This document shows positions 1 through 64,000 of a stretch of DNA of 64,000 bases, one piece after another (the first letter of the stretch is position 1; every line of letters starts with the position of its first letter). Under the pieces are notes generated by a model. That model was not told where the DNA came from and ran no database searches. It saw only the letters and a program-made list of their open reading frames with translations. Made by a program: the position numbers and the translations under genes. The stretch is from assembly GCA_050633305.1 (NCBI GenBank), contig JBOEGF010000018.1:416001-480000 (forward strand), written 5' to 3'. The DNA is from Nannocystales bacterium (lineage in GTDB: Bacteria > Myxococcota_A > Polyangia > Nannocystales > Nannocystaceae).

Positions 1-723
1 CCGGACCCGAGCGCTTCTACGGATCCCACGGACGGGGAGACCTCGGGGGCCGACCCGGGAACGAGCGACACCGACTCGGACACCGAGACGACCGCTGGCT
101 CATCGAGCGAGACTTCGGCAGGGGTGTCCGATGACAGCACCGGGGCGCTCGCCGAGTGCGGCAATGGGGTGATTGAGGACGATGAGGCCTGCGATGGCGA
201 CGAACTCGACGATATGACGTGTGCAGACATCGGCACGTTCGTGGGCGGAGTGCTTGCCTGCGATGTCGCTTGTGCCTTCGACACGGCGGGATGCATGGAG
301 CCGCCCAAGGCGCCGGTCGAAGTCTGCGAGACGATCAACTTGGCCATTCCCGACGCTGCGGGTACGGTGAGCTCCACCGTGACCCTTCCCGACGGGGGCA
401 CCGTGGCCGACGCTGTCGTTCGTGTCGCGTTGACCCATACCTACATCGGTGACCTGACGGTCGACGTCGCGCATGGAGGCACCACGGTCCGCGTCTTCGA
501 CCGCGAGTGCGGGACCGAGGAGGACATCGACCTGTCCTTTGACGATGCAGGCGCCGCCCTGAACTGCGCAGCATCGACCTCGGGCACGGCGACGCTTCCC
601 GCCGAGGCGCTGTCGAGCTTCGACGGCGCGGCCGCAGGCGGGGGGTGGACGTTCTCGTTTCAAGACAACGCCGCCGCTGACACAGGCGCGGTCACTGAGA
701 TCTGCGTGAGCGTGTCCTTTTAG
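1..723 (+). CDS. Partial (5' end outside window) secreted protein: Ser/Thr/Asp linker, myxobacterial Cys-rich repeat, C-terminal proprotein convertase P-domain
   Basis: Frame is open from base 1 (PDPSASTDPT...). Contains CGNGVIEDDEACDG and the P-domain signature 'AIPD...V.V.LTHTYIGDL...GGWTF..QD'. Confidence 0.8.
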   Translation, partial: PDPSASTDPTDGETSGADPGTSDTDSDTETTAGSSSETSAGVSDDSTGALAECGNGVIEDDEACDGDELDDMTCADIGTFVGGVLACDVACAFDTAGCMEPPKAPVEVCETINLAIPDAAGTVSSTVTLPDGGTVADAVVRVALTHTYIGDLTVDVAHGGTTVRVFDRECGTEEDIDLSFDDAGAALNCAASTSGTATLPAEALSSFDGAAAGGGWTFSFQDNAAADTGAVTEICVSVSF

Positions 724-865
724 GCCAACGCCGGCCACGCGAAGTCGGGAACCCGAGCGTACGCGAGGACTTCGCGCACGCAGGTGGCGACAATCGGGCA
801 GTGTCTGCTCCGCGCAGCAATCCCAAGGAGAGCGACTGCCCCTCAGCCCGCGCTTCCCACCACGT

Positions 866-1669
866 CTATCGCTGAGCCAACGATGGCAGCGCGGGGGAGT
901 CCTTGGGCTCGGATGCCGTGGGCTTTGGCTCGGGGCTTGGTGCCAAGCGGGGAAGGTGCCCGCGGTGGTCGTTCGCTTCGTCGAGCCATGGCCGCCATGC
1001 CTTGGGCGGGGTCATCGCGACGAAGCTGACTTCCCCTCGGCAGTCGGAACCCGCGTCGATGCAGTGCTCTCGCTGGACGGCGAGGGTGACGACGCCGGCC
1101 TCCCAGCTGTCGATCCAGAACGCGTCGGCCTGGATCCCCACCTGGGCGTCGGAAAAGCACTCCGTGTCCACGAGCATCCGGGACAACTCGAGGATGCCTC
1201 CGTCCCAGGCGCCGACGGCTTCGGCCGAGGGACAGTGCGGGTGTTCGGGCCAGGGGGTCTGTTGGGGTGCGCAGGTGCCTTCCATCGAACACCGGGGTTG
1301 GGAGACGAGCTGGGCCAGCACCTTGCCAGATTGCTTGGAGCCATCGAGCCAAGTCACGAGGTCGAAGGATGCCTCGTCCTCGATGCGGGTGATGATCTGC
1401 GCGGTGTGATGCTCTCCGTCGGCATTCGCGTCTCGGAACGCGATGGTGCTGAAGAAGGGACCGACGATGCTGCGCAACCATGTGTCCGGCTGAGACTCGA
1501 GTGCGAGCTCCCACGGACGCGCCTCATCAGAGCTGACCCGCACGGATTGTTCGACCCCGAAGGCGCTCCAGGCGATCGTACGAATCTGCACCGCACTGGG
1601 CGTCGGCGCCTCCGTCTGTGCGGCGGCTGAGGTGAGGGCCGTGGTACACGCGAGCAGCAGGGCGAGCAT
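866..1669 (-). CDS. Hypothetical secreted protein
   Basis: Signal-peptide-like N-terminus MLALLLACTTALTSAAA, several Cys, protein-like composition. Confidence 0.6.
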   Translation of the reverse strand: MLALLLACTTALTSAAAQTEAPTPSAVQIRTIAWSAFGVEQSVRVSSDEARPWELALESQPDTWLRSIVGPFFSTIAFRDANADGEHHTAQIITRIEDEASFDLVTWLDGSKQSGKVLAQLVSQPRCSMEGTCAPQQTPWPEHPHCPSAEAVGAWDGGILELSRMLVDTECFSDAQVGIQADAFWIDSWEAGVVTLAVQREHCIDAGSDCRGEVSFVAMTPPKAWRPWLDEANDHRGHLPRLAPSPEPKPTASEPKDSPALPSLAQR

Positions 1670-1710
1670 CGTCTTCCAGTCCTACGCCCAACCTCGCCGG
1701 GGGACCAAAT

Positions 1711-2148
1711 ATGTCGCAGCTTCGCCCACCTGAACACGCGTCTGCTGGAGCCCGAGAACTCGAGCACACTGCCGACCTTGCGCTGGAGCTCTGGGGCCCG
1801 AACGAACCCGCGATGTTGCAGGCGGGTGCGTGCGCGGTGGTCGAGTTGCTCACCGACGGTGAGACGGTCCGGCCCAAGGACACCCGCGCGGTGGAGCTCG
1901 AAGCGATGGATGCTGAGGACCGGCTGGTGCGATGGCTCAGCGAGGTTCTGTACTGGGCCTGCGTGGAGGGCTTCTTGGTCGCCAGGGCTGAGCTTCAGGT
2001 CACGTCCCAGGGGCTCGTCGGACGCGTTTTCGGACAGGAGGGCGGGGCCGACCTGCTGAAGACCGAGATCAAGGCCGTGACGTATCACGACCTGCGCGTG
2101 GTCACCGACGTGGACCGAGTCGTCGCGCGGGTTGTGTTGGACGTGTAA
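1711..2148 (+). CDS. Archease (RtcB cofactor)
   Basis: EHTAD near the N-terminus, IKAVTYHDL, and C-terminal VLDV; 145 aa. Confidence 0.92.
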   Translation: MSQLRPPEHASAGARELEHTADLALELWGPNEPAMLQAGACAVVELLTDGETVRPKDTRAVELEAMDAEDRLVRWLSEVLYWACVEGFLVARAELQVTSQGLVGRVFGQEGGADLLKTEIKAVTYHDLRVVTDVDRVVARVVLDV

Positions 2149-2215
2149 CGGGCCATCCTCCCAGGAAATTTTTCATCTCGGTTTTTGAATTCGGCGACCG
2201 TGCGGCCACTGAGAT

Positions 2216-2806
2216 GTGACCGTGACGATGACGTTGGCCATTGCGCACACCGACCAGCCGCCTCCCTTACAGGAGACGTCGCTGGAACGCGCTCGAAGCG
2301 GAGATGCTACCGCCAGAGCTGAACTCTACCGGGAGCACGCCGCGACCGTGACCCGGAGGCTCGCGCACGCATGTGGCGATGACGAGCTGGCTCGGGACAT
2401 CGCCCAGGATGCGTTCATCACGGCGTTTGCTCGTCTCGACCGTTTCGGCGAGCGAGCTTCGTTCTCGACCTGGCTGCACGGCATCGCGTTCAACCACCTT
2501 CGCGACCGGCGGAAACGAAATGCGCGGGAGCGGGCCGGCAAGGCGCAGCTCGCCTTGGCCGAAGGGGGGGCAACGGCCTCGCCAGAGCAACACGCTTCCT
2601 CCCGCCAAGTGGTCGCCAAGCTCGATGCGGTGTTGGCCACGCTGGCGCCGAAGCTGCGCGACGCGTTCGTGTTGCGGGTGGTCGAACAACTCTCGCTCGA
2701 GGAGTCCGCCGAGATTCTTGGGGCACGAATCGCGACGGTCTCGTACCGCGCACGAAAGGCCGAGGCGTTGGTGCGCGCGGCGTTTGAAGATGGAGGTGAA
2801 GGATGA
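2216..2806 (+). CDS. ECF sigma-70 family RNA polymerase sigma factor
   Basis: Region 2 'DIAQDAFITAF...F...ASFSTWLHGIAFN' and region 4 'LSLEESAEILG...TVSYR'. The start may be ATG 2228. Confidence 0.9.
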   Translation: MTVTMTLAIAHTDQPPPLQETSLERARSGDATARAELYREHAATVTRRLAHACGDDELARDIAQDAFITAFARLDRFGERASFSTWLHGIAFNHLRDRRKRNARERAGKAQLALAEGGATASPEQHASSRQVVAKLDAVLATLAPKLRDAFVLRVVEQLSLEESAEILGARIATVSYRARKAEALVRAAFEDGGEG

Positions 2807-4488
2807 GCTACGAAGACGCAGTTGAAGCCATGAGAAATCGTTCTGTCGAGCCTGCGCCGTTCGAGCGGTTGGCGGAGAAGCCAGAGTTCGTTCCCCCGCC
2901 CGTGGCGGGACGGTTTTCCATCGCCGCGATCGCGACGGCCGTCGGATCGTTCGGGTTCTTCCTTCTGTTCGTACGGCCTCTCTTCGAGGCCGGGGCGCTG
3001 TACAGCGAGGGCGTCCTGCGGTTGCAACTTGCGGCGCTCCTCCCCGCGTTTGTGTTGGGTTGGTCGTTTCCGCGGGTCTCGACCCCGCGGCTTGGCGCGC
3101 AGCTCCTGTGCCGCGCGGTGTGGTGGTCCAGCCTGGTCGTCGGACTCCTCGTCTCGATGAACTACGGGGATGTTGCCGACAAGGCGCTCGGTGCTCTGAT
3201 CGCGGTGGCCTGTGCGACCGCGTTGCGCTCGGCCGGAGAGCGTGGGCTCGACCTCCAAGAGCCGGATCACCCCTTCGCACCGGTCCGCTTCCGTGGGCAC
3301 CTGCTGCTCGCCCTCGTGATGGCGGCGGCCGATGCCCTCACGCTCGCATTCTCGGGTCTCATGCAGCTGCGCTTCGGCATGGAAGGCTGGAACCTGTCGA
3401 GCGCGTTTAGCTACGCCGGACCGACGATTTTCGCGGCTGCAGTGATGGCGATCGCGGTGTGGGGCGTCTACCGCCTGCGAACCTGGGCGCTGTTCCTCAA
3501 CCTCTTCGCGAACATCGCAATCGCCTACTTCGCGGTCGAGGGCTCGTTGGGGCTCTCGCCCACGGTCAGCATCTCGTTGGCCTCGACGGCGGCCATCCAG
3601 TGCTTCATCCCGGTGCCGATCCTTGCGGTCGCACTCGGAGACCGCAACGCTGGCCAACCTCTGCTGGCCCGAGTCCGGCACCGTGCGATGAACTACACGG
3701 TCCTCGCGCTTGCCACGCTCAGCGTCGGGGTGGTGGCGCTCCCAGGGAGCGACGGATGGGTGGATGGACCCGGCCGTGCGTTTGTGCGGGGAACGAGCCC
3801 GAGGTCTTGGGTGCAGCCAGGGGCGTTCAGCCTTCGGTTGATGGCGATGGACGGCGAACTCCAAGGCGCTCGACTCGACGGGAGGATGTTGTTCGGAGAA
3901 GATTTTTCGGGGTTCGATATGCAGGAGGCGTCGCTTCGCTCCGTCCATCTGAGGGACGTCACGCTTGCGAATGCAGACCTTCGGGGAGCCGACTTCACGC
4001 GAGCGGTGTTCGAATACACGACCTCCGACATCAAGTTTCGACTCGAAGGTGCTCTCGTTGAACGAGCGGACTTCACCGGATCTTTCGTCAGCGAGACCGT
4101 TTGGGCGGTGCTCGCACAACGAGGCTTGGAAGGCGTCCGTTGCCCTGACGGCACGATGGCGACACCTGGCGGAGGTTGTGATGGACACCTCGGGCACATC
4201 CCCCGCGGGTATCGGCGAGTGTTCACCTTCGCGACGACGAGCACCGATGGGAGCGTGGCCTGCGGTCGTGAAGGCGACCTCACCGTGATGCTCTCGGAAG
4301 GGGAGGCGCTCCTGCATCGCAACACGCGCTACGTGCAGCTTGCCGAGGGTGACTTTGTGTCGCCGCTGAGTCGGATTCACCCGCTGGAGGATGGGCGCTG
4401 GGAAATCTCGTCGGAGTTGTGCGGGGACAACATCTTGTTGCCCATCGACGAGACGGAAGAGACGGCCGCGGCCTCCCTGGCTCAGTGA
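2803..4488 (+). CDS. Polytopic membrane protein with C-terminal pentapeptide repeats; putative anti-sigma factor
   Basis: ATGA overlap with the ECF stop. About 8-9 hydrophobic segments, then A(D/N)L-type pentapeptides (LANADLRGADFTRAVF) and a CPDG cap. Confidence 0.75.
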   Translation: MSYEDAVEAMRNRSVEPAPFERLAEKPEFVPPPVAGRFSIAAIATAVGSFGFFLLFVRPLFEAGALYSEGVLRLQLAALLPAFVLGWSFPRVSTPRLGAQLLCRAVWWSSLVVGLLVSMNYGDVADKALGALIAVACATALRSAGERGLDLQEPDHPFAPVRFRGHLLLALVMAAADALTLAFSGLMQLRFGMEGWNLSSAFSYAGPTIFAAAVMAIAVWGVYRLRTWALFLNLFANIAIAYFAVEGSLGLSPTVSISLASTAAIQCFIPVPILAVALGDRNAGQPLLARVRHRAMNYTVLALATLSVGVVALPGSDGWVDGPGRAFVRGTSPRSWVQPGAFSLRLMAMDGELQGARLDGRMLFGEDFSGFDMQEASLRSVHLRDVTLANADLRGADFTRAVFEYTTSDIKFRLEGALVERADFTGSFVSETVWAVLAQRGLEGVRCPDGTMATPGGGCDGHLGHIPRGYRRVFTFATTSTDGSVACGREGDLTVMLSEGEALLHRNTRYVQLAEGDFVSPLSRIHPLEDGRWEISSELCGDNILLPIDETEETAAASLAQ

Positions 4489-5033
4489 CCCCGGCGGGTG
4501 ATCTCGTCCTTGCGGCCGACCGCCGCATCCGCCTCACGGGCTTGGCTCGTGGGGCTTTCGTCCGCGAGCAGTGCGGCAGAGAACCAGCCGGTCGTACTCG
4601 TCCCCTCGGGGTCGCGCGGCTTCGCGGGCCGGGTGTCTCCTTGGTCGTCGACCTCGGGCTGGTTGTTGCGCACGTCGTCGATGTGGCTGAACGCGAATTG
4701 AAAGCCGCCGTCGATCGACTCGATCACACTCTGGGTCATGTCGAGGAACTTCGGTGGAGGCATCTCGTCGAGTCCGGACTCCACCTGCTGCATCGCTTGG
4801 TCCAGAATTGCGTAGCGTCGTAAGATACTTCGCTTCAGCGGCGCATCCTCGGTGCCTTCGAACACCAGACTCAACGCCCGCTGCGCCCGGCGATGGCCGA
4901 CCGCGATGGCGACCACCAGGTCGTGGAGCACGTTTCGAGATGGCTGCCCCAACGCCGCGCTCAGACGCGCCGAGAGGAAGGACGCCACGGACGCTCGGTC
5001 TTCGATCAGAACTTCTGCGGGGGCCAGGGCCAC
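4482..5033 (-). CDS. Hypothetical protein
   Basis: 183-aa ORF filling the gap, divergent from rtcB, helical composition. Confidence 0.55.
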   Translation of the reverse strand: MALAPAEVLIEDRASVASFLSARLSAALGQPSRNVLHDLVVAIAVGHRRAQRALSLVFEGTEDAPLKRSILRRYAILDQAMQQVESGLDEMPPPKFLDMTQSVIESIDGGFQFAFSHIDDVRNNQPEVDDQGDTRPAKPRDPEGTSTTGWFSAALLADESPTSQAREADAAVGRKDEITRRGH

Positions 5034-5106
5034 GGGAGCAGCTACAAGGTAGCAAGAGATTCTAGAGCGCCGACCGGTCAGTCGGTGCTAGGTCTCGCCT
5101 GTTGCG

Positions 5107-6546
5107 ATGACGGCCTACTTCGAACAAGTCGACGACTACCGGTGGCGGATTCCACAGCACCGAGGGATGCGTGTGCCAGGCTTGGTCTTTTCCAGCCAGG
5201 AGATGCTGTCGAGCATCGAAGGCGACCGCAGCCCCGACCAGGTCGTGAACGTGGCACACCTACCTGGCATCGTCGGCCACAGTCTCGCGATGCCCGACAT
5301 GCACTGGGGTTATGGGTTCCCGATCGGCGGGGTGGCAGCGTTTGACCCTGACGAGGGCGTTCTGTCACCGGGCGGTGTGGGGTACGACATCAACTGTGGC
5401 GTGCGGTTGATGCGCAGTAACATCCCTCGAGACGCGATCACGGGCGTGCTGCCTGAGCTTGCTACGGCGCTTTACCGGGAAGTTCCATGCGGGGTCGGGA
5501 CCAAGAGCGAACTTCGGTTGAGCAAGCCGGAACTCGAGGCGGTGCTGCGTGAGGGCGCAGGATGGGCCGTAGAGCGCGGCTACGGGACGCGCGACGATCT
5601 TGCCGTCCTCGAGGAGGGAGGCGTGATGCCGGGCGCCGATCCCGACAAGGTCTCGCAGCGGGCCAAGGATCGAGGGCGACCACAGCTCGGCTCCTTGGGT
5701 TCGGGCAACCACTTCTGCGAGCTCGGATATGTCGCGGAGATCTTCGACCCCGCGAAGGCGCAGGCGTTCGGCCTCGAACTCGGCAAGGTCACGGTCATGA
5801 TCCATTCCGGTTCGCGGGGGCTCGGCCACCAAATCTGCGACAGCTCGTTGCATCGCATGGTCCGGGCCTCGGCGAAGTACGGCATCGAGCTTCCTGACCG
5901 CCAGCTTTGCGCTGCCCCGCTCTCCAGTCCAGAGGCGCAGGACTACTTTGGTGCGATGGGATCGGCGATCAACTTCGCGTTCGCCAATCGTCAGGTCATG
6001 GCGCAGCAGGCTCGCAAGGCCATCGCCGGGCAGCTTGGCGACACACCGCAAGGGTTGGGCCTGTCGACCGTCTACGACGTCTGCCACAACATCGCCAAGT
6101 GGGAGACCCACGAGGTCGACGGAGTACAGCGGCGGTTGTGCGTGCACCGCAAGGGCGCGACCCGGGCGTTCGGCCCCGGCCACGAAGCCGTTCCCCAGCG
6201 GTATCGCGCAGCGGGTCAACCGGTCATCGTGCCCGGTGACATGGGTCGCTACAGCTACGTGTTGGCGGGAACCGAGCGCGCCATGAAAGAGACGTTCGGC
6301 AGCAGCTGCCATGGCGCCGGCCGTCGATTGTCTCGGGTCAAGGCCAAGCGCGCCGCGCAGGGTCGCCAGCTGTTTCGCGAGCTCGAGGACAAGGGGGTCT
6401 TCGTCCGGGCGGACTCTCGGCGGACGATGGCCGAGGAGATGCCCGAGGCGTACAAAGACGTGGCCGACGTTGTCGACGTGATGCACGAAGCAGGGATCGC
6501 GACCAAGGTCGCCAAGCTCATCCCGCTTGCGGTCGTCAAAGGTTGA
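5107..6546 (+). CDS. rtcB: RNA-splicing ligase RtcB (archaeal/eukaryotic-like, archease-associated type)
   Basis: Motifs MPDMHWGYGFPIGGV, GGVGYDINCGVR, LGSLGSGNHF, HSGSRGLGH, HNIAK, HRKGAT, HGAGR, EEMPEAYK. Confidence 0.97.
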   Translation: MTAYFEQVDDYRWRIPQHRGMRVPGLVFSSQEMLSSIEGDRSPDQVVNVAHLPGIVGHSLAMPDMHWGYGFPIGGVAAFDPDEGVLSPGGVGYDINCGVRLMRSNIPRDAITGVLPELATALYREVPCGVGTKSELRLSKPELEAVLREGAGWAVERGYGTRDDLAVLEEGGVMPGADPDKVSQRAKDRGRPQLGSLGSGNHFCELGYVAEIFDPAKAQAFGLELGKVTVMIHSGSRGLGHQICDSSLHRMVRASAKYGIELPDRQLCAAPLSSPEAQDYFGAMGSAINFAFANRQVMAQQARKAIAGQLGDTPQGLGLSTVYDVCHNIAKWETHEVDGVQRRLCVHRKGATRAFGPGHEAVPQRYRAAGQPVIVPGDMGRYSYVLAGTERAMKETFGSSCHGAGRRLSRVKAKRAAQGRQLFRELEDKGVFVRADSRRTMAEEMPEAYKDVADVVDVMHEAGIATKVAKLIPLAVVKG

Positions 6547-6561
6547 ACGCGGCGACGCGCC

Positions 6562-7359
6562 TCAGCCCAAGCGGCCTGCCCAGCGCTGCGCGGCTTCGCG
6601 GGCTTTGGGTTGGCCGGTCTTCGAGAGCCGCAGCAAGCGTTGTGGTCCGAGAAGCGCCGGGCCTTCGTGGTCCAGGCGCGGAGCGAGTGCGCGGTCGAGC
6701 TCCGCATCGGACTCGAGCCATCCCGCGAGCGTGTCGGGCGGGAGCTGATAGAGCACGCGGGGGCACGCAAACCATCGCTCGCCCACGTTGCGGATCTCGG
6801 GGCGCTCGTGGTGCATCAGGAACGGAAGCAGCACCGCAATCTGCTCGGAGTCGGCCTTCTGCACCGTGGTCGCGTCGGGGTCTTGAAGCGCGCTGATGCT
6901 GATCCCCAGAACCGCGGCCAAGCCTTCGAGCACATCGTCAGGACTCAGGCCGAGTGTGCAGAGGGCGTCCCGCAAGGCATCGGTCGGGGTGCGCGAGCGA
7001 TCACCGGGCGTCTGCGGCTCGGCCAAACGACGATGCACCAAGTCGTACAGCCAATCCCAGCGTCCCCGTGTCCCCATCTCCGACCCCAAGATGGTGTACC
7101 CCATCGTCTGGAGAGTCCCCAAACGTTCGTCCAACAGGCGCTGTGCCTCTGGCTCTCGAAGCCACCGCCAGCTCAGCCCGCGGCCCGCGGACAACAGCTC
7201 CGGCGCCTCGCGCTCGTCTGCTTGACGGGCCCGCGCCTCTCGAACGTTGAACAGACCGCCGACCAGTCCGACGCGCTCCATCAAGGACAAACGCACGTAG
7301 TGTCCCTCCCGCTCGGATGGGTACAGCGTGAAGCCGCGTCGCTCGATCCAGCGGGGCAT
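6562..7359 (-). CDS. Hypothetical protein (possible WGR-like N-terminus, helical C-terminus)
   Basis: ATG at 7359 with a purine-rich upstream sequence; protein-like composition from MPRWIE. Confidence 0.6.
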   Translation of the reverse strand: MPRWIERRGFTLYPSEREGHYVRLSLMERVGLVGGLFNVREARARQADEREAPELLSAGRGLSWRWLREPEAQRLLDERLGTLQTMGYTILGSEMGTRGRWDWLYDLVHRRLAEPQTPGDRSRTPTDALRDALCTLGLSPDDVLEGLAAVLGISISALQDPDATTVQKADSEQIAVLLPFLMHHERPEIRNVGERWFACPRVLYQLPPDTLAGWLESDAELDRALAPRLDHEGPALLGPQRLLRLSKTGQPKAREAAQRWAGRLG

Positions 7360-7436
7360 TGCACCCGCTTCCTGCCAGAATCTGGGGCGTCGGCCAAGGT
7401 GTAAGGAGCGCTTTGTGGCCGGCGTTCCGGGCTGTG

Positions 7437-8288
7437 ATGGTCCACCGAAGAGCCGTATTGGTCGCCTTGGCTGCACTTCTCGGCGCCTGTGCCCCGATCT
7501 CTCGCGATTTTGCGCCTGCCTACGATGCCCCGGGCCGGACCGTCGCGACGAGCCCGGTGTCACTTTCCGTGGACTCCGTGGGAGGCGCGCCGCTGCCAAC
7601 CTACGCGCTGGGGGACGCGGTGTTCGTCGAGGGGCGCGAAGGCGAGGGCTACACGGTCCGGCTGACCAACCACACGCCGAATCGGTACGAGGCGGTGGTC
7701 ACGGTGGATGGTCGAGATGTTGTCAGCGGGGAGCTCGGTCGGCCGGCGAAGCAACGGGGCTATGTGCTCGAGCCCTACGAGACGCTGGTGATCGATGGCT
7801 ACCGCCGATCTCTCGACGAAGTTGCCGCGTTCTACTTCGCATCGAGGTACGACAGCTACACCGCGCGACGCGGCACGGCGGAGCACGCCGGGGTGATCGG
7901 CGTGGCGCTGTTCGAAGAAAAGCGGACGCGTTCCAAGCCGCAGCCGCTGACACGAAAGTTGTACGGAGCAGCACCCGAGCCCTTTCCCGCCGCCCCGTCT
8001 TCCCGAGAAGCCGCCGACGGGGCACTCGCCGATAGCGAAGAGCATCTGGGGACCGGGTACGGAGCGTCGGAGTACAGCCCGGTCCACGAGACCGACTTCA
8101 AGCGACGACGAAAGGCCCGACCGGACGCTGTGTTGACCGTGTACTACGACAGCGAGGAGGGGTTGCAGGCGCGTGGTTTGCTTCCGCGGCGTGTCGATGT
8201 GGGCGCGCCCGACGACGAGCCCGACTACGGGCGGCGTGACGCGGTCGATCCTCGGTTCGCCCCGCCCCCGTGGCAGCGCGATCGGTAG
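7437..8288 (+). CDS. Conserved hypothetical lipoprotein
   Basis: Lipobox LLGAC. Pattern 'Y.VRLTN...VVTVDG.DV..G...GYVL.PY...IDGYRRSLDEVAAF...GVIGVA.F.E' resembles a family of uncharacterised proteobacterial proteins. Confidence 0.75.
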   Translation: MVHRRAVLVALAALLGACAPISRDFAPAYDAPGRTVATSPVSLSVDSVGGAPLPTYALGDAVFVEGREGEGYTVRLTNHTPNRYEAVVTVDGRDVVSGELGRPAKQRGYVLEPYETLVIDGYRRSLDEVAAFYFASRYDSYTARRGTAEHAGVIGVALFEEKRTRSKPQPLTRKLYGAAPEPFPAAPSSREAADGALADSEEHLGTGYGASEYSPVHETDFKRRRKARPDAVLTVYYDSEEGLQARGLLPRRVDVGAPDDEPDYGRRDAVDPRFAPPPWQRDR

Positions 8289-8298
8289 CCGCTCGTGG

Positions 8299-8898
8299 TC
8301 AATGGCCCAGTGCGTCCGCCACCTTCGACTGCAGCAGCGGGACGAGCTCAGCCTCGAAGAACGGGTTCCGGCGAAGCCAGATCCCGTTGCGTGGGGAGGG
8401 GTGGGGCAGCACGAAGTACCCGTGAGCCGTGTAGTCCTGCCACGCCTCCACGGTCTTGGTGAGGGTGGCCTTGGCCGACTCCTTGAGGAACCACCGCTGC
8501 GCGTACATGCCGATCAGCAGTGTGAGCTGCAGTTTCGGCATCTGGTCGACCAAGGGCTGCATCCACTTCGGAGCACACTCGGGTCGGGGCGGAAGGTCGC
8601 CCGACTTGCCGGTCCCCGGAAAACAGAAGCCCATCGGGAGGATGGCGACCTGCGTCTCGTCATAGAACGTCTCGTCGTCGAGGCCGAGCCAGCTCCGAAG
8701 GCGTTTTCCGCTCGCGTCCGCCCACGGCACCCCGGACGCATGCACCTTGGCGCCCGGTGCCTGGCCAACCAACAACAGCTTGGCCTCGGGGTGGGCGGAG
8801 AACACAGGCCGTGGTTCATGCCCCAGCGACGGCGCACAGATCTGGCATGCCTTGGCCTGCCGCACCAGCGTACGGAGGCGGGTCGCTCGAGGGGCCAC
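8299..8898 (-). CDS. Uracil-DNA glycosylase superfamily protein
   Basis: GQAPG and HPSPRN motifs, plus C..C and CFPG. Confidence 0.88.
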   Translation of the reverse strand: MAPRATRLRTLVRQAKACQICAPSLGHEPRPVFSAHPEAKLLLVGQAPGAKVHASGVPWADASGKRLRSWLGLDDETFYDETQVAILPMGFCFPGTGKSGDLPPRPECAPKWMQPLVDQMPKLQLTLLIGMYAQRWFLKESAKATLTKTVEAWQDYTAHGYFVLPHPSPRNGIWLRRNPFFEAELVPLLQSKVADALGH

Positions 8899-8985
8899 CG
8901 CACAACTATCCCAGGCGCGGGCGGTGAGCGTACAGTCGCCCGCGGGGTGCTGACCTGGAGGACGCGCCCTGCCGGGGGCGGCGCT

Positions 8986-9285
8986 TCAGCAGCTCTCGAC
9001 TTCGGACAGCGTCCCGGCAGCCATGACGCACTTGGCGTACTCGGCGTACTTGACGCGTCCGCGGAGCTTCATCTTGTCGAGCTTGTGCGTCACGCACCGC
9101 TCCTGGAGGCCGGTCATCAAGGCGGCCTCGCTCTGTGGGTTCATCGCCGCGGCCTGTGCCTCGCGCACGGTGACCTCGACGATGTGCTCGCAGATCGTCT
9201 CGGGGCCAGGGGCGCGAACGAAGATCGCCCACAAGACCACGAGGGTCGCGACGAACAGGAAGACCGCTTGTCCGACGCGTTTCAT
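8986..9285 (-). CDS. Small membrane-anchored hypothetical protein with 4 Cys
   Basis: N-terminal TM segment; ATGA overlap with the upstream sspB stop. Confidence 0.7.
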   Translation of the reverse strand: MKRVGQAVFLFVATLVVLWAIFVRAPGPETICEHIVEVTVREAQAAAMNPQSEAALMTGLQERCVTHKLDKMKLRGRVKYAEYAKCVMAAGTLSEVESC

Positions 9286-9971
9286 GAGCCGCCGTCGATG
9301 ACCCGGAACGCCGCGCGCCGCTTCTGCACCTGTTCGGTGTCAGCCTCGGGCTCGTCGGATTTTCCGGTGTCTTTGCCAACCGCGGCGGCATCGGCTGCGG
9401 CACCAGAGCCAGCCGCCGCTTCAGCGTCGGCGCTGGCGCCCGCCTTTCCGTCTGTGACGGAGTCGACGTTGCGGCTGTCGCTTGCCTCGGCGGTCGGTGC
9501 CGCGTTGAGTTCCGATCCGCCGCTGGTTGCGGTTTCCCCTTCGGGGGTCTCAGCTTCGGGCTCCGGGTCGGGCTCGGCCGAGACCGGTCGAAGCGCCGGC
9601 TTCGAGGGCTCGGGGCTGCTGGCATCTCCGCCCGCGCGACCGTAGCGGGTGCGCTTGACCGAGTCGGGCATGTTTTGGTCGAGCACGATCCCGCGGCCGG
9701 TCGAACGATCGGCCACAACGTAGACCGCCCCGTACGGGAAGGAGCAACGCGTGACGTAGCCGCCGAACGACAAGTCTGCGCCGAGCCCGTCCTCCTCAAA
9801 CGTCAGGTCCAGCGGGTAGCTGGGGTCGAGGTCGATGATGAGGCGCTCGCGCCACTGCTCGCGGATAAAATCCGGGCAGCTGACGTCTTCGAAGAGCGCG
9901 TTGACGTGGAGCCGCGGACACCGACCAGCGGCGTACAGCGACTCGATCACACTTTGGACCGGATGGACCAC
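9282..9971 (-). CDS. sspB: ClpXP specificity-enhancing factor SspB-like
   Basis: 'LDLTFEEDGLGADLSFGG...C.FPYGAV' core, an acidic linker, and a C-terminal ClpX-docking-like FRVIDGG. GTG start at 9971. Confidence 0.75.
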   Translation of the reverse strand: MVHPVQSVIESLYAAGRCPRLHVNALFEDVSCPDFIREQWRERLIIDLDPSYPLDLTFEEDGLGADLSFGGYVTRCSFPYGAVYVVADRSTGRGIVLDQNMPDSVKRTRYGRAGGDASSPEPSKPALRPVSAEPDPEPEAETPEGETATSGGSELNAAPTAEASDSRNVDSVTDGKAGASADAEAAAGSGAAADAAAVGKDTGKSDEPEADTEQVQKRRAAFRVIDGGS

Positions 9972-10074
9972 GAACTTGCAGAGCTTACTCGATGCGGGCG
10001 CAATCGGACGAGCCCGATGCGGGTTTCCGCGCGCAGATGGACAGCGAAGCTGCGCCGTGCGCGCGAATTCGGGG

Positions 10075-11265
10075 TTAGGCGAAGGCCGCGTGTCCTGTGA
10101 TGGCGCGGCCGATGGCCAGGGTGTGCACCTCATGGGTCCCCTCGTAGGTGAAGACCGTCTCGAGGTTGCAGAGGTGACGCATGATTCCGTACTCGCCCAT
10201 GATTCCGTTCCCCCCGAGCATCGAACGTGCAGTGCGGGCGGCTTCGAGCGCCATACGGGTGTTGTCCCGCTTGAGCATCGACACTTGAACCGGGTTCAGC
10301 TTGCCCTGCTCCTTCAGCCGGCCGAAGTGAAAGGCCATCAGTGAGCCTTTAATGATGTCGTTGTGCAGCTCGGTCAGCTTCTGCTGGGTGAGCTGGAACG
10401 CCGCGAGCGGCTTGTCGAATTGCACGCGGTCCATGGTGTAGCTCCGCGCGCGCTCGTACACGTCCATCGCCGCACCCAGGACACCCCAGCCGATGCCGAA
10501 TCGGGCCTGCGTGAGGCAAGACAGCGGGCCCTTGAGCCCAGAGATCCCCGGGAGCATGTTCTCTTTTGGAACACGAACCGAGTCGAGGACGATCTCCCCG
10601 GTGACCGAGGCGCGCATCGAGAGCTTGCCCTTGGTCTCGGGGGTGCTCAGTCCTTTGCTCCCGCGCTCGACGAGGAAGCCGCGGATGACCGGCGTGTCGC
10701 TGCCGAACTCCAGCGTCTTTGCCCACACCAAGCAGACGTCCGCGAGGGGGCTGTTGGTGATCCAGAACTTCTGGCCGTTGAGGATGTAGTCGCCGCCTTC
10801 GCTCTCTTGCTTGGCGTGTGTCCGCATCGAGCCAGGGTCGCTTCCCGCGTTGGGCTCGGTGAGTCCGAAGCAGCCGATCTTTTCGCCGGTGGCCATTCCC
10901 GGCAGCCACTTCTGCTTCTGCTCTTCGCTGCCGAACGCGTGGATCGGGTACATGACGAGGGCCGACTGAACCGAGCAGAACGAACGGATGCCGCTGTCCT
11001 GACGCTCGAGCTCGACCATCGTGAGCCCATACGCGACGGCGTTCATGCCCGCGCAGCCGTAGCCTTCGAGGGAGCCGCCCAGGAATCCCATCTCTCCGAA
11101 CTCCCGGATTAGATCCTTGGGGAAGGTTCCATTCTCGTAGTGCTCCTCGATCGACGGCGCGATACGGCGCTTGCCGAAGTCCCGAGCCGAGGACCAGACG
11201 ATCCGCTCGTCTTCCGAGAGCAATCCCTCTAGGTCGACCAAGTACGGGGTGGCTTCGCGAGGCAT
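10075..11265 (-). CDS. gcdH: Acyl-CoA dehydrogenase, glutaryl-CoA dehydrogenase-like
   Basis: GCFGLTEPNAGSDPG, LNGQKFWITNSP, GLKGPLSCL, LGGNGI, TYEGTHEVH. Confidence 0.85.
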   Translation of the reverse strand: MPREATPYLVDLEGLLSEDERIVWSSARDFGKRRIAPSIEEHYENGTFPKDLIREFGEMGFLGGSLEGYGCAGMNAVAYGLTMVELERQDSGIRSFCSVQSALVMYPIHAFGSEEQKQKWLPGMATGEKIGCFGLTEPNAGSDPGSMRTHAKQESEGGDYILNGQKFWITNSPLADVCLVWAKTLEFGSDTPVIRGFLVERGSKGLSTPETKGKLSMRASVTGEIVLDSVRVPKENMLPGISGLKGPLSCLTQARFGIGWGVLGAAMDVYERARSYTMDRVQFDKPLAAFQLTQQKLTELHNDIIKGSLMAFHFGRLKEQGKLNPVQVSMLKRDNTRMALEAARTARSMLGGNGIMGEYGIMRHLCNLETVFTYEGTHEVHTLAIGRAITGHAAFA

Positions 11266-11393
11266 GACGCACGCGTACCACAGCGCCACGAAGGCGAAAC
11301 CAGATCGAACTGCAGCTGGGCTGAGGCCTAGCTCACGTCCCCCGTACGGCTTTTGCGGCGAGCGCGGCTCGCTCTGCTACGCTCGCTTGCGGA

Positions 11394-12131
11394 ATGACGG
11401 TCCTTCGCAGTCTTGCCACCGTTGCGTCGCTTCTGTTCTGTCTGCTTGCGGTGCCGTCGTTGGCGCATGCAGCCCCCGGAGCGAGCGGCTCGATCAGCAC
11501 CAAGAACGGGGCGAAAGGCAGTGGCAAGGGCGGCGACTTCGAATGGCCCGAGCTGGTCTACGGCGGCAACGCGATTTCCGCTCAGCTCCCGCTGCAGTTC
11601 GGCATCCTGGGCTACCTGCCCAAGGCTCGGTTCGCGTTCCAATACGACCGCCAGATCCGGCGGTCGCATTGGGTCCACATCGGTGCCGCGCTCGTGTTCG
11701 ACCGCGCCGACTGGAAGAACTTCCGCATGAACGACTGCGGGCTGTCGCAACAGGGCGCATGCGGCAAGGGTGGCGTCGTCGGCGTCGACATCTACGCGGG
11801 GTACACCCACAAGTTCTTCCTGCAAGACCGTCCCTGGCTCGTTCCGTTCCTGCGGGGGTCCTTGGGTTGGAGCATGTTCGCGCTCCCCAAGGTTCGTGGG
11901 GACGACTCGACCCGCCAGCAGTCGCGGACCCGCTCGTGGACGCTCAATGTGAAGCCCGGCGGCGGCGTCCGGGTGTTCCTCTTCTCCGAGTTCGCGGTGG
12001 GCTCGGACATCAACCTTCCGATCGGTTTCCTCGTGCATCGCGACGTGCCCGAGGGAGGCTCCGAAGACAGCAGTGGTGAGTTCCTGCTCGGCATCGAGGT
12101 CCTTCCGCTCGTCGCCGAGTATCGGTTCTAG
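11394..12131 (+). CDS. Hypothetical outer-membrane beta-barrel-like protein
   Basis: Signal peptide, alternating hydrophobic strands, and C-terminal EYRF (BAM-type signal). Confidence 0.65.
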   Translation: MTVLRSLATVASLLFCLLAVPSLAHAAPGASGSISTKNGAKGSGKGGDFEWPELVYGGNAISAQLPLQFGILGYLPKARFAFQYDRQIRRSHWVHIGAALVFDRADWKNFRMNDCGLSQQGACGKGGVVGVDIYAGYTHKFFLQDRPWLVPFLRGSLGWSMFALPKVRGDDSTRQQSRTRSWTLNVKPGGGVRVFLFSEFAVGSDINLPIGFLVHRDVPEGGSEDSSGEFLLGIEVLPLVAEYRF

Positions 12132-12139
12132 TCTGTACA

Positions 12140-12312
12140 GGGGCCTTTCGAAAAGGCCCCTCGCTGCGGCAGCCAAGCTGCCTGCGCTTCACCCCAAACG
12201 GGGCGGCGGTTGCCGCCTGCGGTGTCGTCGGCGGAGGCCTTTCGAAAAGGCCCCTCGCTGCGGCAGCCAAGCTGCCTGCGCTTCACCCCTAAACGGGGCG
12301 GCGGTTGCCGCC
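12140..12312. repeat. Tandem pair (period 94 nt) of a ~77-nt four-hairpin REP-like element
   Basis: ggcctttcgaaaaggcccctcgctgcggcagccaagctgcctgcgcttcacccc(t)aaacggggcggcggttgccgcc occurs at 12142 and 12236, between convergent genes. Confidence 0.9.
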
Positions 12313-12332
12313 GCCTCCCCCCCCAACTCGGG

Positions 12333-12803
12333 CTACTCGACGACGAAGTCGAACCAGGGAGAGCTGGGGAGCGTGCTGACGGATGAGCTGCGGTAGCGGA
12401 TGGCGTACGTGGTCCCTGCGCGGAGGGCATAGCCGTCGAGCAGGTCGACTTCGGCCGTGTGGAACCGACCCGGTTGAACCTCGAAGCAGTCGTCCGGTCC
12501 TGGGGCTTCTCGCTTGACCATCGGACCGCTGTAGGACAGCTCCGATCCATCGGGGGCCCGGACCTCAAAGATGTTGTTCGAGAGTCCTTCGAAGGGGGTG
12601 TGCACTCGGCAGAAAGACACCGGCGTCGTGCCGGGGTTCGACACCTCCATCCGGATCGCGGTCGGGACCTCCTCGGAGTGCGCGAGCTGGACAACGAGCG
12701 TCGCGTTGGGGTCGTAGCTCGGTGCCTGGGATGGACCCGGACGAGAGCAGGCGGCCGCCGCCAGCAGCCCGAGGATGCAAAGGCGCCGCCCGACTCGGAT
12801 CAC
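12333..12803 (-). CDS. Lipoprotein resembling the M35 metalloprotease pro-domain
   Basis: Lipobox AAAAC; 'HTPFEG..NNIFEV...YSGPMVKR..P..DD...PG...VDL...Y'. GTGA overlap with the upstream gene. Confidence 0.65.
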   Translation of the reverse strand: MIRVGRRLCILGLLAAAACSRPGPSQAPSYDPNATLVVQLAHSEEVPTAIRMEVSNPGTTPVSFCRVHTPFEGLSNNIFEVRAPDGSELSYSGPMVKREAPGPDDCFEVQPGRFHTAEVDLLDGYALRAGTTYAIRYRSSSVSTLPSSPWFDFVVE

Positions 12804-13189
12804 GCCGAGGCCATGGCTTCCGGTTGCGCGAGACGGGAGCGTGCGGTCACTTTGGGACTGCACATCGCCAGCATCTCAGCCAGTTGGTGCGCGACTTCGG
12901 ATGGTGTGTCGAAGCCGGGCTCGACGAGGACCCGGATCGCGCTGCTGGGACGCGTGACGTATACGGCCCGACCGGGTGCGCCCATGACGGTGAAGACCTG
13001 CTCCACTGCGTCGCGAAGCTCCTGCACCGGATCTTCTACGGAAGCGTCGACCCGAAACTCTGCCGAAGATGTGAGCGGGGCCCGATGGTCGAAGGTTTCG
13101 ACACCCGGCGCGTCGCCGACGGAGGCTCCCACGTACGTGGTGCCGTCCCGCCGCCCGCCGTGATTCCGCACGTAGACCAACAGCTCCAT
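12800..13189 (-). CDS. Hypothetical protein (129 aa)
   Basis: ATG at 13189; the stop overlaps the next gene's GTG. Confidence 0.6.
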   Translation of the reverse strand: MELLVYVRNHGGRRDGTTYVGASVGDAPGVETFDHRAPLTSSAEFRVDASVEDPVQELRDAVEQVFTVMGAPGRAVYVTRPSSAIRVLVEPGFDTPSEVAHQLAEMLAMCSPKVTARSRLAQPEAMASA

Positions 13190-13342
13190 GGCCACTCGCC
13201 GTAGCACGCAGATCCGGGGCCACCAAAAAAGCTCGAGCCAATGCTCTCGAGGTTGCGGGGCTCGCGCGGGTGACGATGAAACGTCTGGTCTCTTGGGTTT
13301 TGGTCTGGTTCGGTGCGACCATGTGCGCGGTTCGATTTCGCG

Positions 13343-14473
13343 ATGACCGAGGGCATCAAATCCAAGGCGAAGATGACCGGGCTTCTCGAAGAGGAGCTCG
13401 AAGCGCTGCGACGTCAGCGTGACCAGTACGCCCTCGCGATGGACACCGCGACCGAGCCTAAGGTCGCCATCCGGCTGCAGCGAACACTGGAACGGATCGA
13501 GGACGAGATCGAAGGGGTCGAGGAGACGATCGCCGCGCTCCCCGACCACGGCTCGCAGGACGCGGAGTCCGAGCCCGAAGCGCAAGCCGACCTCGACGTG
13601 CCTCCCGAGCCCGAAGCCGTAGCTGGGCCGGAGGCCGACGTCGACGGCGAGCCCTCTGGGCAAGCCGAGACAGAGTCCGAAAGCGCCGACGCGTCGGCGC
13701 CAGAGCCAGACCCCGCGCCCGAGCCGGCACCTGAGCCGGAAGCGTCCCCCGATCAGGATTGGGACGACGAGCCTTCGACGGCGATCTACGACCCCGACCG
13801 GGTCCGAAATCAGCTGGCTGAACTGGAGGAGATGCGAAAGCGGGAAGCAGAGGAGCAAGCCGAGGTCTCGGCTGCGACCGAGCAAGAGGACGCGCAGACT
13901 TCAGCGCCACAGGCCGAAGGGCCGTTGACGCCCGAGCCAGAGCCCGAGCCCGAGCCCGAGCCCGAGACAGAGCCAGAGCCCGAGCCAGAGCCAGAGCCCG
14001 AGCCAGAGCCCGCCTCCGAGTTGGACGAACCCGAGTCGAGCGGCGAGGGGAATCCGTTGGGTCCGGTTTGGATGGACCCGCTCAACCCACCCGCGGGCAA
14101 CCTCTCCGACGACGAGATCGCTGCAGAGTCCGCACCACAGCCGGTCCCCGAACCGGCGGTGTCCGAACCGGTCGCGCCCGAAGCTGCGTCGCCGGACGTG
14201 CTCGGAGATGATCCGTTCGCTCTGCCCTCCCAGTCCGCGGCCCAGGCGGCGAGCCCGTTTGGAGCGCCCGTGGGGGCAGGCGCAAATCCGTTCGGAGCCG
14301 CACCGAGCGAAGCTCCGTTCGGCGCACCTGCGGGGTCGGACTTTGCAAACCCGGTGTCGGTTCTCGATGACGACGTGGGCGGCGGGGACTGGGGTTTCGG
14401 CGCCAAGGCGGCGCTGTTTCTCGTGGTCGCCGGGTTCGTCGCCGGCGCGTTCTACATCATGTCGATCGGGTAG
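13343..14473 (+). CDS. Acidic low-complexity protein: N-terminal coiled coil, (EP)n tract, xPF repeats, C-terminal TM anchor
   Basis: Heptad-like N-terminus, EPEPEP tract, hydrophobic C-terminus AALFLVVAGFVAGAFYIM. Confidence 0.75.
   Translation: MTEGIKSKAKMTGLLEEELEALRRQRDQYALAMDTATEPKVAIRLQRTLERIEDEIEGVEETIAALPDHGSQDAESEPEAQADLDVPPEPEAVAGPEADVDGEPSGQAETESESADASAPEPDPAPEPAPEPEASPDQDWDDEPSTAIYDPDRVRNQLAELEEMRKREAEEQAEVSAATEQEDAQTSAPQAEGPLTPEPEPEPEPEPETEPEPEPEPEPEPEPASELDEPESSGEGNPLGPVWMDPLNPPAGNLSDDEIAAESAPQPVPEPAVSEPVAPEAASPDVLGDDPFALPSQSAAQAASPFGAPVGAGANPFGAAPSEAPFGAPAGSDFANPVSVLDDDVGGGDWGFGAKAALFLVVAGFVAGAFYIMSIG
13931..14011 (+). repeat. Coding 6-nt tandem repeat (cc[a/c]gag) encoding (PE)n
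   Basis: cccgagccagagcccgag... run visible in the sequence. Confidence 0.85.
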
Positions 14474-14514
14474 AGCGCACCCCACAGCCGGCGCGTCTTG
14501 GCAGACGAGCGGGC

Positions 14515-15576
14515 CTAAAAACTCTGCAACGCGGTCTCGAGTCGGTCGAGTTCATGTGGCGTGCCGACACTCGCCCGTATGCAGCCCTCGAGCCCGGGGG
14601 TCCGCGAGACGTCCTTGATGAGGATCCCTTGCGCGCGTAGATGAGCGACCAGCGCGGGAGCTTGGCTCGTGGGCGAAAGACGCGCGAGAACCAGGTTCGA
14701 ACTCGAGGGGAAGATGGTCGCGCCGGCAATGGTGGACAGGAGCTGCGACAGCCGAGACCGACAGGTCGCTGAGCGCTCGAGCATCCCGGTGCGTGCTTCG
14801 TCGGCTTGGATGAGGACCTCGGCGATCGCAAGTGACGTCGCCGAGATGTTGTACGGGTGCCGGATCTTGTCCAACTCGGCAGCCAGTGATCCAGAGGCGA
14901 CACAGTAGCCGAGCCTCAGCGCAGCCCCGCCAACCTTGGAAAGCGTGCTCATGAGCACGACGTTCTCCGGGAGATCGGGACGCCACATCGATGCGCCCGG
15001 AGCATAGTCCGTGTAGGCCTCGTCCACGACAAAGACGGTGTCTTTGAAGTCCTCGAACCACCGCTCGATCACCTCGGCGTCCCACAGGTTTCCCGTCGGG
15101 TTGTTGGGTCGCGCGAGGAAGCACAGCGCGGCCGAGCGCAGGGCCACCCGCATGGCTTCGTCATCCAGCTCGAAGTCCTCGCGGAGCGGAACTTCGGTGA
15201 TCGGCATTCCGACGACCGTTGCGCTGTGTCGGTACATCACGAAGGTCGGGGTCGGAACCACGAGGTGGCCGTTGTCTCCGCTCAGCGCGGTGAGCAGCGT
15301 GGCAATGATCTCGTCGCTGCCGTTTCCGAGCACGATTCGGGCGGGGTCGCAGCCCATGCGCTCGCCCAGCAGGGCGCGGAGGCGTCGTCCCGAGGTGTCG
15401 GGGTAGCGGCCAAGCTCCACCTCGCGCACGGCTCTGGCGACCGCATCGATGACCTCGGATGGCCAAGGTTCTGCGCACTCGTTGGCGTGCATTCGAGCGA
15501 AGCTCGGATCGGCGGGGGGAACGTCGTAGGCGGTCAGCTCGGCGAGCTGGGGTCGTAGGTGGCGGGTCCAGCTCAC
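14515..15576 (-). CDS. hisC: Histidinol-phosphate aminotransferase
   Basis: RYPD, GNGSDE, PNNPTG, VDEAY, STLSK...LRLGY; overlaps the hisD stop. Confidence 0.92.
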   Translation of the reverse strand: MSWTRHLRPQLAELTAYDVPPADPSFARMHANECAEPWPSEVIDAVARAVREVELGRYPDTSGRRLRALLGERMGCDPARIVLGNGSDEIIATLLTALSGDNGHLVVPTPTFVMYRHSATVVGMPITEVPLREDFELDDEAMRVALRSAALCFLARPNNPTGNLWDAEVIERWFEDFKDTVFVVDEAYTDYAPGASMWRPDLPENVVLMSTLSKVGGAALRLGYCVASGSLAAELDKIRHPYNISATSLAIAEVLIQADEARTGMLERSATCRSRLSQLLSTIAGATIFPSSSNLVLARLSPTSQAPALVAHLRAQGILIKDVSRTPGLEGCIRASVGTPHELDRLETALQSF

Positions 15577-16898
15577 GCGTCGTTGTCTTTCAGTCGGGAT
15601 TCGACGGCGCGAGCGTGGCCCTCGAGGCCTTCAGCGCGGGCGAGGGCCGTGATGGCCTTTGCCTGAGCTTCGAGTTCGGTGCGGTCGAGCTTCAGCACGC
15701 TGGTGTATTTCATGAAATCCCAGACTCCCAGCGGGGATCCGAAACGTGCTGCGCCGGCAGTTGGCAACACGTGGGAGGGTCCTGCGGTGTAGTCGCCGGC
15801 GGCCTCCGGAGTCCATGCTCCCACGAAGATGGCTCCGGCACGGGTCAGCGCGGGGGCGATGACCTCGGCGCGTTCGATGAGCAGTTCGAGGTGCTCGGGC
15901 GCGTAGTCGTTGGCGGCCTGAATCATGCCCGAGAGGTCGGAGACCACCACCGCCGCCCCGTGTTCGCGCAACGACGTGGTCGCGATCTCTGCGCGGGGCA
16001 AGTCGGCAAGCTGGCGGACGAGCGCCGCGTCGACTGCCTCGGGGAGCGTGGGTGCGTCGGTGACGAGGATGGCGCACGCCTGCGGGTCGTGTTCGGCCTG
16101 GCTGATGAGGTCGGCGGCGATCAGCTCCGGGTCGGCAGAGGCGTCGGCCATGACGAGAATCTCGCTCGGGCCAGCGATGCCGTCGACGTCGCACACCCCA
16201 AACACCTGGCGCTTGGCCGCGGTGACGTAGGCGTTTCCGGGTCCGACGATCTTGTCGACACGAGGGATGGTGTCGGTCCCAAAGGCAGCAGCGGCGATCG
16301 CCTGCGCGCCACCGACCTCGAAGACTCGATCGATTCCGGCGACGCTGGCCGCGTGCAGCACCACGTCGCTGGCGCGTGGGGTGAACAGAAACACCTCTCG
16401 TACCGCTGCGACCTTCGCGGGGATCCCTGCCATCAGCACCGAGGATGGGTAGGCTGCGGTTCCCCCCGGTGCGTAGACGGCGACGCGAGACAACGGTGCG
16501 GCTCGAGAGTGAAGAGACCAGCCTTCCTTCTCTACGCCCGTCGTTGGGAACTTCTGGGTGCGGTGGAACAAGTGCACCCGACGCGCAGCGAGGTCGATCG
16601 CCTCGCGGACATCTTCGGGGACGTTCGCGCTGGCGGACTGCCAACGCTCAGCGCTGACCTCGAGGTCGGGGGCCGTGATCGTCCGTTGCTCGAACCGCTC
16701 CACGCAGTCGAAGATGGCTGCATCGCCGCGGGCGCGGACATCGGCAAGAATCTTGCGCGCGGCATCGTCGGCGGCGCCATCGAGTCCGGCACTGCGGCTG
16801 CACAGCTGTCGCCAGCTCGCGCGGTCCTCGGAGGATGTCGAGCCGGATGGTTCCGGGCGGAGATCGATGCGCGGCAATCCTGCAAACCCGGCTGACAT
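15573..16898 (-). CDS. hisD: Histidinol dehydrogenase
   Basis: PGGTAAYPSSVLM, GGAQAIAA, KIVGPGNAYV, AGPSE, QAEHD, APEHLEL, GDYTAGPSHVLPT. Confidence 0.96.
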   Translation of the reverse strand: MSAGFAGLPRIDLRPEPSGSTSSEDRASWRQLCSRSAGLDGAADDAARKILADVRARGDAAIFDCVERFEQRTITAPDLEVSAERWQSASANVPEDVREAIDLAARRVHLFHRTQKFPTTGVEKEGWSLHSRAAPLSRVAVYAPGGTAAYPSSVLMAGIPAKVAAVREVFLFTPRASDVVLHAASVAGIDRVFEVGGAQAIAAAAFGTDTIPRVDKIVGPGNAYVTAAKRQVFGVCDVDGIAGPSEILVMADASADPELIAADLISQAEHDPQACAILVTDAPTLPEAVDAALVRQLADLPRAEIATTSLREHGAAVVVSDLSGMIQAANDYAPEHLELLIERAEVIAPALTRAGAIFVGAWTPEAAGDYTAGPSHVLPTAGAARFGSPLGVWDFMKYTSVLKLDRTELEAQAKAITALARAEGLEGHARAVESRLKDNDA

Positions 16899-16969
16899 GG
16901 GGGCGAAGGTACTGCAAGCGGCCTCGGGTTGCTCGCCACGATGGCCCCGAGCGCGGCATACTGGTCCCG

Positions 16970-18034
16970 ATGCGTACCTGCACCGACCTCGTTCGCGCCG
17001 TCGCGGCGTCCGGGATGCTCGTGTGTGTGGCACCCGGCTGCGCTGACGACGGCGGCCAAGAGCCGGAGGCTCCGGCTCCGGCTCCGACGAAGGTCGAGAC
17101 GACAGGGGACGACGAGGATGCTTCATCGGGCTCCTCGGGAGGGGGCGTGTTGGGTGCTGGTCAGGATGTTTGTCTGTCCGCGCCCGTTCTCCCTCCTGGC
17201 GTGTACCTGTCCTCGCTTCAAGGCAAGCGGTCCAGCGGCGGGGGAGCGTGCGGTCAGGGCGGCCCAGATGTGTTCTTTCGGGTGGCGGTGGAGCGCCCGA
17301 GCGATGTGCGTGTGTCGGCGGTGGGGGAGGGCTTCACGCCGAGGGTTGGTGTGTTCGGCAACGAGTGTGCGGTCAGCTTCGAAGATGGTGGCTTGCTGTG
17401 CACGAGCGGGGTGCCAGGGTGGGTTCCCGATGTTCCCGCCGGCGCCGAACTCTACGTTGCGGTGGGTGCCAGCCAAGCCGACGTCGATGCGAGCGCGCAG
17501 GGGACTTTTCAGCTCGAGGTGCAGGCGCGAGACATTCTCTCGGTCGGGGAGGCGTGCAGCGACCCGGCATGGGGCCGGTGTGAAGGCGGCACGACGTGCG
17601 CCGTACCGGGGGAGACCGGGGAGCCAGCGGTGTGTGTCGCGATCCCCGGGGACCGCTGCGGGAATCCTATGCCGGTGGATGTCGACCGCGGCCTCACTGC
17701 ACTCTCGGTAGAATCCGGGGCGCTTCACACCGACGCGCATCGCCACACCTGCGGAGGAGATCGCATCTCCGAGCGGGTCTATCGGTTGGAGCTGCCTGCG
17801 GTGTCCGCGGAGGCCACGCTGCGCGTCGAAGGCCAACGTGTGTCTGTGCTCGCGGCACGCGGCCCAACGTGCCTGACGGAGGAGGAGCGAGCGTGTAGCG
17901 CCGATCCGGAAGGACTGGCTGTGATCGAGCTGCAGGGCCCGTTACCCAGAACCCTCTATCTGTTCGCGGAGCTGCACGAAGACGAGAGTGAGCTATCTCC
18001 CAGCATCGTGCGGGTCGTGCTCGACGACGCTTGA
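16970..18034 (+). CDS. Cys-rich hypothetical lipoprotein
   Basis: Signal peptide with Cys (VAPGC); two similar modules 'C....ACG..GPDVF.R' and 'TCGG....ERVYR'. Confidence 0.7.
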   Translation: MRTCTDLVRAVAASGMLVCVAPGCADDGGQEPEAPAPAPTKVETTGDDEDASSGSSGGGVLGAGQDVCLSAPVLPPGVYLSSLQGKRSSGGGACGQGGPDVFFRVAVERPSDVRVSAVGEGFTPRVGVFGNECAVSFEDGGLLCTSGVPGWVPDVPAGAELYVAVGASQADVDASAQGTFQLEVQARDILSVGEACSDPAWGRCEGGTTCAVPGETGEPAVCVAIPGDRCGNPMPVDVDRGLTALSVESGALHTDAHRHTCGGDRISERVYRLELPAVSAEATLRVEGQRVSVLAARGPTCLTEEERACSADPEGLAVIELQGPLPRTLYLFAELHEDESELSPSIVRVVLDDA

Positions 18035-18139
18035 GGAGCGGCCGATAGGGCTGCGGCTCTTGACCTCGCGGTCCGAAGCCCCAAAGACCTCACCAGGGGG
18101 TGTGGCGAGGTTGTGCGATGTGCTCTAAGGTCCCGCACC

Positions 18140-19306
18140 ATGTCCCGCAGCCTGTTTACGAGCGAGTCCGTCACCGAAGGTCACCCCGACAAAGTCTGCG
18201 ACAAGATCAGCGACGCGATCCTCGACGCCCTCATCGCCGACGACCCGACCTGCCGGGTCGCGTGCGAAACCTTGGTGAAGACCGGCTACGTCAACGTCGC
18301 CGGAGAGGTCACGACGAACACCTACGTGGACATTCCGACCGTCGTTCGCAAGACCTTGCGTTCGATCGGCTACACGAGCTCGGACATGGGCTTCGACGCC
18401 GACAGCTGCGGCGTGCTCGTTGCGCTCGAAGCTCAGAGCCCCGACATCGCGCAGGGTGTCGACGGCAAGGGCGTGTACACGGAGGAGCAGGGCGCGGGCG
18501 ACCAGGGCATGATGTTCGGCTACGCCTGCCGCGAGACCCCCGAGCTCATGCCGATGCCCATCGCGCTCGCGCACAAGCTGACCCACCAGCTCGCTGAGGT
18601 GCGGCGCCGCGATGCCGATCGCTCCTTCCTGCGGCCCGACGGCAAGGCCCAAGTCACCGTCGAGTACGACGACGCCGGCAACCCCAAGCGCGTCGACACC
18701 GTCGTTGTGTCCACGCAGCACAGCCCCGACGCCAGCCACGAGCAGATCAAGGAATTCGTCATCGAGTCCGTGATCAAGCCGGTCGTTCCCGCGGAGTTGC
18801 TCGACGGCAAGACCCACTACTTCATCAACCCGACCGGTCGATTCGTCATCGGTGGTCCCATGGGGGACTCCGGCCTCACCGGTCGTAAGATCATCGTCGA
18901 CACCTATGGCGGCATGGGTCGTCACGGTGGCGGGGCTTTCTCCGGGAAGGACCCCTCGAAGGTCGACCGGTCGGCCGCCTACTACGCGCGCTTCATGGCC
19001 AAGCACCTCGTCGCCGCCGGCCTCGCCGACCGTTGCGAAGTCCAGCTCGCGTACGCAATCGGTGTTGCAGAGCCCGTGTCGATTCGTGTCGACAGCTTCG
19101 GGACCGGAAAGCGCCCCGACGGTGACCTTTCCGACATCATCGCCAAGCACTTCGACGCTCGCCCCGCGCGCCTCATCGAAGAGCTGAACCTGCTGCGTCC
19201 GATCTTCAGCCCCACCGCTGCCTACGGCCACTTCGGACGTGATGGCGACGGCTTCACCTGGGAAAAACTGCCCAAGCTCGAAGCCCTCAAAGCCGAGTTG
19301 GGGTGA
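18140..19306 (+). CDS. metK: S-adenosylmethionine synthetase
   Basis: [56 protein letters not shown]. Confidence 0.98.
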
Positions 19307-19528
19307 TTCAAGGGGGGGAGCCGCCTGGTTCCCTCGCTACGTGGGCGTAGCCTGCCACGCTCACCTCTCCTAGGGCGCCCTGTCGGGCTTGCTCGGCCAA
19401 CCAACGGAAGAGGCCACGCTTCCCTCTCGCATGGGAAACATGGCCTCCTCCTCCACGGAGAATGGGAACAATCTGGACTCGATGGCTGCCTTTCGGTTGG
19501 AGGGAGCAGAGCCGCTGAGTCGGGCTCA

Positions 19529-19861
19529 CTAGGCTTGGATGGTGATCTTGCGGGGCTTGTTGGCGGCCGCCTTGGAGAGCTGGAGTTCGAGGACTCCGCG
19601 TTCGAGCTTGGCCTCGATGGCGTCCGGGTCGACATCATCTCCGAATCCGAGAGAGCGGACGTAGACCGCCTCGGCGCCGCGGATGGCTTCGAACTTCAGC
19701 TCTCCGTCGTGAAAGCTGATGTCGATGTCGCCGCGCTGAACCCCCGGTACGTCGGCTCGGACCAGGTAGTGGTCGTCGCTTTCGAAGACGTCGACGGGTG
19801 CGGTGAGGCGGGGAAGCTTGGGAGCTTCGGACGGGGTGGAAACTGCGGTTTGTTCGGACAT
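19529..19861 (-). CDS. Hsp20/alpha-crystallin small heat-shock protein
   Basis: PVDVFE...ADVPGV...IEAKLERGVLEL...KPRKI. Confidence 0.9.
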   Translation of the reverse strand: MSEQTAVSTPSEAPKLPRLTAPVDVFESDDHYLVRADVPGVQRGDIDISFHDGELKFEAIRGAEAVYVRSLGFGDDVDPDAIEAKLERGVLELQLSKAAANKPRKITIQA

Positions 19862-19889
19862 CGGGAAACTCCTTTTGGGGGCGGGCTGA

Positions 19890-20327
19890 CTAGGCGGCGT
19901 TGATGGTGATCTGGCGCGGCTTCTGTTCGGCTCGCTTGGGAAGGGTGACGGTGAGGATGCCGTCCTCGAAGGATGCTTCGATCCCTTCGGGGTCAACCTT
20001 GGGTCCGAGCTTGATGCTCTGCTCGAACGCCAAGGACCCGCGTTCGCGGCGGATGGCCCGGTACCCCTCGGGGGCTCCGTTTGAGCGCGTCGCACTGAGC
20101 TTGAGCTTTCCGTCCGAGACTTCGATGGATAGGTCCTCAGGGGACAGGCCAGGAAGGGCGGCCTTCAACGAAAACGCTTCGTCGGTCTCGCCGATCTTGA
20201 AGGTGCGACGGGCTGGGCGAGCCTTCGGTGCGGGGAAGAGCTCCCGGAACGCCTCATCAACCTGTCGGCTGAGCGAACGGAAGTCGTTGATGAAAGGGTC
20301 GGGGGTCGTTTTCCACTGCATGAGCAT
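19890..20327 (-). CDS. Hsp20/alpha-crystallin small heat-shock protein
   Basis: ALPGL...RRERG..F...IEASFEDGILTVTLPK...KPRQI; GGAG RBS. Confidence 0.92.
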   Translation of the reverse strand: MLMQWKTTPDPFINDFRSLSRQVDEAFRELFPAPKARPARRTFKIGETDEAFSLKAALPGLSPEDLSIEVSDGKLKLSATRSNGAPEGYRAIRRERGSLAFEQSIKLGPKVDPEGIEASFEDGILTVTLPKRAEQKPRQITINAA

Positions 20328-20514
20328 GACGGTGCACTCCTGGGTCTTGGTCCTCGAACCGCGCCGCCGTCGCGATGCGGATGCTTGGGGAAGGCGCGAC
20401 GGTGCACGCGGTCCGAGGAAGTCTGCGGTTGTGCCGCTGTTTGTTGCGGCGGGTCGAGGGGGCCCCCCTGCCGCTCTTGCGGCTCTTGTGGGGGGTCTCG
20501 TCGACCTCGAAGCA

Positions 20515-20542
20515 AACCTAAGCCTCGGCCGCGGGGTGTCAA
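20515..20542 (-). promoter_or_regulatory. Sigma70-type promoter for the hsp20 pair
   Basis: Minus strand TTGACA-16 nt-TAGGTT, with an A-tract upstream. Confidence 0.6.
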
Positions 20543-20712
20543 CACAAGCCGCAAACACTTTTTTGTGGGCTGCCCGATCGGTTTGGGACCTCGACGTGGG
20601 GGCAGCCCTAGACCCGCTGGGGCCAATATCGGCTCTGCAAAGGGGGCCGTCTGTCGCTTTCGGGGACGACGAGGCGGGTTCGCCCCGTCGTCCCCCGGGT
20701 GTTCGCGAGTCG

Positions 20713-21912
20713 TTAGCGGGCCTGGACCAGCGCGCCGTCTTCCAGCGAGTCGCTGGGATGCACGATGACGCGGTCTTCTGCGGCCAGGCCCGATGCGACG
20801 ACGGTCTCCAGGTCGTTGCGACGACCCAACTCGACGTGGCGGACGCGAGCGACATCTCCCTCGACGACAAACACCGCCCAGCTCCCGTCCTCGTCGCGGA
20901 ACAACGCACTCACGGGAACCTTGACCACGTCCTCCGCCCGCCAGACCAGGATGTCGGCTTCCACGCGGTATCCGTCGCCAAGCTTCGCGGAGGCCTCACC
21001 AGCGTCCTCGAGCGCAATGACGACGTTGACACGTTGCTCCTCGACCCCGAGGGCCGAGACCTTCATGAACGCCGCGGGCTCGATGAGTCGCACATGCCCC
21101 ACCAGCGACGTGTCGCCGCCCCAGTTCACGAGGTTCGTGGTGTCTCCGAGGCTGATCTCGACAGCCTCGGAGGTGAGGACGTCGACCACCACTTCGAGCG
21201 CGCTCAAGTCCGCGACTTCGAGGAGTTCCTCGGCGGGATGGATGACGCCCTCGCTCTTGCGAAGAATGCGGAGTACCTCGCCGGCCACCGGAGAGTGAAT
21301 CTCGATCGGTTCCTCGCCCTCGCCCCCGTCGCGTTTGCGGGCTCGGTTGACGGCGGCCTTGGCGGTCTGCAGCTCGTACTTCGCGACGCTCGCCCCAAAC
21401 TTCGCGGAGTGCAGGTCCTCTTTGGCGGTCGCAGCCTCGAGCTTGGCGGCATCAAACTCCCGCTGCGAGATGCCGCCCTTGGCGAGCAGTTGTTTTGTTC
21501 GATCGAACTCCTGCTCCGCGTACTTCTTGGCGGCCACGGCCCGCGCCACCGATGCCCCGGCCTGGCGCACCGCGGCGCCGGACGCTCGAGACCGGGTCTC
21601 GAGCTCTCGGATCTGCGACGCGTCGAGCAGCGGCGGAGCGATCGGTTCGATGCGGGCCAAGACGGTCTCGGGGTCCACGGCATCCCCGGGCTCGAGTTCA
21701 ATACGAGCCAGGTTGCCGTTGACGGTGGAGCGGACCACGTACCGATCTTTGACCCGGGTGGTCCCCTCGCTCTTGATCGACACCTGGACGGTCCCGCGGC
21801 TGACTTCGACGACGTCGACGGCCAGCGGCTTGGGCTGCATCGAGAGGAACACACCGACCGCAACGGCGAGCAACACCAGGACCAAGACGCCTCTTCCTAT
21901 CCACTTCTTCAT
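20713..21912 (-). CDS. Periplasmic adaptor (HlyD/MacA-like membrane fusion protein)
   Basis: N-terminal TM, lipoyl-like half-motifs (SPVAGEVL), alpha-hairpin, KVSALGVEEQRV. Confidence 0.9.
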   Translation of the reverse strand: MKKWIGRGVLVLVLLAVAVGVFLSMQPKPLAVDVVEVSRGTVQVSIKSEGTTRVKDRYVVRSTVNGNLARIELEPGDAVDPETVLARIEPIAPPLLDASQIRELETRSRASGAAVRQAGASVARAVAAKKYAEQEFDRTKQLLAKGGISQREFDAAKLEAATAKEDLHSAKFGASVAKYELQTAKAAVNRARKRDGGEGEEPIEIHSPVAGEVLRILRKSEGVIHPAEELLEVADLSALEVVVDVLTSEAVEISLGDTTNLVNWGGDTSLVGHVRLIEPAAFMKVSALGVEEQRVNVVIALEDAGEASAKLGDGYRVEADILVWRAEDVVKVPVSALFRDEDGSWAVFVVEGDVARVRHVELGRRNDLETVVASGLAAEDRVIVHPSDSLEDGALVQAR

Positions 21913-21915
21913 GAG

Positions 21916-24282
21916 TCACTCCCGTGTCTTGAGTACGCCGACCATGTCGAGCTTGTTGATTCGCCGACGCACGAGCAGCGCCGCGCCGGTTCCGGAGACG
22001 AGCGCGACCGCGCTGGCGAGCACGTACGTCCCCGGCGAAATGATCAGCGGGAACCGGTACAGCTCCGTATCGATACCGCTGACCACGCTCAGAGCGAACG
22101 CGTAGCCCATCAGGCATCCAATCGGGAGCGCCAACACCAACTGGACCGCAAGCTCGCCCAGAAGGATGGTGGAGACCTCGCCCCGTGTGAACCCAAGCAC
22201 CCGTAGGCTCGCCAGTTCGCGGCTCCGCTCGGCCAAGACGACACGAGCGCCGTTGTAGACCACGCCAATCGTCACGATCGATGCCAGAAAGCCCAGGATG
22301 ACCGCGGTCGCGTTCTGCATGCCGCCCGAGGTCTGCATGAACACCTCGTACGCGGCGGTCCTGAGACTCACCACCGCGACCCCGGGCGAGCGCTTGAGCT
22401 TCAGGTACACGCTCTCTTCTTGGGCGGGGTCGAGCAGCAGCCGTGCGCCCGAGATCAGCCGGCCCTCGCCCATCAGAGCGTTGACGGTTCGGACATCGGC
22501 ATAGGCGTTGAGCCCGACGAGTTCGTCGACAAGGCCGGCCACCACGACGACCTCGGTCCGAGCCTCGCCCTCGAGAATCTCGACGTGCAGCGGGTCGCCG
22601 ACGTGCACCCCCAAGCGGCGGCCGAGTTCGTCGGTGAGCAGCACGCCCGAGTCTGGAACGGGGACGCGATCGAGGTCGCCATCGAGCAGCTGCCGTAGTT
22701 CCCCGGCGTCGGTCAGACCTTGAAGCCCCGTCTCGTAGGAACGGTGGCCGTTGCGGAGCCGGACCGCGACGTCGCGCATGGGCTCCGCCCGCATCACGCC
22801 GTCCATCGACTCGAGCTCTGCGAGCACACGGGTTCCGAGCGCACGGGTGAAGTAGACGGTTGCGTCCTCCCGTTGCGCGCGCTGGAAGTTGATCTCCATC
22901 ACGTAGTCCAGGGCGCCGACCGAGAACGTTCCGGGGATCATGATCGCCATTCCGATGGCGATACCGAGGCTGGACATCAGGGTCCTGCCCGGCGCGCGCT
23001 CGATGTTGCGCAGCACGATGCGACCGGAGCGACCGAGGATCTGCTCAAGTCCCATGCGACTGAGGAACCCACGTTTGTAGGTCGACGGTGCTTTCGGGCG
23101 CATGGCCTCGGCGGGCGGGAGAGACACGGCGCGGCGAATGGCCACGACTGTGCCGATGAAACCGGCGCCCAACGACAATGCCGTCGCGCTCGCGAGCAAC
23201 TCGACCTGGGTGTGAAAGCGGAGGTCGGGGAAACGGAAGTACTCGGCGTAGACGGAGATCAATCCATCGCCGAGCAGGCCACCGAGGGCAGCGCCCAGTG
23301 CTGTCCCGCCCAGGACGATGACCGTCATCATCTCGGTGTAGTGGACGCCCAGGGAGAAGTTCCCGTAGCCCAACGCCTTGAGCGCGGCGATTTGTTCACG
23401 CTGGCCCTCGACGAGGCGGGTCATCACCACGTTGAGTAGAAACGCTGCGACCGCGAGGAACATGATCGGAACGACCGCTCCCATGCCTCCGAGTTGTTTG
23501 AGTTCCTCGTCGACGTATCGCGCGGAGACCTGTTTGGCGCGGCCGTGCGCGCCTCGTCCTCCGTAGCGTTCGATCTTGGAATCGACCGCCGCAACCACAT
23601 CCTGTTCGGACGCGCCGCGAGCCAGCGTCAGGGTGATGTCGTTGATGCCCCCTTCCATGTCGACGAGCGTCGCGAGCCGGCCTCGCTCGACCCAGAACAC
23701 GCCGAACCGAAGGGGGTCCGGGAACAGGCTGCCCTCGCCAATGCTGTAGACGTACTCGGGGGAGAGCGCGACGCCGACGACCCGCAGCTTGACCTCATGA
23801 CCCTTGACCAGGGTTCTCAGCTCGGCGCCGAGCTCGAGGGCGTGGGCGACCGCGAAGGCTTCGCTGACGACGGTCTCGGTGTGCCGGCCGCGGCGTGGCA
23901 TTCGGCCTCGCGTGAGATGCAGGAGGCTGAACGACCCGCGTTCGACCTCAGGGAGCGAAACGAGGCGCCCGATCGCGGGCTCGGAGAGACCCTCGACGTC
24001 GATGGACACGCGTTCGACGATCCGTCCTTCGGCCCGCTGGACGCCATCGAGTGCCGCGATCTCACCCACAAGGGCGGTGGGCGCGTAGGCAACCCTGGCG
24101 AAGACGTCGGGGAACTGGTTCTTCTCGTAGTACGACGCTGCGGCGGAGACCAAGGAGGCATGCACGCTCAGCATGACGACGAACGAGGCAATCCCGCATG
24201 CGACGACGGCCCCGATCGCGAAGACCTGACCCCGCATCTTCCACAAGTCGCGGAAGAGCTTGCGCTGAAGCGAGGTCACCAT
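21916..24282 (-). CDS. MacB/FtsX-like ABC transporter permease (duplicated)
   Basis: Two FtsX motifs: [13 protein letters not shown] and [13 protein letters not shown]. Confidence 0.92.
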
Positions 24283-25025
24283 TCGATATCCGTCGGGGGG
24301 ACGCGCTCGTCATTCACGGTGATCTTGCCGATGCTGCCGTCCGCCATCTCGATGACGCGGTGGGCCATGGCCCCGATCGCCGCGTTGTGGGTAATGACAG
24401 CCGTGGTGGTCCCGAACTCGGCGTTCACCCGATTCAAGACCTCCAGCACGACCTTGCCTGTGGTGATGTCCAGGGCTCCGGTGGGCTCGTCGCACAGCAA
24501 GATGTTCGGACGCTTGGCGACCGCCCGCGCGATCGCAACCCGCTGCTGCTCGCCCCCGGAGAGCTGCGATGGAAAGTGATCGATGCGGTCGCGCAGCCCG
24601 ACGAGTTCGAGGGCTTGCTTGGCGCTCAGGGGGTCGGGCGCGATCTCGGTGACCAGCTCCACATTCTCGAGCGCGGTCAGCGAGGGGATGAGGTTGTAGA
24701 ACTGGAAGACGAACCCGACGTGGTTGCGGCGGTAGGTCGTCAGCTGCTTTTCGTCGGCGGCGTCGAGGGCCTCTCCGCGATAGAGGATCTTGCCGCTCGA
24801 GGGCGTGTCGAGGCCGCCCATGAGGTTGAGGAGCGTCGACTTTCCGCTCCCGGAGGGTCCGAGCAACACGACGAACTCTCCCCGATACAGGTCAACATCT
24901 GTCCCGCGGAGCGCATGGACGCTGACGTCACCCATCTCGTAGGTCTTGGTGGCGCCGCGAACGGAAAGGATCGCCTCCCCTGGCTCGTCCGCCGACGTCG
25001 TAGCGCGCGCTGGGTCCTTCTCCAT
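24276..25025 (-). CDS. ABC transporter ATP-binding protein (LolD/MacB type)
   Basis: [34 protein letters not shown]. Confidence 0.95.
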
Positions 25026-25109
25026 GCGGATGGCACAAGGATGCCGTGGCCGCGGGGGGTGGTGGCGGCAAAAACAGCGCGAGCGAGGGCCCGCTTTCGG
25101 TGCTGGGCG

Positions 25110-25778
25110 TCAGCCCGCTGGGAGGCGGCCGCGCAGCCAGGCCCCGACAGCTTCGATCTCTTCGGGGCACACGTGGTGCTCGATCGGGTACTCGTGCCAG
25201 TGCGTCTTGGCGGTCGTCCAGCCGTCAAAGTCGGCCTTCGCCTCGCGCCCCCAGTCGACACTGACCATCGGGTCGTGGGTCCCGTGACCGAAGAAAACCT
25301 CGGTGTCGCGGTTGGCATCGTTGCGCTCGGCCTCGAACTCCGGGCGAAGCACGTGGTAGCCGGAGAGCGACATGATGCCGGCGAGGGTGTGCTCGTGGCG
25401 TGCCCCGACGAACAGCGACATCGCGGCGCCCTGCGAGAAACCGGCGATGACGGTTCTCGACGACGCCACACCGCGCGTCCGCTCTCGCTCCAGCAGGGCC
25501 TCGATCTTCTGGCCCGACGCCCGAATGTGGTCGCCGTTCTCCCGCCCCTCGACGTGGTCGAAGGTGAGGATGTCGTACCAGGCGGGCATGACGAAACCGC
25601 CGTTGATCGTCACGGGATACTGAGGCGCGTGCGGGAACACGAACCGAACGTGCGGACACAGCAGTGCCGGAACCACGGGCTCGAAGTCGTGTCCGCTCGC
25701 GCCGAGGCCGTGCATCCATACGACCGAGGCGGTCGCGTCTTTGGGTCCGACCTCGACACAGTCCAGTAGCGCGCTCAC
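25110..25778 (-). CDS. Phospholipase/carboxylesterase (alpha/beta hydrolase)
   Basis: HGLGA, MPAWYDI, GFSQG, HGTHDPMV, EH; GTG start. Confidence 0.9.
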   Translation of the reverse strand: MSALLDCVEVGPKDATASVVWMHGLGASGHDFEPVVPALLCPHVRFVFPHAPQYPVTINGGFVMPAWYDILTFDHVEGRENGDHIRASGQKIEALLERERTRGVASSRTVIAGFSQGAAMSLFVGARHEHTLAGIMSLSGYHVLRPEFEAERNDANRDTEVFFGHGTHDPMVSVDWGREAKADFDGWTTAKTHWHEYPIEHHVCPEEIEAVGAWLRGRLPAG

Positions 25779-25811
25779 GGCCCGCCTTGTAGCACGTGAT
25801 AGGTTCGGCCC

Positions 25812-26864
25812 GTGGGAGGCCAGGGGGCGCGGCGGCCGTGGGTCGCTTGGGGAATTTCCCTGATCGGTGCCGCTGCATTCTTGTGGTTGGCCTCGACTCG
25901 CCTGCAGCTGTGGCCGGAGACCTTTACGCTGGAGTCTCCGCTCCTGCTGGCCGCCGCGGCGGCAATGCACGTGCCCTATGCGCTGGTGCGGGCACTTCGG
26001 CTGCAGTACGTGTTCGACCCGTTGGTCGCGGACCATGGCGGGTCTCGGATGAGCCGCCGCGTGCTGTACGGCAGCGGCTTCCTGTCCTTTTTCGTGCTCT
26101 TGGTCCTGCCGCTCAAGCTCGGAGAGCTGTCCCGGCCCATGTTGTTGGCCCGCGGTCGTCAGCCCGGCCTCGGCCTGCCTGAGGCCATCGGCGGGGTGGC
26201 TCTGGAGCGGTTGGTCGACGGTCTCATCATCGTTGCGATGCTGTTCGGTGGCCTCGCGCTGTCCGAGGTACAGCTCGAAAGCAGCCTGGCCGACGTCCGG
26301 TTGGTGGGGATGACGATGTCCGCCGTGTTTGTCGTGGGCCTGATGGTACTCGTCGTCGCGGCCCGCATGCCGGACCGCGCGACCGCACTTGCCTCCGCCA
26401 TTGGGGGGATTTTTGGAGCCCGGGCTCGTGCGCTCGCCTCGGGACTGGTCGAGCGCGTTGCTGGGACGATGCGTGGCGTTCTCGCCCTCGAGCACGCTGG
26501 ACCCTTTGTGCTCTGGTCGATCCTTTACTGGGCGATCACCGCGGCGCAGCTGTGGTTGGTCCTCGAGGCATGTGGGATCCATCTCAATGGCGCGGCGGCG
26601 GCAGCGATCATCGCGATCGTCGGGCTGAGCATTCAGCTCCCCGGGGGACCGGCGCAGTTCGGGACCTTTCAGATGGGCACGGGGCTCGCGCTACCGCTGT
26701 ATCTGGACGCTGCAGCCCTCCAGAGTGCCGGGAGCACCTTTTCAGCGGTGATGTACGCACTGCAACTCGTGGGCGCTGGACTGATGGCTCTCCCCGGTCT
26801 GGCCCTGCTTGCGCGGGTCCCACAGTCCCCGGACGACCCCGATTCGGGCAAACCGGCGCCGTAA
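25812..26864 (+). CDS. Lysylphosphatidylglycerol synthase TM-region (UPF0104) membrane protein
   Basis: LPLKLGELSR, ERLVD, PGGPAQFGTF; multiple TM segments. Confidence 0.8.
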   Translation: MGGQGARRPWVAWGISLIGAAAFLWLASTRLQLWPETFTLESPLLLAAAAAMHVPYALVRALRLQYVFDPLVADHGGSRMSRRVLYGSGFLSFFVLLVLPLKLGELSRPMLLARGRQPGLGLPEAIGGVALERLVDGLIIVAMLFGGLALSEVQLESSLADVRLVGMTMSAVFVVGLMVLVVAARMPDRATALASAIGGIFGARARALASGLVERVAGTMRGVLALEHAGPFVLWSILYWAITAAQLWLVLEACGIHLNGAAAAAIIAIVGLSIQLPGGPAQFGTFQMGTGLALPLYLDAAALQSAGSTFSAVMYALQLVGAGLMALPGLALLARVPQSPDDPDSGKPAP

Positions 26865-26966
26865 GCAGGAGCGTCGCCACCCGTTGCTGCAAACGGTGGG
26901 TCGCGGGTATGCTCCGCCGACGTTCCGCCGCTTGCGCACTAGCCGCAAGACTCTCGGAGAGGTTCC

Positions 26967-28487
26967 ATGCTCGGTTTTCACGCTCTGACCACTCGATTGG
27001 CCGACACGCGCTTCGGCATCGCTGCCCTCGCGCTCACCCTCGCCGCCGCTCCTGCATGCGGCAAGAAGTCCAAAGGGACCGACGCGCCCGATTCGGGCGG
27101 CGCGGCGGCAAGCTCTTCGGACGACGGTGGCACGGGCGACCGCATCGCCAAAGCTCGCACCAACGAGCTGCTGCGTCTCGCCAACGAAGACCTCGCGAAA
27201 GGCCGCTACGTCTCCGCCGCGAAGCGAGCCGAAGAAGCGCTCGAAAAGGATGCGAACAGCGCTGACGCCTACGCGATCCTTGGCACCTCCAGCTGGCGCG
27301 CCGGAGACTTCGTCGCTTCGACCGCAGCGTACGAAAAGTCGGTCGAACTCGACGCCAAGAACTTCGGTGGCGTGCTCGGCCTGGGTCGCAACCTGCAGGC
27401 TGCCGGCGCTCACCAGCGGGCGATCGAGCTGCTCGACGTCCTGGTCGAAGACGACAAAGAGCAGATCGCTCCGCGTCTGACGAAGCTTTGGAGCTACTAC
27501 ACGCTGGTCGACGCCGAGGCAGGCGTGAAGGAACTCGACGAGATCTTCAAGTTCCTCCCCGCTGAAGACCCGCAGCTCCCCCTGGTGCAGTCCTATGCCG
27601 CCTTCCTTCGTCCTCTCGAAGGCAAGGGTCCGTTCTTCGTCATCGACGGAGAGAGCGGGTCAATGGACGCTGGCATCAACCACGACATCGGGGTCAAGTA
27701 CACCAGCGGGATCATCGGCGGAGAGTTCTCCCGGGTGATCTTCTTCGAGAGCGTCGAGGAGACCGTGATCGATGCGGGCCTCGTCGCGACTCTCGGCTTG
27801 AAGTCGGTTGGCAAGATGACTCCGCTGGGTCAAGAGGCCGAGACCGACATCGTCCTGGTTCCGGAGGTGAAGTTCGGCGAACTCACCATGAAGAACGTGC
27901 CCGCGATCGTGCGGCCGCTCGATCCGTACGAGCCCGCACTCGGTGAGAAGCCGGGGTTGATCCTCGGCCGCCAAGCGATGCAGGCGATGGGGTCGTTCAC
28001 GTTCGACTTCCCCGGAAACTCGCTGACGGTCACCAAAGCGGCTCCCGACGCTGCCCCGGAAGGCTCGGTCGAGCTTCCGTTCTTGCTCGTCAGCATGCAC
28101 GTGCAGAGCGCTCCGGTCGTCCCGGTCAGCATCGATGGCGCTGAGCACAGCTTCTACGTCTACTTCGGTGGAACGTATGGCTCCGGTGTTGCGGTCACGC
28201 GAAAGCACTACCTCAAGAGCGGCCACCTTCCTCGTGAACTCGACAACCCCGAGGACGAGGCCAACGGTCTGAAGATGGTCTACGTCAACGAGTTCGGCAT
28301 CGGCGACAAGGCCCTGGGCGGCATGGGGGGCCTGGTGCTGCTCAACGCCCGTCCCGACCCCAACCTCGCAATCTACCTCGACGGCACGGCGTTCGAGATG
28401 GGCGGCTACGTCAACACACGGTTGATGGAGGGTTGGTCGGTCACCTACGCGCCCGCTTCGGGCAAGATCTTCGTCAAGACTCCGTAG
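26967..28487 (+). CDS. TPR lipoprotein with two degenerate retropepsin-like (aspartyl protease) domains
   Basis: Lipobox AAPAC, TPR helices, then 'VKFGELTMKNVP...GLILG...FTFDF' and a second similar unit. Confidence 0.7.
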   Translation: MLGFHALTTRLADTRFGIAALALTLAAAPACGKKSKGTDAPDSGGAAASSSDDGGTGDRIAKARTNELLRLANEDLAKGRYVSAAKRAEEALEKDANSADAYAILGTSSWRAGDFVASTAAYEKSVELDAKNFGGVLGLGRNLQAAGAHQRAIELLDVLVEDDKEQIAPRLTKLWSYYTLVDAEAGVKELDEIFKFLPAEDPQLPLVQSYAAFLRPLEGKGPFFVIDGESGSMDAGINHDIGVKYTSGIIGGEFSRVIFFESVEETVIDAGLVATLGLKSVGKMTPLGQEAETDIVLVPEVKFGELTMKNVPAIVRPLDPYEPALGEKPGLILGRQAMQAMGSFTFDFPGNSLTVTKAAPDAAPEGSVELPFLLVSMHVQSAPVVPVSIDGAEHSFYVYFGGTYGSGVAVTRKHYLKSGHLPRELDNPEDEANGLKMVYVNEFGIGDKALGGMGGLVLLNARPDPNLAIYLDGTAFEMGGYVNTRLMEGWSVTYAPASGKIFVKTP

Positions 28488-28597
28488 CAACACGGGCGTC
28501 TGCGTCAGAGCGAGCCGTAGCGACACCTGTTCGCTGCGGCTCGTTTCACGTTGAGCCCCCAATGTTGCCGCTCGGCTGAGAACGCACCAAGGATCGA

Positions 28598-29095
28598 ATG
28601 CCTCGCTGGTTGGACCGACTGCTCGGACGCGTTCCCAAGATCGACGATTGGGACCAACTCGAGTTGGGTGTGTTCGAGGTCGAGGGCGTTGTTCGGGCGC
28701 TTGACGTCATCGTGGATCCCCTGGGAGGGGCTCGATGTGTCGCGCTCGACTACCGCGCCTGGCCTCCGAGCACGACCGCTGGTGTTGACGGGGCGGCGGT
28801 TGTCGGGGACCGAGCGTTTCAGGTCGCCGCATCCCAAACGGTGGAGTTCATGCTCGATGCAGCAGGGCGATCGGTGCTCATTCGTCCGCAGCCGGGGGAT
28901 GATGTCGCTGCCGTGCACCGGAGTCTCGAGGCGCAGTACGGCTTCAACCTCCGCGCCGAGGTCCATTGCGTCTCGCCCGGTGATGCGGTCGTCGTTCGGG
29001 GAAAGGTCGTGCACGTGACCCCCCCGGGCGGGAGTCCCCACCGAGCGGACCCGCATCGAGCGGTGATCGAGGCGCAGCAGATTCGTCTCCGCTGA
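28598..29095 (+). CDS. Hypothetical protein (weak GIDE-like beta domain)
   Basis: 'VEGVV...PLGG..CV...F.LD..G...V.PGD.V.V.G' pattern. Confidence 0.6.
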   Translation: MPRWLDRLLGRVPKIDDWDQLELGVFEVEGVVRALDVIVDPLGGARCVALDYRAWPPSTTAGVDGAAVVGDRAFQVAASQTVEFMLDAAGRSVLIRPQPGDDVAAVHRSLEAQYGFNLRAEVHCVSPGDAVVVRGKVVHVTPPGGSPHRADPHRAVIEAQQIRLR

Positions 29096-29129
29096 TTCAA
29101 GCTGCTGCCAGCGGTGTCGATGGGCAGGC

Positions 29130-29777
29130 ATGGGCGAGCCGCTCAGAATCGATTCTGCCTCCACCGCCCCCTGGGCGTCGCTTGAAGCGAAGCGTGTCCT
29201 GCTCTTGTGTGCGGAGGACGATCGGTTGGGCCTAGAGCTCACCAGGCCGCAGCTGGAACTCCAGAACCTACAGGTCGAGGTGGTCAGTGACGCGTTCGAC
29301 CCCCGCGCGGTATGGGCGGCGCTCGAAGCGGACCCGTGTCCCACGGTTGTCGCCGTGGTCGTCAGCCAGGCGCGGGCGCGCCGCGCCGCCCGGCCGCTGA
29401 TCGATGCATTCTCGGAGGTCGCCGGTCCCCGTCATCGACTCCTCGTCCTCGACCTGAGGCGGCGGACGAGCGTGCTGCAACAGGTGCGTGCCCTGTCGGG
29501 AGCCATCGAAGGCCTCGAGCTGACGTTGCAGATCGCCCGTGGAAGCCGAGCGGCGTTGACCACCTCCGCGACGGCAAACCCCCGGGCAGCGGGGGAGCGG
29601 AGGCTCTCACCGTGCGGTATGGGAACCCGGCCGCTGCGGGTGGTTCAACCCTCTGTGCTGCTGAGCGCCGACGTTCACTCTGGAGCCCAGACGATTCCAG
29701 CCCGGACACGATTCCGCGTGACACGGCCGGAACGGCCGATGGCGGAGACATGCCCTGAGCTTCCGTTGATCGACTGA
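29130..29777 (+). CDS. Hypothetical protein
   Basis: 215-aa ATG-started ORF with an alpha/beta-like pattern. Confidence 0.55.
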   Translation: MGEPLRIDSASTAPWASLEAKRVLLLCAEDDRLGLELTRPQLELQNLQVEVVSDAFDPRAVWAALEADPCPTVVAVVVSQARARRAARPLIDAFSEVAGPRHRLLVLDLRRRTSVLQQVRALSGAIEGLELTLQIARGSRAALTTSATANPRAAGERRLSPCGMGTRPLRVVQPSVLLSADVHSGAQTIPARTRFRVTRPERPMAETCPELPLID

Positions 29778-29819
29778 CCCCGCCCGGACTCGCGGCATTC
29801 GTCGTCCGACCGGACACGC

Positions 29820-29849
29820 AAGAAAGCCGGCTACGAAAACGCAGCCGGC
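29820..29849 (-). terminator. Rho-independent terminator after the 29899-31773 gene
   Basis: Minus strand gccggctgcg-tttt-cgtagccggc followed by tttctt. Confidence 0.7.
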
Positions 29850-29898
29850 CTTGGAGAAAGGTCTGGCTCCCTGAGGAGAGAGCCGGGAGAAGAGGGGA

Positions 29899-31773
29899 TC
29901 AGCCCTTCTTCTTTTTCTTGCCCTTCTTTTTCTTGCCCTTCTTTTTCTTACCCTTCTTTTTCTTCTTTCCGCCTGCATCAGGCGTGGGCTTGGGCACCGG
30001 GTCGCTGCCGCCTTCGTCGCCGCCACCTTCATCGCCGCCATCGGCGGGCTTGGTGTCGTCAGCGGGCTTGTCGTCAGCGGGCTTGTCGTCAGCGGGCTTG
30101 TCGTCGGCAGGCTTGTCGTCAGCAGGCTTGTCGTCAGCCGGCTTTGCGTCGCCTGCGTCCCCGGCCGTGCCGGAGTTCTTGGGCTTGTCTTTGCCGTCGC
30201 AGTCACCGTCTTTGACGGTGTCCTTCTTGAGGCAGTAGCTGCCCAGGCCGGTCATCTCTTCGTCCTTGCTCGAGAAGCGTGGGCCACCGTTGAAGGTGAC
30301 GGAACACTTCTTGGGGGACTCAGGGAGTGACTCGGAGAGGAACACCGAGCCGGTGACGCGGGTGGTCTCGCCGGGCTCGAGGTAGTAGAGGTCCGTGCCG
30401 AAAAGGTACGCGGTCTCTACACGCTCGGTCTTTCCGACCGTGCAGGTGACCTTGGCCTTGACACCGGACTTCTGGTCGACGGTCTTGAGCGCTTGGACAT
30501 CGGCCACGAGCTTGACGTGGAACTTGTCGCCCTTGCCACCGTAAGGCTCCTCAGCCTTGATGGAGACGTTGGCGACGGCCAAGGACTCTTCGTCGATGGG
30601 AGCCGGATCCGGTGCTGCAGGAGCGTCGGGGTCGCAGCGTCCATCGGATGTCTTGTCGCCGTCGTAGCAGACTTCCTTGAGCACGGTCTCTTCGTACTCG
30701 CCGAAGCTGCCGGCCTTCTGCTTCCAGACCGACACTTTCATGTCGCACTTGCTCGGAGAGTCCGCGAAGCCGAACGAGGGGTTGAAGAACAACCGTGCCT
30801 CGCGGGCGACGGTCTCACCCGACTCGAACTTGAACGGCGCGGCCATCAAGTGAGCCTGCTGAAGGTCGACGAACTTGGTCTCGCCGACGTCGCAGGCCGC
30901 CTTGAAGGTGATGCGGTCGTGGTTGTCCTGCGGCTCGTGAACGAGGATGCGGTAGGGGACCTTGAAGGAGTTGGTCCCGCCGAATCCTGAGTGCTTCTCG
31001 ACCGCGAGCGCAGTGACCTCGAGAGGCTTGTCGCTGCCCGACATGGGCGTGGCGAGGATCTCGGGGTCGCACTTGCCTTCGGTGGTCTTGGTGCCGTCGT
31101 AGCAAGCGTGTCGCAGCTCGATGGCCGTGGTGCTCGAACCGCCGCCGGAGATGCGGAAGTCGAACTGGCAGGGCGACATCGGCTTCTTGAGACCCTGGGT
31201 GAAGATGGAACCCTTGAGCTCCGCTTCTTCGCCCTCTTTGTAGGCCTGCAGCTGCTTGCTGTAGTCGGTGTTGATGTAGCCGATGTCCGAGACGAAGGCG
31301 TCGCCGTCCTTGCACGTGCCCTTGGCACGGATATAGGTGCCGGAGTCGATGGCTTTTTGCAGCTTGCCCTTGGCTTTGATCTCGAGCGAAGCGGGGCTGA
31401 ACGAGTTGCCCTGCGACTTGACCTCGATGTCCGAGAGAAGGATGGGCATGTGGCTTTCGTCCACTTCCTCGACCTTCGTGATCTCGACCAGCGCGGCCTC
31501 TTTGGCTTCGAGCTCGGCCTCAGCCTTGGCTTCCTCGGCGGCCTTGGCTTCAGCTTCGGCTTTCTCCTTGGCTGCGGCGTCGTCCTCTTCTTTCTTTTTC
31601 TTGGCCTCTTCTTCTTCCTTCTTTTTGGCTTCCTCGTCCTCTTTGGACTTGTCAGCCTCCTTCGTCTCTTCTTCCCCGCCGGTCAGCTTGTCGCATCCCG
31701 TAGCGAGGGGAGCGAGGGAGAGGAGAAGAACGAGGCCGTAGTGCAGTCGGTGGCTCTCTCGTATTGCGGCCAT
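29899..31773 (-). CDS. Lipoprotein with charged stalk, three tandem 4-Cys domains, PADDK repeats and poly-Lys tail
   Basis: Lipobox LATGC. The three units end CYDG.KT..G.CDP / CLKK.T...G.CDG. Confidence 0.8.
   Translation of the reverse strand: MAAIRESHRLHYGLVLLLSLAPLATGCDKLTGGEEETKEADKSKEDEEAKKKEEEEAKKKKEEDDAAAKEKAEAEAKAAEEAKAEAELEAKEAALVEITKVEEVDESHMPILLSDIEVKSQGNSFSPASLEIKAKGKLQKAIDSGTYIRAKGTCKDGDAFVSDIGYINTDYSKQLQAYKEGEEAELKGSIFTQGLKKPMSPCQFDFRISGGGSSTTAIELRHACYDGTKTTEGKCDPEILATPMSGSDKPLEVTALAVEKHSGFGGTNSFKVPYRILVHEPQDNHDRITFKAACDVGETKFVDLQQAHLMAAPFKFESGETVAREARLFFNPSFGFADSPSKCDMKVSVWKQKAGSFGEYEETVLKEVCYDGDKTSDGRCDPDAPAAPDPAPIDEESLAVANVSIKAEEPYGGKGDKFHVKLVADVQALKTVDQKSGVKAKVTCTVGKTERVETAYLFGTDLYYLEPGETTRVTGSVFLSESLPESPKKCSVTFNGGPRFSSKDEEMTGLGSYCLKKDTVKDGDCDGKDKPKNSGTAGDAGDAKPADDKPADDKPADDKPADDKPADDKPADDTKPADGGDEGGGDEGGSDPVPKPTPDAGGKKKKKGKKKKGKKKKGKKKKKG
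30053..30143 (-). repeat. Coding 15-nt tandem repeat (KPADD)x6
   Basis: gcgggcttgtcgtca-type units repeated on the plus strand. Confidence 0.9.
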
Positions 31774-31916
31774 ATCGGGACTTTCACCGATACGACGCAC
31801 CGCGTCCATGTCGGTTGCTGCAACCTTGCTCTTTAAAACCCAACCATGGTCGAACCAGGACATCTGTCCGCGGGGAGCAGGGTGGAATGGCAGCTTTTCG
31901 GCCCGTGGGCCTTGGC

Positions 31917-33344
31917 TCATTCCTGCCGGAGATCTTCTAGGCGACCCAAGGAGACCGCATCAGGCAGTCCACTGGTGTAGGTCGCGACAACCCAGGCCTC
32001 CGAGCGAACCCCGCGGGAGATCCGGAACTCGTCCATGAGCCCGTCGTAGAAACGGACCGACGGCGCTTCGCCGGGAAGAGAGCCGATCGAGCCGGCCTGC
32101 GCCGCATCCGAGAGGACCGTGCCATTCACAGGGGTCTGGCTCGACTCCAGCGGCTGCCCATTGACCCAAAACCCAATGGTGTCGTCCGCCGCGATCGTCA
32201 CGACGAGGTGGACCCATTCGCTCACGTCGAACTCCGCGCTGATGCCCCGGCCTTCGGCGGACTCATAGCCGATGTCGACCTGAATCCGCCCCATCGGCAG
32301 GGTGTGGCTCAGGAGGATGGCCCAGCCCATGGTTGCCACCATGGAGTCGCTCTTGTCGAAGATGCGCTTGTACGTGGTGCCGTCGGCGAGTTCGGGGCGG
32401 AGCCAAACCTCGGCGGTCAAGCCGTCGGTCCGAAGATCCGCGAGGGAGTCGGTGGCGGGAACCTCGAGCTGGTCGTCGACGCCGTCGAACCGGGTGGCAG
32501 AGTCGAACCATCCTTGCTCAGCGACGACGCCATTGGGCACCGCGTCGTTGTTGAGCGTGCTGGCATCGGAGCCGTCGGTGAGGTGCCAGATGGCGACGAA
32601 GCTGTCATCCCAGACGCTACCGGGGTCTCGGCCCACCGGTCCGGACGCATTGCCGCCGTACGCCCACACCACGGTGTCGCTGTTGGGGGTGATGTCGACG
32701 CCGAGCCAGACGAGCGTTCCATCTCGCTCCCAGGGGATGAGGACGCCAGCATCGTCGACGAAAACCAGGCTGTCGTCGTCCCGAAGCGTGGGGTCGATGC
32801 TCGCCGAGACCGGGAGTGCGGCGACCGGAGCACCCAGAGGCATGCCGCGCAGCGTGACAGATTGGCGAAGGGTCCATCCGCAGTCCCACCAGTCGCGCGG
32901 GCACGTGCTCCCGGTCGAGGACCCTTCGGCCGCAGGGGGCCCGGTCGTTTCGTCGCTGCCTGAGCCGACGCTGCCCGCCTCGCTCGATGCGCTGCCGGAG
33001 CTCGCCAAACTCGTGGCGAGGCTGGTCGACGTCGTGGGTCCAGCCTGGGACGTCGTGCCAGTGCTTGTCCCGTCCTCCAGCGGTTCCACGCAGACTCCCC
33101 CGAGGTTCTGCCCGGAATGCTCTCCATAGCGCCGTCCGGACGGGCAATCGTCGTCTGGAAAACTACAGAACCCTGACGGCTCGCACGAGCCTCCCACCCG
33201 AGCTCCGGCGCAGCCGGAGTCGTCCTGACATCCGAAGACGCTCGGCGAGCACGCGCAGCAGCTTGCCACTGCCATGAGCATCTGTACGCCAACGGCTCCG
33301 CTGCCCAAGACCGCTCGGACCTCGCCGCCACGCGCGTCATGCAT
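31917..33344 (-). CDS. Secreted DUF2341-like + LamG/concanavalin domain protein
   Basis: Cys-rich N-terminus, S/T linker, 'WWDC.W..R', 'VWD..F.AIWHL', FDGVDD, WVHLV, MDEFRIS. Start uncertain (33344 or 33281). Confidence 0.75.
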   Translation of the reverse strand: MHDARGGEVRAVLGSGAVGVQMLMAVASCCACSPSVFGCQDDSGCAGARVGGSCEPSGFCSFPDDDCPSGRRYGEHSGQNLGGVCVEPLEDGTSTGTTSQAGPTTSTSLATSLASSGSASSEAGSVGSGSDETTGPPAAEGSSTGSTCPRDWWDCGWTLRQSVTLRGMPLGAPVAALPVSASIDPTLRDDDSLVFVDDAGVLIPWERDGTLVWLGVDITPNSDTVVWAYGGNASGPVGRDPGSVWDDSFVAIWHLTDGSDASTLNNDAVPNGVVAEQGWFDSATRFDGVDDQLEVPATDSLADLRTDGLTAEVWLRPELADGTTYKRIFDKSDSMVATMGWAILLSHTLPMGRIQVDIGYESAEGRGISAEFDVSEWVHLVVTIAADDTIGFWVNGQPLESSQTPVNGTVLSDAAQAGSIGSLPGEAPSVRFYDGLMDEFRISRGVRSEAWVVATYTSGLPDAVSLGRLEDLRQE

Positions 33345-33385
33345 GTCATGCACGTTCCGCCCGAGTGTATCGGATAGGGCGGTGC

Positions 33386-33757
33386 TCAGTAGCCCCGAAT
33401 CTTGCGGAGGTCGCGAAGGTCGCGCTTGCTTGGGCGACCGGTGCCGCGGTCGCGGTAGACCATGGGGTCCACGAGTTCCCGAGGTGGGGGCGGCGGTGTG
33501 TTGTCCACGTACAGTTTCTGAGCTTCGGAGGCTGGCCCGCGGCGATCCCCGAGGGCTACGATCTCCAGGATGCGTAGACCGCCCGGCGTCCGAACCTCGA
33601 CGTGAGCGCCAACGCGCACGGTTTTGGATGCCTTCACCGAGTTGCCGTCGACCTTGACGTGGCCAGCCGTACAGGCCTTGCCCGCCATCGAGCGCGTCTT
33701 GAAACAACGTGCGGCCCAGAGCCACTTGTCGATGCGGACTTCGCTGAGTTCGGTCAT
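33386..33757 (-). CDS. hslR: Ribosome-associated heat shock protein Hsp15 (S4 domain)
   Basis: RIDKWLWAAR.FKTRS, RRGPASEAQ.LY, GRPSKRD.R; ATGA overlap with the RND stop. Confidence 0.92.
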   Translation of the reverse strand: MTELSEVRIDKWLWAARCFKTRSMAGKACTAGHVKVDGNSVKASKTVRVGAHVEVRTPGGLRILEIVALGDRRGPASEAQKLYVDNTPPPPPRELVDPMVYRDRGTGRPSKRDLRDLRKIRGY

Positions 33758-36700
33758 GAGCGCTTTCCGAAGGCGTGTCCCCAAGCCCGACCTGCGGACT
33801 TCGAGACCCCCTCCAGAAGTGTATACGACGCCGGCAAGAAGACCAGCGTCATCACGGTGCTGGTGAGCAGACCGCCCGCGATGACAACCGCGATCGCGTG
33901 ATAGTAGACGCCCGCCAGGGTGGGGTGGTGGAGCAGCATGGGCAGCAAGCCCAGGACGGTGGTGGTCATCGTCATGAGGATCGGGCGAAGCCGGTCCTCG
34001 CCCGCGACGCGCAAAGCCTGCTCGCGCGGCATCCCTTGAGCGCGCAACTGCGTGACGCGGTCGACAAGCATGATGCCGTTGTTCACGACCACCCCGATCA
34101 AGATGAAGAAGCCGACGATGGCGGTGGTGTCGAGCGTCGTGTCGGTGAGCCACAGGGCCCAAGGCGCGCCGAAACACCCCAGCAAACACGTCAGCAGGAT
34201 GCCCAGGGGCTGGAGGTAGCTCTCGAAGAGCGAGGCCATTACCGCGTAGACGAGCAGAAGGCACAGGCCGAGGTTGACCAGCATTTCGTTGCCAACCTCC
34301 TCTTCCTGGCGCCACGAGGTCCCGCGACCCCAGCTGTAGCCCGGCGGAAACTGGTAGTCCTCGAGCGCGGCCGAGATGGCCTTGAAGTTGGCCTCCGGAT
34401 CCGCCTTCATGAAGCGGACCTTCACCTTCGCTTCCGTCTGCCGATCCACGCGCTGAATCCAGTACGGACGGCGAGCGATCTCGATGTCCGCCACGGAAGA
34501 AAGCGTGATCTCATCGCCCGTGGAGGTCTGTAGTTTGAGGTCGCGGAGCATGGCTACACCTGCGCTGCCTTCCTCGGGAATGTCCGCACTCAGCCGCAGC
34601 TCGAGGTCGCCGCGCTCACCCCGTGTCGTGCCAAGAGGGAGGCCCTGAAATGCCAGCGAAACCCGTTCCGCGACCTCCGACGGTGTGAGTCCCACTCGGC
34701 GCAGACGGTCGTCGCGTAGCTGAACGTGCAGCTCCCGGGCGCCTTCGTCGAACGGGGTGATGATGTTGTCGAACCCCCCGTCGTCGGGGCGCGCGCGGTC
34801 TCCTTGGGGAAGTCGCTGGGACAGGTGCGCGGCCACGTCCTCGCTCAGCGCGATGAGAGCCCCCATGTCCTCGCCTTTGAGCGCGAACTCGACCACGTGC
34901 TTGTCCCGGTTACGGCGCCAGTCGAAGTCGCGCTCCGCCACCCGATAGGTGACGCCGACCTGCGGTGGAAGAGCGCGGCTGAGCTGGGCTTTGAAGGCGT
35001 TTGTCTCGGTCTCGCTCTGAAATGTGACCGCCGGATAGACGCGGCAGTTGCCCCAGTGGTCCGAGAAACTGCAGGACACCGCTTCGATCCCGAGGTCTTC
35101 CTTGTTCTTGAGGAGTTCATCCTCGAGCACTTGGACGTGCCCCTCGATCTTCTCGTAGCCCTTGCTGCCCGCAAACTGCAGGCGGATCGGTAGGTTGTCC
35201 GACTCAAACTCCGCTTCGCCGAGTTCCAGCTCCATCACCGACAGCGGGATGTAGGCCGAGCCTGCCATGGCGAGGCCCACAAGCAGCGTGAGTCGCGGGA
35301 CCTTGAGCGTGAGAGTGACAAACGCGGCGTACGCGGCCGAGAGACGGCGGAGGACCGGGTGATTGAGCGTCTTCGCGCGGGGTTTGAGGACACGCCCCAT
35401 CAGCAGCGGGATCGCGGTTTGGGAGACCGCGAGGCTCGCGATGAGGCCGATGGCAAATGTGATGCCCAGCGGCCGCAGGTAGATCAGCATGTCGTCGTGG
35501 CTCTCGGTCGCCACGAGCGGGATGAACACGATGATCGTCGAGAGTGTGGACGCGATGGTCGCGAAGCCGACCTCGCGGGATCCGAGGCGGGCGGCCGCAA
35601 GCGGTGCGTGCCCACGTTGCGCCTGCAGGGTGATGGCCTCGACGATGACGACGGCGTTGTCGACCAGCATGCCCACCCCGAGCACGAGACCGAGCAAGAC
35701 GATGCAGTTGAGCTCGTCTCCGCGCAGGAACAGGATGCCGCCGGCTACCACGACACTCATCGGGATCGAGACGGAAGCGGCGAGCGTCGTGGTTCCGCGG
35801 TGGAGGAACAAGAAGAGGATGACCAACCCGAGCAGACCCCCGTAGATGCCCGTGTTCCTCAGGTCTCCCAACGTCTTGAGAATCGTCTCGCCTTGGTCTT
35901 CGATGACCAGCAGGTCGATGCCGTCCAGCGCCGGGTCTCGGTCAAGCTCGACCATCACGGCCCGGATCCGCTCGCTGACCTCGACCGCCGATGCGCCCGC
36001 TTGCGCGAAGACCTCGACATTGATCGCGCGTCTTCCGTTGAGCCTTCGCGCTCGGCGTTCCTTCTTCGCGTGGGCGGTGATGTTCGCCACCTCTCCCAAG
36101 GGGGCGAAACGGTCGGCACCGTCGGCAGGGGCGGCGACGCCCGTCTCGGAGATGGTGCGCGGCTCGGCGGCACGGCGCGGCAGGGGAATCTTCGCGAGCC
36201 GCTGTGGCTGTGCCGCGGTGCTCGGGGAGCGAAGGCCGGCGACCTGTTGGCCGTCGCGCAGCATCCCCAGGCTCCGACCGGTTCGAGCGTCGCGCACGGC
36301 CTGAGAGAGGTCGGCGAGTTCGACACCGCTGCTTTCGACCGACTCGAGGTTCACCTTCACTTCGAGTTCGTGTGGTGAGACGCCGTCGAGTTCGACGCGC
36401 GCGACACCGGGCACCCGCTCGAGTTTTCGGACGATGCGCTCCTCGATGAGGTAGTAGTCCTCGGAGAGGTCGGTGCCGCTGGAGACCTGCATCTCCATCA
36501 TCGGGTCGTCGAAGTTCGAGTACGCGCCGATGTAGATGTTGTTCACGAACGAAGGCAGCTCGTCGCGAATGCGTTCGATGCGGTCGCGAAGCTCGAGCTT
36601 TCTCGCGTCGATGTCGGTGCCCGGTTCGAAGTCGAGGTTGACCTTGACCCCCCACGATCCACTGCCGACTTGAATGCGTTCGAGGTCACGGACCGTCGCG

Positions 36701-36921
36701 ACCTGCTCCTCGATCGGACGGATGACCTCTCGTTCGAGGACCTCGGGGCTCGTGCGCTCGATCTGGACCCGGACGTAGAGCCGGGGCTTGGTGTCCGAGG
36801 GCAGGAAGGACAGAGGCATCGAGAACAGACCGATGACACCGAGCAGCAGGACTGCGCACAGAGCCATCTCGACCGTGACGGGGCGGTCGAGCGCGAGGTC
36901 GGAGAGGGCCCAGCGCCGCAT
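33754..36921 (-). CDS. RND efflux permease (AcrB/AcrD/AcrF family)
   Basis: GMLVDNAVV, STLSTI.VF.P, GVVVNNGIM, RLRPILMT..TT.LGLLP; about 1055 aa. Confidence 0.93.
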   Translation of the reverse strand: MRRWALSDLALDRPVTVEMALCAVLLLGVIGLFSMPLSFLPSDTKPRLYVRVQIERTSPEVLEREVIRPIEEQVATVRDLERIQVGSGSWGVKVNLDFEPGTDIDARKLELRDRIERIRDELPSFVNNIYIGAYSNFDDPMMEMQVSSGTDLSEDYYLIEERIVRKLERVPGVARVELDGVSPHELEVKVNLESVESSGVELADLSQAVRDARTGRSLGMLRDGQQVAGLRSPSTAAQPQRLAKIPLPRRAAEPRTISETGVAAPADGADRFAPLGEVANITAHAKKERRARRLNGRRAINVEVFAQAGASAVEVSERIRAVMVELDRDPALDGIDLLVIEDQGETILKTLGDLRNTGIYGGLLGLVILFLFLHRGTTTLAASVSIPMSVVVAGGILFLRGDELNCIVLLGLVLGVGMLVDNAVVIVEAITLQAQRGHAPLAAARLGSREVGFATIASTLSTIIVFIPLVATESHDDMLIYLRPLGITFAIGLIASLAVSQTAIPLLMGRVLKPRAKTLNHPVLRRLSAAYAAFVTLTLKVPRLTLLVGLAMAGSAYIPLSVMELELGEAEFESDNLPIRLQFAGSKGYEKIEGHVQVLEDELLKNKEDLGIEAVSCSFSDHWGNCRVYPAVTFQSETETNAFKAQLSRALPPQVGVTYRVAERDFDWRRNRDKHVVEFALKGEDMGALIALSEDVAAHLSQRLPQGDRARPDDGGFDNIITPFDEGARELHVQLRDDRLRRVGLTPSEVAERVSLAFQGLPLGTTRGERGDLELRLSADIPEEGSAGVAMLRDLKLQTSTGDEITLSSVADIEIARRPYWIQRVDRQTEAKVKVRFMKADPEANFKAISAALEDYQFPPGYSWGRGTSWRQEEEVGNEMLVNLGLCLLLVYAVMASLFESYLQPLGILLTCLLGCFGAPWALWLTDTTLDTTAIVGFFILIGVVVNNGIMLVDRVTQLRAQGMPREQALRVAGEDRLRPILMTMTTTVLGLLPMLLHHPTLAGVYYHAIAVVIAGGLLTSTVMTLVFLPASYTLLEGVSKSAGRAWGHAFGKRS

Positions 36922-37067
36922 GGCCGGAGCATAACGTCTGCTGCGGGGCGAATTGGGCGCCGAGAAGACGTGTTCCGTTCGTCGCCCCCGGGGGCCGTCC
37001 ATCGCCTGGAGGCGCCGCTCGTCGGCGGGCCCGAGCCCGACGACACCGACTTCGTCATCGTGTTGGC

Positions 37068-37703
37068 ATGCAGTTGTATTCGTCTGTCCTGGTCGGAGTC
37101 CTGTTTCTCGCCGGCTGTGCTAGTGAGTCCCCGACGACCGGCCAAGGCGGGACTTCGGGAGGGACCGAGGGCCTTGGGACGGACGTCGCTCAGAGCAGCA
37201 GCTCGCCTGGGTCGCAGGAAGACTCATCGCCCAATGGGAGCACGGGGGAGGGCGCGGATGCCTCGTCCGGTTCCGGCGACTCGGGTCTGGAGACCATCGA
37301 ACTCGACCGCGGGTGGGTCGCAGAGTTGGAGGGAGCCTGGCTAGGGCCCGTCGCCGGGACTCCGCTCGGCGACCTTCCGCAGTTCTACTGGGAGTTCGCG
37401 TGGACCGACACGGACGCGCTGGTGGGGGTGGCGGACAGCGGGATGGGATTTCGATTTGAGTTCGAGTTCGCCGAGCACGACGGGCAGTGGACGTTGCTCG
37501 AGACCGGAACGCTGCCCGGAGACATCACGCAGTCCTACGAACTCCATCCTGTGAGCCGGGAAGGCGACCTCGTTCGGTTCGAGGTCCTGGACCAGCCGGG
37601 GTACCTCCAGGTGGACATTCTTCCTGGGGAAGGTCGCTTCGACATGGCGGTGTTCGTCCGAGGCGAGCCGCACGGGACCTTCGACCTCGCGCATCCGGGC
37701 TGA
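37068..37703 (+). CDS. Hypothetical lipoprotein
   Basis: Lipobox FLAGC, S/G/T linker, beta-rich domain. Confidence 0.75.
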   Translation: MQLYSSVLVGVLFLAGCASESPTTGQGGTSGGTEGLGTDVAQSSSSPGSQEDSSPNGSTGEGADASSGSGDSGLETIELDRGWVAELEGAWLGPVAGTPLGDLPQFYWEFAWTDTDALVGVADSGMGFRFEFEFAEHDGQWTLLETGTLPGDITQSYELHPVSREGDLVRFEVLDQPGYLQVDILPGEGRFDMAVFVRGEPHGTFDLAHPG

Positions 37704-37756
37704 GCGAGAACCTCTGTTCGCCGCAGGCGACGTCCTTTCCGCTATCCTTCGGATCG

Positions 37757-39151
37757 ATGGCGGAGATTCTCAGTCCGATCGATCACACCGTCGCGTTCTC
37801 CTACCCCGAGCTGCCGCGGGCCGAGGCGTTCGCCCGCCTCGAAGCCGCACAGAGAGCGCAGCGCGCGTGGATGGAGGTCCCTCTCGAGGACCGTGTCGCG
37901 CTGTGCCTTCGGGTGCTGGATGCCTATCGGTCGCAGCTGGACATGCACGCCGTCGCCATCACCAAAATGATGGGCAAACCGGTCGACCAAGCCCGGGGGG
38001 AGTTCGAGGGTGGCATGGTGGAGCGCACCAAGAGTTTGTGTGCACAGGCTGCTGACGCATTGGCCGACGATGTGCTTCCCGCGCAAGAAGGGTTCCGTCG
38101 ATTTGTAAGGCACGAGCCGGTGGGCGTCGTGCTGAACATCGCAGCGTGGAACTACCCGCTGTTGGTCCCCATCAACGTGATCGTGCCCGCCGTCCTCGCG
38201 GGCAACGCGGTCCTGCTCAAGCACGCTCCGCAGACTGCTCTTGTCGCCACCCAACTCCAGCAGGCCTTTGCCATGGCGGGTGCTCCGGCCGGCCTCGTTC
38301 AGGCCTTCATGGCCTCGCACGAGACCGTCGCCGAGGTGATTCACAGCCGCCGCCTGGGTGCCGTCGCGTTCACCGGTTCGGTGCGGGGTGGGCACGAGGT
38401 CATGCGGACCGTCGCGCAAGAGAACTTCCTCCCCTGCGGGTTCGAACTCGGCGGGAAGGACCCTGCGTTCGTGTTCGAGGATGCCGACCTCGACTTCACG
38501 GTCGGAAATCTCGTGGACGGTGCCTTCTACAACGCGGGGCAGTCGTGCTGCGGGATCGAACGTATCTACGTCCACGCTGCGGTGTACGACGACTTCGTCG
38601 AAGCCTATGCCGCCGCGGTGCGTGGCTATCGATTGGGCAACCCTCTGCATGACGGCGTCACGATGGGGCCGGTCGTCAACGCTGCCGCCGCACAACGGAT
38701 CAAGGCCCACAACGCACAGGCGGTGGCCATGGGGGCTCGGGCACTCGTCCCCGAGGACGCCTTCGATGTCCCGGACCTCTCCCCGTGTTACCTCGCGCCG
38801 CAGGCGTTCGAGCAGGTCACGCATGAGATGGACCTGATGCGCGAAGAGAGCTTCGGTCCCACCGTTGGGATCATGAAAGTCGCTTCCATCGACGAGGCGG
38901 TGGCGTTGATGAACGACTCCGCCTTCGGGCTCACGGCCTCGCTTTGGAGCACCGACGATGCCCGCGCCGAGTCAGTCGCGCGCCGAGTTCAAGCCGGGAC
39001 CGTCTTCCTCAACCGATGCGACTACCTCGATCCACAGATGCCGTGGACAGGCGTTAAAGACTCCGGTGTCGGGTGCTCTCTGGGCCGCTATGGGTTCGGT
39101 CAGGTCACCCGTCTCAAGAGCTACCACCTGCGAACCGCAATCCCGAAGTGA
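37757..39151 (+). CDS. Aldehyde dehydrogenase
   Basis: AWNYP, FTGS, FELGGKDP, NAGQSC, EESFGP. Confidence 0.95.
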   Translation: MAEILSPIDHTVAFSYPELPRAEAFARLEAAQRAQRAWMEVPLEDRVALCLRVLDAYRSQLDMHAVAITKMMGKPVDQARGEFEGGMVERTKSLCAQAADALADDVLPAQEGFRRFVRHEPVGVVLNIAAWNYPLLVPINVIVPAVLAGNAVLLKHAPQTALVATQLQQAFAMAGAPAGLVQAFMASHETVAEVIHSRRLGAVAFTGSVRGGHEVMRTVAQENFLPCGFELGGKDPAFVFEDADLDFTVGNLVDGAFYNAGQSCCGIERIYVHAAVYDDFVEAYAAAVRGYRLGNPLHDGVTMGPVVNAAAAQRIKAHNAQAVAMGARALVPEDAFDVPDLSPCYLAPQAFEQVTHEMDLMREESFGPTVGIMKVASIDEAVALMNDSAFGLTASLWSTDDARAESVARRVQAGTVFLNRCDYLDPQMPWTGVKDSGVGCSLGRYGFGQVTRLKSYHLRTAIPK

Positions 39152-39155
39152 CACG

Positions 39156-40508
39156 ATGACTCCCACCGACGTTCCCTCGCTCGTTGCCTTCCTCGACCAA
39201 CACGGGATCACCCGGCACAAGATCGGTGTCTTCGACATCGATGGCGTCCTGCGCGGCAAGTACATGAGCCGCGAGAAGTTCCTTTCTGCGGCGGAGAAAG
39301 GTCTGGGGTTCTGCGACGTCGTCTTGGGATGGGACGTCGCCGACCAACTCTACGACAACGCTACCGTCTCGGGGTGGCACACCGGGTATCGGGATGCGCC
39401 GGTGGTGCTCGACCTCTCGACGACCCGCCTGCTGCCGTTCGAGCCGAACACCGTCTTCGTGCTCGGCGGTTTCTCGGGCGCCTACGAGCCGGTCTGCCCC
39501 CGCGCAGTGTTGCGACGGACATTGGAGCGTGCCGCTTCGATGGGGTTCGAGGTGAAGGCCGCCTGCGAGTACGAGTTCTTTGTGTTTGATGAGACCCCGG
39601 ACTCCGCGCGTGAGAAGGGCTATCGAGGACTCAAGCCGTTTACGCCCGGAATGTTCGGCTACTCGACGATCCGCAACAGCGTGCACTTCGAGCTGTACCA
39701 CCAGCTGCTCGATGAAATGGAGGCGTTGGGCATCAGCATCGAGGGGCTGCACACGGAGACTGGCCCCGGGGTGCTCGAGGCCGCGCTTACCGTAGACGAG
39801 GCAGGCCTGGCTGCCGACAAGGCGGCGCTGTTCAAGACCTTCACGAAGGTGTTGTTGCAGCGTCGTGGCTTGATGGGGACGTTCATGGCCAAGTGGAGCA
39901 ACGACTACCCGGGCCAGTCGGGGCACATGCACGTCTCGTTGGAGCGAGCGGGGACCAACGTCTTCCACGACCCCAACGACGGCGAGGGGCTCAGCACGAC
40001 GATGCGTCAGTTCCTCGCCGGGCAGGTTCGGTACATGCCCCAGGTTTTGCCGATGGTCTGCTCTACGATCAACGCGTTCCGACGTCTCGTGCCTGGGATG
40101 TGGGCGCCCATCTCGGCCAGCTGGGGGATCGAGAACCGAACCACCGCGATCCGGGCGATTCCTGGCGGCGTCAAGGGTACACGAAGCGAGTACCGCCTGG
40201 GGCCCGCCGACGCCAACCCCTACTTGGGTCTTGCCGCCGCGATCGCCACTGGTCTGAGGGGCATCGAGGAGGAACTCATCCCCAGCGAGCCCGTCAAGGG
40301 GAACGCCTACGAAGATCCCGGCGATGCCGAACCCCTGCCTCGTTCGCTCGCGGCTGCGACCGAGGTTTTTTCGCGCAGCGCTGCTGCCCGCGAGTTGTTC
40401 GGGGACACGTTCGTCGAGCACTACGCAGCGACCCGAAACTGGGAGGTTCGCGAGCACCAAAAACATGTCGCGGATTGGGATCTGCAGCGCTACTTCGAGA
40501 TCATCTAG
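39156..40508 (+). CDS. Glutamine synthetase-like protein (probable gamma-glutamyl-amine ligase)
   Basis: DIDGVLRGK, EYEF, HTETGPG..E, FMAK...GQSGHMH, WGIENRT, E.R...ADANPY. Confidence 0.9.
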   Translation: MTPTDVPSLVAFLDQHGITRHKIGVFDIDGVLRGKYMSREKFLSAAEKGLGFCDVVLGWDVADQLYDNATVSGWHTGYRDAPVVLDLSTTRLLPFEPNTVFVLGGFSGAYEPVCPRAVLRRTLERAASMGFEVKAACEYEFFVFDETPDSAREKGYRGLKPFTPGMFGYSTIRNSVHFELYHQLLDEMEALGISIEGLHTETGPGVLEAALTVDEAGLAADKAALFKTFTKVLLQRRGLMGTFMAKWSNDYPGQSGHMHVSLERAGTNVFHDPNDGEGLSTTMRQFLAGQVRYMPQVLPMVCSTINAFRRLVPGMWAPISASWGIENRTTAIRAIPGGVKGTRSEYRLGPADANPYLGLAAAIATGLRGIEEELIPSEPVKGNAYEDPGDAEPLPRSLAAATEVFSRSAAARELFGDTFVEHYAATRNWEVREHQKHVADWDLQRYFEII

Positions 40509-40603
40509 CCGAACGGGTTGCACCCCCACCTCGCGCGGACTCCAAGACCGCGCATGGCTGAAACCCGCGGTCAGAATCGGCCACGTCGGTTTGACGCCCA
40601 CAG

Positions 40604-41515
40604 TTGTTGTTCATGAACATGATGATGGTGCGTCGCCTGCCACTGTGCATCGCGATGTCGGTGTGCGGATGTTTGAAGCCGAACCCTGAGTATCTCGGGC
40701 AAGGCGGGACGGGTTCGGGCGGCGTAGACGGTTCCGCGGCGACGACGGATACCGCGGGCACAGAAGCCACAACGTCTGTCCCGGTCGGCACCGGAGTCGA
40801 CTCCGCCAGCGCGGAGGGAGAGGGCACCGTGAGCGCGGGGACCGAGTCGACTGATTTGGCGGAATCGACCGGGGGAACGCCAGATACGACCGGCGGAGCG
40901 ACCGAGGTGTGTCCCGCTGGAGATGCCCTCCGCGTCTGTCTGAACTTCGATGCAGAGGCGGTATCGGACGTCACCGACCAGTCTGGCTCACGCCTATCCG
41001 GTGACGGCATTGGGGCTGCTCTCGTCGACAGCCCGTGGGGAGCCGCGTTCGAGTTCTCCGCAAGGACGCAGGTCGAGGTTGATTGTGCAGGCGAGTGTGC
41101 GGGCGGTTCGACGGTGACATTCGAGGCCAGGGTCGACCTCGATGAGGTTCCTGCCGCAGGTGGGCGCGCGGGCATCGTCGACAACAACGGGATCCTCGGC
41201 ATGTTCGTGACCGACGCCTTGGCGCTGCGACGTGTCTCGAACGATGGGACGCTCGAGGGAGGATGACTCCTGCCCGGCGAGTGGACTCATGTCGCCTGCG
41301 TGGCGGATGAGGAGACCCTCTTGGCGTACGTCGACGGTGTGAACGTCTCCGCGCTGCCGATCGAGCCGCTGGCGCGCAGCGCAAACCCGCAGCCGGTCGG
41401 GATCGGCAACAACGCCCCGCAGTTCGACGACGGCTTGGTGGGCGCCCTTGACCGGGTCCGGATCTGGGACGAGGCGCGGAGCGTCGAGCAACTGCTCGCG
41501 TCTTCGTCCCCGTAG
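40604..41515 (+). pseudogene. LamG-domain lipoprotein interrupted by one in-frame TGA (41264-41266)
   Basis: The frame continues past TGA as LLPGEWTHVACV...AYVDG...IG...GALDRVRIW, completing a LamG domain. Confidence 0.75.
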
Positions 41516-41549
41516 CGTTGTCGACGGTTTCCGGCGACCATGGGGTCCC

Positions 41550-42716
41550 ATGAACGCACTGTCCGGGAACTTCAACTACCCCACGGCCTATCGCATCGGC
41601 GCGGGTCGCCTCCGTGAACTTCCCGGTGCATGTGCCGAGCTCGGCATGGCGCGGCCGCTCGTCGTCACCGACCCCGGTGTTGCGTCTCTGCCTTGGTTCG
41701 ATGCCGCGATGAAAGGCCTGGAGGACGCAGGCTTGGGCAGGGCGGCGTTCAGCGATGTGCACCCGAACCCGACAGGGTCCGACGTCGCCGCGGGGGTCAC
41801 CGCGTTCTTGGAGGGCGAGCACGACGGCATCGTCTTGATCGGCGGCGGCTCGGCGATGGACGTGGGCAAGTCGATCGCACTCGTCGCCCGCAACCCCGGC
41901 GACGTGTTTGCGTACGAGGACGTGGGGGACAACTGGACCCATGCCGACCCTGCGAAGGTCGCCCCGATGCTCGCGGTCCCCACGACCGCTGGCACCGGGT
42001 CCGAGGTTGGGCGAGCCGGGGTGATCGTCGACGAACGCGACCACGGGAAGAAGATCATCTTTCACCCCAAGATGCAGCCTGGGTTGGTCATCGCCGATCC
42101 CGAGGTGACGCTCGGCCTCCCCGCGGGCCTCACCGCCGCGACGGGCATGGACGCGCTTGCCCACTGCTTTGAAGCCTTCTGTGCGCCTGGCTACCACCCC
42201 ATGGCCGACGGGATCGCGCTCGAGGGGATGCGCCTGGTTGCGGAATTTTTGCCGCGCGCTTTCGCGAACGGGAGCGACTTGGAAGCTCGGACCCACATGA
42301 TGATGGCGGCCTCCATGGGGGCGACCGCGTTCCAAAAAGGGCTGGGTCTGGTTCATGCGCTCAGCCATCCGGTTGGGGGGGCGACGGGCCTTCACCACGG
42401 CACGGCAAACGCGATCTTCTTGCCCTACGTCATGGTGTTCAACCGCGACGTGATCGAATCGCGCATGGAGCGATTGGCGGGGTTTCTTCAGCTTCCCACG
42501 CGCGGATTCGATGGGGTGATGGAGTGGATGTTGGCGTTGAGGTCGGACCTGGGTATGCCTCACACCCTTGCAGCTGCGAGCGGCTTTGATGCCGCGATGG
42601 CTGCGCGGCTCGCTCCCGCCGCTGTCGCGGACCCGTCGATGGGGACCAATGCGAAGCCTGCGGATGCGTCGCAGTGTGAGGCGGTGTTTCTCGCGGCGCT
42701 ATCCGGAACGCTCTAA
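41550..42716 (+). CDS. Iron-containing alcohol dehydrogenase
   Basis: GGGSAMDVGK, PTTAGTGSE, DALAH, HALSH, HHG. Confidence 0.95.
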   Translation: MNALSGNFNYPTAYRIGAGRLRELPGACAELGMARPLVVTDPGVASLPWFDAAMKGLEDAGLGRAAFSDVHPNPTGSDVAAGVTAFLEGEHDGIVLIGGGSAMDVGKSIALVARNPGDVFAYEDVGDNWTHADPAKVAPMLAVPTTAGTGSEVGRAGVIVDERDHGKKIIFHPKMQPGLVIADPEVTLGLPAGLTAATGMDALAHCFEAFCAPGYHPMADGIALEGMRLVAEFLPRAFANGSDLEARTHMMMAASMGATAFQKGLGLVHALSHPVGGATGLHHGTANAIFLPYVMVFNRDVIESRMERLAGFLQLPTRGFDGVMEWMLALRSDLGMPHTLAAASGFDAAMAARLAPAAVADPSMGTNAKPADASQCEAVFLAALSGTL

Positions 42717-42820
42717 CGTGGGGCGGCTCGCGCCATCGGCACGGGGATGCGTTGGGTCTACGCAAGTCCGGCTCCCGGGTCTATATTGTCGGCCTGGTGC
42801 GCCAAGGCGAGCGTCGAAAC

Positions 42821-44113
42821 ATGTTGCGGGCACTGTCGGGTCCGCTTGCCGGGGCCACCTTCGAGGTGGGCCCACGGGTGCTCATCGGTCGGATGGCAGC
42901 CTGCGACGTTCAGATCGTTGACGTCGAGGTTTCTCGCGAGCACGCGATGATCGTGACCCACGATCGCCAGCCCACGTTGGTCGATCTCGACAGCCGCAAC
43001 GGCACGTACATCGACGGCGAGCGAGTACAACGGGTTCCGCTCCAAGCCGGCGACAAGTTCTCGATCGCGGGTTCGGAGTTCATCTACGACCGTGCCGCGC
43101 CGATCAGCACCACGCCCGTGTTGTCCACGCAGTTTGGCGTCGACCCCTCCGCCCCGCGTTCGCGCAGCGGGCAGGGCGAGGCACATCCAACTCGGGAAAC
43201 CGCCTCGGCGAAGCCCACGCGGTCCGAGGTCGGGGCCGTCGATGAGCGGGACACACAACGTGCGATGGCTGCGGCCAAGGATGCTCCGCCGGTTCCTGCT
43301 CCCGTTGCAGATCCGGCCACTCCCTCGAAGCCCCCGGCCGTGTCTCGTCCGACGGTCCGCCTCGAAGCCGCCACGGCTCCCGCGGCGCCGACGGAAGCGG
43401 AAGACAAGGCCACTGTGCAGATTCGGGCTGCGAAGGGACCAACGGCGCCGCAGGCCGAGCATGCGGCTCGTGCGACAGCATCGCTCGCGGCACTCGCTGC
43501 GACGCCCAAAGCCCCCGAGCCGCCTCCTTCGTTCACGCCGCCGCCGGTCCCGACCGAGCGGGTCGCTACGGCGCGGGCGCCAGGACCGAGCAAGACCTCC
43601 CTCGGTGCCTACAATGGGGACCTGTTCAAGGACATCACCGCCTATCGGTCGTTTCGGCTCCAGCTCCAGCGCGGGGAGATGCCATCCGGCGAGGAAGTTT
43701 CCGCGATGATCGACCTTGAAGCGGAGCTCCGGGAGCCGGTCGAGACCGACCCGCGACGCGACGTCGTCACCAAGAGATTCTTCCGCCGGTTTCCGTTTGC
43801 CACATCCTTGCAGGCTCGGTTCTCGACGTCGGGGCGAATGGTCACCGCCGAGGGGACGACGACCAACCTTTCAGCGGACGGCCTTCAGTGCTCCTTGGAA
43901 CTCGGGAAGTTCTCTCCGAAGCCCGAGCAACTCGCGATGCTGGTGATCGAGCACGAACGCGATGGCGTTGAGGTTCGCTACTCGGTCACGGCGCGGGTGG
44001 TGTGGTCTCGCAACCGCGTCGCAGGGTTTGTGTTTGCCGGCGTGCCCAGCTGGAGCGAGCGGGGAGACTTCGACGACGTCGACACCGCGGTTCGGACCCA
44101 CCCGATGGCCTGA
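42821..44113 (+). CDS. FHA domain - Pro/Ala linker - PilZ domain protein
   Basis: FHA: IGR...VSREHA...DLDSRNGT. PilZ-like: KRFFRRFP and NLSADG...ARVVW...GFVF. Confidence 0.8.
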   Translation: MLRALSGPLAGATFEVGPRVLIGRMAACDVQIVDVEVSREHAMIVTHDRQPTLVDLDSRNGTYIDGERVQRVPLQAGDKFSIAGSEFIYDRAAPISTTPVLSTQFGVDPSAPRSRSGQGEAHPTRETASAKPTRSEVGAVDERDTQRAMAAAKDAPPVPAPVADPATPSKPPAVSRPTVRLEAATAPAAPTEAEDKATVQIRAAKGPTAPQAEHAARATASLAALAATPKAPEPPPSFTPPPVPTERVATARAPGPSKTSLGAYNGDLFKDITAYRSFRLQLQRGEMPSGEEVSAMIDLEAELREPVETDPRRDVVTKRFFRRFPFATSLQARFSTSGRMVTAEGTTTNLSADGLQCSLELGKFSPKPEQLAMLVIEHERDGVEVRYSVTARVVWSRNRVAGFVFAGVPSWSERGDFDDVDTAVRTHPMA

Positions 44114-44159
44114 GTTCGTCTCGGGCCTGGTCGCCCGTGCGCGAACGCTGGGCGGAGTG

Positions 44160-44693
44160 TCACGGGCGTCGAAGGGCGGCGGAGTGGGCGACGAACGATC
44201 CTGCTGCGGCCGGGTCATGGCTGAGCTCGAGGCTCACGGGGGTGTCCTCGTACAGCGCATCGACGACCGCATCGCAGACCTCGGAGGTGGCGCACCGGGC
44301 TCGGGTCTGCCCCACGAGTTCGAAGGTGGACGAGTCGACGCGCTCGACGAACTCCGGCGGAAGATCGATCTTGAACCGTGCGGTCTCGTCGACGGACTCT
44401 TCGGTGACGACCTCGATCAGATCGAAGCTCGGGATCTCTCCGGCGGCCGGGGCCACGAGCGCGCGGAGCTCGTACTCGGTTCCCCACTGATGCTCGAACC
44501 CGGCGATGTCGCGGGCGTGTGTGATGCCCGGCGGATCGCTCTGCACCACCCGGAGGCAGTAGCCGGGCTGCCCATCGGGGCAGGGTTCGCGAAAGTGATC
44601 GACACGTAGCGTGACCTCCTGCGGTGGCTCCAGATCACAGGCGGTCAGTCCGAGTGCGGTCAGCATGCCGAAGGTGAGTACGAGTCTGCGCAT
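44160..44693 (-). CDS. Lipoprotein, DUF4377-like
   Basis: Lipobox LTAC; 'PC......CL.V....IAGFE...G.EYEL'. Confidence 0.65.
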   Translation of the reverse strand: MRRLVLTFGMLTALGLTACDLEPPQEVTLRVDHFREPCPDGQPGYCLRVVQSDPPGITHARDIAGFEHQWGTEYELRALVAPAAGEIPSFDLIEVVTEESVDETARFKIDLPPEFVERVDSSTFELVGQTRARCATSEVCDAVVDALYEDTPVSLELSHDPAAAGSFVAHSAALRRP

Positions 44694-44713
44694 GGCGAAG
44701 TACCCACTACCTG

Positions 44714-44729
44714 TGCAACGCGTGTGCCA
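44714..44729 (-). promoter_or_regulatory. Sigma-54 (-24/-12) promoter for the DUF4377-like lipoprotein
   Basis: Minus strand TGGCAC-ACGCG-TTGCA, with consensus spacing, ending 20 nt before ATG 44693. Confidence 0.7.
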
Positions 44730-44893
44730 CGGTCCCGCGGCGCAGGCGAACACTCTCGGAGGGGGCCATCACAGCTGCTCTGCGAGGGTTCGAGGCGGAT
44801 CGCCCCAGCGCGGCGCTTGCCTCGGAACCGGACAGTGATGTCGCGACACGAGGCGACCCGTGGCGGCGCTGTCATGGCCGACGCCCGCCGGGA

Positions 44894-46786
44894 CTATCGC
44901 CGCGTAAAGGCGAACGCGGCGTTCTTCGAGCGCAGGGTCATGCCACGCGCGTCTTTGGACTCATCGAGGTTGAACATCACTCGGTTGCCGGAGTGGTCCT
45001 TGAAGAAGAACTGGCCCCGCCCCATTGGGTGCATCCATGTGAGTCCATGTCCGGGAACGTCGAAGTACAGCCGGTCTCCGGACGCACGCACATGCACCGT
45101 CTGCAGCATGGCGAACCGTTCTGGGTCGGTCAGTTCGGCGAAACGCGACCACGTGTCTTCCGTCAGCCGATACGTGCCCACATAGCGGTCGTACGTGCTG
45201 GGGGCGATCTTGACCTCGTGGGCTTCGCGACGGCGCTCGGGCTCGTCGCCGTAGACGAGCATCGCGACGTCTTGTGCAACGCGGCTCGCTGGCACGACCT
45301 CGGTGTTGCATAGGACCAACACGGTGGTCTCGTCCTCAACGAAGTAGATGAGTGACCCGTTGAAGCCATCGATGGCAGCGGGGAAGCTCAGGACCGTTTG
45401 GCCGTACCCATGGTCGACCGCGAGGCCGTACCCGTAGCCATGCTCGGACGCGCTGACCATCTCCTCAAGGCTAGAGGCTTCGAGAATCTTGCCGCCGTGC
45501 AGTGCTGCGTTCCACTTGACGAGGTCGGTTGGCGAGGACACCAAGCCACCTGCGCCCCCGAAGACCGACATGTGGATTGGGTCGGGCGGGTCGAGCAACT
45601 CTTCGTCGTTCCAGACCCGGCCGTGGGCTTGCTCTCCCGAGTCGTACGCGTCTCCGTATGTGGATTGCGTCATGCCCGCGGGCACAAACAGGTTGCGCCG
45701 AACGTAGTCGCCAAACGCCATGCCCGACGCCTTCTCAACCACCGCGCCGAGGAGGTAGTAGTTGGCGTTGGAGGGGCTGAAGTCGGTGCCGGGCTTGAAC
45801 TCGAGCGGGAGGGACGAGAACCGCCCGATCAGCTGCTCGGTCGTATGCGCCTCATCCTTCCAGGTGTGGAAGTAGGGGAGCGCGGTGTAGTTGGGGATGC
45901 CGGAGGTGTGCCGCAGCAGCTGCCCGACCGTGATCTCTTCGCCGCGGGGGTAGTTGGATACGAAGCGGGAGATCGGCTGGTCGAGCGAGAGTTCCCCGCG
46001 GTCGCGCAACTGCAGCACCGCCGCGGCCGTGAACTGCTCGGTCAGCAACCCCAAGCGGTACCGGGTACCGACGGTGTTCGGGACGGTGTCTTCGGCGTCG
46101 GCCCACCCAAAGCCTTGGCCCGAAATGATCTCACCGTGGCGAGCGACGACGATCGACCCATGGAACTTGAAGGCCGGGCCCCAGTCCGCGCCGTAGTCCG
46201 AGACGATGCTCGCAACCGACGTGGCGAGGTCGTCGGGAATCGGAGTCCCGGGGGTGCCGGTTTCGCGGAACTGCGGACGGCCGAGCGAGTCGGGCTCGGC
46301 GTACAGAGAGTCGGCCGTGTCGGGAGTGCCGTCCGTGGCGACAGCGGCGAGCGTGTCCGGGTAGGGGCCTGGGTCGAGCGCGTAGGCACCCGCACCAGCC
46401 AGGCCGACGCCGAGCAGAAGCCCTGCGGCGATCCGGCCCCACGGGCGCCGTGGCTGCACGTCGTCCAGACCCCCAACGTCTACCGAGGTACGGGACGTGG
46501 GGGAGGAGGTTGAGTCGGTCGACGCATCATCGGCGAGTCGAAGCTCAGACGACGTCTCCGCGGCCATCACCTTGGCGGCAAAGCTATCGCCCACCAATTG
46601 CTCGACCAGCGTCTCCATGGCGGGGTCGGAGCGCCACGCATCCAGGGCGTAGCCTTCGAGCTCGTCGAGGTCCATGGACATGCCCACGCCCGACTCGAGC
46701 GGAAGACCACCAAGGAGGTCCTGTGCGTCGGTCCCCTCTGGCTCCTGGCCGAGATCCGGGGTTTGAGGGTCGCCGTCCTTATGCAT
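44894..46786 (-). CDS. Membrane-anchored class C beta-lactamase/PBP-fold protein with degenerate active site and DUF3471-like tail; putative anti-sigma sensor
   Basis: Acidic N-terminus, one TM, then 'ITVGQLLRHTSGIP', 'PLEFKPG', 'GAGGLVSSPTDL', 'YVGTY'. Overlaps the ECF stop. Confidence 0.85.
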   Translation of the reverse strand: MHKDGDPQTPDLGQEPEGTDAQDLLGGLPLESGVGMSMDLDELEGYALDAWRSDPAMETLVEQLVGDSFAAKVMAAETSSELRLADDASTDSTSSPTSRTSVDVGGLDDVQPRRPWGRIAAGLLLGVGLAGAGAYALDPGPYPDTLAAVATDGTPDTADSLYAEPDSLGRPQFRETGTPGTPIPDDLATSVASIVSDYGADWGPAFKFHGSIVVARHGEIISGQGFGWADAEDTVPNTVGTRYRLGLLTEQFTAAAVLQLRDRGELSLDQPISRFVSNYPRGEEITVGQLLRHTSGIPNYTALPYFHTWKDEAHTTEQLIGRFSSLPLEFKPGTDFSPSNANYYLLGAVVEKASGMAFGDYVRRNLFVPAGMTQSTYGDAYDSGEQAHGRVWNDEELLDPPDPIHMSVFGGAGGLVSSPTDLVKWNAALHGGKILEASSLEEMVSASEHGYGYGLAVDHGYGQTVLSFPAAIDGFNGSLIYFVEDETTVLVLCNTEVVPASRVAQDVAMLVYGDEPERRREAHEVKIAPSTYDRYVGTYRLTEDTWSRFAELTDPERFAMLQTVHVRASGDRLYFDVPGHGLTWMHPMGRGQFFFKDHSGNRVMFNLDESKDARGMTLRSKNAAFAFTRR

Positions 46787-47459
46787 GGTAGACCTCCCCG
46801 AGCGCTTGGCGGAGTCGCTTGCGCGCCCGGTTGAGGCGCGACTTGACCGTACCCAAATCGATCCCTAGCGCGGCGGCGATCTCGGTGTACTCGAGGCCGT
46901 GATACTCGCGAAGGATAAAGGCGGCTCGGTACTCCGGGGCGAGCTCCTCGACGGCGCGAGCGATGACGTCCGCCAACATCTTGCGTTCGGCGGATTCGTC
47001 GGCGCGGGCCCGGGCTTCGAGGTGGGAGGCCGCTGGGCTCTCGAGAGGACGGGTGTCGAGTCTGCGGCGGCGAAGCTCGTCAATGGTGCGGTGGGAGGCG
47101 ATCGTCAGGATCCACGTGGACAGCCGCGCGGGGCCATTGCGGTCGAACTTGGGAAGCGCGCGGAATACGCGGAGGAAGGTCTCCTGGGCGACATCTTCGA
47201 CGAGCGCTGCTTCGCCGCGCCCCCGAAGCATGCGGGAGACGAGGGCGAGCACCGGTCGCTGGTAGCGCTCGACCAGAGCTCGTCGGGCTCGCGAGTTCCC
47301 GCGCTGTGCGCTCGCCACCGTGAGCTCGTCCAGCTCGGGGTTACGCGGCGGTTGCGGGCGGCGCGGGGGCATCGCTTGAACCTGATGAGCCGGGGTCAAC
47401 GCCTCTGGTTCACGGCGCGGCGGGCTGGGTGTTCCCGCTTTGAGCACAAATGTGTCCAT
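46779..47459 (-). CDS. ECF sigma-70 family sigma factor
   Basis: EDVAQETFLRVFR...LSTWILTIA; LEYTEIAAALGIDLGTVKSRLNRAR. Start is 47459 or 47372. Confidence 0.93.
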   Translation of the reverse strand: MDTFVLKAGTPSPPRREPEALTPAHQVQAMPPRRPQPPRNPELDELTVASAQRGNSRARRALVERYQRPVLALVSRMLRGRGEAALVEDVAQETFLRVFRALPKFDRNGPARLSTWILTIASHRTIDELRRRRLDTRPLESPAASHLEARARADESAERKMLADVIARAVEELAPEYRAAFILREYHGLEYTEIAAALGIDLGTVKSRLNRARKRLRQALGEVYHA

Positions 47460-47565
47460 GAAGGTCGAAGTGGGGCGGTTCGAAGGCGAGCCTCAGACGT
47501 AGGAAACGTGATCTGGACTCGCGGTTCGCGCAAATCAAGCTGGTTTCGGTATCCTGCGCCGGCCC

Positions 47566-49323
47566 GTGAGCACCCGCCAAGCATGGAGCGCTGTTGGCCT
47601 GCTGGCGTTGATGCTGGTGCTGTTGAGGCTCCCGACCCTCGACACCGGGCTCCACATGGACGACATCGCCCAGCGCGCGATGGTGGACGGCGCCTATCCA
47701 GCAGCGCGTTCCCCGTGGGACCTCTACACGTTCTCGACCGGGGAGGTGCAGGAAGTCGCCGGGCTCAAGCGAGCTGGGGCGCTCCCGTGGTGGTCGGACC
47801 CACAGCTACGGCTGAGCGCCCTTCGACCGCTCGCCAGCGTGTTGGTTTGGGTCGACGCGACCATGCTCGATCCCAAGGCCGCACATGTGCACTCGCTGCT
47901 GTGGTGGTTGGCGATGTTGGCCGCGCTTGGCTGGGCGCTCGTACCGATCCTTGGCGGGCGGTGGGCGTGGCTCGCGATTGCGTTGTACGGCCTCGATGAT
48001 GCGCATGCCCTCCCGCTGGCGTGGCTTGCGAACCGTGCCGCAATCCTCAGCGGCGCGTTCGGGTGGGTGGTGCTCGGGTTGTACGTGCGTGCTTCCACGG
48101 GGCGGACATCACCTCGCACGGCGTGGCTCGCCGCGGCGACGATCGCCTGCGTATCCGCGGGGGAGTACGGCTTGTCCGCGCTCGCGTACGTCGGCGCTTA
48201 CGCGGTCGTATTGGATCGCCGCCCCTGGCAAGCGCGACTACGTGCCGTGGCACCCGTGCTGATCCCTGCTGGCGCTTACCTGGTGTTGCATCGTGTCGGT
48301 GGGTTTGGGGCGGAGTACTCGGGCGTCTACATCGATCCGGCGGCCGAACCGATGGCGTTCGCCGGAGCGGTGTTGGAGAGGAGTCCTCGGTTGCTCCTCG
48401 ACATGGCCACGGGGATCCCGTTGCTCTTGTTGGAGGGATGGTCGTTGGCCGGGATTTGGGCGGTTGCGATCCTCGCGGTCGGCGGAGGGGGGCTGCTCGT
48501 CCGGTGGTTGCATCCGCAAGCTGATCGCCGCCGTATCGTCGTGTGGGCTCTGGTCGCAGCGGTCGTTGCTGTTGTCCCTGTCTGCGCATCGTTTCTCTCG
48601 GAGCGACTCACGGTGCTGGCTTCGGTGGGGGTTCACGTTGTGAGCGCGGCAGTGTTGCTCGGTGCGTTGGAGAGAATCTCCGAGCGCAGACGCCACGCGA
48701 GTACGGTCGTCGCCGGGGCGGTGACGGTCGGGTTGTTGTTCGGGCACGTCTGGGTTGCGCCGCATTCGTCCGCCGCGAAGGTGGAGGCCCTCACACGCTT
48801 CAACGCGGCTGGGCTTGCGCTGGCCGAAGCGATGCCGGTGGATGACGTTCACGCCCGCGAAGAACGGTGGGTCTTGCTCGCGGCCGGGGATCCGATGATG
48901 CTCGTGTACCCGCCGCACCTACGAGCGATGACCGGCCATCCGCGGCCCGAAGCGTGGACGGTGCTTACGCTCGCGAGCGGTCCGCTGTCGATGAAACGCA
49001 TCTCTCCGGTTGCGCTCGAGATCACGGCAGCGTCCGGGTGGATGCAGACCCCGCTCGAACGCTTCTTTCGCCGGAGTGACCGTCCGCTGCGTCTGGGGGC
49101 GCGTGAAGGGTTCGATGGAATGCAGGCCGAGGTGACGCAGGTCGAGGAAGGAGTCCCCAAGACCGTTCGCTTTACGTTCGATCGACCGCTTCACGACCCG
49201 AGCCTGCGCTTCATGAGCGTGGGCATGCGGGGGGTGTTTCGGTACCCATTGGCGGGGAGCGGAGCCACCATGCCCCTCGCTCGTGGTGCGGACGCCATCG
49301 CCGCCGCGGCAGGAATCCCCTGA
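47566..49323 (+). CDS. Polytopic membrane protein, GT-C glycosyltransferase-like
   Basis: First TM followed by a DD motif (GLHMDD), RPL, WLANR, many TMs and a periplasmic C-terminus. Confidence 0.6.
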   Translation: MSTRQAWSAVGLLALMLVLLRLPTLDTGLHMDDIAQRAMVDGAYPAARSPWDLYTFSTGEVQEVAGLKRAGALPWWSDPQLRLSALRPLASVLVWVDATMLDPKAAHVHSLLWWLAMLAALGWALVPILGGRWAWLAIALYGLDDAHALPLAWLANRAAILSGAFGWVVLGLYVRASTGRTSPRTAWLAAATIACVSAGEYGLSALAYVGAYAVVLDRRPWQARLRAVAPVLIPAGAYLVLHRVGGFGAEYSGVYIDPAAEPMAFAGAVLERSPRLLLDMATGIPLLLLEGWSLAGIWAVAILAVGGGGLLVRWLHPQADRRRIVVWALVAAVVAVVPVCASFLSERLTVLASVGVHVVSAAVLLGALERISERRRHASTVVAGAVTVGLLFGHVWVAPHSSAAKVEALTRFNAAGLALAEAMPVDDVHAREERWVLLAAGDPMMLVYPPHLRAMTGHPRPEAWTVLTLASGPLSMKRISPVALEITAASGWMQTPLERFFRRSDRPLRLGAREGFDGMQAEVTQVEEGVPKTVRFTFDRPLHDPSLRFMSVGMRGVFRYPLAGSGATMPLARGADAIAAAAGIP

Positions 49324-49390
49324 GCCCGTGCAGCACGGGCACGGGGCCCCGCGCGGCTTCTCCTGCGGACTGTTAGAGTTGGCGAGCGCG

Positions 49391-50710
49391 ATGACCGACG
49401 AACGCAAGATCCCGCGCGGGCGCCTTAGCCGCGTAGCCAAGCTCGCTCGAGCAGGGGCGACCTCGGGGCTCGCAATGCTGCGCTCCAAGAGTGCGACCGG
49501 AGCGGCGGACAAAGTCGCCGGCATGCTGGGGGAGATGCGGGGGGTCGCCACGAAAGTCGGCCAAATGGCCAGCTATGTCGATGGGCTCATCCCGCCGGAA
49601 CACGCCGAGGCGTTCGAACGCAGCATGTCGAAACTGCGAGCGGGTGCCCCCAGAAGCTCGGCCTCCGACATCCGCCGCACGTTGACCGAGGACCTCGGCG
49701 CGCCGCCCGAGGACCTGTTCTCGTCGTGGGAAGACGTTCCGATTGCCAGCGCATCGATCGGGCAAGTTCACCGTGCAACCTTGCTCGACGGTCGAGCGGT
49801 GGCGGTCAAGGTTCAGCATCCTGGAATCGCCGAGGCGATGGAGGCGGACATGCGCAACGCAAGCCTCATGGACTTTGGCTCACGAGCGTTCGGGTTCGGG
49901 AAGTTCGAGGTCGGTCGCTTGGTCGACGAAGCGAAGGCGCGGTTTCGGGAGGAACTCGACTACGGCCTCGAGCGTGCGCGGTACGAACGATTTGCGACGC
50001 TCCACGCCTCCGACCCCAAGGTCGTCATTCCCGAGGTGATCTCGGAGCGCTGTTCCTCGCGAGTCCTGACCACCGCGTTTGTCGAGGGCATCGACTTCGA
50101 CCGAGCCTGCGAGGCCTCCGAGTCGGACCGCCGCGCCTGGGCGCAGACGCAGTGGCGGTTCGTCTACGGCTCGATCATGCTCGGCGGCATCTTCAACGCG
50201 GACCCGCATCCTGGCAACTATCGGTTCTTGCCCGACGGTGCGGTCGGCTTCCTCGACTTCGGGTGTGTCCAGGAGATCAACAACTACAACCGAAGGCGGA
50301 TCGTTGCCGGACACGTGTCCTTGGCCGAGGGGAGCTTCGACGGATTCGAGGTCGCGATGGCCGAGATGCTCGCCGCCCAAGATGGCACCCACCGTCGCGA
50401 GATGGCGAGCTACATGCGACATGCTGTCTCACCGCTGCTCGAGTCTCCGTTTCGGATCACCCGGGAGTTTGCCGGCGAGGTGGTCCGGCGGTTCCGGTCG
50501 ATGGCGAAGTCCATGATCAGCTTGTCGGGCTCGGACTACGCGGCGATGCCCGAGGGGATCCTCTTCCTCAACCGACTTCAGTTTGGCTTTTATTCGGTCC
50601 TGGCCAGACTCGACGTGCAAGCCGACTACGCCGCCGTGGAGCGGTCGTTCTTGGACGAGGCGCAGGACGCAGTGCGCGACCTGCCGGACTCCAAAGCACG
50701 ACGGGGGTAA
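49391..50710 (+). CDS. ABC1/UbiB (AarF) family atypical kinase
   Basis: KVGQ, ASASIGQVH, VAVKVQHPG, EELDY..E, NADPHPGN, LDFG. Confidence 0.93.
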   Translation: MTDERKIPRGRLSRVAKLARAGATSGLAMLRSKSATGAADKVAGMLGEMRGVATKVGQMASYVDGLIPPEHAEAFERSMSKLRAGAPRSSASDIRRTLTEDLGAPPEDLFSSWEDVPIASASIGQVHRATLLDGRAVAVKVQHPGIAEAMEADMRNASLMDFGSRAFGFGKFEVGRLVDEAKARFREELDYGLERARYERFATLHASDPKVVIPEVISERCSSRVLTTAFVEGIDFDRACEASESDRRAWAQTQWRFVYGSIMLGGIFNADPHPGNYRFLPDGAVGFLDFGCVQEINNYNRRRIVAGHVSLAEGSFDGFEVAMAEMLAAQDGTHRREMASYMRHAVSPLLESPFRITREFAGEVVRRFRSMAKSMISLSGSDYAAMPEGILFLNRLQFGFYSVLARLDVQADYAAVERSFLDEAQDAVRDLPDSKARRG

Positions 50711-50947
50711 CCCCTCGGTTTGCGGCCCAGATCACGCGAAGCGTCCCCGCGGTCGGCTCGGCATGCAACCTTTTGGCTGCTGCGGCGACTCTCTACGTGA
50801 TGGCTCCTGTGGCTCTGTGCGCTCCCTTCCGGCACGACAAAGGTGTCGCGGTGTTGCCCTGTGAACACACTGTTCGCACTGCAAACGCGACGAAAACGGA
50901 CCGCTTGCCGTTGCATCGTTTCCTCCAGCAGGGACGTCGAACCTGAC

Positions 50948-51376
50948 ATGCGTACCCAGCCACCAATCGAGGCCGAGGAGAGCCAAGTGGGCATGCAGTG
51001 CTCTCGTTCCGCAGTTCTTCACCAGCGCCTGGGTGCGGCTGTCACCGACGATCACGCTCGTGTCGACCTGTACGCGTCGCTGATGTTGGGCACCGTCTAC
51101 GTGGACTCGATGGAGATCCTCCTCACCGAGGACGGACCCAAAGTCGAGTTCGAGTCCGTGTCGACGACGCACGGACCGGCGATCGTCGCCTACTCGTCGC
51201 GGAGGCGCCGGGGCGAGCTGAGCCGCGAACAACTCGAAGGGGTCTCGTTCGAGTACCTCGTCCACGCGCTCCCCGAAGGCGTTGGGGTTGTTGTCGACCC
51301 TCAGCATGAGTGCCTCCTGATCGATGGCGACGACATCCAGACGCTCCGTGAGGCGGGGCCTGTGATGGAGCATTAG
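50948..51376 (+). CDS. SseB-like hypothetical protein
   Basis: 'LY..L....VYV', 'G.AIVAYSS', 'GVVVDP' pattern; start uncertain. Confidence 0.55.
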   Translation: MRTQPPIEAEESQVGMQCSRSAVLHQRLGAAVTDDHARVDLYASLMLGTVYVDSMEILLTEDGPKVEFESVSTTHGPAIVAYSSRRRRGELSREQLEGVSFEYLVHALPEGVGVVVDPQHECLLIDGDDIQTLREAGPVMEH

Positions 51377-51381
51377 TTTGA

Positions 51382-51460
51382 GAGGGGCCTTTCGGAAAGG
51401 CCCCTCGCTGCGGCAGCGGAGCTGCCTTCACTCACCCGAAACGGGCGGCGGGAGCCGCCT
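51382..51460. repeat. Third, diverged copy of the four-hairpin REP-like element
   Basis: gaggggcctttcggaaaggcccctcgctgcggcagcggagctgcc...cccgaaacgggcggcgggagccgcc. Confidence 0.85.
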
Positions 51461-51499
51461 TGGTGGGCGCGGAGGCTGGCGGTAGCTGTTGGTTGGGAC

Positions 51500-51605
51500 G
51501 GAGGTCGGAGGACGTCGAGACGGAGCGGCGGTGGCCGCCTTGGTTGGCGCGGAGGTCGGAGGACGTCGAGACGTGAGGCGGTGGCTGCCTTTGTTGGTGC
51601 GGAGA
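51500..51605. repeat. Imperfect 51-nt tandem repeat
   Basis: ggaggtcggaggacgtcgagacg at 51500 and 51551, each followed by ggcggtggc(c/t)gcctt. Confidence 0.8.
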
Positions 51606-51615
51606 GCGCGGACGC

Positions 51616-52863
51616 TTAGGCGTCGGTGGGGGCGGCGAAGGCTCGGGAGCGGAGCGTCGGGACGAGTTCCATGGCGCGCAGGAGGAGCTGGCGTTCGTCG
51701 TCGCTGACTTGGGCGTCGGCGAGTGCGACTCGGAACAGCTCGTCCAAAATGGTCTGACGCATCTCGCGAAGTTGTTGAAACTCCTCGAAGTCGACGACGC
51801 GGTCCTCCTCGATGCGTTCGATGAGGTCGTTGAACGTGTGCAGCTGGGTGTCGAAGCGCCGCAGAAGCGCGCGCTCGTCCGTCGTGACCTCGCCGTCGGC
51901 CAGCGCGATGGCCCGCATTCGTTGCATGACCTCGTCGCGACCCGGAGGCTCGCTCGATGTCGCCGCGACGACGGCCCGGGCCGACCCGTCGGCGGTGAGC
52001 ATGGCCAACACGAGACGGCGGACGAGTAGGGTGCGGGCGCCCAAGGGATCGAGATGGTGCAGCGCGTCGAGGAGGTCGCGAACCTCGAGCTCGAGCGTCG
52101 CTCGTAGTGCGCGGCCGATCTGGCGCAAGTTGAGCTTGACGACCTGCGCTGGGATCGCGAACCGCTGGGTCACGAGTTCGACGGCTCGTTCGTCCCCTTC
52201 GCCACTGAGGAACGGCGCCAACTCTGAGGCAAGCCCGACGACGTTCCCCAGCAGACGTCCGACGGCATCGGCAACCTCGGTCTTCCGGGTGCGCCCATCG
52301 TCACTGCAGACGACACAAGCCGCTTCGACCAACGCCTCCTTCCAGACGCCGCGTGAAGCCGCGGCCAAGCCCGGCGTGAGCGCGTCGGCGGCGAACTCTT
52401 CGAGTCGGCGCGCTTGTGCGTACCCGGAGGCGGCGTTGCGCAGCCGGGCTTGCGCGGCCGGGCCGTTGATCTCCCAGCCCGGCTGGGTGCGCAAGGTTGC
52501 AACCAGTTCCCGGAACACGCGGCTCATCGGGCCGGAGGCTTGTTCGAACTCCCCCCCGCCGGCGTTGGCGAGTGCATCGAGGTCGGCATCATCGACGTGG
52601 GCGCGGAGTTCTGGCCGGTCGCGCGTGACAGCGAGGACGAGGACAGCAAAGCGAAACAGGGCCTCGTGCGCGCTTGCTTGGACCTGGAAATCCTCCAGTA
52701 GAAAACCGACGATTCCCGCGGCCTCGGTCACGACTCCGGTCGTCGAGAGCGCAACTTCGAGAGCCTCGGACCCGGAGGTGCCATATCCTTCAGCGTAGGG
52801 GGAGGAGCGTGGCGTCTCGAGGTCGATGCCACCGCCGGTGTCGAAGAGTTCTGCGACCTCCAT
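51616..52863 (-). CDS. Helical protein with C-terminal TerB-like motifs
   Basis: IALADGEVTTDERALL and VALADAQVSDDERQLL. Confidence 0.65.
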   Translation of the reverse strand: MEVAELFDTGGGIDLETPRSSPYAEGYGTSGSEALEVALSTTGVVTEAAGIVGFLLEDFQVQASAHEALFRFAVLVLAVTRDRPELRAHVDDADLDALANAGGGEFEQASGPMSRVFRELVATLRTQPGWEINGPAAQARLRNAASGYAQARRLEEFAADALTPGLAAASRGVWKEALVEAACVVCSDDGRTRKTEVADAVGRLLGNVVGLASELAPFLSGEGDERAVELVTQRFAIPAQVVKLNLRQIGRALRATLELEVRDLLDALHHLDPLGARTLLVRRLVLAMLTADGSARAVVAATSSEPPGRDEVMQRMRAIALADGEVTTDERALLRRFDTQLHTFNDLIERIEEDRVVDFEEFQQLREMRQTILDELFRVALADAQVSDDERQLLLRAMELVPTLRSRAFAAPTDA

Positions 52864-52925
52864 CCGTGCATGCTAACAAGGCCACGCGGCCTGTGTTGAG
52901 TCTCCCGACAGCCGCTCTCTTGCCG

Positions 52926-53372
52926 ATGTCTCGCTCCGCAACTCCGAACGACACACTGCGCCTCGGGGACATGGTCTCGGTGACGATCGAAGTGGCGCGC
53001 GGGAGCTTCGTCAAGCGCCGACCCTCGGGCTCCGTCGATTTCGTCTCACCGCTGCCGTGCCCGTACAACTACGGGAGTATCGTCGGGACGTTGGGGGCAG
53101 ATGCCGACCCCCTCGACGCGGTTGTACTGGGTTCCCGACTGCCCTACGGCTTGCAGGTGCGTGTTCGTGTCTTCGGATGCGTCGACTTTGTGGACGGCGG
53201 CGTTTCGGACCCCAAGTGGGTGTGCGGCAACGGCTCCCTGCGCCCCTCAGACCGCGCAGGCGTCGAACGCTTCTTCCGCGTGTACGCGGGCTTCAAGCGG
53301 GTCCTGTACGCGGCCCGCCGCAGCTCGGTCGGCCCCACCGCGTGCTTGGGCTGGGTTCCTCCGCAAAGCTGA
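52926..53372 (+). CDS. ppa: Family I inorganic pyrophosphatase-like (short, divergent)
   Basis: IEV..GS..K, PYNYG, DADPLDAVV, D....DPK. Confidence 0.75.
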   Translation: MSRSATPNDTLRLGDMVSVTIEVARGSFVKRRPSGSVDFVSPLPCPYNYGSIVGTLGADADPLDAVVLGSRLPYGLQVRVRVFGCVDFVDGGVSDPKWVCGNGSLRPSDRAGVERFFRVYAGFKRVLYAARRSSVGPTACLGWVPPQS

Positions 53373-53384
53373 TAGCCTGCGCGC

Positions 53385-54332
53385 GTGCCTCTGGTTCCTC
53401 GATCTCGCGACCTCTCCGCGCTGCTCGTTCGGGCGGTCGCTCGGATCCCGATGGGGTCGATTCAGCTGCCCCCCTCGGCGATCGCTGCGGTGTTCGACTT
53501 GCGCCGACGCTCTGCCGGGTTGAAGCGCAAACAGGTGAACGTCGGCCGGTTCACGCTCCCGTATCTCGAGGGCGGAAACCCCGACGGCCCGACGCTCGTG
53601 CTGATCCATGGGTTCAGTGACAGCAAGGACTCGTTCGTCGATGTGTGCCAGGGGCTCAGCGGCACGTATCGCTTGATCCTGCCCGACGTCCCCGGGTTCG
53701 CGGAGGCATCCTCGCCCCTGGACTTCACCTACGACCTCGCCTCCGTAGCCGAGGTGGTCGCGGGGTTCTTCGACGCCGTGGGGCTCCATGATGTGCACGT
53801 CGTCGGGAGCTCTCTAGGCGGCGCCGTCGCGGTGCAGCTTGCGATGACCCGGCCAGAGCTGTTGCGATCAATGTCGTTGGTCGCGGCGGCTGGTGTCAGG
53901 ATGCCGACGCCCAGTCCGCTGCAGCTTCGGCTCGACGCCGGGGACAACCCCTTCGTCATCGACACTCAGCAGGGCTACGAGGACTTTGTTGGCCTCGTGA
54001 TGGAGAAGCAGCCACCGATCCCTGCGCCGATCCTCCGCCATCTGGCTCAGGAGTTCATGGATCGGGCGAGCCTCAACCAGAAGATCATGGGAGACCTAAT
54101 GAAGGGCGATTGGGACTTCACGCCGCGACTGAGTCAGGTCGAAGTCGAGTCACTGCTGATCTGGGGGGACCACGACCGGTTGATCGACATCTCGGCCGGC
54201 CATGCGTACCACCGAGGGCTGCCCAATTCTCGGCTGGTCATCTTCCATGGGATTGGGCACATCCCGCAGCACGAGTGCCCTGCGCGAACCGGGCTCTACA
54301 TCCATCGGTTCATCGAGTCGCAGGCTGGCTGA
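53385..54332 (+). CDS. Alpha/beta hydrolase (lipase-like)
   Basis: LIHGF, GSSLGG, WGDHD, GHIP. Confidence 0.9.
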   Translation: MPLVPRSRDLSALLVRAVARIPMGSIQLPPSAIAAVFDLRRRSAGLKRKQVNVGRFTLPYLEGGNPDGPTLVLIHGFSDSKDSFVDVCQGLSGTYRLILPDVPGFAEASSPLDFTYDLASVAEVVAGFFDAVGLHDVHVVGSSLGGAVAVQLAMTRPELLRSMSLVAAAGVRMPTPSPLQLRLDAGDNPFVIDTQQGYEDFVGLVMEKQPPIPAPILRHLAQEFMDRASLNQKIMGDLMKGDWDFTPRLSQVEVESLLIWGDHDRLIDISAGHAYHRGLPNSRLVIFHGIGHIPQHECPARTGLYIHRFIESQAG

Positions 54333-54469
54333 GCATCGTCGCTGCACAACGCGCTCGGCGGGCGTTCGCGCAGACGCAACCCCAGTACGCAGGACCGCAA
54401 ACACTGCGCGTTGGAGTCCCCGCCGGGGACCCTAACTTCAGGGGTGGTGGAATCGAGGCAACGCCGACC

Positions 54470-54800
54470 TCGTCGCAGTGTTTGAGGCCTCGGCGAGACC
54501 GGCTTCTTCTGCATCCCCTCGGGCACGCCCTGCATCAACGCTGCATTCGTCCAGCCCGGAGTATGCAGCGTAGGGCAGGTCGGGGTGTCGCCTGACCCGG
54601 TCGAAGGATGTGGGGACGAGGAGCCGTGTTGCACCGACTTCTGCGACCTTGCCGCGGCCGACCCCTGCACCGGTGGAACCATCTGCACTCCCTGGGAGGC
54701 TCCTGCCTTGGGGTTTGCAACCAAGGGGCCTGCCTCAGCCCGGTCTGCGTCCCTCGGCGCGAGCGTTTTTGTCGACCCCCGTCGGGGGCTGCTTGAGGCA
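54470..54800 (+). pseudogene. Degraded remnant of a myxobacterial Cys-rich domain
   Basis: The frame reads *GLGETGFFCIPSGTPCINAAF...GCGDEEPCCTDFCDL...CTPWE with no start. The continuation GACLSP is in another frame. Confidence 0.45.
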
Positions 54801-54827
54801 TCCAAGGTTCGCGCACGTTGAAGGGGG

Positions 54828-55436
54828 GTGGTCGTGAAGCGCTTTCCCTCCCATCTGCTCGCCCTCCTCTCGGTTCTCATGGCTCCGGTACTCGTCGCCG
54901 CCGCCCCACCGCCCGATGCGACGCCGTCGTTCGGCCATCCTGAGCGTGCTCCGAAGCGCGCGACACCCCGGAAGGTTCGAAAGGTCGCGAGGGCGGCGGG
55001 ACGATCCCCGGCCGGGCGGTTCGTTCTCAACAAGCACACCGAGTTGAGCCCTGCTCACGCGAAGCCCGTCGATTGGGCGTTCTTGAAGTTCCTCAACTCG
55101 GTGTACGTCAGTGCGGAGGGCTACGGAAAGACCGGGTACGCGAGCTTCAAAGATGGCAAGGGGACCGCGGCGTTGGTGACGAAGACCAAGCCCGGCGTTG
55201 CTCGGCTTGTATCCTGCGGGATCGCCGTCGAAACGGCCCAGGACATCACGGTCCGCGAGGTCGTCTATGGAGAGGCGGTTGATGCCGGGACGATCCTCGT
55301 GAACAAGCAGCTACAGCCCGGGACGCATTCGATCACGTTTGTCGCGCCCGGGTACACGGCGGACCGCTACCAGTACGTGTTCAACGGAGGGGCGAACTGG
55401 AATCTTCTGTACTGCGACGTGTACTCGGCAGACTGA
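54828..55436 (+). CDS. Hypothetical secreted protein
   Basis: GAAGGGGG RBS, signal peptide, beta-rich C-terminal domain. Confidence 0.7.
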   Translation: MVVKRFPSHLLALLSVLMAPVLVAAAPPPDATPSFGHPERAPKRATPRKVRKVARAAGRSPAGRFVLNKHTELSPAHAKPVDWAFLKFLNSVYVSAEGYGKTGYASFKDGKGTAALVTKTKPGVARLVSCGIAVETAQDITVREVVYGEAVDAGTILVNKQLQPGTHSITFVAPGYTADRYQYVFNGGANWNLLYCDVYSAD

Positions 55437-55475
55437 GCGCCCCGCATGAGCGAGGGGCGTGTGCCGTTCGAGGCC

Positions 55476-56048
55476 TCACCAGCTGACCTGGTACGACGCG
55501 TAGCCAGCGTCCAAGTCGACCTCCATCACCCGGACGTCGACGTCGACCTGGAGCGCCGTGACGAGGCCGAGTAGGCAACCATGGAGCCCCTCGACGAAAC
55601 ACGGGAACTCATGGTCGGCCGCGGGGAAGTTCGAGAGTTCGACCGCGGTCTGCGACTCGTCGACGTCCGCGCTCAGCTCGCCCACGTCTCGGCAGAGGTG
55701 CTTCCACAGGCGGGCCGTCTGGCGGTAGACGGTTCCGGGGTTCATCCCCAGACGCATCCCGACGTGGCGAAGGAACCCGGAGAGGAGCGGACGGCCGGTC
55801 AGCGCACCCATGGTCCGGCGCCACACCTCGACGTTCCGTTGCGAACCAACCACCGCTCGAATGGCGTCGGAAACCTCCATGTGTTGTTCCATGGATGTCC
55901 AACCCACCGGTATCACGCGACGGTAGTGCGCTTGTGTCTCGTCGGAGATGCGTTCGAGGATCGAGGTGCGTTCGGCCGCGTCGAGTGCCTCGACCTGCTG
56001 CAGCAAGCCATCGCCGAATGCGCTGCGCATCTGCTGTCGTCCCGACAC
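55476..56048 (-). CDS. Myxobacterial DUF2378-like protein
   Basis: About 190 aa, 'GW.....H', 'P....R.....W', 'G.L.G', C-terminal 'Y.VSW'. Confidence 0.65.
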   Translation of the reverse strand: MSGRQQMRSAFGDGLLQQVEALDAAERTSILERISDETQAHYRRVIPVGWTSMEQHMEVSDAIRAVVGSQRNVEVWRRTMGALTGRPLLSGFLRHVGMRLGMNPGTVYRQTARLWKHLCRDVGELSADVDESQTAVELSNFPAADHEFPCFVEGLHGCLLGLVTALQVDVDVRVMEVDLDAGYASYQVSW

Positions 56049-56368
56049 GGCAGGGGACGATAGCAGCTTCGCTGATGCGGCACCGACTCGCGGCGAGGAG
56101 TCGCCACACGCGAGTTGCCCGAGAGACAGGTCTTACCCGATGCCGTCGTCACGCCACGGGTTCTCGTACGGGGGAGTCCATCTGGGCTCAGGGGCGGGCG
56201 AGCGAGAGCGCTCGCCAGGGCTTCCGCGCCAGCGCTGCTCGGCTGCCGTCGGCGCCCGTCGAGGCGCGCAGAGATGCTCTCACAGGGGCGCTCATGAGGC
56301 GGGCGCATGGCTTCATGCGTCGAACCCATTTTTCGCGGGGGCCTGCGCGGATCATGGTGTCGATCATC

Positions 56369-57442
56369 ATGAAGACGCTCAGTATGCGATTCGGCCGTGC
56401 GTTCACCCTTGTCCTTGGACTCGGTGGAACACTGGCTGCCTGCGGTGACGATGCGAACGAGGATGGGGAGTCCGGCTCCATGGAGGCCTCGAGCAGCACA
56501 GCGGGTACGACACTCGGGACCACGGGATCGGGGGATGCTTCGGGCGGGTCGTCCTCGACCACGGACGACGCCGCCACGACGTCGGGGCTCTCGGAGACGA
56601 CGTCGTCACCGGGATCCGAAAGCACGGGTGGCTCCGATACCGAAGCCGACAGCGCGATCACCGTGTTGGACGGGTTCTCCACGCCTGAGAGTGCGCACTG
56701 GCACGCGGCGAGCGAGACCTGGTTCATCTCGAACATCGCTGGGGAGTCAGGCGCTCCGGATGGTGAAGGTTGGATCACCCGCCTCGATGGCGAGCTCGCC
56801 GTGACCCAGATGCAGTGGTTCGATGGATTGAACTCGCCGGCGGGACTGGTTTCGACTGAGACGACGCTGTTCGTCGCGGATATCGATCGGGTGCTTGCCA
56901 TCGACATCGCGACTGGGGACTTGGATGAACAGTGGACGGTGGAGAGCGCTGGCTTGCTCAACGATCCCGCGCTTCATGCCGACGGATCGGTGTATGTGTC
57001 TGATACGTTCGGGCAGGCGATCTATCGCCTGGAGTCTGGGACGGCGCCACAGCTGGTCCTCCAAGACCCCCAACTGGGCGGTCCCAACGGGCTGAATGTC
57101 ACGGGTGATGTGCTCACCATCGTGTCGACCGGGTCGTTCACGGACTTCGAAGAAGAGGCTTCAGCGTTTCGCTTGGACCTCGTGACGGATGGACTGACCG
57201 AGCTACCGGAAGTCCGCGGAAAGTTCGATGGCATCGAGCCCGACGGTGACGGCTACCTGCTCACCGACTTCCGTGGCTCGCTGCTGCGACTCGACGCATC
57301 CGAGCAGCTCCACGTGATTCGCGACTTCGTCGGCGAGGGGTTGGTCAGCAGTACGGCCGACCTTGGGTTTGACGCCGAACGTGGCCGCGTCGGCATCCCG
57401 GACCTACTGGGCGACCGCGTTCTGTTCTACGACATGGACTGA
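56369..57442 (+). CDS. SMP-30/gluconolactonase-like beta-propeller lipoprotein
   Basis: Lipobox LAAC, S/T linker, TPESA, GLNSPAG, LNDP...DG.VYVSD, PNGL, DGIE. Confidence 0.85.
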   Translation: MKTLSMRFGRAFTLVLGLGGTLAACGDDANEDGESGSMEASSSTAGTTLGTTGSGDASGGSSSTTDDAATTSGLSETTSSPGSESTGGSDTEADSAITVLDGFSTPESAHWHAASETWFISNIAGESGAPDGEGWITRLDGELAVTQMQWFDGLNSPAGLVSTETTLFVADIDRVLAIDIATGDLDEQWTVESAGLLNDPALHADGSVYVSDTFGQAIYRLESGTAPQLVLQDPQLGGPNGLNVTGDVLTIVSTGSFTDFEEEASAFRLDLVTDGLTELPEVRGKFDGIEPDGDGYLLTDFRGSLLRLDASEQLHVIRDFVGEGLVSSTADLGFDAERGRVGIPDLLGDRVLFYDMD

Positions 57443-58350
57443 GGTTCGAGGCACCGGCCGACGATGTCGCGTATCCATTGCTGCGCGGCATCGTCGTGGT
57501 TGCGCACGTGCCACGTCATCATCACGTCGACGGGGTCAACCTCCACGGGCGCGGGCAACTGGCGAAGCCCCAGGCCATGGACCAGACGCTCGTCCACACT
57601 GCTACGGACGGCGGTCAGCACGAGGTCTGAGCGACCCACGATGACGGGCGCAGCGACAAACCAGGGCACGCGCAGGGCGACCTTGCGCGAGAGACCGCGG
57701 CTGTCGAGCCAGGCATCCACGCTCGAGGTTCCGCTTCCGGCGGGCGAGACAAGGATGTGTTCCGCCGCGACGTATTGCTCCAACGTGAGTTCCTCGTCGA
57801 TGGCCGGATGCCCCTGCCGGACCACGCAGACGAAGCCTTCGGTGAACAGGAACTCCTGGCGCGCCGCCTCGTAGGAGATCCGCGGCCCGATGAGAAGGTC
57901 GATGTCGGGGTCGTCCACGAACGCCGCGCTGCGCTTCCACTCCAGGGGCCGAAGAACCAGTTCGACGTCGGGTGCCTCCTCTTGCACCGCATGCACCAAC
58001 CGGGTCGCGAGCTGGACCGCGATGAAGTCCGCGGTGGCGATCCGGAACTTCCGAGTCGAGGTCTTCGGATCGAACGGTGGGTTGGGCTGAATCGAGGCCT
58101 GCAACGCCTCGAGGGCGCGTTTGAGCGGATCGCCAATTCGCTGCGCGCGAAGCGTCGGCTCCATCCCGCCCGGCCCCCGCTCGAGCAGCGGGTCATCGAG
58201 CAATCCGCGCAGCGTCGCCAGGTTGTGGCTCATGGCCGACTGGCTGATGCCGACTTGGCGCGCGGCTCGGGTCACGTTCTGCTCGCTGAGAAGAGCGTCC
58301 AGTGCGATCAGCAGGTTCACGTTGATCGACGAGAGCTCGAGGGCGGCCAT
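57427..58350 (-). CDS. LysR family transcriptional regulator
   Basis: NLL.AL..LL.E.NVTRAA...SQSAMS..L..LR..L.DPL; FDP.TS.R.F. Confidence 0.95.
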   Translation of the reverse strand: MAALELSSINVNLLIALDALLSEQNVTRAARQVGISQSAMSHNLATLRGLLDDPLLERGPGGMEPTLRAQRIGDPLKRALEALQASIQPNPPFDPKTSTRKFRIATADFIAVQLATRLVHAVQEEAPDVELVLRPLEWKRSAAFVDDPDIDLLIGPRISYEAARQEFLFTEGFVCVVRQGHPAIDEELTLEQYVAAEHILVSPAGSGTSSVDAWLDSRGLSRKVALRVPWFVAAPVIVGRSDLVLTAVRSSVDERLVHGLGLRQLPAPVEVDPVDVMMTWHVRNHDDAAQQWIRDIVGRCLEPQSMS

Positions 58351-58442
58351 CAGCGGAAGCTTGGCAGGTACCGCTCCGCAGGGACAGGGTGCGCGGCCGC
58401 CGGAAACAATTGGCAAGCCCGGCGAAACCCCGCGGGCTCGGT

Positions 58443-58472
58443 TTGACTCCAAGAGTGTATATATGTATACAC
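58443..58472 (+). promoter_or_regulatory. Promoter (TTGACT-17 nt-TATACA) overlapped by a YtrA-type operator palindrome
   Basis: GTGTATA-TATG-TATACAC at 58455-58472, an AT-rich island just upstream of the GntR gene. Confidence 0.8.
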
Positions 58473-58480
58473 ACCAGCAC

Positions 58481-58879
58481 ATGCCGGGGCTGCAGATCTC
58501 GCTGAGCGAAGCATCTGGTGTGCCGTTCTATCGGCAGATCGTCGACCAAGTCGCGGGACTCGTCCGCACCGGACAGCTCCCTGCAGGCGAGCAGTTACCC
58601 TCGTTTCGCGACCTGGCGGGAGACCTCACGGTTTCGCTGATCACGGTCCGACGGGCCTACGCGGAACTCCAGACCGCGGGGCTGGTCGTGCGCAAGCAGG
58701 GCCAGGGGACGTTTGTCGCGCCGTCGGTGCGCAAGGCGTCCAAGGCCGACATCAAGAAGCGAGCGCGACAAGCGATCGCGAACGGGCTTCGTGAGGCACG
58801 CCAGCTGGGCGTTGCCGTATCTGAAATCGCAGTGCTGACCGAGGCGCTGCTGGCCGAGTTGGAGCAAGACAATGACTGA
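58481..58879 (+). CDS. GntR family regulator, YtrA subfamily
   Basis: P.YRQI...G.QLPS.RDLA..L.VS..TVRRAY..L...G...QGQGTFV; short C-terminal domain. Confidence 0.93.
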   Translation: MPGLQISLSEASGVPFYRQIVDQVAGLVRTGQLPAGEQLPSFRDLAGDLTVSLITVRRAYAELQTAGLVVRKQGQGTFVAPSVRKASKADIKKRARQAIANGLREARQLGVAVSEIAVLTEALLAELEQDND

Positions 58880-59597
58880 AACGAAGTTGGTCCAAGTCAC
58901 CGACCTGAAGATCGAGCGGGCCGGATTCGGGCTGCATGTCCCACAGTGGAGCATCGAGCCGGGGTCCGTCGTCGGCGTCGTCGGTCCCAACGGGGCGGGG
59001 AAGACGACATTGTTGGATTGCTTGGCCGGGATTGTCCGCCCCACCTCGGGACAGGTGCGTGTCCTCGGACACGACCCATCGCTCGACCCGGTGTTTGTTC
59101 GGTCGCGGACCGGGTTCATGAGCGATGACCGTCCGCTGTTCGACCTTCGGGTCGACAAGCTCCTACGGGTGCTGTCGGGCTACTACACGACCTGGGATGA
59201 CGACCTCGTCGCGCACCTCGTACAGCGCTTCGGGCTCGACCTGCGCGCGCACGTTCGGGAGCTGTCCAAGGGGCAGGGGACCTGTTTGCGTGTCATCGCG
59301 GCGCTGGCGTTTCGGCCCACGGTCGTGGTTCTTGATGAGCCTGGTACGGGCTTGGATTTGGGTGCTCGGCAGGCGTTGCTCCGCAGCGTCATCGAGGTTG
59401 CGCGCGACCCGGTGCGGTCTGTGGTGGTCAGCTCTCACCAGCTCACCGACCTGGAGCGCATCGCCGATGCGTTGTTGGTGTTGCGGGCGGGGAAGGTCGT
59501 CGCGCAGGGACCGACGGATAGTGTCATCCCGGAGGGAAAGTCGTTGTCCGAGGCGTTGGTTCACATGCGCGCCAGCGGATCGGAGGTGTCCGCGTGA
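58872..59597 (+). CDS. ABC transporter ATP-binding protein (YtrB-like)
   Basis: GPNGAGKTT, LSKGQ, LDEP, SSH. Confidence 0.92.
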   Translation: MTETKLVQVTDLKIERAGFGLHVPQWSIEPGSVVGVVGPNGAGKTTLLDCLAGIVRPTSGQVRVLGHDPSLDPVFVRSRTGFMSDDRPLFDLRVDKLLRVLSGYYTTWDDDLVAHLVQRFGLDLRAHVRELSKGQGTCLRVIAALAFRPTVVVLDEPGTGLDLGARQALLRSVIEVARDPVRSVVVSSHQLTDLERIADALLVLRAGKVVAQGPTDSVIPEGKSLSEALVHMRASGSEVSA

Positions 59598-60979
59598 GCA
59601 CAGCTGCGCACCACGTTCGTGTCTTGCTCCGCCTGCTGTGCACGACCCGAGGCGGTCTGGTCAGCATGCTCGTGTTGACCAACTGCGTTCCGATGGTCGC
59701 GATGTCGATGTTCGTCGCGGGCGGGGAGCGTCGCTTTGCACATGGGTACACGCTCGAAACGTTCGTATTCAGCCTGCTGTTCGCGCCGGTGGCACGCTGG
59801 GCACTGGGCTATGCGCTGGGGCGCCACAGCGGGCGAACGACCGCGGCGGTCCTTCCTTTGAGTCCGAGGGGCCGCGCTGTCGCCGAGACCGCGGCGGTCG
59901 TCCTCGCGCTGTGGATCCCCGCCGCGGTGGTGACCGGGCTCGCCGCGGTGGCCGCTGGAATGACCATGGGGTCCGAGCTGCGTGAAGTTGTCGTTTCGCT
60001 TGCCACCTTGTGTGGGGCGATGAGCGCTTTGGCGCTCCCTCATCTCATCCTTGCGAGCTTGGACCGCGAGGCAGGGTATCGGCACCGAATGTGGATCCGG
60101 TGGCTGGCGGCGCCGAGTCTCATCGCCGTGGGGCTTGCGTTCCCGCCGGCGCGGTCGCTGGCGGGCTACGTTGTTGTCGGCCTGGGTGCCGCCGCGCTTG
60201 TCACCGCGTGGGGGCCCGTGTCTTGGCTCGGTATCGCACGCCGCCGCGCCCCGTTGGCACCCGCGGTCGACCCGGGGGCGCGCACTCGCGAGGCGCCGAG
60301 TGATCCGGAGGCGGCGCTGTGGAGCGACTTCCGGCGAGGGCTGGGGATGGGGGCCACCCGAGGTGCTGCATGGGCCGTCGCGCTGGTGGGGCCGTTGGTC
60401 GTATTCCGCTGGTGGCGATACCCCGCCGTGGCCGTCGCGGTCGCGGTCGTGATTGCGGCCGCGGTCGCCGGAGGGTTCCCGCTCGGCCTGCGGGCTCGGG
60501 TGGTCGGGGGGCGCTGGGCCAACAACGGCGACTTCGGTCGAGCTTGGTCCGCGCTGCCCGTCTCGAAGCGTGCGCTCGACCGGGCCGTGTACCTGCACGT
60601 CGCGGGATGCTCGGTGTTGGTGCTGGTCGTCACAGCGGTTGCTTTAACCGTGGTGGTTACGGGATACCCGGCCGCGACGAGTGTCGCCACCACGGGGGCG
60701 CTGCTGGCTTTCGTGTTGGCCTTGGCCCTGGTCGGGATTCGCACCAACGCTGCGGTGGGATCGTCCTTCCTATGGCAGTTCAGCTGGCTGGCGAGCGCGT
60801 GCGCCGTGGCATGCGTCTGGTTGTCGCGTTTTGCCTTCGACGGCCCGCGGTACTCCATGGCCTCGACCGCCCTCGCCGGGCTTGCCGTTGCTGCTGCATT
60901 CGCCGTGGCCGTGTCGCCCGCGTTTGCGATGCGAGCACAACGGGGGATCGCCCCGCCTCGGACCGTTCCCGGCGCCTGA
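59594..60979 (+). CDS. ABC-2-type permease-like membrane protein (two fused halves)
   Basis: GTGA overlap, about 12 TMs, two LP.S motifs. Confidence 0.7.
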   Translation: MSTAAHHVRVLLRLLCTTRGGLVSMLVLTNCVPMVAMSMFVAGGERRFAHGYTLETFVFSLLFAPVARWALGYALGRHSGRTTAAVLPLSPRGRAVAETAAVVLALWIPAAVVTGLAAVAAGMTMGSELREVVVSLATLCGAMSALALPHLILASLDREAGYRHRMWIRWLAAPSLIAVGLAFPPARSLAGYVVVGLGAAALVTAWGPVSWLGIARRRAPLAPAVDPGARTREAPSDPEAALWSDFRRGLGMGATRGAAWAVALVGPLVVFRWWRYPAVAVAVAVVIAAAVAGGFPLGLRARVVGGRWANNGDFGRAWSALPVSKRALDRAVYLHVAGCSVLVLVVTAVALTVVVTGYPAATSVATTGALLAFVLALALVGIRTNAAVGSSFLWQFSWLASACAVACVWLSRFAFDGPRYSMASTALAGLAVAAAFAVAVSPAFAMRAQRGIAPPRTVPGA

Positions 60980-61130
60980 GTTCGCCGCCGTGAACCCACG
61001 CGTCGAGGAGGTCCACGGCGGCGTCTCCGAACAGGCGCGTGAGGAACCTGGGTCCCTGTCTTGCCCACGGCGAAAATCCTTCGCGATCCACTTCGCTGGG
61101 CTTCACCACGGGCTGCTAAGGTCTCCGGCC

Positions 61131-63665
61131 ATGGGTTTCGTCGACCTGTTTCGTCCAAAGTGGAAACACAGCAAGGCCGCGGTGCGCACCGAGGCCTTGC
61201 ACGGACTGGGAGCGGATGCGACGGACATCATCGTCGAGATCGCCCGTTCGGACGTCGACGACACCGTACGACGCGTGGCGATCGAGAAGCTCGTCGACCC
61301 CGAGGTGCTGTCCTCGATCGCCAAGGCCGACACCTCACCGGTGGGCGTGTTCGCAGGCACGCGCGCGGCCGCGCTGTGGGTGGATGCCGTGGCTTCCGCC
61401 CAGGATGCCGAACAAGCCGAGCCTGCGTTGTCGCGGCTTTCGGATCCCACACGCATCGTCGCCGCGCTCCATCGAGCGAAGGCGGCCTCCGTGCGCCGGG
61501 CCGCGCTCGCTCGTCTGAGTGACCCGAGGGTCCTCGTCGACGTTGTTCGAGATGCCGGCGACTCCGAGCTTCGCTTCGAAGCGCTGCGCAAGATCTCGGA
61601 CGTGTCCACCCTGCGGGGCCTCGCGGTCAGTGGCGACCCAAAGGAGGCCGCCCTTGCGGCGATCGAGCAGCTCGAGGACCTCGACGCGTTGGCCTCGGTC
61701 GCAAAGAAGGGCAAGAGCAAGGGCATCCGGAACCGCGCTAAGAAGCGGCTCGCGACGCTGGCCCCTGCGGTGGAACCGGTTCCCGCCTCCGAAGGCGCGG
61801 ACACGCGTCAGTGGTACGCCGAGCAGTCGCGATTGGTCGAAGCGGTCGAGCGCATCGTGGCCGACGGAGCTTTCGAGCGTGCCGAGCAGGTCGCTGCGGT
61901 CCGCGACACCTGGGCGCATCTTGCCGAGCCGGATGCGGCGCTCAGCGACCGTCTGAGCACGACGTTGGAGGCGTTCGACCGTGGGTACGCTGTCTATGCA
62001 GAGGCCGAGGCTGTTGCCCAGGCCGAGCGCGCCAAGAAGCAGGCGGAGGACGAGGCGCGCCGGGCGGCTGCGGAAGAGCGGGATGCTGCACGCAAGGCAC
62101 GGGAGGCAGAGCGAGCGGCGGCCGACGAGGCGCGCCGAGGCCGAGAGGCGGCCGCGCGGGCACAGGCCGAGTCCCGCCCAGCGCCGACCAAAGAGGGGCC
62201 GTCGACCCGGCGCGAGGCTGCGCCGGTCAAGCGTGCCCCCGAACCGTCCCCCGAGGAGCTCGCCGAGGAGGCGAAGGAGAACCAGGCTCGCCTCGAGGCG
62301 GCTTGCGACGAGCTCGAGAAAGCTCCGGAGACCACCACGTTGCGCGCGGGTGCGTCGCTGCTCAAGCACACGGCTGCGCTGTTCTCTCGGAGGCTCCGAC
62401 TTCCCAGCGAAGAGGTCCGCGAGACGTTGTCGGCCCGCTACGAGCCGGCGCGGCTGGCCCTCGTTGCACGGGTCGAGGAACTCGGCGAAGCCGCCGAGTG
62501 GCTCGAGTGGTCGAATCGGACCCGCCAAGAGTCGCTCGTCGAGCGGGCGCAGAAGCTGCAAGCCGTCATGGACACCCTCGAGCCAGCGGCCCTTGCGATG
62601 CAGGTCAAGGCTTTGCAGGACGACTGGAAGGCGATTCACAACGCGCCGAGTGCCAAGGCGCAGGCGTTGTGGCAGGCGTTCAAGACCGCCTGCGACGCGG
62701 TGTACACCAAGGTGAAGGGCGAGTACGCGGCGAACCTCGTGGTCAAGCATGAGCTGTGCGAGCGCGCCGAGTCGCTGCAAGACTCCTCCGATTGGACTGC
62801 CACTGCCGCTGCCCTCAAGGACCTTCAGGCCGAGTGGAAGGCGAGCGGACCCGTCGCGCGCTCGCAGGACCGCAAAGTCTGGGAGCGTTTCCGTGGCGCG
62901 TGTGATGTCTTCTTCGCCCGACGCAAAGAGGCCTTCGCAGGTGAGGCTGAGGAGATGGCGAAGAACGCCGAGCGCAAGCAGGTGTTGATCGACAAGGTCG
63001 AGGCCCTGCTTGAAGGCGTCGTCGACGAGGCCACCTGGAAGCGTGCAACCGACGAGACCAAGGCCGTGCAGAGAGCATGGCGCGACATCGGCCACGTGCC
63101 GCGCAAGGACGCCGATCGTTTCTACAAGAGCTTCAAGGCTGCCTGCGACGGAGTGTTTCGGAAGCTCGACACCATGGAAGCGCAGCGTCGCGCCGCCGAG
63201 GCACAGCGGGTCTCCGAGGCCCGGGACGAAGCGGCGGCCACCTTGGCATCCGACGAACTCACCGCCGAGACGCTCGTAGCGTTGTGGTCCACCGTACTGA
63301 AGCTTGGGGACGCGGCTCTCCTGTCCACGTGTCGTGAAGCCTGTGTTCGGGCGTTGGAGACCGACCCCGCCGCATTCGCGGGCACCGAACTCGACCCCGC
63401 GGGTGCCATGCGTCGTAAGGCCAAACTGTGCGAGCGTATCGAGGCCGTCGCCAGCCCCGACGCCGAGGCGCAGAGCCTTGCGCAGCAACTCGAGAGCGCG
63501 TTGGCGAGCAACGCCCTAGGGCTCCAGGATGACTCGCAAACGCCGGAGTCCGAGGTCGAACGGGCACGGACCGCTTGGGAGCGAATTGGCCCGACGCCGG
63601 GCGAGGACGGCACAGCGATGGACGCCCGTTTCGCCGCTGCGTGCTCGGTTGCTCTGGGGCAGTGA
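61131..63665 (+). CDS. DUF349 domain-containing protein
   Basis: FRPKWKH, HEAT-like N-terminus, repeats 'LQ..WK..G......LW..F..ACD..F'. Confidence 0.88.
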   Translation: MGFVDLFRPKWKHSKAAVRTEALHGLGADATDIIVEIARSDVDDTVRRVAIEKLVDPEVLSSIAKADTSPVGVFAGTRAAALWVDAVASAQDAEQAEPALSRLSDPTRIVAALHRAKAASVRRAALARLSDPRVLVDVVRDAGDSELRFEALRKISDVSTLRGLAVSGDPKEAALAAIEQLEDLDALASVAKKGKSKGIRNRAKKRLATLAPAVEPVPASEGADTRQWYAEQSRLVEAVERIVADGAFERAEQVAAVRDTWAHLAEPDAALSDRLSTTLEAFDRGYAVYAEAEAVAQAERAKKQAEDEARRAAAEERDAARKAREAERAAADEARRGREAAARAQAESRPAPTKEGPSTRREAAPVKRAPEPSPEELAEEAKENQARLEAACDELEKAPETTTLRAGASLLKHTAALFSRRLRLPSEEVRETLSARYEPARLALVARVEELGEAAEWLEWSNRTRQESLVERAQKLQAVMDTLEPAALAMQVKALQDDWKAIHNAPSAKAQALWQAFKTACDAVYTKVKGEYAANLVVKHELCERAESLQDSSDWTATAAALKDLQAEWKASGPVARSQDRKVWERFRGACDVFFARRKEAFAGEAEEMAKNAERKQVLIDKVEALLEGVVDEATWKRATDETKAVQRAWRDIGHVPRKDADRFYKSFKAACDGVFRKLDTMEAQRRAAEAQRVSEARDEAAATLASDELTAETLVALWSTVLKLGDAALLSTCREACVRALETDPAAFAGTELDPAGAMRRKAKLCERIEAVASPDAEAQSLAQQLESALASNALGLQDDSQTPESEVERARTAWERIGPTPGEDGTAMDARFAAACSVALGQ

Positions 63666-63685
63666 GTTCGAGGGGCGCGGACGCA

Positions 63686-64000
63686 TCAAGGAGCGGTGGA
63701 AAGCGCCCGTTCGAGGCGCTCCCGTTCGACCTCCAGCGCGACCAACCGCGGATGCGACGCGCCGAGTTCCCCGGACAACTGCTCACTAAGGGAGGCCAGG
63801 TGGGTGCGGCGGTGCTCAACCCAGCGTGCAAACAGCGCACAGCGGTCATGCCGAAGGAGAGGGCCGAGCACGACGTCGGCCTCGTCCCATGTCGCCGAAG
63901 TCGCCCGCGGGTCGAAGGCGAGGGTCAGGTACAGGCGGCCGGCATCCTCGGTGAGGGCTTCGGCATCGAGCGGAATACGGCGCTCGGCGAGAGCCTGCCG
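63686..64000 (-). CDS. Partial hypothetical protein (5' end outside window)
   Basis: The frame is open from 64000 (RQALAERRIPLDAE...) to the stop at 63686. Confidence 0.55.
   Translation of the reverse strand, partial: RQALAERRIPLDAEALTEDAGRLYLTLAFDPRATSATWDEADVVLGPLLRHDRCALFARWVEHRRTHLASLSEQLSGELGASHPRLVALEVERERLERALSTAP

Follow-up and report, generated by a model that had tools for sequence, protein, structure and literature searches.

An ECF sigma factor and a dead peptidase-fold membrane protein of Nannocystaceae as a predicted switch for gliding-motility genes

When an ECF sigma factor gene runs into the gene of a membrane protein with a penicillin-binding fold and no catalytic residues, what does the dead domain do, and which genes does the sigma factor control? 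We analyzed such a pair in a stretch of 64,000 nucleotides from a Nannocystales bacterium (the window). A preliminary description had proposed a pseudoenzyme receptor that binds muropeptides, D-amino-acid peptides or beta-lactams and controls the ECF. Below, "core" denotes genera and genomes of the host's lineage and "basal" the earlier-branching members that carry the pair. Feature coordinates are listed in Table 1.

The gene pair and its promoter

The locus comprises two minus-strand ORFs, 46779-47459(-) for the ECF and 44894-46786(-) for a membrane protein of 630 residues. As described before, the ECF stop overlaps the next start (ATGCATAA at 46779-46786); in most orthologues this overlap is 4-17 nt, usually 8 or 11. 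The ECF protein matches Sigma70_r2 and Sigma70_r4_2 (PF04542 and PF08281, both over cut-off) as well as TIGR02937 (111.6 bits, cut-off 42.9) in Pfam and NCBIfam scans. It consists of sigma2 and sigma4 only (~200 residues), and its nearest solved sigmas are 6in7, 5wuq and 1or7.

The overlapping pair is borne out; the start of the ECF gene probably has to be moved. The conserved promoter (47436-47411) falls within the ORF of the preliminary description, so the true start is probably TTG 47399 and not the in-frame ATG 47459. Conservation of the 20-residue extension from this ATG is confined to the host genus in an orthologue alignment. The promoter motif, GGAAC-N16/17-CGTG/A, is new here and was found upstream of the ECF in all 50 anchored loci (three further loci are unanchored); the full GGAAC-N16/17-CGTG pattern arises in 0.4% of shuffles. 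At the sequence level, all anchored loci carry the -35 and -10 elements expected of an autoregulated ECF promoter. In the host, CGTG lies 16 nt past GGAAC and 11 nt upstream of the start codon, and the ECF transcript would be near-leaderless. A scan of positions 44000-48000 for Sigma70 promoters and terminators returned none of either.

The two genes stay together. Of the 72 genomes of the order, 50 have an ECF orthologue, and the next gene encodes the dead protein in 48/48 assessable Nannocystaceae loci (two more end at a contig edge), which upholds the proposed coupling. The core ECFs form one clade. Beyond the pair, the loci listed share only small, mostly single-genus groups of neighbours, which gave no clue to function.

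Table 1. Features of the locus (positions in the window).
Feature	Position	Strand	Basis
-35 element GGGAAC, predicted autoregulated ECF promoter	47431..47436	(-)	GGAAC at equivalent place, 50/50 anchored orthologue loci
-10 element CGTG	47411..47414	(-)	CGTG in 48/50 loci, CGTA in 2/50
ECF sigma factor, 206 aa from TTG 47399	46779..47399	(-)	Pfam, NCBIfam, orthologue alignment, promoter position
Predicted anti-sigma factor, 630 aa, 8 nt overlap with ECF stop	44894..46786	(-)	ORFs, orthologue loci
Predicted two-helix anti-sigma segment, residues 38-80 (W51, F69, V73 conserved)	46547..46675	(-)	Alignment, structure model, complex model, paralogue partners
TM helix, single, Gly/Ala-rich, residues 119-137	46376..46432	(-)	Hydrophobicity; N-in inferred from preceding basic residues
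Catalytically dead serine-hydrolase domain (PF00144, family S12), residues 183-515	45242..46240	(-)	Pfam, alignments, structure
SxxK replaced by LLTE (L247, E250)	46037..46048	(-)	Pairwise alignments to solved enzymes
YxN replaced by PSN (P338 on tyrosine)	45767..45775	(-)	P in 90/91, L in 1/91
HxG replaced by FPA (F468 on His, P469)	45377..45385	(-)	F in 91/91
C-terminal beta-rich domain, residues 525-630	44897..45214	(-)	Weak DUF3471 match; aligns with Pab87 C-terminal domain

A peptidase fold without catalytic residues behind a predicted anti-sigma segment

PF00144 matches residues 211-509 of the membrane protein (E 1e-53, 182.7 bits), and the structure model has a pLDDT of 93-99 in 10-residue blocks across residues 171-520. 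The nearest solved folds are Pab87, D-amino acid amidase and R61, with an rmsd of 2.2-2.5 Å over ~320 residues of the catalytic domain and Z up to 39.8. The beta-lactamase fold of the preliminary description is therefore retained, but its assignment to class C is not: S12 D-peptidases and amidases reach Z values of 36-40 versus ~33-34 for class C enzymes, and the class C (AmpC) model NF033085 scored 40.4 bits against a cut-off of 415. Similarly, the DUF3471-like tail is a weak match under the Pfam cut-off (21.9 vs 29.3 bits). The Pab87 structure 2qmi aligns over residues 184-629 (rmsd 7.0).

All three catalytic motifs are replaced exactly where the preliminary description had placed them. Position 247 is Leu, Met or Val in 89/89 covered core homologues, Glu250 is found in 89 of the 90 covered, and none of the 91 core homologues keeps the catalytic Ser, Lys, Tyr or His. 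TTG and GAG are indeed one base from TCG and AAG, but this is uninformative because orthologues carry CTC, CTG or ATG at the TTG position. Near-invariant residues of the dead domain are E250, P338, F468, P469, D473, W309, W392, E396 and E496, and the former active-site segments are conserved at 0.74-0.88 versus a domain average of 0.72. The dead protein has a dN/dS of 0.045-0.19 (five same-genus pairs), and the C-terminal domain one of 0.03-0.08 within the genus. Recent pseudogene decay is rejected by the complete loss of catalytic residues among the relatives, this purifying selection and the invariable ECF adjacency; the protein is a conserved pseudoenzyme, as had been claimed. No alternative set of catalytic residues was identified. 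The dead domain carries a mean net charge of -20; its active relatives from myxobacteria average -6.5.

In a tree calculated with the motif columns dropped, all 49 dead rows fall on one side of a branch and 39 intact rows on the other (SH-aLRT 99). Among active enzymes, the closest relatives are lipoproteins from myxobacteria. Dead lipoproteins also exist as a sister family that lacks an ECF alongside, so the suggestion that motif loss tracks ECF adjacency applies to the 48 loci of the pair but not to these sisters. Many basal members retain Ser or Thr plus His. Outside the family, a strict and hence weak first look at E 1e-110 gave no match in 396 genomes of the phylum; one of 24 same-class genomes contained a match, which is an intact enzyme.

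Residues 1-113 carry 25 Asp/Glu versus 6 Lys/Arg, in agreement with the acidic N-terminus noted before. The single TM helix, also noted before, directly follows the sequence RRPWGR and consists of Gly and Ala by about half. It is present in 82 of 86 full-length homologues, with an excess of Lys/Arg before over after it in 80 of 86. By these positive-inside counts the N-terminus would be cytoplasmic. The model of the host genus has helices at residues 40-52, 58-65 and 69-78 in the anti-sigma segment, the short one lying between the other two; basal N-termini align with only two helices and a linker of ~6 residues.

Modeling the ECF together with the N-terminus, a check proposed in the preliminary description, gave a complex score of 0.84 (best of three controls 0.01), which may reflect resemblance to solved ECF/anti-sigma pairs and was obtained with alignments that we built ourselves. 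The mark for this score is reached by 116 of 157 solved pairs and 2 of 215 mismatched pairs. The runs share at least 88% of contacts, with a partner pLDDT of at least 74. In the model, sigma4 is contacted by W51, while F69/V73 lie against regions 2.1-2.2 of sigma2, where RNA polymerase binds. This predicted contact pattern agrees with the dual interface described in passages of PMC7406223.

An equivalent N-terminal motif occurs in the partners of paralogous ECFs, ahead of a TM helix and FecR-like or PEGA domains. It was recognized by reading these partner proteins instead of by a profile search; a profile of the core N-terminus run against the ORFs of this genome found its own protein alone significant. 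An atlas search with residues 30-140 gave nothing at or above 0.9, the nearest named clusters being zf-HC2, RseA_N and DUF4880 (a lead only). The N-terminus lacks the zinc motif HxxxCxxC and has no Pfam ASD match; it shows neither the four-helix domain nor the zinc motif of class I ASDs (RseA/RsiW/zinc type). Because the two-helix motif recurs in paralogous-ECF partners and is modeled on both sigma2 and sigma4, the N-terminus is very likely an anti-sigma domain, as the preliminary description had assumed.

Predicted regulon and competing explanations

The motif precedes the gltC gliding operon in 27/27 core genomes, 0/21 genomes with a basal pair and 0/21 without the pair; since the core genera are kin, 27 versus 0 corresponds to about one evolutionary gain. 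It also precedes a TolA-like gene in 23/26 core genomes (three more have CGTT) versus 0/22 and 0/20. Wrong-spacer controls in core genomes gave 1/162 and 3/156. Further sites were found upstream of gltJ/agmX-like genes (10/30 loci; gltJ/agmX of this genome is without the motif). All Glt assignments score under the NCBIfam cut-offs. Of 17 non-self matches read in basal genomes, 7 precede genes for AgmX/PglI-C-type proteins (NF033768 confirms 6 of these), and genome G068 adds two candidate targets of this type; the basal candidates with this domain are small TonB-like proteins.

In this genome the motif was found upstream of none of 7 PBP-domain genes and of one of 11 other S12 paralogues (with CGTT), where it heads the operon of a paralogous ECF. 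The motif is short and without genome-wide enrichment (89 sites; wrong spacers give 68-91). Its top-scoring site in this genome precedes a UvrD-like gene. Four candidate targets failed or were weak when footprinted: the gene before pbp1A (2/26), a TlpA-like lipoprotein (4/15), cglF itself as a direct target (0/30) and a GltJ-like gene (7/30 loci, many of them incomplete).

The regulon is predicted from these sites to be gliding machinery. We consider it probable that the pair is an ECF/anti-sigma switch: according to the prediction, the dead peptidase domain would do the sensing in the periplasm, and the sigma factor would activate genes of gliding motility. Given the motif before gltC and gliding-type genes, the AgmX/PglI genes in basal members and its absence from the PBP-domain genes, the pair is most likely a pseudoenzyme-gated switch of the gliding machinery rather than a beta-lactam sensor. 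The idea in the preliminary description of a system sensing beta-lactams or cell-wall antibiotics thus finds no support in the predicted targets, nor in the altered, acidic pocket domain.

Based on these results we propose the following mechanism. The cytoplasmic two-helix segment would hold the sigma factor in a clamp, W51 contacting sigma4 and F69/V73 contacting sigma2. The dead domain would bind a peptide-type cue without turnover, and this cue would report on the envelope-spanning Glt machine. For the ligand, a component of the machine or outer membrane, whether a protein or a peptide, is the leading but tentative candidate; a peptidoglycan fragment seems rather unlikely, a ligand-free domain acting as a steric shield only would be improbable, and a beta-lactam very improbable. 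Regulated intramembrane proteolysis (RseP) would then, rather likely, remove the anti-sigma factor; two RseP homologues in the genome score over the cut-off. Once released, the sigma factor would activate its own operon together with the gltC operon and further genes of the Glt type; in earlier-branching members its targets would instead be small AgmX/PglI C-terminal-domain proteins.

A more specific version, which we put forward tentatively, is a dedicated Agl-Glt feedback regulator: a peptidase turned receptor, joined to a minimal two-helix anti-sigma, would read the assembly state or cell-wall attachment of the machine and tune glt transcription. On this view, a second round of pocket remodeling, in which Ser became Leu/Met, Gln became Glu and His became Phe, would coincide with the recruitment of the glt operon promoters into the regulon, so sensor and regulon would have been rewired together.

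Alternatively, the domain could be a general cell-wall stress sensor whose pocket binds muropeptides or D-amino-acid peptides, the gliding genes being one envelope output among several. The nearest folds, D-peptidases and D-amino acid amidases, and the raised conservation of the former active site fit this idea, as does the attachment of M. xanthus gliding complexes to AgmT-modified peptidoglycan (PMC11444678). However, no conserved peptidoglycan-enzyme target was found among the PBP-domain genes or at the pbp1A neighbour, and the loss of the pocket Lys, Tyr and His in an acidic domain would disfavor a carboxylate ligand. Muropeptide sensing by the dead domain is possible, but a general stress sensor is unlikely.

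The sigma/anti-sigma pair might also be genuine but control little beyond itself, with gltC and related promoters read by another ECF, either a cglF-linked one or a close paralogue. The gliding promoters are confined to core genomes, yet 23 basal genomes also have the ECF of the pair; of the genomes checked, 7/8 core and 0/4 non-core ones yielded the cglF-linked ECF, with the motif upstream in 6/7, and close paralogous ECFs are expanded in core genera. On the other hand, basal genomes also carry the motif before the ECF of the pair, and the two of them that were checked yielded no cglF-linked ECF, which makes the sigma factor of the pair the simplest reader. The motif is upstream of 0/25 other members of the cglF-linked ECF's family, whose sigma4 helix differs, and the visible own-promoters of eight Nannocystaceae paralogues carry a non-CGTG -10 element. 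Finally, genome G012 (71% complete) has both gliding promoters, and neither a paralogue nor the second ECF was found in it. We regard a different reader as doubtful.

It is quite improbable that the domain senses nothing specific and either acts through its folded bulk to keep intramembrane proteolysis at bay or works as an enzyme with other chemistry. The anti-sigma N-terminus does tolerate unrelated periplasmic domains in paralogous partners, the enzyme-fold domain of DdvA has been proposed as a partial steric barrier (passages of PMC11506125), and Ser or Thr plus His persist in basal members. But two observations point to a binding surface: hardly any variation is seen in the residues that replaced the catalytic ones, and a related dead domain has been retained in the form of a free lipoprotein. 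Nor was another set of catalytic residues identified.

The boldest reading of the preliminary description, a non-covalent beta-lactam receptor controlling resistance like BlaR1 or PbpP, has the fold and the known activation of an ECF by beta-lactams via a PBP (sigmaP-RsiP-PbpP) in its favor, but is highly improbable: PbpP requires its active-site serine and BlaR1 signals via a covalent bond (both from passages of PMC8092216), the pocket lacks this serine as well as Lys, Tyr and His in a domain more acidic than its active relatives, a search of this genome (92% complete) for class A beta-lactamase families gave no match, and the predicted regulon consists of gliding genes, the motif being upstream of no PBP-domain gene and of one S12 paralogue, at the head of another ECF's operon.

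Comparison with known systems

No matching published system was found in the literature searched (most subscription papers were outside its scope), nor did anything surface there on transcriptional control of myxobacterial gliding-machine genes. For these the pair puts a name to a candidate sigma factor and supplies a promoter sequence as well as target operons that are open to direct testing. If the proposal is correct, a penicillin-binding-fold pseudoenzyme constitutes a new class of anti-sigma sensor; living intermediates display its stepwise catalytic loss, and its two-helix anti-sigma module, for which there is no Pfam model, is reused with other sensor domains. Public records label these proteins as beta-lactamase-family or serine hydrolases, and they should not be counted as resistance enzymes.

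Like RseA/sigmaE, RsiW/sigmaW and CnrY/CnrH, the pair combines a co-encoded single-pass partner with a GGAAC-type autoregulated promoter. The predicted arrangement, in which the first helix sits on sigma4 and the last one on sigma2.1-2.2, resembles that of dual-binding ASDs (passages of PMC7406223), whereas the conserved cytoplasmic part has two helices only, no zinc motif and no Pfam match, and a dead S12 peptidase makes up the periplasmic domain. In its predicted layout the segment resembles class II ASDs (CnrY-like, two helices around sigma4 and sigma2), of which it may be a member. The passages on "lactamase" in the ECF re-classification (PMC7826278; main text and the available part of the supplement) mention no such anti-sigma factor.

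DdvA of the DdvA/DdvS system from Myxococcus xanthus is likewise a single-pass myxobacterial anti-sigma factor with a large enzyme-fold periplasmic domain and is processed by RseP. It differs by its zinc ASD, a TPR-CHAT protease fold that keeps the His-Cys dyad, and an antiphage defence output (passages of PMC11506125). MipB from Pseudomonas aeruginosa is similar to the dead domain at the fold level, with a beta-lactamase fold without SxxK, degenerate YxN/KTG motifs and C-terminal beta-barrels, and works in envelope signaling via a protein partner. It is, however, a standalone lipoprotein without an anti-sigma fusion, and a histidine kinase has been proposed as the recipient of its signal (passages of PMC10936184). 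The dead protein has no lipobox but a TM helix and an ECF partner; it is the dead lipoprotein sister family that resembles MipB in layout.

BlaR1/MecR1 and sigmaP-RsiP-PbpP from Bacillus thuringiensis also place a penicillin-binding fold ahead of a switch in transcription; sigmaP is an ECF freed by proteolysis. In contrast to the pair, the sensors of these systems retain the catalytic serine and depend on it, PbpP is a protein of its own and the output is beta-lactam resistance (passages of PMC8092216). In the dead protein the domain is fused and the serine absent, and Pfam and NCBIfam scans gave no protease domain. With the S12 hydrolases (Pab87, D-amino acid amidase, R61 and the myxobacterial lipoproteins) the dead domain shares the whole fold; the dead protein differs from them in that all catalytic residues are replaced and a predicted anti-sigma segment with a TM helix takes the place of the signal peptide.

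Architecture and ancestry of the inactive domain

The window sequence shows both open reading frames, the 8 nt by which they overlap and all three changed catalytic motifs (SxxK replaced by LLTE with L247 and E250, YxN by PSN with P338, HxG by FPA with F468) at the positions of the preliminary description. The upstream gene matched family models of ECF sigma factors. In the 630-aa downstream protein the proposed acidic N-terminus, single hydrophobic helix (residues 119–137) and PF00144 domain were borne out; the DUF3471-like tail was recovered as a weak match below the cut-off. An AlphaFold model reached a pLDDT of at least 90 at 447 of 630 residues, with a confident periplasmic part, helices at residues 40–52, 58–65 and 69–78, and low-confidence stretches at residues 1–36 and 82–155. 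The nearest solved folds are D-peptidases and amidases of family S12, with AmpC enzymes behind. Judged by eye, the regions 37487–42716 and 33754–37002 presumably hold aldehyde dehydrogenase, glutamine-synthetase-like and iron-containing alcohol dehydrogenase genes and an RND-type transporter.

Coordinates of the features (plain numbers, window; G000, genome of the window; C, contig; L, locus)
Feature	Coordinates	Strand	Remark
FHA-PilZ protein	42752-44113	+	neighbour, common mainly to this genus
Small probable lipoprotein, no family	44160-44753	-	neighbour, common mainly to this genus
Dead protein (predicted anti-sigma)	44894-46786	-	
ECF sigma factor	46779-47399	-	
Divergent membrane protein, no family	47566-49323	+	neighbour, common mainly to this genus
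ABC1-type kinase	49283-50710	+	neighbour, common mainly to this genus
ECF of another family, linked to cglF copy	G000:C18:17853-19085	+	single reading frame with cglF copy in this genome
Dead PF00144 lipoprotein	G000:C43:103965-105400	-	lipobox-Cys signal peptide, no anti-sigma segment
Candidate motif sites (RpoD-like, UvrD-like, DsbA-like, GspC-like set)	G000:C32:29803(-), C22:123656(-), C8:101806(+); L617, L614		

The loss of the catalytic residues is not a recent decay. Among the best 120 of 472 homologues, the 91 core proteins (query included, 44–90% identity) all lack the catalytic Ser, Lys, Tyr and His, and all 28 more distant homologues are intact. The replacements are nearly fixed in the core set: E250 in 89 of 90 covered sequences, P338 in 90 of 91 and F468 in 91 of 91. 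For the domain, dN/dS was 0.045–0.19 in five same-genus pairs and 0.27–0.42 in three pairs from different genera, whose dS approaches saturation. The basal, earlier-branching members have lost Lys and Tyr and usually retain Ser or Thr and His. In a quick, unrooted tree of 88 chosen sequences, calculated without bootstrap, one branch separates all 49 dead from 39 intact domains (SH-aLRT 99 with the motif columns dropped). The pattern fits a history in which catalysis was lost once and the core group was then remodelled further. Among the matches listed from the best 150 in 1.84 billion representatives, about 17 clusters are full-length and have the sensor/anti-sigma layout; all are dead.

A third dead group comprises lipoproteins without an anti-sigma segment (L028–L030, L217–L222 and L230–L236, from four core genera). 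ECF matches are missing at 11 of 14 loci; the remaining three have a distant ECF (~30% identity) more than 1 kb off. The layout is similar to that of MipB, a dead beta-lactamase-fold protein that acts via a protein partner according to the excerpted report (PMC10936184), and the family could be a decoy, a sensor partner or a pre-fusion state. At G000:C22:114900-117430(-), a GGGAAC-N17-CGTT site precedes an operon that encodes an intact S12 lipoprotein together with a paralogous ECF and an anti-sigma; this arrangement suggests a possible route to the sensor/anti-sigma fusion.

Coupling to the ECF and predicted sigma binding

Of the 72 genomes from the order, 50 carry an orthologue of the ECF (27 core, 23 basal). 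As proposed, the two genes are coupled: the dead protein is the next gene in all 48 assessable loci, two more being truncated by contig ends. The expectation that motif loss tracks with ECF adjacency holds from the side of these ECF loci and fails for the dead lipoproteins, which mostly lack an ECF. In one genome (G004:C12, L005/L033) the anti-sigma gene is interrupted by an in-frame TGA directly behind the transmembrane helix; this is probably an assembly error or a private mutation, because its 90% cluster holds a full-length member.

The aligned N-termini contain one helix ending in Trp and one "FAxRV" helix. A loose pattern for this motif matched 82 of 86 full-length core proteins; near-identical stricter patterns matched 78 of 86, versus none of 28 intact relatives. 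Partners of paralogous ECFs begin with the same motif at 14 of 23 loci by pattern and at five more by eye (four were mis-picked). In these partners (L237–L256, L040–L042) it is fused to FecR-like, PEGA or undefined periplasmic domains; among 17 scanned, four were FecR-like (two over the cut-off) and five PEGA. Judged from these sequences, the two-helix anti-sigma motif is a reusable module, for which Pfam has no model.

When the ECF was modelled in complex with anti-sigma residues 30–95, the proposed binding was predicted with a score of 0.84 against 0.01 for the best control. This mark is attained by 116 of the 157 solved pairs and by 2 of the 215 mismatched ones; the score may in part reflect a resemblance to solved complexes. 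Contact agreement between runs was at least 88% and partner pLDDT at least 74. In the model W51 lies on sigma4 and F69/V73 on sigma2 regions 2.1–2.2, matching the dual interface of class I and II anti-sigmas described in the excerpted source (PMC7406223).

Promoter motif and predicted gliding regulon

The predicted promoter GGAAC-N16/17-CGT(G/A) precedes the ECF in 50 of 50 anchored loci (53 in all), compared with 0.4% of shuffled sequences. Its spacer sequence varies freely, and GTG or TTG usually follows after 10–12 nt. Since the motif occupies 47436–47411 in the window, the ECF start likely shifts to the TTG at 47399. An in-frame upstream extension overlapping the promoter (47400–47459) is kept with synonymous changes in this genus only; two start sites are possible. 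Because a motif of this length is not distinctive across the whole genome, candidate targets were footprinted individually.

The motif precedes the gltC orthologue in 27 of 27 core genomes, in none of 21 basal genomes and in none of 21 genomes that lack the pair (assessable genomes in both cases). Near agmX, a gene for a TolA-like membrane protein has it in 23 of 26 core rows (plus three with the variant -10 CGTT; two core rows are probably paralogues), in 0 of 22 basal genomes and in 0 of 20 without the pair. In this genome gltC heads a run of a large TPR gene, gltE-like, cglF and gltG genes; the run crosses a contig break and was joined by synteny with relatives. The Glt names rest on sub-cut-off NCBIfam matches and gene order. 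Further motifs precede additional gltE-like and gltD-position copies and 10 of 30 gltJ/agmX-like loci, of which nine belong to one genus. Of the 17 non-self matches inspected in basal genomes, seven lead to small proteins, secreted or lipoproteins, with an AgmX/PglI C-terminal domain; GltG and GltJ carry this TonB-CTD-like domain (PMC11761067, in part). As the core genera are kin, the gltC contrast amounts to about one evolutionary gain; its weight lies in positional conservation over six genera and in several independent targets. A gliding-type regulon is thereby predicted.

Other sites were seen as well. In genus g17 (L283, L588, L585, L591) a small AgmX/PglI C-terminal-domain gene diverges from the ECF with a second motif copy. 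A GltJ-like single-pass protein (G000:C18:689611-690849(-)) has a CGTT-variant site kept in four same-genus genomes and CGTG sites in three genomes of another genus. Candidate sites were also noted for an RpoD-like sigma, a UvrD-like helicase, a DsbA-like lipoprotein and a GspC-like protein.

We consider it likely that the ECF of the pair reads the gltC promoter. Among 144 ECF-like ORFs in this genome, only this ECF and one RpoE-like ORF are closely preceded by the strict motif. In eight Nannocystaceae paralogues the gene's own promoter is visible, and its -10 differs from CGTG (GGTG in four); two metagenome paralogues have GGTG and CGTG. A serious alternative is that the cglF-linked ECF (L627, L633, L634, L648–L650) reads the gliding promoters instead: it was found in seven of eight core but none of four non-core genomes checked, with the motif upstream in six of seven. 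However, none of the 25 further members of its family has the motif, so that a place among the downstream targets is the simpler reading for it. The cglF-linked ECF is a possible cascade member or rival reader.

Possible cue and relation to known systems

The ligand is suggested by analogy with known systems. A peptide or protein linked to the gliding machine seems to us the best candidate, a muropeptide the next and a beta-lactam the least likely of the three. The proposed beta-lactam sensing found little in its favour: the motif precedes none of seven PBP-domain genes and one of 11 other S12 genes, a CGTT variant heading a paralogous ECF operon, and no class A beta-lactamase family match was found in this genome. 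PbpP requires its serine and BlaR1 signals via a covalent bond (PMC8092216, in part). The mean net charge of the dead domain is -20, versus -6.5 in active myxobacterial relatives. The preference for a peptide or protein follows from the missing PBP and class A link, the missing serine, this charge and the MipB precedent. A wall-fragment cue would also fit the regulon, because gliding complexes attach to peptidoglycan (PMC11444678, in part). By analogy, the sigma factor would be released from the anti-sigma by RseP-type proteolysis, for which DdvA is a precedent (PMC11506125, in part); this genome has two RseP homologues.

Our literature search found no matching system in which a beta-lactamase domain is part of an anti-sigma. 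In the supplement to the ECF re-classification (PMC7826278), six "lactamase" passages concern neighbours or regulon outputs, not anti-sigmas; relevant entries may also stand among its later groups and tables. ECF control of glt genes is not mentioned in the available portions of an M. xanthus review (PMC12288465) and of a paper on Glt evolution (PMC3169522). The predicted gliding-gene output of this pair is unexpected and testable; the system itself is a new form of a known kind.
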